Source: a virus (Duplodnaviria > Heunggongvirae > Uroviricota > Caudoviricetes). Taken from it: 31,991 bases of DNA. The position numbers were made by a program, and so were the translations under genes. Under the pieces are notes generated by a model. That model was given only the letters and a program-made list of their open reading frames with translations. It was not told where the DNA came from and did not search any database. The DNA is taken from the IMG/VR virus record IMGVR_UViG_2563366883_000019, positions 1 through 31,991 of that record; one strand, 5' to 3'. Shown piece after piece: positions 1-31,991 of this stretch (the first letter of the stretch is position 1; every line of letters begins with the position of its first letter).

Positions 1-9412: not shown

Positions 9413-11118
9413 CAGTGAGCCATCCAGTGTGTGGTTCTGCGTTTATCCGTTTTCTGTTTTACCCTCACCGGCATTCTGGCGCGCATCTCCTGGGCAATCA
9501 TGTAGCTCATAAGCTGATCATCAAAACAGCCTTCCTGTGCATTCATGGAGCCTTTCGCGTCATAAACGTAGGTGTTCATTTCTGATAATGTGCCCGACCA
9601 GCGGATCCCCGACAGGCCGTTATTCAGCAGCGTTTTCATTCCCTCTGTCAGGACCGGTTTACTCTGGCGGGTTGTCAGCCAGCCAAGACGGGGCGTATCG
9701 TCGTCATATGCCTGGTCAAGGTGCTGTTCGTTGTAGATATAACGCGTCGGATAGAGTTCCCTGAGTTTCAGGATAACGGCATGTCCGTGATTGTTACGCT
9801 CCGGCCCCACAAACGCATTGTTGTACATACGGCAGACCTGCGCAATGAGATGAGCGAAAAGCTCCGCATCGAGATGACCAAACCAGTGAGCCACCTGCTC
9901 ACCATTACTGCATCTGATGATATCCAGCGATGAGCGGTCTCCGTGCTCCAGCCCCTCAGCGGTATCCGCTCCGCATACATACTCTTCATCCGGATCCGGC
10001 AGCTCCCAGACCAGCAGATAATTCATCAGCGTCCGGTGCTGTTCGGCTTTATTCCCGTCACGCAGAGACTGTGCTTTGGTCTTCGTTCCTGTAACCGGTT
10101 CAATGTCATAAACAATCAGCGGTGGCGAACAGAATGACTCTGCCTGCAGCGTGCTTTCCGCACTGAACACCCGTCGTCCTGACGTCAGAAACGCCTCCTG
10201 TGGCGTTGAGGGAAATTCCTGCTTCATTTCCTCACGCTGTTCAGTTTCCTTGCAGATGTACCAGTGTTTCTGCTCATCGGTAAGCGTGATGTTCATTGCT
10301 TTTTCAACCGCAGAAAAATACGCTGTTTTTTCCCGTGACAGCTTAAGTCCGCTTTCCGGCACTCTGGCGCTGTATTTGAGATCCTGCCACCAGGCGTAAA
10401 AATGGAATTTATAATCCTGTGGCGTCAGCGCCAGCCCTGATGCAGTGATTTCCTGTGCCCGGTTACTCATCTCGTAAAAATCGCCACCCACACCTTCAGC
10501 AGTGGATTCATCAAAAATAATGCACTCATCAGAGACGGCATTAAGTGTACCGGTTCGCAGTTCTTTCGCCTTAGCCGGATATTTTGCGCAAATTTTGCCG
10601 TGCTCTGAGATATGCAGGCGCTGCACCGTACCTGAACGGAATGAGGTTGCCACCTGGATACTAGAGCCGTGACCAAACAGGATATAGCCACCGCTGGCTC
10701 CGCTACGACGTTCAACGATGGTGAATGAGGCTCTCAGCCAGTCAGGAAGATGATCAAACGGTACAGCAATTTTGGTGCGGAAAATTTCACTGGCAGCCTG
10801 TTTATCCTGAGCGACAATCCCGCATTTGAGATGCGGTATGAATAATGCCTGGTCGAGAAGATAAATATCAATGGCCGTGGAAAACCCCAGCTGGCGTGCT
10901 TTCAGGATAATATTTTTATTGTGCATGCTCCGGAACAACTGGCGCTGCGCCGGTCGCATTCTGAAGGTGACCAGCTCACCTTTTTCGTTCTGTATCTTGT
11001 AGAGATGATTGAGCCGCCACCAGGGATTGCTCAGTTTAGTCATGATGAACAGACGTTGTTCGGTCCCGGTCATTTCTGACGGTTCATCACATCGCGGTTC
11101 ATTCTTCCGGAATGTCAT
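9412..11118 (-). CDS. terL: Terminase large subunit (568 aa, P22/Terminase_6-like)
   Basis: Deviant Walker A motif KARQLGFST, characteristic of P22-type large terminases; GGGGAG lies 5 nt upstream of the ATG; overlaps the terS 3' end by 20 nt. Confidence 0.9.
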   Translation of the reverse strand: MTFRKNEPRCDEPSEMTGTEQRLFIMTKLSNPWWRLNHLYKIQNEKGELVTFRMRPAQRQLFRSMHNKNIILKARQLGFSTAIDIYLLDQALFIPHLKCGIVAQDKQAASEIFRTKIAVPFDHLPDWLRASFTIVERRSGASGGYILFGHGSSIQVATSFRSGTVQRLHISEHGKICAKYPAKAKELRTGTLNAVSDECIIFDESTAEGVGGDFYEMSNRAQEITASGLALTPQDYKFHFYAWWQDLKYSARVPESGLKLSREKTAYFSAVEKAMNITLTDEQKHWYICKETEQREEMKQEFPSTPQEAFLTSGRRVFSAESTLQAESFCSPPLIVYDIEPVTGTKTKAQSLRDGNKAEQHRTLMNYLLVWELPDPDEEYVCGADTAEGLEHGDRSSLDIIRCSNGEQVAHWFGHLDAELFAHLIAQVCRMYNNAFVGPERNNHGHAVILKLRELYPTRYIYNEQHLDQAYDDDTPRLGWLTTRQSKPVLTEGMKTLLNNGLSGIRWSGTLSEMNTYVYDAKGSMNAQEGCFDDQLMSYMIAQEMRARMPVRVKQKTDKRRTTHWMAH

Positions 11119-11950
11119 CCAGTCTCCCCGAATTACTCATTTCATGCAGCGATGACACGATGTCACTGACAGGCGTAACAACGCCCCGACGCTGGCTGGT
11201 CAGAATATCGGTTTCCGCTCTGAGTTTATCTCTGGCAGCGTTGATTCTTTCCCGGTCAGCACGAAGTTTTGGTGCTGTTTCCGCCAGAACGTCCAGCGTC
11301 AGCAATGAGCGTTCAATTGACTCGATACGGGCAATATTCCGGTCAAGGGCCTGTTCTGCTTTGAGTATTTTGTCGTACAGGGCAACACGGGTTTCCACGT
11401 CAGCCGCCTCTTTCAGGTCGGCGAACATTTTTTTCAGTGTTCCTGTTACTGAAAGTGCGCGGGCACGGGTGAACACCAGTTCATCGAACAGCACCATATC
11501 GGACGCATCATCCATGAGGTTATCTGCCTCAAGATACTTCGCATATCCACGGTGTCTCACGGCGTGGGTGTTACGGTCGCTAAACCGGGCAACGGGGTGA
11601 GGATTGCCCGATCTGCTGTTGCGTTTCGTTTCTGCCGAATTTGCGCAGTTTTTTGCGCATTTTTCATCACTGCCATCATCGCCGTAAGACTCGTCATTAC
11701 TGGACTCGTCATCAGCTCCATGCGCATTTTTTTGTGCGCTTTTTTGAGTGTCAATTTGCGCACTTTTTTGCGCATTTTTCTGCGCACTTTCCTCTGTATT
11801 TTTGGGGGAGTTTTTGCGCAGTTTTATGTACCGACGAGCCGTGCCATAGCAGATATTGTTCTGTCGACACCAGTCCTGAAGTTTTATGCCAGTTCTGGCA
11901 TGTTCGCGTCGGAATGCCTGCTCCAGTTTTTTCCAGTCCAGCTTTGCCAT
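11099..11950 (-). CDS. terS: Terminase small subunit with N-terminal HTH (283 aa)
   Basis: Immediately upstream of and overlapping terL; N-terminal DNA-binding-like segment (NICYGTARRYIKLRK); contains an AQK-type low-complexity repeat encoded by the TGCGCA array. Confidence 0.7.
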   Translation of the reverse strand: MAKLDWKKLEQAFRREHARTGIKLQDWCRQNNICYGTARRYIKLRKNSPKNTEESAQKNAQKSAQIDTQKSAQKNAHGADDESSNDESYGDDGSDEKCAKNCANSAETKRNSRSGNPHPVARFSDRNTHAVRHRGYAKYLEADNLMDDASDMVLFDELVFTRARALSVTGTLKKMFADLKEAADVETRVALYDKILKAEQALDRNIARIESIERSLLTLDVLAETAPKLRADRERINAARDKLRAETDILTSQRRGVVTPVSDIVSSLHEMSNSGRLDDIPEE

Positions 11951-12251
11951 GTCACTTTCTGACGTCCTCTGTTAAAAACTGACGCATAATGACCGCTGTG
12001 ATTTTTCAGAATTCACACAGCAGCGTCTTGTTTGATTGATATTTACACAATATGGTTGTTTTATCCGGTTTCTTCCACCACCGCACCGGACAGGCGGCCA
12101 TGCGGGAAAACGCTCACGTTACCTGAAAACGTGGAAAGCCCGGTGTGCATCGTTTTTGATTATCCCCACACACTCGCGCAGGAGGTCCAGTGTCTGGCTG
12201 AGGTCTCTGTTAATGCGGGAATACTGCGACGATACGGCGCATCAGCAAAAC

Positions 12252-12719
12252 TTATTTCAGGCACTGAGTGCGGATATATTCCTGTGCCCCTTCCAGCTGC
12301 TTCTGCATCATCATCAACCGCTCTCTGAGGGTGAAATAATCCCGTTCAGCGGTGTCTGCCAGTCGGGGGCCGGTTGCATTATCCATGCCGGAGGTGCCGG
12401 TGGCTTCACGCACGGTACCGGAGCAGGTGGCGTTGATCCGCAGGCGCTTACGACCAGCAGCAACATCAGCACGCAGAGTTTCATTTTCAGCTCTCGCATC
12501 GGCTAATTCCCTCGAGTATTTTGCATCGAGCGCAGCAACATCGCGCTGGCGCACCTGCATATCAGTAATGGTGGCGTTTGCCAGCTCCAGCTCTCTGGCT
12601 TTTTTATCGCGCTGCGCTTTGTAGGTGATGGCGTTATCGCGGTAATGGTCTGTTGCCAGCCACAGCGCACCACAGCCACCCGCCAGGACAATAATCACCA
12701 CACACAGAACACGGCTCAT
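12252..12719 (-). CDS. Rz: Rz i-spanin (155 aa)
   Basis: Near-identical motifs to lambda Rz ([44 protein letters not shown]); N-terminal TM segment. Confidence 0.95.
12314..12499 (-). CDS. Rz1: Rz1 o-spanin lipoprotein, embedded in the +1 frame of Rz (61 aa)
   Basis: Matches lambda Rz1 ([30 protein letters not shown]); lipobox VSAC; Pro-rich; lies wholly inside Rz in another frame. Confidence 0.9.
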
Positions 12720-12726
12720 CTCTCTT

Positions 12727-12858
12727 TCACCCCACCAGTCCCGATAACGTCAGGACTCGCCAGGCGGTGGAAAAGAAAATGGCAACCAGCATTAGTGAAA
12801 ATGAAATGCCGACAATTACACAGAGGATCTTCGCCAGCGTTATGAGTTTGTCTGACAT
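12727..12858 (-). CDS. Small single-TM membrane peptide (43 aa) between endolysin and Rz
   Basis: ATG at 12858 is preceded by AGGGAGG with 7-nt spacing; the hydrophobic core [19 protein letters not shown] is TM-like; stop lies 7 nt before the Rz ATG. Confidence 0.5.
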
Positions 12859-12872
12859 GCTTAATCCTCCCT

Positions 12873-13019
12873 TCACGATTTCAACGCAATGACCAGTTTT
12901 GCCAGCCCATACAGCATCGGGGACACAGCAACACCGACCGCCACCCACTTAATGGCAAAAGCCAGTGCTCTGCTGATGTCATCAGTTACAGGCGCTTTCA
13001 GTTCAAGGCCATTTTTCAT
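12873..13019 (-). CDS. Small C-terminally membrane-anchored protein (48 aa from the preferred ATG; alternative starts at 13055 and 13088)
   Basis: The ORF track frame is 12873-13088. Preferred ATG at 13019 has GAGG 6 nt upstream; the longest start overlaps a hairpin. C-terminal hydrophobic segment WVAVGVAVSPMLYGLAKLVIAL. Confidence 0.4.
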   Translation of the reverse strand: MKNGLELKAPVTDDISRALAFAIKWVAVGVAVSPMLYGLAKLVIALKS

Positions 13020-13087
13020 AGTCAACCTCAACAGAATTCGTTTATACTTTTCCATGTTCTCCCTTGCCTTATCCAAGGTCAGAAACA

Positions 13088-13122
13088 CAAAACCCCGCTT
13101 GCAGCCAACAAACGGGGTTTTT
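13088..13122. terminator. Hairpin with flanking A/T runs between endolysin and the small membrane ORFs (orientation ambiguous)
   Basis: AACCCCG ... CGGGGTT stem with a 15-nt loop; TTTTT on the plus side and TTTTGTG on the minus side. Confidence 0.3.
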
Positions 13123-13211
13123 ACTTTTATTCACTTAGTTTTTGTCAGTTCGCAGGATTTCGTGTTATCCGTCCGTGTGAGCAAACCGCATTTTTCAGCA
13201 AAATATTCTGC

Positions 13212-13745
13212 TTATCTGTCAATTCCCCAGCACGCCAGCGCGCTCTCCTGGTCACGCCGCGATACCTGCCCGTAACAGTTATTTGAGCGATTCCGACAGT
13301 CCCTGCCGCCGTCATATATCCATCGGCGGATTTCAGCACATGCACCTTTCCGGTCTCCGGCGTTCAGTTTCCGGTAAAACGTTGAGGTGAAGCATTTCGA
13401 AGGCCCGATGTTGTACGGACAGAATGACGCGATGCCCGCTTTCTGCGGTTCAGTCAGTGGCAATTTGATGTTTTTCTCCACCCATGCCAGCGCCTTATCA
13501 CGTTCAATGGCATTAACCTGAGCGCATTTTTCCTTCGACAACTTCATGCCCGGGACGACAGGTTTGCCATCCACCATGATGGCACCACGGCAGATGGTCC
13601 AGATCCCCGCACCATCACGGTATGCCGTGGTGTGGTTACCTTCTTTTTCGTCAAGAAACTGGTCGAGGATTTCAGGCGCAGAAGCACCTGTGGCAATCAG
13701 CGCCAGAACGGCTACCGATAAACCATAGTGGAGTTTCCTGCTCAT
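13212..13745 (-). CDS. R: SAR endolysin (T4-lysozyme-like muramidase with signal-anchor-release N-terminus, 177 aa)
   Basis: N-terminal Gly/Ala-rich weakly hydrophobic segment (GLSVAVLALIATGASAP); lysozyme catalytic region (EKEGNHTTAYRD...GIWT); C-terminus similar to R21 (GACAEIRRWIY...RRDQESALACWG); directly follows the pinholin. Confidence 0.85.
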   Translation of the reverse strand: MSRKLHYGLSVAVLALIATGASAPEILDQFLDEKEGNHTTAYRDGAGIWTICRGAIMVDGKPVVPGMKLSKEKCAQVNAIERDKALAWVEKNIKLPLTEPQKAGIASFCPYNIGPSKCFTSTFYRKLNAGDRKGACAEIRRWIYDGGRDCRNRSNNCYGQVSRRDQESALACWGIDR

Positions 13746-13749
13746 CAGC

Positions 13750-13965
13750 TTACTCTCCCCGCGCAGCTTTGCGCCGGTCTTCTTTAATCTTGAAATACAG
13801 ATTCGTCAGGTATGTCAGGAACCCCAGACACAGGCTCCCCAAAACCCCGATAGCAGCCCACTGTGACGGAGTAACCTGATCCAACCACTGTAGAAACCAG
13901 TAACCCGCACTGCCCGCAGAAGTACCATAGGCTATGCCCGTTGATATTTTTTCCATCTGATACAT
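13750..13965 (-). CDS. S: Class II pinholin with dual-start motif (S21-like, 71/68 aa)
   Basis: Near-identical to phage 21 S ([26 protein letters not shown]...AAIGVLGSL...[21 protein letters not shown]); Met1 and Met4 give antiholin and holin forms. Confidence 0.9.
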
Positions 13966-14041
13966 ATCCCCGCCCCGACAGACCTGTGCTACCGGAAATA
14001 AAAAAGGCCATCAGTGTTTTACTGATGGCCCTGCCCCGCCG

Positions 14042-14332
14042 TTACAGCATTGTGCCCGGTTCGGGTTGTGTGTCTGTCATATCCGTCACCGGTGACTCCG
14101 GCTGAATATCACCATTTTCCGTGGTGACATCTTCCGCCTGTGGTTCCGGAAGCAGTTCCGGGGATGGTTCCGGCTGTGCACCAAGCAATTCATCCAGAAT
14201 TGAATCCACTTCTGCATCAAGACGCTCTTCCAGATTCTGGCGGAGTTTTTGTTTCAGGACGCTTCTGACTTCTTCAGAGCGAATGACTTCCTTCACTGCC
14301 TCAGCAGTGACCAGTTGTTTTATATCTGTCAT
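14042..14332 (-). CDS. Hypothetical acidic protein (about 97 aa from internal ATG)
   Basis: ORF between nanS-p and the lysis genes; the ORF track's longer frame starts at 14506 and overlaps the upstream small ORF; no strong SD. Confidence 0.35.
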   Translation of the reverse strand: MTDIKQLVTAEAVKEVIRSEEVRSVLKQKLRQNLEERLDAEVDSILDELLGAQPEPSPELLPEPQAEDVTTENGDIQPESPVTDMTDTQPEPGTML

Positions 14333-14357
14333 GAGATTTTCTCGTTGAAAGGGGTTA

Positions 14358-14552
14358 TTAAGAAGGTTGTTCCGGAATGAGTGGGGCTTCTGTTTTTGCT
14401 CCGGCTGACTGAGTGGCGCTGATTTTCTCAGCGGCCCTTTTGTCAATCTGTCTGCGCCAGAAGTCGCGTACTGCCCTGTATCCACCTGAAAGAAGATACA
14501 ACACACAGACCACCGTACAGAAGTACAGCATTAACTGGTTGATGAATGTCAT
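14358..14552 (-). CDS. Hypothetical small membrane protein (64 aa)
   Basis: N-terminal TM-like segment LMLYFCTVVCVLYLLSGG; located downstream of nanS-p. Confidence 0.4.
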   Translation of the reverse strand: MTFINQLMLYFCTVVCVLYLLSGGYRAVRDFWRRQIDKRAAEKISATQSAGAKTEAPLIPEQPS

Positions 14553-14650
14553 GGTTTATTACCGTTACTGTTGACAATGAGAACTGTTTTCATTTAGAAA
14601 TGATTGATGTCGAAAGCATCCTTTCGTTAGATTCTCCATTGGGATTACCT

Positions 14651-14687
14651 CCGCCAGTCTCCATTCCTGTTGCTGGCGGTTTTTTTT
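14651..14687 (+). terminator. Plus-strand intrinsic terminator abutting the nanS-p 3' end
   Basis: CCGCCAG-(15 nt loop)-CTGGCGG followed by T8 on the plus strand. Confidence 0.5.
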
Positions 14688-14693
14688 CGTCTG

Positions 14694-16667
14694 TTATGCT
14701 GCTACGGCATTCACACCAACAGTAAGACTTTCAATCAGCACAGGGTAAGTTGCCGCATTTCCGGTAATATCCGTAATTGCCAGCGCGTTGGCCTCAAAGG
14801 CTGCATTCGTCCATCTGGTCAGCGTAAACGGTTTTCCTGCTGCATTATCAAGCACCGGCGTGACGTTCAGCGAGCCACCACCCGGGAAGCGGAAAGTCAG
14901 CGTGTGCCAGTCGTGATCGAACGGACCATAACTACCAAGCCGCTGTGATGTGGTGTTTGCATGATACATCACATTGATGTTTGTTTTATCAGTCTGCAGA
15001 TAGAAGGCCGCAATATAACCCTCCTCTGATTCCGCTCCCGGCCATCCACTACCGCGCCAGTAAATACCCGCAGAATATTGATTTGCAGAAGCATTGAGAG
15101 ATACATCATCGGGGATTTTAAAGCGCAGCGTGATTTCACCGCCGTTATCGAACAGCTCCTTCCCCTTACCGGCATCAATTGCGTGCGATACTTTCCAGGT
15201 CTTTTTCTGTGCAAGACCATTTTCTGGTTTTTCAAGACGAAGGGCTTTTTTACCTGAACCACTGTCACTGACCAGCGTGTTTTTGACATCTGTCAGCGTC
15301 CAGCCCTGCGAAGCCAGAGCGGCATTTTCCGCATTCACATCATAAGCCAGCACTGACTGTATCTTTGTCGGGACAACGGCTTCAGGCTGAGTATCGCCAC
15401 TCTCCTGTGCTGGTTGCGATACGCCTCCGCCTGAAGAAACCGCGGCTTTTGTCACTTTCCCGGAAACAAAATCTGCCACTCTGCCCACATGCAGAAGAAT
15501 GGCTGTTGCCAGACGGTCGGAAATAATTCCGCGACGCGCCCATGAACCAAAGTGGGTTTTACGATCGGATGTTGTCCAGCTCTTCGCATCCGTTCGTCCA
15601 CCGGAACCATAATACCCGATAGCCGGAATATCCGGGTCTTCTGACGGTTCATTGGTCCCGACTTTCTGACCATTGTCATCCATCATAAACGGCACAAAGA
15701 AGATATTTTTACCGGCTTTGGTTTTGTATGCGCCATAGACGGCATCGTATTGCGCTGAATACGTCTCCTTCCAGTAGTACGTCGTGTCACCACAAATCCA
15801 GGGCACCAGAGAAGGAGAAGCACCAGCGCACTGACCGGATACTCCCGCCAGGTCAGAACGGTATTTTTCCACCATGGCATCAAACATGGCGGGCTGACTG
15901 GCGTACGCTCCCTGTTTTAAATCAAACTCGCCCTGCATCCAGACAACACAAAGCAGTATGTTTTTGGGGTTTGCCTTCAGCGCGGCCTGAGTGCGTGTCA
16001 GCAGGTCTTTATACAACGGCTTATCAACGCCCCATCGTTCAGATTTATCCGACGCTCCTGAACTTTCACTGAACGTTCCGTCAGCACCGGCTGTAAACGC
16101 AGAGCCACCACGACAGCACGGCACTAACAAAATACCCGCATTTTCCGGCATAAAGGGCAACAGCTTTTTGGCAATATGCAATCCCTGTCCGACACACCCA
16201 TACTGCTCTGCGCTGGCTTTCGGATGAGAAAAACGGCTCAAATCCTGCACATCATGCAGGCAGTGGTCCGCCGGAATGATGTCGTTATATGCACAGGCCG
16301 CACCACCCGGTGTCACCGTACTGCGACGCGCCAGCTGTTTAATACGCGGGTCCGGACGGTCATATGTCTCCGGCAGCGGCAGGCCTTCACCATACGCCAT
16401 GCCGTTTGACTGTCCGGCCAGCGCAATGACAAAGTAATATTCTGGTTCAACAACAACAGTCCGGGTACCATCTCCCCCCGGTGAAACTACCGGAGAGGTC
16501 ATATCCCCTTCAGCGACTATAGCCTGGATAAATTCAGCACCATAACCCGCGTTTGAGATAATCGGACTACCATAGGGTTGCCAGCCTTCCTTCAGTTTTT
16601 GCGTCAGTTTTCCTGCGAGGTCTGACGGCGATGATGCCCTGACCACGTCATAGTGTTTAAATGCCAT
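14694..16667 (-). CDS. nanS-p: Prophage-encoded sialate O-acetylesterase NanS-p (SGNH/SASA esterase domain plus C-terminal lectin-like region, about 657 aa)
   Basis: ALAGQSNGMAYGEG esterase motif of the NanS/YjhS family; large size and position downstream of the Q/late leader match the nanS-p gene found downstream of stx in EHEC phages. Preferred ATG at 16667 has GGGAGG 4 nt upstream; the ORF track start at 16697 is TTG. Confidence 0.75.
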   Translation of the reverse strand: MAFKHYDVVRASSPSDLAGKLTQKLKEGWQPYGSPIISNAGYGAEFIQAIVAEGDMTSPVVSPGGDGTRTVVVEPEYYFVIALAGQSNGMAYGEGLPLPETYDRPDPRIKQLARRSTVTPGGAACAYNDIIPADHCLHDVQDLSRFSHPKASAEQYGCVGQGLHIAKKLLPFMPENAGILLVPCCRGGSAFTAGADGTFSESSGASDKSERWGVDKPLYKDLLTRTQAALKANPKNILLCVVWMQGEFDLKQGAYASQPAMFDAMVEKYRSDLAGVSGQCAGASPSLVPWICGDTTYYWKETYSAQYDAVYGAYKTKAGKNIFFVPFMMDDNGQKVGTNEPSEDPDIPAIGYYGSGGRTDAKSWTTSDRKTHFGSWARRGIISDRLATAILLHVGRVADFVSGKVTKAAVSSGGGVSQPAQESGDTQPEAVVPTKIQSVLAYDVNAENAALASQGWTLTDVKNTLVSDSGSGKKALRLEKPENGLAQKKTWKVSHAIDAGKGKELFDNGGEITLRFKIPDDVSLNASANQYSAGIYWRGSGWPGAESEEGYIAAFYLQTDKTNINVMYHANTTSQRLGSYGPFDHDWHTLTFRFPGGGSLNVTPVLDNAAGKPFTLTRWTNAAFEANALAITDITGNAATYPVLIESLTVGVNAVAA

Positions 16668-16868
16668 TATTCCTCCCGGCAGGGATAGTGTATGCAATCA
16701 AGATAAGGTGCGGGCTGACGTCAGTCATGGACAAGGGTTCAGAAACAGGAGGATGACTACAGCCCGCAATACGAAAAAGACCATACAGTTGCGCAGAGTG
16801 ATTACTGTCGGGTATTATTCGCCAGCTGAAAATTGATCACTTCACGTTTTGTTGTTTATTCCTTGCCA

Positions 16869-16897
16869 CCCGCGCTTCCCGGCGCGGGCTTTTTTTT
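16869..16897 (+). terminator. Plus-strand intrinsic terminator upstream of nanS-p
   Basis: CCCGCGC-TTCCCG-GCGCGGG followed by T8. Confidence 0.55.
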
Positions 16898-16903
16898 ATC
16901 CAA

Positions 16904-16929
16904 CAAGAAAGCCCCTCCGGAGAGGGGCT
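16904..16929 (-). terminator. Minus-strand hairpin terminator ending repeat copy A
   Basis: GCCCCTC-TCCG-GAGGGGC on the minus strand followed by TTTCTTGTT. Confidence 0.5.
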
Positions 16930-17136
16930 GGAGAGTAGCGCTATGTACCGTTCATGCATGGTGCAGGGTGCCTCCCGGTGAGTTCAGTATCAGCACCTGA
17001 ACCCGCACCAGAAAGGATAAGGGGTGTGACCAAACACCTGTCGCTGATATGCCCCTCCGCACAGGGGGATTCACCATGCCATATTTTTTTAACAAACTTC
17101 CCGCTGGCCAGACAATAATCGCCAGCCTGAATTGTG
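16904..17136 (-). repeat. Copy A of a diverged element of about 230 bp (candidate structured RNA) in the late leader
   Basis: Shares conserved 5' and 3' blocks with copy B; the central block differs; internal helices are retained by compensatory changes. Confidence 0.6.
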
Positions 17137-17387
17137 AGTAACGTGGCATTTTACGGGAAAACTGTTTTCTGCAGTAAAAAGGCCCGCCGGAGCGAGCCTG
17201 GAAGGATAGCGGTCATGTGATGCCGGTTTCCCGGTAACTCAGCATCGGTATCTGAGTCAACGTTTTCTCTACTGGGTCATTTCCGATACGTTCCGCCTTC
17301 CGGCAGACTTTCATCACGTCAGAAAATATAGCACCCTGAGTAACAGGACAGTACTCAGAATTCAGGAAACTGTGACACATCCTGCAC

Positions 17388-17412
17388 AGAAAAGCCCCTC
17401 CGGAGAGGGGCT
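17388..17412 (-). terminator. Minus-strand hairpin terminator ending repeat copy B
   Basis: Identical GCCCCTC/GAGGGGC hairpin followed by TTTTCTG on the minus strand. Confidence 0.5.
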
Positions 17413-17606
17413 GAAGTATAGCCTAATTTCTGTCTGTCGCATGGTGCCAGGTGCCTCCCGGTAAATTCAGCCTGGCTACTGAATTTGCATGTTCGCTGGA
17501 TCATACACTTTGCCAGATGCCCCGCCGCTGAGGGGGATTCACCACGCGATGCAATTTTTAACAAATTCTCCGGCAGCCAGACAATCATCAAGCTGTGGAA
17601 TTGTGA
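17388..17606 (-). repeat. Copy B of the same element
   Basis: Same conserved blocks as copy A; the overlapping ORFs in the two copies are not conserved at protein level. Confidence 0.6.
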
Positions 17607-17926
17607 GGTATTTAAAAATTTCGCAGCCTCTTGCCACCCGCTTTTCACAAAAATCGTATGTAGAAGGCCGCAGCGTAACTATCACTGATGAATTCAGGAC
17701 CCCCAGAGGCTACGGCTCAGTTTGGATTGTGGCGGCCGGAATCGAACCAGCTCCCAGCGGTGCGCTGCCGATTACAATACGCGCGGCGATCCGCTACATG
17801 ACTAGTATTTTCACAGTCGCCTGTCTGCTAGCTCGCCATTGAGCTTCACCACAACGATAAGAGCACTGCGCACACCTTTCACCAATTCCACGAGGTCTGC
17901 GGGTTCAATGCTCTTACCTGTTGTGC

Positions 17927-17958
17927 AAACAAAAAGCCCCGACATTTCTGCCGAGGCC
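17927..17958 (-). terminator. Candidate tR'-like terminator downstream of the putative late promoter
   Basis: Minus-strand hairpin GCCTCGGCA-GAAA-TGTCGGGGC (two G:U pairs) followed by TTTTTGTTTG. Confidence 0.45.
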
Positions 17959-18064
17959 TTTACCTAATCTAGCCAGTATGCCGATCCTAAATATTATCGA
18001 CGACCGAGGTAAATCAGGATTTCTCTTTCGCTTCTCAGTGCGCTTTTGCTCCGAGCATACACAA

Positions 18065-18093
18065 AACATACTACTTTCATTTCTCGAAAGCAA
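18065..18093 (-). promoter_or_regulatory. Candidate late promoter (pR'-like) just downstream of the Q-locus genes
   Basis: Minus-strand TTGCTT, 17-nt spacer, TATGTT, located about 25 nt after the stop of the 204-aa ORF and about 100 nt upstream of a terminator hairpin. Confidence 0.3.
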
Positions 18094-18117
18094 CGCATTT
18101 ACAAAAAATATTTTGCA

Positions 18118-18732
18118 TCATCCAGCAATCACTAGAAGTTCTTTCTCCAATTCTCGCTTCATTGCATAAAACATTTCTGAATCAAGGACCCTCTCGCACC
18201 ACACGACCCGCCTCCGGCAATACTGAATATCAACTCCTGTTATCTGAGAAATCATCCTGGCGATATCTTGCGTGCTGTCGCGATTGCAATATCGCCTAAT
18301 AGCTACATCACGGACAGGGCTTTCACGATGAAAGGTCTCAACCATCACACGTTCAACGAAAGCAGCATCATCGGATTCTTTGGCGAGAGCAATGATATTA
18401 CCTGCCGATGACTGAGGGATGACCAGTTCTCGGGCTTTCTGATGGAGTTCATCTCCACGTAGTCCGTCTTCTTCATACAGACGCATGACAACAGACTCAA
18501 TCTGCTTAGCTTTGTCATCGCTCCACTGACTGCGAATCATCAGTCGCCCAATAACGTTAATTGCACCACAAGGAGAATCATCACCAGCGTTAACATTTCC
18601 CCATACCTGTAGCATGTAGTGAACCCATGCTTTCTGACGAGAGTTAATGATTTTCTTCGGATGCCTCCATATGCGGCGGAAATGAGCATCATTAATAAAG
18701 TTAACCATGCCGAATACTGGGGTTAGCCGCAT
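18118..18732 (-). CDS. Putative late antiterminator Q-like protein (about 204 aa)
   Basis: Position after ninH and immediately upstream of a promoter-like element plus terminator; ATG overlaps the stop of the upstream 80-aa ORF (TGATG). Assignment is positional; no motif recognised confidently. Confidence 0.4.
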   Translation of the reverse strand: MRLTPVFGMVNFINDAHFRRIWRHPKKIINSRQKAWVHYMLQVWGNVNAGDDSPCGAINVIGRLMIRSQWSDDKAKQIESVVMRLYEEDGLRGDELHQKARELVIPQSSAGNIIALAKESDDAAFVERVMVETFHRESPVRDVAIRRYCNRDSTQDIARMISQITGVDIQYCRRRVVWCERVLDSEMFYAMKRELEKELLVIAG

Positions 18733-18974
18733 CACAGCCCCCATCCTTTACAATGACACCACACTTCAAACATTCGTTTCACAACTTCACGGCAGTAGAA
18801 ACCGTCAGCATCACGTGTCAGGTCATAGCGATCTCCGTGCTTCAGTCTCATATAGCATTCGAATAATCTGTTCATATACTCTTCGCCATGAACTCCGCTA
18901 TTACGCTGCTCATGCGCTTTTCCAGACGACCTGAATAAAGCCATGCGTTCAGGCACCTGCTGAATATCACGCAT
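18732..18974 (-). CDS. Hypothetical protein at the Q locus (80 aa from internal ATG), Cys/His-containing
   Basis: Begins MRDIQQVPER and starts 8 nt before the ninH stop; the ORF track frame extends to 19079, overlapping ninH. Translationally coupled to the 204-aa ORF. Confidence 0.4.
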   Translation of the reverse strand: MRDIQQVPERMALFRSSGKAHEQRNSGVHGEEYMNRLFECYMRLKHGDRYDLTRDADGFYCREVVKRMFEVWCHCKGWGL

Positions 18975-19167
18975 CAGTAGCTTTCCCCTTATCCCATCCA
19001 CGATGAACCATAAGGACACCGTTGACGACGGCGTGCCGTTTGCCTTCTTTATCACCGACATATTTTCTGACCGTAGCACGATTACAGTTCAGTTTTCGTG
19101 AAACTTCAGTCATATTGCCTCGTGCCTGGATAAGCAATTCCGGTATTGTTTGAATTGTGGCGTTCAT
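18967..19167 (-). CDS. ninH: NinH (66 aa)
   Basis: Matches lambda NinH motifs (TIPELLIQARGNMTEVSRKLNCNRATVRKYV, HAVVNGVLMVHRGW). Confidence 0.85.
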   Translation of the reverse strand: MNATIQTIPELLIQARGNMTEVSRKLNCNRATVRKYVGDKEGKRHAVVNGVLMVHRGWDKGKATDA

Positions 19168-19526
19168 ATGTTCTCCAGTTCGGTGATTTTTATCCCCACT
19201 CTACCGCCAAGCACTTTCACGCCGCGAATTACGCGAATGTCATCGAATTGCACGTCGTCTTCCGCAAATCCGGCGTGGATAAGAGAGTCGAGTAAACCTT
19301 TCAGGATGTTATCGAGGTCGCGACGGCGGGAATCTGGTGGTTCAGCAATAATTGTGATGCGAAGTCGTGATTTAGTGAAAATGTCTAATCTGAGTTGCCG
19401 GATGATTTGCTGTACGTCTTTTCGGTATTTCTGGCCTTTATCGCTGATGTAGTACTGGCTTCCCCGTCTTCGCCAGTAGGTATTCACCGTCGGCGGCCAG
19501 GGAAGCACAAACTCATATTCATTCAT
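19164..19526 (-). CDS. rusA: Holliday junction resolvase RusA (120 aa)
   Basis: RusA signature LPWPP..N.YWR...ISDKGQKYR and catalytic region DSRRRDLDNILKGLLDSL. Confidence 0.9.
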   Translation of the reverse strand: MNEYEFVLPWPPTVNTYWRRRGSQYYISDKGQKYRKDVQQIIRQLRLDIFTKSRLRITIIAEPPDSRRRDLDNILKGLLDSLIHAGFAEDDVQFDDIRVIRGVKVLGGRVGIKITELENI

Positions 19527-19816
19527 GACTTAATCTTCCCCTCCTTCAGCAATATCGCCAGCGTCCTGATCACGCCTTCCAGGTGGTAAAGTCTGGCGTC
19601 GTTGTTGTCGAGAATGCGAGTACGGCGATCGATTTCATTATGGCAGTCACTACAGGCCCATGCAGCCAACAGATCATCTGGCTTTGTTCCCGTTCCGCAA
19701 ATTCCAGCCATTCGGTAATGCGCCAGAACTGTAGTTTCAGGGTTGCCATTGCATACGCCATAAATCCGTACCTGGCATTCTCTGCCGCGCGCTTCTTTGC
19801 GTAGGTTTGTCATCAT
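19523..19816 (-). CDS. ybcO: YbcO-like DUF1364 putative nuclease (about 97 aa)
   Basis: RKEARGRECQVRIYGVCNGNPETTVLAHY...CSDCHNEID matches DLP12 YbcO; preferred ATG at 19816 has GAGGA about 6 nt upstream (the ORF track frame starts at 19852). Confidence 0.8.
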   Translation of the reverse strand: MMTNLRKEARGRECQVRIYGVCNGNPETTVLAHYRMAGICGTGTKPDDLLAAWACSDCHNEIDRRTRILDNNDARLYHLEGVIRTLAILLKEGKIKS

Positions 19817-19836
19817 CTTATTCCTCATGCAGTAGG

Positions 19837-20028
19837 CTATCCGGAGTGACAATTAAATCTTGCTCGACGCCTTAGCCACCGGATATCCCACAGGTGAGCC
19901 GTATAGTTGAAGGTTTTAACATCAGATTCTTTGGGGACTGGCCTGGGTTTATTTCGGGAGCGTTTGGTTGGAAGGTAATTGCAGTTTTCACAGACGATAT
20001 CGGTGATGCTTCGTCGCTGTCGTCTCAT
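19837..20028 (-). CDS. ninE: NinE-like protein (63 aa)
   Basis: [27 protein letters not shown]...[15 protein letters not shown] resembles lambdoid NinE; position between ninB and ybcO matches the DLP12 nin order. Confidence 0.65.
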
Positions 20029-20435
20029 TCGTACCTCCTGTCGGTAAATCTGACACCCTGATCCACGGCCCAGGATGTTGTGTACTCAATCAGGCTTGCC
20101 ATACGCTTCACGCTCATTTGCGCACTGCTTTCGCGGATATTGACGTATTCACCTTCAAGACCTGGCAAAACATCAGCTTCCTGTTTTGTCGCCACGGCAT
20201 GACCGCTGATTAACAAAACTTTCCACTGTTCTGGTTTTAGCCACCTGCCGCACCACTTAACCTGGCGGGATATATCAGCGACCATCGCGTGAAATTTTGC
20301 ATTTTGAGCGAGATTACGCTTGTAATCGGTGATACGGATCGTAACGGGTTTGTCTTTATCGAGAGTTGTTGCAAGGATTGCGTTAATGGCGAATTGTTGC
20401 TGCTGCTTACTTCGGAGGAAGATAGTCTGGTTCAT
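20025..20435 (-). CDS. ninB: NinB recombination protein (136 aa)
   Basis: NinB-like motifs (QQQFAINAI...[25 protein letters not shown]); first gene of the nin block. Confidence 0.85.
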
Positions 20436-20462
20436 TATTCCCTCTCACTGGATTTTCCCAAC

Positions 20463-20482
20463 AAAAAAGGAGCCGAAGCTCC
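20463..20482 (-). terminator. Candidate terminator after the ORF6N gene
   Basis: GGAGC-TTCG-GCTCC hairpin followed by TTTTTTGTT on the minus strand (A-run on the other side, so possibly bidirectional). Confidence 0.45.
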
Positions 20483-20489
20483 TTTAGTT

Positions 20490-21158
20490 TCAGAATTCAA
20501 ATTGTCTTGCCCGCAGACTTTTCAGCATTGGCATGGCCCGCTGGATAACGGAACTTGACATGTCGAGACGTGTTACCTCCCTTAGTAGCGCGTCTCTGTT
20601 CTTCGTCACCATGTAGATGGTCTCAAACGCAATGTCATACAGCTTGTTCGTGTATGAGGAGTTCAGCTCTTTCATAATGGGATACAGGTGTTTGCTGAGG
20701 TCCTGGGCTTTTTCCATCCAGAGCTGCATGTAGCAAAGGAGGATGATTTCTTCGGCTGTGAATTGTGGCTGAATCTGCGGCTGCTGTTCGGTTGGTGCTG
20801 TTTTTCCCTGGCTGAAATAGCAGTCTTCCAGTTTTTCGAACACTTCCCACGCCCGATCGGTTTCGAGCATTTTTGCATGACGGGCTGCGCCGCGTTCTGT
20901 CCAGAGGATGAGGGAGCGAACGTTACGGGCAATTTTCACAGAAGGTCTTAAAGACATGCTGTGCTTAAATTCGCGCAACTTCTCATTCTCAAGTAAAAAG
21001 TAGTGCTTACCGATAACAAATCGTCCAGAATTCCGATTGAAATTTTTTCGGATGTAATCTGGTTCTGTGCCATATAAGCTGGCAAGAAGCTCTGTAGTCA
21101 CCACAGGTATATTACTAAATGAAATTATGGAGAGGGACTCCACGGAGATGGTTTTCAT
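20490..21158 (-). CDS. ORF6N / KilA-N-like DNA-binding protein (putative antirepressor-type regulator, 222 aa)
   Basis: N-terminal region (TTELLASLYGTEPDYIRKNFNRNSGRFVIGKHYFL...RSLILWTERGAARHAKMLETDRAWEVFEKLEDCYF) resembles ORF6N/Ant N-terminal domains; followed by a hairpin with a T-run. Confidence 0.65.
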   Translation of the reverse strand: MKTISVESLSIISFSNIPVVTTELLASLYGTEPDYIRKNFNRNSGRFVIGKHYFLLENEKLREFKHSMSLRPSVKIARNVRSLILWTERGAARHAKMLETDRAWEVFEKLEDCYFSQGKTAPTEQQPQIQPQFTAEEIILLCYMQLWMEKAQDLSKHLYPIMKELNSSYTNKLYDIAFETIYMVTKNRDALLREVTRLDMSSSVIQRAMPMLKSLRARQFEF

Positions 21159-21390
21159 GCTTTGTGTCCTACTTGATATTTTGATTTACCCCTTTTGAGA
21201 GGGTGACCGGGCGCTCAAAACCGCAAGTAGTCGGCGGGCATATTCCCATTGCTGGTATTGTATTAGCCGCACGCCCGGTCATAAACCAAGAAGACTGGAC
21301 ACAAAAAAACCGCATGTCTGTCGGGCGCGGTAACCGCTACTTGCTAAGGTGTTTTGAGCACCTGACGCAGAGTATCCGACAGAATGTGTG

Positions 21391-21426
21391 GTGTGTCAAC
21401 ATTTCCTTGTGTAGATGTTGACACCC
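21391..21426. promoter_or_regulatory. Perfect 10-bp inverted repeat (GTGTCAACAT-N12-ATGTTGACAC) carrying TTGACA hexamers in the divergent intergenic region
   Basis: Read directly from the sequence; lies 77 bp upstream of the DUF805 gene start and 230 bp upstream of the ORF6N gene start. Confidence 0.45.
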
Positions 21427-21502
21427 TATTAGGTAAAACATTAACGTTGTTTTAAATTGTTAATAATTATCAATTTAATATTAATGTTTGGAGTATAAAA
21501 GC

Positions 21503-21877
21503 ATGAGAAAATCCCCTTTGGCATGGTATACGGATGTTCTTTTTAATAACTACTTCAATTATTCAGGGCGAGCCAGTCGAAGAGAGTTCTGGTGGTATTA
21601 TCTGTTTAATTTAATATTCTTGGGAGTTCTTTTTTTTATCGGATATACATTAGATAATACTGGCATTAGTTATGGGTTTTATATACCTTGCGTTTACGTA
21701 TTAGCTACGATTATTCCATCCATTACATTGAAAGTCCGCAGACTCCATGATATTGGGTTAAGTGCTTGGTACTTGTTTATCTGGTGCATTCCGTATATTG
21801 GTGGCTTTATATTGTTCGTTATGTACTGTATCCCGTCAGAAAAAGGGGATAATAAATACGGTGCATATAGTATTTAA
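21503..21877 (+). CDS. DUF805-family inner-membrane protein (YhaH/YhaI-like, about 124 aa)
   Basis: RREFWWYY and RRLHDIGLSAW motifs with multiple TM segments; preferred ATG at 21503 has GGAG 9 nt upstream (the ORF track frame starts at 21488); low-GC region. Confidence 0.75.
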   Translation: MRKSPLAWYTDVLFNNYFNYSGRASRREFWWYYLFNLIFLGVLFFIGYTLDNTGISYGFYIPCVYVLATIIPSITLKVRRLHDIGLSAWYLFIWCIPYIGGFILFVMYCIPSEKGDNKYGAYSI

Positions 21878-21896
21878 TCCCCGCCAGATAGTCGCA

Positions 21897-22583
21897 TCAA
21901 AAAGTACTGGTTATCTTATCTATTAGATCAAATGTCTTCTCATCAATGTACCAGTACTTTTTATCATCATTTGGGTATTCAACGAAAACCGTCCATAAAA
22001 CCTCTTCCTTTTTAATGAAAGATAAAAGAAAAGTCTCTATATCCTTTGAATTGTCTTTGGGAATAACTGTAATAAATGAAGTCCATTTTTCCAACTTTTT
22101 ACTTTTTATCTGTTTGGCCTCCTTAGGTAGAAAAATTTTAGCATTTGATTCACGTTCCAGTCGGTCTAATAATTGTTTGGCATATATATCAACAGGAACA
22201 CTTATGTCACTTGCTTTATGACGTAATTCAATAGTTGGTGTATACTCGTTCGAAAAATAGAAAACACCATCACTGGGTGATGTTATCAGAGTCTTTTCTA
22301 AATATGTGTATTTGTATGTTATTGGATTAAACCAATAACAGTACCATTCTGGCTTTAATTGCCCGCTATAAGATGTGTTATTATTGTGAACCTTACACAC
22401 AGGATAAATGTTTTCTATATCAGTCCACTTACTTTTATCCTCTTTTTTTTGTGTGTCTATGACGTTTGAGGAGTGTTTTTGGTTGAACACTTGAATATTT
22501 AAAAAAACTAAAAGTATGTTTCCGATAATAGATGCAATAAGCATTTTCTTCAGTTTTGAGTTATCCATATGCATCCCCTTCAT
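21897..22583 (-). CDS. Low-GC hypothetical protein with N-terminal signal anchor (about 228 aa)
   Basis: Preferred ATG at 22583 overlaps the upstream gene's stop (ATGA); the ORF track frame starts at 22592 on TTG. N-terminal TM LIASIIGNILLVFL; Lys/Asn/Tyr-rich composition; no recognised domain. Confidence 0.6.
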   Translation of the reverse strand: MKGMHMDNSKLKKMLIASIIGNILLVFLNIQVFNQKHSSNVIDTQKKEDKSKWTDIENIYPVCKVHNNNTSYSGQLKPEWYCYWFNPITYKYTYLEKTLITSPSDGVFYFSNEYTPTIELRHKASDISVPVDIYAKQLLDRLERESNAKIFLPKEAKQIKSKKLEKWTSFITVIPKDNSKDIETFLLSFIKKEEVLWTVFVEYPNDDKKYWYIDEKTFDLIDKITSTF

Positions 22584-23056
22584 TGTGGACAATTACTCTT
22601 TGTCATAATTATAACTAAGTCATTATATTTCGTGTTTATTATGTTATAATGATATTTGAATATATAATTATACTCCTGCATCATTTTACACTCGCCAGAA
22701 TTTAATTTTTTTTGTATTTCTAGGCTCATTAAGTTTTTAATCTCTTCACCATCAAAAAATGGCGACATATCTTCATTAATCCCATAAATATTATAGTAAT
22801 GATTAAGTGTATTTCCTTCTACGGTTGCAGCAATCCATGTAGTATAATCATCTACTTTAATAGGGAATTTTTTCTTGGATAGTTCATTTTTTAAGTATGA
22901 GGCAATTTTATCTGCATCTTCTTTGTTCGATAAAATATCATCAATTTTATTATCACCGAACTCAGTTGCAATTATCTTTACAAAGATCAGCAGAATAATA
23001 AACATTAATGCTGTTCCTGTTTTTTTTATTGCTCCTAATATTTTGTTTCCTGTCAT
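22580..23056 (-). CDS. Low-GC hypothetical protein with N-terminal signal anchor (158 aa)
   Basis: N-terminal TM ALMFIILLIFVKIIA; translationally coupled to the downstream 228-aa ORF; a TTGACA -35-like hexamer lies upstream; no recognised domain. Confidence 0.6.
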   Translation of the reverse strand: MTGNKILGAIKKTGTALMFIILLIFVKIIATEFGDNKIDDILSNKEDADKIASYLKNELSKKKFPIKVDDYTTWIAATVEGNTLNHYYNIYGINEDMSPFFDGEEIKNLMSLEIQKKLNSGECKMMQEYNYIFKYHYNIINTKYNDLVIIMTKSNCPQ

Positions 23057-23233
23057 CTTGCAAATCTAACATAAAATTTAATGAGTCTTATTAATAAATT
23101 TAATTTCTTATGAGTTGTCAACCTTCCATCAAGCAAACCGTGATCTAACAGCATGACTGTCTGCTTGATATGTGTTGTCGTCAACACAGTACAGTCCTTG
23201 AATACATATAACAAATTTGTTATGTTGATACCT

Positions 23234-23563
23234 ATGAACTACACTATCGAATACTACAGTGAAGAGGTCCGGCTGGAAGTCGATCAGCTTCCATTGAGTA
23301 TGCGTGTCCGATACAAACATCTCATTGAACGTATGAAGGTATACGGCAGCAATCTCGGAGAACCTCATACCAGCGCCTTTGGTGATGGGCTTTTCGAACT
23401 CAGAATTAAAGGCAACGATGGGATTGCACGTGTTTTTTACTGCACTCTGACAGGGAAACGCATCATTATGCTGCATAGCTTCATTAAGAAAACGCAGAAA
23501 ACACCGCCAGCCGAACGCAAAAAAGCTGAAGCCAGAATGAAGGAGGTTAAGCATGACTGGTAA
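23234..23563 (+). CDS. Type II toxin, RelE/ParE superfamily, phage Gp49-like (HigB-type arrangement, 109 aa)
   Basis: Gp49-like motifs (GDGLFELRIKGNDGIARVFY...IIMLHSFIKKTQKTPPAE); 11-nt overlap with the downstream HTH gene; the ORF track frame starts further upstream at 23153. Confidence 0.8.
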   Translation: MNYTIEYYSEEVRLEVDQLPLSMRVRYKHLIERMKVYGSNLGEPHTSAFGDGLFELRIKGNDGIARVFYCTLTGKRIIMLHSFIKKTQKTPPAERKKAEARMKEVKHDW

Positions 23564-23861
23564 ACGCATTACACCTACCATGACACACGACGAAATGGCA
23601 GCCAAATGGATGGAGGATCCGGCTTTCAAAGCAGAATACGACGCCATCGCCGACGAGTTCGCACTGCTTGATGAAATGCTGGCAGCACGAAAAGAAGCTG
23701 GCTTAACCCAGGCTGAAGTTGCCGAACGTATGGGAACAAAAGCGACTGCGATCACCAGAATGGAAAGCAATCTTGCATCAGGTACAAGCGGCCCATCATT
23801 TGCCACACTGAAAAAATTCGCCCGTGCTACAGGGAAAAAACTCCAGATCCGCTTCGTTTAA
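23553..23861 (+). CDS. XRE-family HTH antitoxin (HigA-like, 102 aa)
   Basis: AGGAGG lies 6 nt upstream of the ATG; HTH motif LTQAEVAERMGTKATAITRME; toxin-first gene order. Confidence 0.8.
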   Translation: MTGKRITPTMTHDEMAAKWMEDPAFKAEYDAIADEFALLDEMLAARKEAGLTQAEVAERMGTKATAITRMESNLASGTSGPSFATLKKFARATGKKLQIRFV

Positions 23862-23915
23862 CTCCCCACTACCGCGCCGTCATTCTGGCGGCGCTTTACC
23901 CCAGAGAAATATCAA

Positions 23916-24161
23916 TCACCGGATTACCACATCCCACTCCGGCTCCTGCCATCTCAAATCCGGTGAATCATTTCTCTCAGGAATAACCATTACGTCCTTT
24001 TCCCTTCGCTCCCTTTCTATCGCCATCACAGCCAATGCTGCAACCATGATGTATTTTTGTTCGTCGGTTCCTGTTTCATAACGACGCATGAGGGTAAACT
24101 CGGGGCGATCAGTAACCTCAATGATTTCGTTAATTTCTTTAATTTCGCGAGGAATATCCAT
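23916..24161 (-). CDS. Hypothetical small acidic protein (81 aa); coding status uncertain
   Basis: ATG at 24161 with AGGAG 9 nt upstream; its start codon overlaps the start codon of the divergent plus-strand gene at the CATG palindrome 24159-24162. The ORF track frame extends to 24185. Confidence 0.35.
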   Translation of the reverse strand: MDIPREIKEINEIIEVTDRPEFTLMRRYETGTDEQKYIMVAALAVMAIERERREKDVMVIPERNDSPDLRWQEPEWDVVIR

Positions 24162-24834
24162 GGGTTTAGTCTCCTTTGATATCACATGCCCGCACTGTTT
24201 AAAAGAGCGAGCTGTTATTGAGGCATTTGCCGAAAAACAAATTGAAAAAACACCTTTTTTTAACGTCGCTTTTGTATGCAGAAGTTGTCATCGAGGAGGT
24301 GTTGCTATTGTTGAAATCCCATCAGACCACTATCACGGTCCCATGGCGGAAAGCCAGAAAAAAGACCTCGATATTCTGATTTCAGGAAATAGCCAGTACC
24401 GTTTCCGCAAGATCTATCCTGTGGTCAAAAAAATTACCGCACCAGAATATACACCCCCGGTTGCAGACCGTACTTTTGTTGAGGCAAAAGAGGATTTACA
24501 GAGGAGGCGGTACGACACAGTGGTTATTCTTTGTCGCAGAGTCCTCGATATCTCCACGAAAAAACTGCTCGGCGATGAAGCAGGAAAAGAATCGCTGTCG
24601 CAACGTATTCAGATGATTTACAAAAAAGGCCTGATCACTGAACAGATGAAGGAATGGGCTCATATTGTACGAATTGATGCCAATAAAGCAGTTCATACAG
24701 ATGAAGTTTTCACACCAATTGAGGCAAGCCAGATCCTGAGTTTTACCGAAATGTTTTTAGTCTACGCCTTCACTCTGCCTGCAATGGTGGAAGCCAGACG
24801 TGAACAAAAAAGATCAGATTCAGCCTCTATATGA
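24160..24834 (+). CDS. Zinc-ribbon protein with helical C-terminal domain (possibly DUF4145/HEPN-like, about 224 aa)
   Basis: ATG at 24160 with GAGG 7 nt upstream; CPHC...CRSC zinc-ribbon pair at the N-terminus; C-terminal region contains an R-x7-H segment (RIDANKAVH). Domain assignment is from memory and unverified. The ORF track frame starts at 24088. Confidence 0.6.
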   Translation: MGLVSFDITCPHCLKERAVIEAFAEKQIEKTPFFNVAFVCRSCHRGGVAIVEIPSDHYHGPMAESQKKDLDILISGNSQYRFRKIYPVVKKITAPEYTPPVADRTFVEAKEDLQRRRYDTVVILCRRVLDISTKKLLGDEAGKESLSQRIQMIYKKGLITEQMKEWAHIVRIDANKAVHTDEVFTPIEASQILSFTEMFLVYAFTLPAMVEARREQKRSDSASI

Positions 24835-24866
24835 ATCACTTTTCTGAACACGTAAGCCCCCGTCAT

Positions 24867-25298
24867 TCACGACGGGGAGAACATCAATCCCTCTGCACTC
24901 CCTCGCCAGAATGCCAGCACACGCTGCATCGTTTCGCTGTTACGGCACTCGCGACAAATTGTGTTGTAGCGTCTGTCGTAGCGCCGTATTTCCCCATCTG
25001 GTAATGCCCGGATAAGGTCTGGATCAACGACAACCGGTTTCTTCGACTTTGCCCTTGAGAGTTTTTTGCGGGCATTTTGCCAGTCCTTACGAGCCTGTTC
25101 AGACGGGAATACTCCGTAACCGGAATTGTAAACATCACCACTGGCGGCCAGCTCCATGCATAAACGACCGACAGACGCATGACTGACACCAATTTCATCC
25201 GATAACTGCCGAATCGTGCCTCGTCCGTTAAGGCGTACGAATTCCACGATCAGCCCCTTAATTTTTTCCCGCTCTTCTGGTGTAAATGCTCTTGTCAT
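24867..25298 (-). CDS. Winged-helix/HTH DNA-binding protein of unknown role (143 aa)
   Basis: ATG at 25298 with GGAGGT 5 nt upstream; HTH-like segment TIRQLSDEIGVSHASVGRLCMEL; IS1 lies 36 bp upstream of the start. Confidence 0.6.
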   Translation of the reverse strand: MTRAFTPEEREKIKGLIVEFVRLNGRGTIRQLSDEIGVSHASVGRLCMELAASGDVYNSGYGVFPSEQARKDWQNARKKLSRAKSKKPVVVDPDLIRALPDGEIRRYDRRYNTICRECRNSETMQRVLAFWRGSAEGLMFSPS

Positions 25299-25389
25299 AA
25301 GCACCTCCGGAGATCACTTTGTTGTCGGTGAATGGGTGATGCTGCCAACTTACTGATTTAGTGTATGATGGTGTTTTTGAGGTGCTCCA

Positions 25390-25665
25390 GTGGCTTCTGT
25401 TTCTATCAGCTGTCCCTCCTGTTCAGCTACTGACGGGGTGGTGCGTAACGGCAAAAGCACCGCCGGACATCAGCGCTATCTCTGCTCTCACTGCCGTAAA
25501 ACATGGCAACTGCAGTTCACTTACACCGCTTCTCAACCCGGTACGCACCAGAAAATCATTGATATGGCCATGAATGGCGTTGGATGCCGGGCAACTGCCC
25601 GCATTATGGGCGTTGGCCTCAACACGATTTTACGTCACTTAAAAAACTCAGGCCGCAGTCGGTAA
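25390..25665 (+). CDS. insA: IS1 InsA (91 aa, GTG start)
   Basis: Identical in recognisable motifs to IS1 InsA ([43 protein letters not shown]...). Confidence 0.95.
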
Positions 25666-26087
25666 CCTCGCGCATACAGCCGGGCAGTGACGTCATCGTC
25701 TGCGCGGAAATGGACGAACAGTGGGGCTATGTCGGGGCTAAATCGCGCCAGCGCTGGCTGTTTTACGCGTATGACAGTCTCCGGAAGACGGTTGTTGCGC
25801 ACGTATTCGGTGAACGCACTATGGCGACGCTGGGGCGTCTTATGAGCCTGCTGTCACCCTTTGACGTGGTGATATGGATGACGGATGGCTGGCCGCTGTA
25901 TGAATCCCGCCTGAAGGGAAAGCTGCACGTAATCAGCAAGCGATATACGCAGCGAATTGAGCGGCATAACCTGAATCTGAGGCAGCACCTGGCACGGCTG
26001 GGACGGAAGTCGCTGTCGTTCTCAAAATCGGTGGAGCTGCATGACAAAGTCATCGGGCATTATCTGAACATAAAACACTATCAATAA
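25584..26087 (+). CDS. insB: IS1 InsB frame (expressed as InsAB' transposase by -1 frameshift)
   Basis: InsB motifs ([21 protein letters not shown]...[13 protein letters not shown]); TTAAAAAACTC slippery site at about 25640. Confidence 0.95.
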
Positions 26088-26328
26088 GTTGGAGTCATTA
26101 CCAGGACAGTCGTTTTGTTTTATGTGGGTTAAATGGCAAAACACCAAGCCCATATATTCATGCTGCACGTGAAGTCGTCAGAAGCAACATTGGAGTACAA
26201 CAAATCCATACACTGGCGCAGGCTCTTGAGTTTGCAAGAGAAAATTCCGAGTGCGACTGCCCTGAATGCCAGCACGAAAAGGGAAAAACAACTCACAAAA
26301 CAGCAAACCAGGCAACCTTCCACTGAAA

Positions 26329-26358
26329 TAAAAATCCGGCAGCGCAGGCTACCGGATT
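26329..26358 (-). terminator. Hairpin with T-run on the minus strand, upstream of the 690-aa gene
   Basis: AATCCGG-(12 nt loop)-CCGGATT followed by TTTTATTT on the minus strand. Confidence 0.3.
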
Positions 26359-26433
26359 TCTCCCTGCGTCACCGTATTCGGAGAAATCAGACAAAGGGCC
26401 GCTAATTCTAATCCAGCCAGAGGTTTAAATACA

Positions 26434-28506
26434 ATGAGCGCTGATAAACAGACTTTTGCACTACACTGCGAAGCAAAAAACGATAAAGTCAGAAAACGCC
26501 TTGGCATCAAAGGCGGTTTTTTCTGGACCGAGGCCAGAAAACTTTCTGTCGCAGTTTCCCGCTGCATTGCAGCCATGGACGATGCAGGCTACGACGAGGA
26601 TGATTTCAAAAAACCCGTTCGCGTAAATTTCCCCGTCGTGAATGACCTTCCACCGGAAGGCGTGTTTGATACTGAATTCTGCAACCGCTATGAAAAAGGC
26701 GGTAACGATGGCATCACCATGATGGCTATCCCCTTCGATGACAACATCAACGGTGAAGATGCCACAACTGCTGGCGATGACAACGATAACCTGGACGGAA
26801 CTATTCCGGATGATGTGGAGAAAAGCGAATCCCCGGACAGCGACGATGACTGTTCTGAGTGTGAAATTCCCGTCGCCACTCTGAGCCTTACTCATCGCTT
26901 CCTTCACCTCTTCTTATTCAGCAAAGATGAAGATGGAAAATACCGGCATCATGCCACACCAGAACAACGCAATAACGTGATCCGTATGGAGATGGACACA
27001 GAGGACAGTTACCTTCAGAGCCTGCTTACTGCTGTGCGCGCCGCGCATCATGAACTGGATAAACTGACGAACTATCACCTTAGTCGCCTGGCTGAATCTG
27101 TAGGGAAAGCATTCCCCCACTCTGCAAATCATCGCATCAGCCCGGCTGAATTCGACAAGTTCATTTCCACCTGGATGAAAACTGACTACCTTGATCAGGG
27201 CCTGCTGACAAAAGAATGGCAGAACGGAAATTATGTTTCAGGCATTACCCGTACGCCTTCCGGTGCTAACGCTGGCGGCGGAAATATTACCGATCGTGGT
27301 GAAGGATTCAAACATGATAAGACATCACTCGCACGAGATGTAGCCACCGGCGTTCTGGCCCGTTCAATGGATGTGGATATTTATAACCTGCACCCAGCAC
27401 ACGCAAAACGCGTTGAAGAAATCGTGTCAGAGAATAAGCCGCCCTTTTCTGTTTTTCGCGACAAATTTATCGCCATGCCCGGTGGGCTGGATTATTCCCG
27501 CGCCATTGTGGTGGCTTCCGTGAAAGAAGCACCAATCGGCATTGAGGCCATCCCGGCACGCGTGACTGAATATCTCAACAAAGTGTTGACCGAAACCGAT
27601 CACGCTAACCCGGATCCGGAAATCGTGGAAATTGCCTGCGGTCGCTCATCAGCACCGATGCCGCAGCGCGGAACAGCAGAAGGAAAACATGGCGATGAAG
27701 AAAAGCAACAAGCATCGGACACAATGGCTAATGAACAGGCAGCGCCTGAATCAGTGGAAGAAATTCCAGTTAAACATAATGAGGACACGCAATCACTGGA
27801 AAATGTCTCATCTGTAGAAACGAAATACCAGGAACTGAGGGAGGAACTCAATAAAGCCAGGGAAAACATCCCCCCAAAAAATCCAGTCGATGCCGACAAA
27901 TTACTGGCTGCCTCGCGTGGAGAATTCGTTGAAGGCATCAGTAACCCTGCTGATCCGAAGTGGGTGAAGGGGATCCAGACTCGCGACACTGAGGACCAGA
28001 ATCAGTCCAAAGTGGAACAAATTGCCCCAGAAGCGGGACAAAACAGCCCGGATACGCAACAAAACGGGTCAGAAGAGCAACAGCCAGGGCCAGTAGCGCA
28101 ACCGGAGCTGGAAAAAAACTGCCGCGTCTGTGGTCAGACTGGCGGGGGTAACTGCCCTGACTGTAGTGCGGTAATGGGCGATAGCACTTACACAGAAACT
28201 TTTGGAGAAAATGACGCCGCTGATGGAGAAGACTCAGCACAAACTGAGGAGAAGATCATTCAGGAAAACTCTGTTGATGCCGCTCAGGAGGGCGAAACCG
28301 TTGTTCAGAACGAGCCAGGCAGTGATACGTCCGGCGATGACGCCAATTCTGAGCCAGTAACTCTCGACTGGAAAAGACAGCTCGTGATTGCCGCCGTCTA
28401 TGGTTTGTGCGCCAACCCCGCATGTATAGCCACAGCGCCAGCAATCCCTGATATCGCCATCATGATTGCCAACAGGCTTGAAAATTTCGGAGGTGATAAA
28501 TCATGA
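26434..28506 (+). CDS. Large acidic hypothetical protein with two Cys clusters (690 aa), first gene of the gam-bet-exo operon
   Basis: Stop overlaps the gam ATG (ATGA). Long Asp/Glu-rich stretches; CSECE and [15 protein letters not shown] clusters; C-terminal hydrophobic segment. No recognised domain. Confidence 0.7.
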
Positions 28507-28799
28507 ATGCCTGGCTTATCCCCGATCGCATTGAAGAGCAGTCATGGGCACGACACTACCAGCAAATTGCCCGTGAAGAAACTGAAGCTGAGCTGGCAGA
28601 CGACCTGGAAAAAGGTCTGCCCCAACACCTGTTTGAATCGCTATGCATCGATAATCTGCAACGTCACGGGGCCAGCAAAAAAGCTATTTCCCGTGCATTT
28701 GATGACGATGTCGATTTTCAGGAACGCATGGCAGAACACATCCGCTACATGGCTGAAACCATCGCCCGTCACCAAATTAATATTGATTCAGAGGTATAA
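28503..28799 (+). CDS. gam: Gam, RecBCD inhibitor (short form, 98 aa)
   Basis: Near-identical to lambda Gam ([47 protein letters not shown]). Confidence 0.95.
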
Positions 28800-28804
28800 A
28801 ACGG

Positions 28805-29590
28805 ATGAGTACAGCACTCGCAACGCTGGCAGGGAAGCTGGCTGAACGTGTCGGCATGGATTCTGTCGACCCACAGGAACTAATCACCACTCTTCGCCAG
28901 ACGGCATTTAAAGGTGATGCCAGCGATGCGCAATTTATCGCATTGTTGATCGTCGCCAACCAGTACGGCCTTAATCCCTGGACGAAAGAAATTTACGCCT
29001 TCCCTGACAAGCAGAACGGCATCGTTCCGGTGGTTGGCGTTGATGGCTGGTCCCGCATTATCAATGAAAACCAGCAGTTTGATGGCATGGACTTTGAGCA
29101 GGACAATGAGTCCTGTACATGCCGGATTTACCGCAAAGATCGCAATCACCCGATCTGCGTTACCGAGTGGATGGATGAATGTCGCCGCGCACCATTCAAA
29201 ACCCGCGAAGGCAGAGAAATCACCGGACCGTGGCAGTCGCATCCCAAACGGATGTTACGGCACAAAGCCATGATTCAGTGTGCTCGCCTGGCCTTCGGAT
29301 TTGCTGGCATCTATGACAAGGATGAAGCCGAGCGTATTGTCGAAAATACTGCATATACTACAGAACGTCAGCCGGAACGCGACATCACCCCGGTTAACGA
29401 AGAAACCATGTCGGAAATTAACGCCCTTCTTACTTCCATGGAAAAAACGTGGGATGACGACCTGTTGCCGCTCTGTTCCCAGATTTTTCGCCGCAACATT
29501 TACACATCTTCAGAACTAACACAGGCTGAAGCTGTGAAGGTTCTTGGATTCCTGAAACAGAAAGTCACAGAGCAGAAGGTAGCAGCATGA
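28805..29590 (+). CDS. bet: Bet / Red-beta single-strand annealing recombinase (261 aa)
   Basis: Near-identical to lambda Bet from the N-terminus ([66 protein letters not shown]). Confidence 0.97.
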
Positions 29591-30267
29591 CACCGGACAT
29601 TATCCTGCAACGTACAGGGATCGACGTGAGAGCTGTCGAACAGGGGGATGATGCGTGGCACAAATTACGGCTCGGCGTCATCACCGCTTCAGAAGTTCAC
29701 AACGTGATAGCAAAACCCCGCTCAGGAAAGAAATGGCCTGACATGAAAATGTCCTACTTCCACACTCTGCTGGCTGAGGTCTGCACGGGTGTGGCCCCGG
29801 AAGTTAACACCAAAGCCCTGGCATGGGGAAAACAGTACGAGAACGACGCCAGAGCTCTGTTTGAGTTTACTTCCGGCGTGAATGTTACTGAATCCCCGAT
29901 CATCTATCGTGACGAAAGTATGCGTACAGCCTGCTCTCCCGATGGTTTATGCAGTGACGGTAAAGGCCTTGAGCTGAAATGTCCGTTTACCTCCCGGGAT
30001 TTCATGAAATTCCGGCTCGGTGGTTTCGAGGCAATAAAATCAGCTTACATGGCCCAGGTGCAATTCAGCATGTGGGCGACGCGAAAAGATGCCTGGTACT
30101 TTGCCAACTATGACCCACGTATGAAGCGTGAAGGCCTGCATTATGTCGTGGTCGAGCGGGATGAAAAATACATGGCTGGTTTTGACGAAATGGTGCCAGA
30201 GTTCATCGAAAAAATGGACGAGGCACTGGCTGAAATTGGTTTTGTATTTGGGGAGCAATGGCGATAG
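29587..30267 (+). CDS. exo: Lambda-type 5'-3' exonuclease Exo (226 aa)
   Basis: Near-identical to lambda Exo ([65 protein letters not shown]); ATG overlaps the bet stop (ATGA). Confidence 0.97.
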
Positions 30268-30305
30268 CCGTAGCAACGAGGTGCAAATGATATGACAGTT
30301 AAGGA

Positions 30306-30566
30306 ATGCTACCTGTGTTCGTTCTGATCCAGCGCGGGCAGTCCTTCGTCGACGCCAACAACTATCCGGTTGAAGTCTGCAAAATCACTCTGACGCAGGT
30401 AATCTTCCGCAGGCTGGATGGGAGAACCAGAGCCGCTTCAATTAGCGCATTTAATGCAGAATTTGAGCGAATCGATCACAACGAACTACACATGATTAAA
30501 GCAGAAATTGAGAAGGAAAAGCATATTGCCAGCCTTCGAAAAATGCGCCGCATATCAATCAACTGA
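30306..30566 (+). CDS. Hypothetical small protein between exo and xis (86 aa); start uncertain
   Basis: ORF followed by a clean hairpin plus T5 terminator; SD spacing at the annotated ATG is too short, so the real start may differ. Confidence 0.35.
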   Translation: MLPVFVLIQRGQSFVDANNYPVEVCKITLTQVIFRRLDGRTRAASISAFNAEFERIDHNELHMIKAEIEKEKHIASLRKMRRISIN

Positions 30567-30569
30567 CAA

Positions 30570-30588
30570 CCGCCTTCGGGCGGTTTTT
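30570..30588 (+). terminator. Intrinsic terminator between the exo-distal small ORF and xis
   Basis: CCGCC-TTCG-GGCGG followed by TTTTT on the plus strand. Confidence 0.55.
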
Positions 30589-30600
30589 AATGGCGAAAAT

Positions 30601-30972
30601 ATGGATTCACACAGTATCACCCTCAAAGAGGCCTGTAAGTTTCTCAAGATATCAAGGCCAACAGCTGTTAACTGGATACGAACGGGCCGACTACAGGCAA
30701 CCCGAAAAAATTCTTCCGGTAAAAGATCACCTTATCTCACAACCCGGCAAGCCTGCATTGCAGCACTTCATTCACCGCTGCATACTGTCCAGGTGAGCGC
30801 GGGTGATGGCATAACAGAGGAAAGAAAATGTCACTCTTCCGCAGAGGTGAAATATGGTACGCCTCGTACTCGCTCCCGGGCGGGAAGCGAATTAAGGAGT
30901 CTCTTGGCACAAAGGACAAGCGGCAAGCTCAGGAGTTGCACGACAAGCGAAAAGCAGAACTCTGGCGAGTAG
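30601..30972 (+). CDS. xis: Excisionase-like HTH protein (AlpA/Xis family); 3' end uncertain
   Basis: HTH resembling excisionases ([28 protein letters not shown]); located directly upstream of int; the frame as read overlaps int by 145 nt. The ORF track frame starts at 30508. Confidence 0.5.
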
Positions 30973-31991
30973 ACAGACTGGGGGATATGCCAGATGTCAC
31001 TTTCGAAGAAGCCTGCCTGAGATGGCTTGAGGAAAAAGCCGACAAGAAATCCATCGATTCCGATAAATCCAGAATCGCATTCTGGATTGAGCATTTCGAG
31101 GGAATAAGGATTAAGGATATATCGGAGGCAATGATCTACTCAGTTATCAGCAAAGCGTATAACCGAAAAACAAAGGAGAGATGGAAGTTGCAGGTGGAGG
31201 CTGCATTAAGAAAAGGGAAAGAACCACCAGCCTATATACCTAAATCGGTGAGCACGCAAACAAAAGCAACACACCTGGCAATGATCAAGGCTATTCTGCG
31301 CGCCGCAGAGCGAGACTGGAAATGGCTTGAAAAAGCACCTGTAATCAAAATACCTGCCGTAAAAAACAAACGCGTGAGATGGCTGGAAAAAGAAGAAGCC
31401 AGGAGACTCATTGATGCATGTTCTGATCCCCTGAAATCTGTAGTTAAATTTGCACTGGCAACTGGCCTGAGGAGATCAAACATTATTAATCTGGAGTGGC
31501 AACAAATCGATATGCAGCGACGTGTTGCCTGGGTAAACCCTGAAGACAGTAAGTCAAACCGCGCTATTGGGGTCGCACTGAATGACACTGCCTGCAAGGT
31601 GTTGCGTGATCAAATAGGCAAACATCACCGCTGGGTGTTTGTTTATACCACTGCTGCCAGAAGGCCTGACGGGACAATGACACCAAGCATCAGAAAGATG
31701 CGCCTGGACTATAACACATCGTGGTTAACAGCATGTCGTCGGGCAGGAATTGAAAATTTCCGTTTTCATGACCTCCGCCATACCTGGGCCAGTTGGTTAA
31801 TTCAGTCAGGTGTACCACTGTCAGTACTTCAGGAAATGGGCGGCTGGGAGTCTATCGAAATGGTGCGTAGGTACGCACACCTTGCACCTAATCATTTGAC
31901 AGAGCACGCGAGGAAAATTGACGACATATTGGGTGACGATGTCCCAAATTTGTCCCACCCTGAGGTTTTTGAGGATGCAAAGAAAGCATAA
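30828..31991 (+). CDS. int: Tyrosine integrase, DLP12 IntD-like (387 aa)
   Basis: [35 protein letters not shown]-terminus and catalytic-region motifs ([67 protein letters not shown]); GAGGAA SD; TAA stop at the window end. Confidence 0.95.

What the first reader, a model, noticed from the sequence alone, without database searches (positions are those of the whole stretch)
23916..24834. Zinc-ribbon protein of about 224 aa whose start codon is interlocked with a divergent small ORF at a CATG palindrome
The plus-strand gene (ATG 24160, GAGG SD) encodes an N-terminal CxxC...CxxC zinc ribbon and a helical C-terminal domain that I tentatively relate to DUF4145/HEPN-like folds (it has an R-x7-H segment). 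On the other strand an 81-aa ORF begins at the same four bases (ATG 24161 down to 24159) with its own AGGAG. Face-to-face overlapping start codons with opposed SDs are very unusual; either one ORF is spurious or the two are mutually exclusive in expression. A lone zinc-ribbon/HEPN-like protein beside a toxin-antitoxin pair in a prophage is a good candidate for an uncharacterised single-gene defence or abortive-infection protein.
Basis: partly seen in the sequence, partly recalled or inferred. Interest (0 to 1): 0.6.

Follow-up and report, generated by a model that had tools for sequence, protein, structure and literature searches.

The report
RAZR-like prophage RNase with interlocked partner gene
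A prophage gene for a zinc-ribbon/HEPN RNase, a distant relative of the anti-phage protein RAZR, shares the four bases CATG of its start codon with a real small gene on the opposite strand, and this head-to-head overlap is kept in dozens of diverged phages, which suggests a built-in switch between defence and the phage's own lytic growth.

Summary
The 224-aa plus-strand protein (24160-24834) has an invariant Cys4 zinc ribbon and a DUF4145/HEPN domain with an invariant R-x7-H motif. Its closest characterised relative is the abortive-infection RNase RAZR (PD-T7-4), but the sequence relationship is distant. The 81-aa minus-strand ORF (24161-23916) belongs to an uncharacterised family of 55-85-aa three-helix proteins under purifying selection (dN/dS about 0.22).

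In 62 of 63 loci that carry both genes, from Escherichia to Photorhabdus and a Zoogloeaceae MAG, the two ATGs share the same CATG. The RNase gene sits backwards inside the phage early operon, between the replication and nin genes. The small gene is the next gene in that operon.

I infer a reciprocal antisense switch. The defence gene is expressed in the lysogen. Lytic pR transcription silences it and also expresses the small protein, which may act as a self-immunity factor or regulator. That function is unproven. Orphan copies of the small gene exist where other cargo, including the candidate defence system PDC-M18, replaces the RNase gene.

I rate this a new variant of a known kind, of moderate to high interest.

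The parts
24160..24834 (+). Zinc-ribbon/HEPN (DUF4145) protein of 224 aa, here called ZR-HEPN. It has a Cys4 ribbon (C10, C13, C40, C43), a linker/insert at about residues 56-95, and a HEPN domain with R171-x7-H179.
23916..24161 (-). Small conserved protein of 81 aa. The core of about 57 aa forms three helices and carries the motif DRPEFTLM-RYE...; the tail is disordered. It is co-oriented with the phage early-right operon.
   Evidence: phrog_8371, E 6.8e-56. Homologues in many Enterobacterales and a Zoogloeaceae MAG. dN/dS median 0.22 and the third codon position the most variable. AF2 pLDDT above 90 for residues 1-50. No Pfam, PADLOC, NCBIfam or PDB match.
24158..24163 (.). CCATGG, the shared CATG in which the two start codons interlock with a 2-nt coding overlap.
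   Evidence: Sequence. The same offset occurs in 62 of 63 loci. TTCATGGG is nearly invariant in 25 non-redundant lineages.
24149..24153 (+). Shine-Dalgarno-like GAGGA for the RNase gene. It lies inside codons 3-5 of the small gene.
   Evidence: An SD-like motif 6-11 nt upstream is present in 23 of 25 lineages.
24171..24175 (-). Shine-Dalgarno-like AGGAG for the small gene. It lies inside codons 4-6 of the RNase gene.
   Evidence: An SD-like motif is present in about 13 of 25 lineages. Leu codon 4 of the RNase gene is CTC in 16 of 20 lineages, which gives antisense GAGGAT.
23874..23894 (+). GC-rich hairpin followed by UUUA, between the convergent higA-like gene and the small gene. It is the likely terminator of the toxin-antitoxin unit, so the RNase gene's promoter must lie inside the small gene.
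   Evidence: Fold -17.6 kcal/mol, z -4.4.
24858..24877 (.). Hairpin between the convergent RNase gene and the DUF977/Ren-like gene.
   Evidence: z -2.3 on the plus strand, -1.9 on the minus strand. It has no U-run, so it would be a weak terminator at best.
23153..23861 (+). Neighbouring toxin-antitoxin pair: a Gp49/RelE-ParE-HigB-like toxin and an HTH_3 antitoxin. This slot is separate and variable, and is not part of the module.
   Evidence: Other toxin-antitoxin types occupy the slot in L136 and L100.
24867..25304 (-). DUF977/Ren-like gene, the last early-operon gene before the antisense RNase gene.
   Evidence: Pfam DUF977, E 1.1e-25. phrog_142, Ren-like.

Best explanation
The locus is a two-gene module in the replication-nin interval of a lambdoid prophage.

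**The RNase gene.** The plus-strand gene encodes a RAZR-like protein. Its N-terminal Cys4 zinc ribbon is the presumed sensor and its C-terminal DUF4145/HEPN domain is the presumed RNase, with an R-x7-H catalytic pair. By analogy with RAZR, the lysogen makes it. On superinfection a phage protein assembly would activate it to cleave RNA and abort the infection.

**Orientation.** The gene lies backwards inside the phage's early-right operon. The small minus-strand gene is the next gene of that operon.

**What the overlap implies.** The two start codons share CATG, and each ribosome-binding site lies in the first codons of the other gene. The 5' ends of the two mRNAs are therefore necessarily complementary across both translation-initiation regions. 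I infer a reciprocal antisense switch:
- In lysogeny the pR promoter is repressed and the RNase mRNA is translated.
- After induction, or during lytic infection by this phage, pR transcription reads antisense through the whole RNase gene. It silences the gene by transcriptional interference and RNA pairing, and it expresses the small protein.
- The small protein most likely completes the shut-off, either as a self-immunity factor against pre-made RNase or as a repressor. Its activity is unknown.

**Shown versus inferred.** Shown: gene reality, domain architecture, conservation of the interlock, and orientation and context. Inferred: RNase and abortive-infection activity, the antisense switch, and the role of the small protein.
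For: - **Architecture and fold:**
- **Link to RAZR:** PADLOC PD-T7-4 matches 16 of 26 homologues, best E 2.8e-7. The family profile hits PDB 9y9c (24 chains, 'DUF4145 domain-containing protein') across linker and HEPN, E 0.094, and hits RPB9-type zinc ribbons including 1QYP. The RAZR paper uses 1QYP for the zinc-finger comparison and 7AE6 for the HEPN comparison, and 7AE6 is the top Foldseek hit here. RAZR has the same R-x7-H spacing, R146/H154.
- **Interlock:** 62 of 63 loci. The reverse search from the small protein finds 31 of 32 loci with the RNase gene abutting.
- **Small gene is real:** dN/dS 0.22; confident three-helix model.
- **Orientation:** the RNase gene is the only plus-strand gene within runs of minus-strand early genes, in the order cI/cro/cII/O/P, then the RNase gene, then the small gene, then ninB...Q.
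- **Defence slot:** the candidate defence system PDC-M18 replaces the RNase gene in L134.
- **Ribosome-binding constraint:** the CTC codon bias preserves an antisense SD.
- **Promoter position:** the hairpin after higA means the RNase promoter lies within the small gene.
- **Precedent:** a prophage abortive-infection system whose self-immunity determinant spans the gene start is known, BstA-aba (PMC8585504).
Against: - No promoter was identified on either strand near the CATG, and there are no transcript data.
- Only about half of the lineages have a recognisable SD for the small gene.
- The small gene persists without the RNase gene in some phages: the E. coli P0095 type, L134 and L142.
- The small gene does not co-vary with the RNase allele: 79 of 81 residues identical against 71%.
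- Clade B and the Burkholderia-phage homologues are also antisense-embedded but lack the small gene. The small protein is therefore not generally required.
- Sequence similarity to RAZR is weak: E 0.0022 for this protein, with the zinc ribbon not aligned.
Confidence: 0.5

Rival explanations
1. Frozen accident at a hotspot boundary. The small gene is an ordinary backbone gene of the phage early operon that flanks a cargo (defence) hotspot. The RNase gene was inserted once, backwards, flush against its start. The CATG overlap has simply been inherited and has no regulatory meaning, and the small protein has nothing to do with the RNase.
For: - The cargo upstream of a nearly identical small gene can be swapped: a 166-aa phrog_25397 protein in the E. 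coli P0095-type phages, PDC-M18 A+B in L134, and a Panacea-domain protein plus a 153-aa protein in L142.
- Homology between the window and the P0095 type breaks at codon 3 of the small gene.
- The small gene is 79 of 81 residues identical beside an RNase allele that is only 71% identical.
Against: - The exact offset survives divergence down to 35% (RNase) and about 25-30% (small protein) identity in 25 lineages, whereas clade B's spacing to its divergent neighbour varies from 32 to 134 nt.
- Outside E. coli the small gene is almost never found without the RNase gene, 31 of 32 loci. In complete E. coli genomes the counts are 37 and 48.
- The small-protein family is tiny: 38 representatives among 1.84 billion proteins. 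That is unlike a generic backbone gene.
- The codon bias keeps an antisense SD.
Confidence: 0.3
2. Toxin-antitoxin pair. The HEPN protein is an intrinsically toxic RNase and the small helical protein is its antitoxin.
For: - The small partner is tightly linked to the RNase gene.
- The locus sits among toxin-antitoxin modules.
Against: - Divergent, mutually antisense genes cannot be co-expressed stoichiometrically the way operonic toxin-antitoxin pairs are.
- RAZR is reported as a single-protein system that is non-toxic even when overexpressed, and it defends when expressed on its own from its native promoter.
- Clade B and the Burkholderia homologues stand alone.
- Orphan 'antitoxins' persist in lytic operons.
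Confidence: 0.08
3. The 81-aa ORF is spurious, an antisense reading frame over the promoter or leader of the RNase gene.
For: - Close homologues found with the single sequence are all from E. coli.
- There is no Pfam family.
- The ORF lies where the RNase promoter must be.
Against: - A profile search finds homologues at 25-50% identity in many genera.
- dN/dS is 0.22 and the third codon position is the most variable.
- The AF2 model is confident.
- Independent annotation pipelines call the ORF.
Confidence: 0.02

Closest known systems
RAZR (ring-activated zinc-finger RNase; PD-T7-4), Zhang et al., Nature 2026, PMC13017515; PDB 9y9c
   Same: - Same two-domain plan: an N-terminal Cys4 zinc ribbon (CPHC first knuckle in both), a linker, and a C-terminal DUF4145/HEPN domain.
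- Same unusual R-x7-H spacing: R146/H154 in RAZR, R171/H179 here.
- Similar size: 219 aa against 224 aa.
- It is the best-matching defence model in PADLOC.
- The HEPN region aligns to the 9y9c chain.
   Different: - Sequence similarity is weak: E 0.0022 against the PD-T7-4 model and 0.094 against the PDB chain, with the zinc ribbon not aligned.
- This protein has about 25 extra residues between the ribbon and the HEPN domain.
- RAZR is a single-gene system that was cloned with 200 bp of upstream sequence. This clade instead carries a conserved divergent small gene interlocked at the start codon and sits antisense in a prophage early operon.
- Activity, trigger and oligomeric state are untested here.
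DS-38 (HEP2, WP_001313577.1) of DefensePredictor, PMC13092281 and its bioRxiv version 10.1101/2025.01.08.631726
   Same: An E. coli zinc-finger plus HEPN single-protein defence system that differs from PD-T7-4 in its zinc-finger domain.
   Different: DS-38 comes from a 1101-nt gene, about 366 aa. It is not this 224-aa protein, and no interlocked partner is reported for it.
BstA-aba, a prophage abortive-infection protein with cognate self-immunity, Owen et al. 2021, PMC8585504
   Same: - It is a prophage-borne abortive-infection system that must be neutralised when its own prophage goes lytic.
- The self-immunity determinant is physically interlocked with the start of the defence gene: 29 bp upstream plus the first 34 bp.
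- A Yersinia prophage that carries this module also carries a BstA_C-domain protein next to cI.
   Different: aba acts as DNA and is not a protein-coding gene. BstA is unrelated in sequence and blocks DNA replication. The self-immunity role proposed here is only inferred.
DUF4145-like HEPN family (Anantharaman et al. 2013, PMC3710099)
   Same: The protein matches PF13643. Zinc-ribbon fusions of this family, and its presence in dsDNA viruses, are listed there.
   Different: That survey does not describe the divergent small partner or the start-codon overlap.
Antisense control in lambdoid phages (OOP RNA against cII; P22 sar against ant). Cited from my own knowledge and not checked here.
   Same: Opposite-strand transcription within the early region is used to switch gene expression between lysogeny and lysis.
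   Different: Those systems use small non-coding RNAs that overlap 3' ends or leaders. Here two protein-coding genes would act as each other's antisense across both initiation regions.

Membership tests
DUF4145 / HEPN superfamily | Match to Pfam PF13643 above the gathering threshold | tested here: met
   E 3.9e-9, 36.9 bits against a cut-off of 23.1, residues 118-197. All 83 homologue clusters carry PF13643.
DUF4145 / HEPN superfamily | Alpha-helical HEPN fold | tested here: met
DUF4145 / HEPN superfamily | Conserved Arg...His catalytic motif | tested here: met
   R171 and H179 are invariant in 26 homologues. The spacing is R-x7-H as in RAZR, not the canonical R-x4-6-H.
RAZR / PD-T7-4 | N-terminal Cys4 zinc-ribbon domain | tested here: met
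   C10, C13, C40 and C43 are invariant. The model has four beta strands in residues 4-52. The profile gives weak hits to RPB9/TFIIS-type ribbons, including 1QYP.
RAZR / PD-T7-4 | Sequence membership: significant match to the PD-T7-4 model or to the RAZR chain over the full length | tested here: inconclusive
   The window protein scores E 0.0022 over model positions 64-158 of 211. Sixteen of 26 homologues match, best 2.8e-7. The PDB chain 9y9c scores E 0.094 over the HEPN region only. The zinc ribbon does not align.
RAZR / PD-T7-4 | Single-gene system that suffices for defence | tested here: inconclusive
   Gene content only. This clade has a conserved interlocked partner gene in 62 of 63 loci, whereas clade B and the Burkholderia homologues are solitary. 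Functional sufficiency is untested.
RAZR / PD-T7-4 | Abortive-infection defence, non-specific ssRNA cleavage, and activation by assembly around phage ring proteins (portal, Gp77) | not testable with these tools
   This needs phage challenge, co-expression, RNA cleavage assays and cryo-EM.
Type II HEPN toxin-antitoxin | Co-directional operon of toxin and antitoxin (MNT or other) | tested here: not met
   The genes are divergent with overlapping starts. The partner has no MNT or other known antitoxin domain.

The most novel reading that the evidence does not exclude
The interlocked pair is a lysogeny/lysis-coupled self-immunity device for a prophage-borne RAZR-like abortive-infection RNase.

The two mRNAs would mutually occlude each other's ribosome-binding sites, so lytic pR transcription turns the RNase off. 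The small three-helix protein would be a dedicated protein inhibitor of the RNase. Orphan copies of the small gene in phages that lack the RNase gene would then act as counter-defence genes against lysogens that carry it.

If true, this would be the first protein or antisense self-immunity mechanism described for a HEPN abortive-infection protein, and a first example of a conserved functional head-to-head start-codon overlap.
Probability: 0.25. Interest if true: 0.8.

Novelty: new variant of a known kind. Interest (0 to 1): 0.6.

Why it matters
Prophage-encoded abortive-infection proteins pose a self-targeting problem. A RAZR-type sensor of portal or recombinase rings should fire when its own prophage assembles virions. 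Very few solutions to this problem are known; BstA-aba is the clearest example.

This locus offers a compact and testable candidate solution. The defence gene is placed antisense in the lytic operon. It is physically interlocked at the start codon with a conserved small gene that is expressed only when that operon fires.

The locus also extends the RAZR-like family to a prophage clade with a distinct zinc-ribbon/linker region. It marks the replication-nin junction as a cargo hotspot, since the candidate system PDC-M18 can replace the RNase gene there. It further provides a rare, deeply conserved case of divergent genes sharing start-codon bases, which bears on how such overlaps are treated in genome annotation.

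Tried and rejected
- **Direct sequence searches.** Searching both proteins against PDB sequences found nothing. Only a family profile reached the RAZR chain, weakly.
- **Promoters.** The consensus sigma-70 scan found no promoter near the CATG on either strand, and my manual inspection found only poor candidates. Leaderless transcripts were considered and rejected, because neither strand has a -10-like hexamer at the right distance and both have SD motifs.
- **RNA families.** An Rfam scan of 22500-26200 found nothing.
- **DS-38.** I checked whether DS-38 of DefensePredictor is this protein. It is not: it comes from a 1101-nt gene, WP_001313577.1. The RefSeq accessions of the two window proteins do not appear in the searchable literature.
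- **Co-transcription with the toxin-antitoxin pair.** I considered that the RNase gene is co-transcribed with the upstream pair and rejected this, because a strong hairpin followed by UUUA lies between them and the toxin-antitoxin slot varies independently.
- **Not possible here.** A prediction of the complex between the two proteins could not be run.

Full report
**1. Observation**

- CCATGG lies at 24158-24163.
- The plus-strand ORF starts at ATG 24160, has GAGGA 6 nt upstream, and runs to 24834 (224 aa).
- The minus-strand ORF starts at the ATG read from 24161 down to 24159, has AGGAG 9 nt upstream, and runs to 23916 (81 aa).
- The two coding sequences overlap by two bases.

NCBI's pipeline annotates both genes with exactly these starts in near-identical E. 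coli prophages and in Shigella phage 75/02 Stx. The window is a lambdoid prophage of E. coli.

**2. The 224-aa protein**

*Link to RAZR.* The closest defence model is PADLOC PD-T7-4. The window protein scores E 0.0022, and 16 of 26 homologues match with a best E of 2.8e-7. PD-T7-4 has been characterised as RAZR. RAZR is a zinc-finger plus DUF4145/HEPN abortive-infection RNase with catalytic R146/H154. It assembles as a 24-mer around phage portal or recombinase rings and then cleaves RNA non-specifically (PMC13017515). The family profile also reaches the deposited RAZR chain, weakly (9y9c, E 0.094, linker plus HEPN). It hits the same RPB9/1QYP-type zinc ribbons that the RAZR authors used for comparison. 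The top Foldseek hit, 7AE6, is the HEPN toxin they used as well.

*Verdict on membership.* The architecture and the unusual R-x7-H spacing are shared with RAZR. Sequence-level membership is borderline, and the ribbon/linker region differs. I file the protein as RAZR-like, a distant relative, not as RAZR itself. It is also not DS-38, another E. coli zinc-finger HEPN system, which comes from a 1101-nt gene.

**3. The 81-aa ORF is a real gene**

A single-sequence search found only E. coli relatives. However, the DNA upstream of distant RNase homologues encodes recognisable homologues on the opposite strand, with the motif S-x-DRPEFTLMQRYE...ALIGKLIEQDR. A profile search then recovered 59 clusters from Yersinia, Serratia, Proteus, Morganella, Klebsiella, Photorhabdus, Xenorhabdus, Tatumella, Arsenophonus and a Zoogloeaceae MAG. 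All are annotated as hypothetical. Only 38 representatives exist among 1.84 billion proteins.

Three results support a real protein:
- The median dN/dS is 0.22.
- The third codon position is the most variable, with entropies of 0.92, 0.75 and 1.39 for positions 1 to 3.
- AlphaFold2 predicts three helices with pLDDT above 90 over residues 1-50 and a disordered tail.

The protein has no Pfam, NCBIfam, PADLOC or PDB match and no informative structural neighbour.

**4. The interlock is conserved**

Sixty-three loci carry both genes. In 62 of them the minus ATG begins exactly one base after the plus ATG, so they share CATG. The loci include 25 lineages less than 90% identical around the start. Among them are Photorhabdus (38% RNase identity) and a betaproteobacterial MAG (35%). 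The octamer TTCATGGG is nearly invariant. The single exception has ATG changed to ATA. One further locus keeps a decayed remnant that still starts at the CATG.

Searching from the small protein instead, 31 of 32 viral contigs carry the RNase gene abutting it. By contrast, a sister clade of the RNase (212-215 aa, N-terminus MAMxSI) has no small gene. It lies divergent from terminase small-subunit genes with spacers of 32-134 nt. The overlap is therefore not a generic by-product of how these genes sit in phage genomes.

An SD-like motif precedes the RNase gene in 23 of 25 lineages and the small gene in about 13 of 25. Leu-4 of the RNase is CTC in 16 of 20 lineages, and its complement forms the small gene's GAGGAT.

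**5. Context**

In annotated relatives the order is cI, cro, cII, O, P/DnaC, (DUF1627, DUF977/Ren-like), RNase gene, small gene, (toxin-antitoxin slot), ninB ... Q. Every gene except the RNase gene and the toxin-antitoxin pair lies on the strand of the early-right operon. The RNase gene is thus a reverse-oriented moron. The small gene is the next gene read by pR transcription after that transcription has crossed the RNase gene in antisense.

A strong hairpin followed by UUUA lies after the neighbouring higA-like gene. This implies that the RNase gene has its own promoter inside the small gene. No consensus promoter was found.

**6. Mechanism (inferred)**

Both genes need leaders that contain their SD, and those leaders lie within each other's first codons. 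The two mRNAs must therefore be complementary across both initiation regions. I propose a reciprocal switch:
- The RNase is made in the lysogen, where it provides defence.
- Lytic pR transcription silences it by interference and pairing, and produces the small protein.
- The small protein may neutralise RNase made earlier or repress its promoter.

The rationale is that a RAZR-like sensor of portal or recombinase rings would otherwise fire on the prophage's own assembly. BstA-aba is a precedent for a self-immunity determinant that straddles the start of a prophage abortive-infection gene (PMC8585504).

**7. Evidence that tempers this**

- The small gene survives without the RNase gene in three settings:
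  - A common E. coli variant (P0095). Its homology to the window breaks at codon 3 of the small gene, and a 166-aa protein of unknown function lies upstream.
  - Locus L134, where the slot holds the PADLOC candidate system PDC-M18 A+B, with E 5e-133 and 1e-69.
  - Locus L142.
- In complete E. coli genomes the small gene occurs in 48 of 5426 and the RNase gene in 37.
- An RNase allele only 71% identical sits beside a small gene that is 79 of 81 residues identical, with flanks about 100% identical. The two proteins therefore do not co-vary.

These facts support the rival view that the small gene is a backbone gene at a hotspot boundary and that the overlap is a frozen accident. I give that rival 0.3. 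It does not explain the exact retention of the offset, the near-exclusive association outside E. coli, or the very small size of the family.

The cargo swap with a candidate defence system supports the defence reading of the RNase gene.

**8. This particular window**

IS1 at 25335-26102 replaces 4.6 kb present in the intact EC2 prophage: DUF1627, the DnaC-like gene, the O-like gene, cII, the adjacent small hypothetical genes and kil. The pR region that would drive the small gene therefore appears to be missing here. If the switch model is right, this defective prophage is locked in the 'defence on' state. That is an inference.

**9. Verdict**

- The DUF4145/HEPN, zinc-ribbon and defence interpretation is supported and can now be tied to RAZR.
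- The 'spurious ORF' alternative is refuted.
- The new element is a deeply conserved head-to-head start-codon interlock between a RAZR-like prophage RNase gene and an uncharacterised small gene of the lytic operon.
- Novelty: new variant of a known kind. Interest: 0.6.

Noticed in passing
window 25335-26102 (IS1; InsA/InsB ORFs at 25390-26087): An IS1 copy replaces about 4.6 kb that is present in the otherwise 99%-identical prophage of E. coli EC2 (L001 14236-18801). The missing genes are DUF1627, the DnaC-like gene, the O-like gene, cII, the adjacent small hypothetical genes and kil. The window's prophage therefore lacks its replication and early-control region and looks defective.
   Followed up: partly
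L136/L137 4001-4675 compared with window 24160-24834: A second E. coli allele of the RNase (P0002) is only 71% identical, and residues 57-140 are the most diverged. The small gene and both flanks are about 96-100% identical. This is a sharply bounded hypervariable core inside the gene, as expected for a sensor region under diversifying selection or for allele replacement by recombination.
   Followed up: partly
L134 1356-2908: In a Photorhabdus/Xenorhabdus-type viral contig, the slot upstream of a nearly identical small gene holds the PADLOC candidate defence system PDC-M18 (A, E 4.9e-133; B, E 1.2e-69) in place of the RNase gene. The replication-nin junction behaves as a defence-cargo hotspot.
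   Followed up: partly
window 23153-23861; L136 3126-3709; L100 4309-5309: The toxin-antitoxin slot next to the small gene holds three different modules in otherwise similar E. coli phages: Gp49-like toxin with HTH, HigB-like toxin with HTH, and RelE with two HTH proteins.
   Followed up: no
L140/L141 5001-5639 and L007, L015, L074-L095: A sister clade of the RNase (212-215 aa, N-terminus MAMxSI) always lies between the lysis cassette and the terminase small-subunit gene, again antisense to the surrounding late operon. It is divergent from three different terS types with spacers of 32-134 nt and has no small partner.
   Followed up: partly
window 21897-23056 (minus strand) and 21488-21877 (plus strand): Two adjacent Lys/Asn/Ile-rich proteins with N-terminal hydrophobic segments (231 aa, phrog_21161; 158 aa, phrog_19308) and a DUF805-like membrane protein lie between the toxin-antitoxin pair and the ORF6N/Ant-like gene. 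They have no PADLOC hit and their function is unknown. They may be further morons.
   Followed up: no
L138/L139 9490-10410: The Yersinia enterocolitica prophage that carries the interlocked module also encodes a BstA_C-domain protein next to its cI-like repressor. One prophage may therefore carry two abortive-infection-type defences.
   Followed up: no
L098 5001-5639 (Burkholderia phage phi644-2): The RNase homologue (33% identity over residues 10-222) is annotated only as a truncated 104-aa 'gp55'. The full ORF appears to be under-called in the GenBank record. It too lies antisense between cII and the replication genes, and it has no small partner.
   Followed up: no

Follow-up and report, generated by a model that had tools for sequence, protein, structure and literature searches.

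In Escherichia coli and Shigella, defective lambdoid prophages whose lesions carry an insertion sequence are commonplace, and IS1 is among the elements whose activity can remodel the DNA around them. Intramolecular transposition of IS1 produces deletions or inversions, both without a target-site duplication (TSD), and the gal region of E. coli offers one example of a deletion adjacent to IS1. The Rac prophage, in turn, is known for the sbcA-type activation of its recE and recT genes. Deletions that adjoin an insertion sequence while leaving the element intact have been described in E. coli, including an IS1-adjacent flhDC deletion (PMC12844343), and the recombination of two IS copies of the same orientation, with removal of the interval between them, has been modelled (PMC4300727). 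Here we analyze a stretch of 31,991 bp (the window), in which a single IS1 stands in the early region of a lambdoid prophage. Comparison with related prophages makes it very likely, in our judgment, that this scar is a deletion with IS1 at its junction, through which a prophage integrated in ynfG has lost its repressor, its genetic switch and its replication block.

The prophage, its relatives and the IS1 element

The DNA of the window belongs to a lambdoid prophage of Stx-phage-like type (933W-type, podovirus-like) that has no stx, and its genes include those for an N4-gp56-type capsid protein, portal, terminase, lysis proteins, a SASA/NanS-type esterase, a nin region and an integrase. The SASA-family (NanS-p-like) esterase gene (14694-16697, minus strand), whose product also contains DUF1737 and DUF6645, lies downstream of a Q-like gene; in Stx phages the position held here by this esterase gene alone is occupied by stx and nanS-p. 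Positions 20434-31991, IS1 included, are identical (100% over 11.6 kb) to scaffold KB732454.1 of E. coli GCA_000351025.1, where int adjoins a truncated ynfG, beyond which lie ynfH, dmsD and clcB. The closest deposited phage is Escherichia phage PhiR5_2 (PV340546.1, 61.5 kb), with 98.4% identity across its late and nin region, the figure for recE through int being 99.1%; a literature search found no paper on it. PhiR5_2 and the ynfG prophages of E. coli EC2, SCU-104 and G6/7 resemble the window on both sides of the scar (97.5-99.9% nucleotide identity) and have their genes, from those for the tail to int, in the same order. Unlike the window, all four have 4.6-8.2 kb between the DUF977 gene and a gene of 128 codons, the two genes that flank the scar.

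A preliminary description of this locus had given the span 25299-26433 for its observation on IS1. The element is indeed present, but it covers only 25335-26102 (plus strand); flanking DNA makes up the remainder of that span, with 36 bp on the left and, on the right, 331 bp that reach the ATG of a recE-like gene at 26434. The IS1 is complete (768 bp) and of the IS1A type: many E. coli genomes contain copies, annotated "IS1-like element IS1A family transposase", that are 100% identical to it over the full 768 bp. It is the common form of the element, and we found no signal of a chimeric IS1 such as recombination between two IS copies might leave as a trace. The left inverted repeat (IRL, 25335-25357, plus strand, GGTGATGCTGCCAACTTACTGAT) and the right inverted repeat (IRR, 26080-26102, minus strand, GGTAATGACTCCAACTTATTGAT) are identical at 18 of 23 positions. 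Each occurs once in the 31,991-bp window, with 0 occurrences expected from shuffled sequences, and the search with these terminal repeats finds one IS1 in the 32 kb. Both reading frames are intact: insA (25390-25665, plus strand) encodes 91 aa, and the insB frame (25584-26087, plus strand), which overlaps insA, encodes 167 aa. Also intact is the A6C -1 frameshift motif, TTAAAAAAC, which starts at 25639 on the plus strand. The Pfam models Zn_ribbon_InsA, HTH_Tnp_IS1 and DDE_Tnp_IS1 match an identical IS1 copy. In length, inverted repeats, insA and insB frames, frameshift site and domains the element thus has the attributes of the IS1 family. IS1 is found at a median of 11 places per E. coli genome.

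Breakpoints, the missing block and the origin of the scar

On its left IS1 abuts the 9 bp CGGTGAATG, on its right the 9 bp AGGACAGTC, the same flanks that the preliminary description had given. Closer mapping of the boundaries, in which all repeat lengths of 5-14 bp were compared, finds no TSD, which bears out the earlier observation that IS1 here lacks a direct repeat of 8-9 bp; the present flanks of IS1 therefore do not derive from one simple insertion. The assignment of the element to the IS1 family is unaffected by this lack. Alignment with the EC2 prophage (L001) places the left deletion endpoint at 25334|25335 and the right endpoint at 26102|26103: window 15900-25334 corresponds to L001 1-9434 (99.86% identity) and window 26103-31991 to L001 14001-19889 (99.2%), the two alignments having the same order and orientation. 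The EC2 bases next to the endpoints differ from the end bases of IS1, so that the breakpoints are unambiguous, with no base duplicated or absent. Breakpoints are identical against 14 relatives, both closely related ynfG prophages (SCU-104, G6/7 and the nine further assemblies L005-L013 among them) and the phage PhiR5_2; in EC2, SCU-104, G6/7 and PhiR5_2 there is no IS1 at the position of the scar. The two target sites are 57% and 65% AT, compared with 50% for the window. IS1 favours AT-rich targets, and the composition of both sites is compatible with that preference, without discriminating between the routes of deletion considered below.

The collinearity of the flanks bears on a claim that had been left as a choice, namely that IS1 mediated either a deletion or an inversion. 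An inversion or larger rearrangement would have moved the missing block elsewhere, beside a second IS1, and intramolecular transposition of IS1 can indeed yield such inversions without a TSD. It would, however, put a copy of IS1 at both ends of the inverted DNA, each copy with one flank reversed, whereas here both flanks keep their native order and orientation around the only IS1 in 32 kb. A single IS1 between natively oriented flanks argues for deletion rather than inversion, and of the two alternatives we retain deletion and give inversion a probability close to negligible.

What lies between the breakpoints in the relatives amounts to 4,566 bp in EC2, 7,223 bp in SCU-104, 8,125 bp in G6/7 and 8,192 bp in PhiR5_2. 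The sizes vary because immunity modules are mosaic and because EC2 has an additional deletion of its own; judged from these alignments, the lost segment measured 4.6-8.2 kb, according to the immunity module of the ancestor. Alignment with intact related prophages, which had been put forward as the way to define the deleted segment, accordingly delimits it to 4,566-8,192 bp. We assigned the content of this gap from Pfam, PHROGs and the annotation of the relatives. Read from the DUF977 side, it begins with a gene of the DUF1627/YdaW family, only the last 21 nt of which survive in the window. There follow a gene for an IstB/DnaA-like ATPase (annotated DnaC), a gene for a protein of about 362 aa (O in the PhiR5_2 annotation) that PHROGs describe as a DnaD-like helicase loader or replication initiator, a small ORF between the O-like gene and cII, cII itself (Pfam Phage_CII) and a gene for a Cro-like HTH protein. 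Next are the divergently transcribed cI repressor gene (HTH_3 and Peptidase_S24), a gene for an N-like antiterminator, several small ORFs and kil. At the end nearest the recE-like gene are the first 163 nt of the 128-aa gene (phrog_2016), to which PHROGs assign no function.

The preliminary description had reported the immunity and replication genes as missing, and a tblastn search of the window with 18 proteins from the gap agrees: the only match is the 3' remnant of the 128-aa gene (26103-26323, E 8e-50), all others having E > 0.05. Pfam and PHROG profile scans of the ORFs in 20490-28506, a kind of search that could have overturned the earlier reading, likewise find no repressor or replication family, and no cI-type repressor among them. 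The gene set of a functional lambdoid prophage (cI-type repressor, cro, initiator and helicase loader) is thus absent from the window and present in relatives. The missing block had been sought between gam and ninB; its absence stands, although it did not lie directly between these two genes but between the recE-like and DUF977 genes. The only HTH_3 protein in the window (23553-23861) was considered as an immunity repressor and rejected; it is the partner of a Gp49/HigB-like toxin and is unchanged in intact relatives.

A separate loss is seen in two of the relatives. EC2 and GCA_032844505.1 (L007) lack about 2.56 kb with cro, the S24-type cI and the N-like gene, and there is no IS at the junction, which in EC2 lies at L001 12505-12540 (compare L008 1610-4173) and leaves the cII start 28 bp from the next gene. 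From these junctions, the EC2-type immunity loss appears to be independent of the one in the window, and we count at least two such losses in the ynfG prophage family.

We infer the following course of events for the window. IS1 would have entered the early region of a Stx-phage-like lambdoid prophage integrated at ynfG in E. coli, and the DNA from the 3' end of the DUF1627 gene to codon 55 of the small gene downstream of kil would then have been lost. The result would be one intact IS1 whose flanks come from two different target sites, and flanks of such dual origin would show no TSD. Two routes can be envisaged. By adjacent deletion, IS1 would transpose intramolecularly to a second site a few kb away, with loss of the interval as a circle. 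Alternatively, two directly repeated IS1 copies would recombine homologously, which would remove the interval together with one copy. Both routes would yield exactly the observed product, and the sequence is compatible with either.

The same absence of a repeat bears on the order of the two events, since an IS-free deletion by illegitimate recombination might have come first and a simple insertion of IS1 at the junction later. That immunity deletions without an IS do occur is evident from EC2 and GCA_032844505.1. Yet a simple IS1 insertion gives a repeat of 8-9 bp or slightly longer, none of 5-14 bp is present, and relative to the other prophages no base is duplicated or missing at either end of IS1; the insertion would, moreover, have had to fall by chance on the very nucleotide of the junction. 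We consider this order of events highly improbable and prefer a deletion in which IS1 itself took part.

A precursor, with IS1 and a 9-bp duplication at one of the endpoints, was not found by megablast with the junctions in 5,426 complete E. coli genomes, nor did exact junction patterns detect precursor junctions in species-representative genomes or viral contigs. In metagenome contigs the same patterns gave one match, ULWW01071588.1, which ends inside IS1. This contig corresponds to window 20635-25371 with 99.98% identity and stops 37 nt into the element; on this evidence the left IS1 junction, either as the lesion or as its precursor, appears to exist outside the source assembly. A further possibility is that the scar is an assembly artefact, in which two direct IS1 copies, each with its 9-bp duplication, were collapsed into one and an intact block between them was dropped. 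The source is a scaffold of a short-read draft assembly, IS1 is multicopy in E. coli, and the left junction recurs elsewhere only in the contig that breaks off 37 nt into IS1, all of which would suit a collapse. Against it, the scaffold crosses IS1 without any stretch of N and does not differ from the window over 11.6 kb, and a collapse would need read-pair links from the DUF977 gene to the recE-like gene over 5-9 kb left unplaced. Linking by read pairs across such an unplaced interval is unusual for paired-end assemblers. We regard a collapse as very unlikely and treat the scar as a deletion in the chromosome.

Retained genes, transcription and consequences for the prophage

To the left of the scar, the first gene is that of a 143-aa DUF977 protein (24867..25298, minus strand; Pfam DUF977, E 1e-25; phrog_142, E 4e-40); phrog_142 carries the label "Ren-like exclusion protein", and the gene is annotated LygF in PhiR5_2. 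Its start lies 36 bp from IS1, as had been reported, and its Shine-Dalgarno sequence, GGAGGTG, is kept. Between this gene and IS1 are the last 6 codons and the stop of the DUF1627 (YdaW-family) gene (25314..25334, minus strand), whose counterpart in EC2 is the CDS at L001 9414-10184 (minus strand), with the match ending at 9434. On the other side, IS1 is followed directly by the 3' remnant of the phrog_2016 gene (26103..26326, plus strand), 224 nt that encode residues 56-128 and the stop and have no in-frame start; the EC2 counterpart is the CDS at L001 13838-14224, and the window match starts at L001 14001. The first intact gene to the right is a RecE-family ORF of 690 aa (26434..28506, plus strand), assigned by Pfam Exonuc_VIII, phrog_607 and annotations, and followed by gam, bet, exo, a DUF4222 gene and int, among which Pfam matches Gam, YqaJ and integrase.

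The RecE-family ORF covers positions 1-618 of the 883-position phrog_607 profile, and its Exonuc_VIII match is confined to residues 55-197. From these profile matches the C-terminal nuclease part seems to be missing, yet the ORF is conserved directly ahead of a complete Gam/Bet/Exo set. Further along, window 26103-31991 shows 47 mismatches with EC2, of which 45 lie in 29766-30503 (about 740 bp), where exo ends and the DUF4222 gene is located; this clustering indicates a probable recombination patch within an otherwise near-identical region. The sole excisionase-like signal is a Pfam HTH_17 match (30508-30972, plus strand; profile positions 3-32 of 51) that overlaps the start of int at 30828. 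In EC2 the same spot is annotated by PGAP as an HTH pseudogene without a C-terminus, a state common to the relatives.

From ninB to gam the window retains ORFs for an Ant-type anti-repressor, a DUF805 membrane protein, two PHROG families of unknown function, a Gp49/HigB-like toxin with an HTH_3 partner, a DUF4145 protein, the DUF977 protein and the RecE-family protein. The toxin and its HigA-like HTH_3 partner (23153-23861, plus strand) and the DUF4145 gene (24088-24834, plus strand) are on the strand opposite to that of the neighboring nin-side genes. We suggest that the HigB/HigA-like pair and the DUF4145 gene are accessory, moron-like cargo, which would stay in a locked-in prophage.

The preliminary description had further proposed that IS1 may have replaced the promoter of the DUF977 gene, a suggestion that the scan for promoters does not support. 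A consensus scan of 24800-26500 finds one sigma-70-like site (25342..25369, plus strand; CTGCCA, 16 nt, TATGAT), located in IRL, which is the inward-facing promoter of IS1 itself. The scan shows no other such site, and the minus strand facing the DUF977 gene, in and near IS1, is empty. By eye, IRL also contains an outward TTGGCA facing the DUF977 gene, which we rejected for want of an acceptable -10 sequence at 16-18 nt. In intact relatives the DUF977 gene begins 15 nt downstream of the DUF1627 gene and belongs, with the same direction of transcription, to the pR-side operon. It follows that the deletion took the upstream part of this operon and its native promoter, pR; no promoter within the 36 bp was replaced.

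On the right side, insA and insB read toward the recE-like gene, and read-through from insAB into it is conceivable; a consensus scan finds no outward promoter in IS1 directed at this gene. Between the stop of the phrog_2016 remnant and the start of the recE-like gene is a predicted RNA hairpin (26333..26358, plus strand; MFE -23.7 kcal/mol for 26315-26385, z -3.4) that is followed by only three U, and a terminator scan makes no call at 26333-26358. The hairpin may hinder any read-through from IS1, and it could represent an N-sensitive terminator that once served the pL operon. One could picture the prophage as a fixed and harmless island in which the recE-like, gam, bet, exo and int genes, codirectional with insAB, are expressed at a low constitutive level, a form of sbcA-like domestication; we consider this very unlikely.

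Judged from the gene content of the relatives, the deletion removed the repressor and its operators, pL and pR, cro, cII, N, kil and the genes for both replication proteins. The lambda origin lies in O, and by analogy the origin of replication has probably gone as well. Transcription from pR would no longer cross the nin region to reach Q, so the late and lysis genes should be silent; and since pL and N are lost, the operon of the recE-like gene, gam, bet, exo and int is left without its native promoter. Having no repressor to cleave and no means of replication, the prophage would be locked in the chromosome. We infer from this gene content that it should be defective, or cryptic, in the sense of being neither inducible nor able to replicate. 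The loss of kil and of the induction circuit would also remove a cost to the host.

The late, lysis, nin and recombination genes of the window are full-length ORFs with 98-99% identity to PhiR5_2, in line with the earlier statement that late, lysis and recombination genes are retained, and from this the scar looks like a single recent lesion rather than the product of long-term decay. The prophage, at more than 30 kb, looks nearly complete and would score as "intact" in callers based on gene counts, yet the window has none of the genes required for replication or for the lysis-lysogeny switch; it should be labelled defective.

Comparison with known deletions and defective prophages

In its general character the locus is similar to the defective lambdoid prophages of E. 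coli K-12 (Rac, DLP12, Qin and e14) and to the IS-decayed Stx-like prophages of Shigella and EHEC, where regulatory or replication functions are likewise lost and an IS is present at the lesion. The likeness extends to gene content, in that DUF977, DUF1627, kil and recE-like genes are types common to the early regions of the phage family of the window and of Rac-like prophages. The decayed prophages differ from the window, which keeps full-length late, lysis, nin and recombination ORFs. We regard the locus as a case of ordinary prophage decay, given that the IS1A element, the phage backbone and IS deletions without a TSD are all already known; its value is that of a case resolved to the nucleotide, in which one IS1 event would have immobilized a Stx-phage-like prophage while sparing its accessory genes.

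A second point of reference is the sbcA-type activation of recE and recT in Rac, in which, as here, a recombination operon without its native promoter and repressor comes to lie downstream of foreign DNA, here with transposase genes that point at the operon. As differences, in the window no outward promoter was found, a stable hairpin lies between IS1 and the recE-like start, and the RecE-like protein is without the C-terminal part of its profile. We therefore treat the analogy as a lead only.

The closest counterparts are the IS1-adjacent and IS1 × IS1 deletions of E. coli, as at flhDC, which likewise consist of an intact IS1 with loss of DNA on one side, no TSD and collinear flanks. We see no mechanistic difference between these deletions and the one that we propose here; what is particular to the scar is its location, in the early region of a ynfG prophage.
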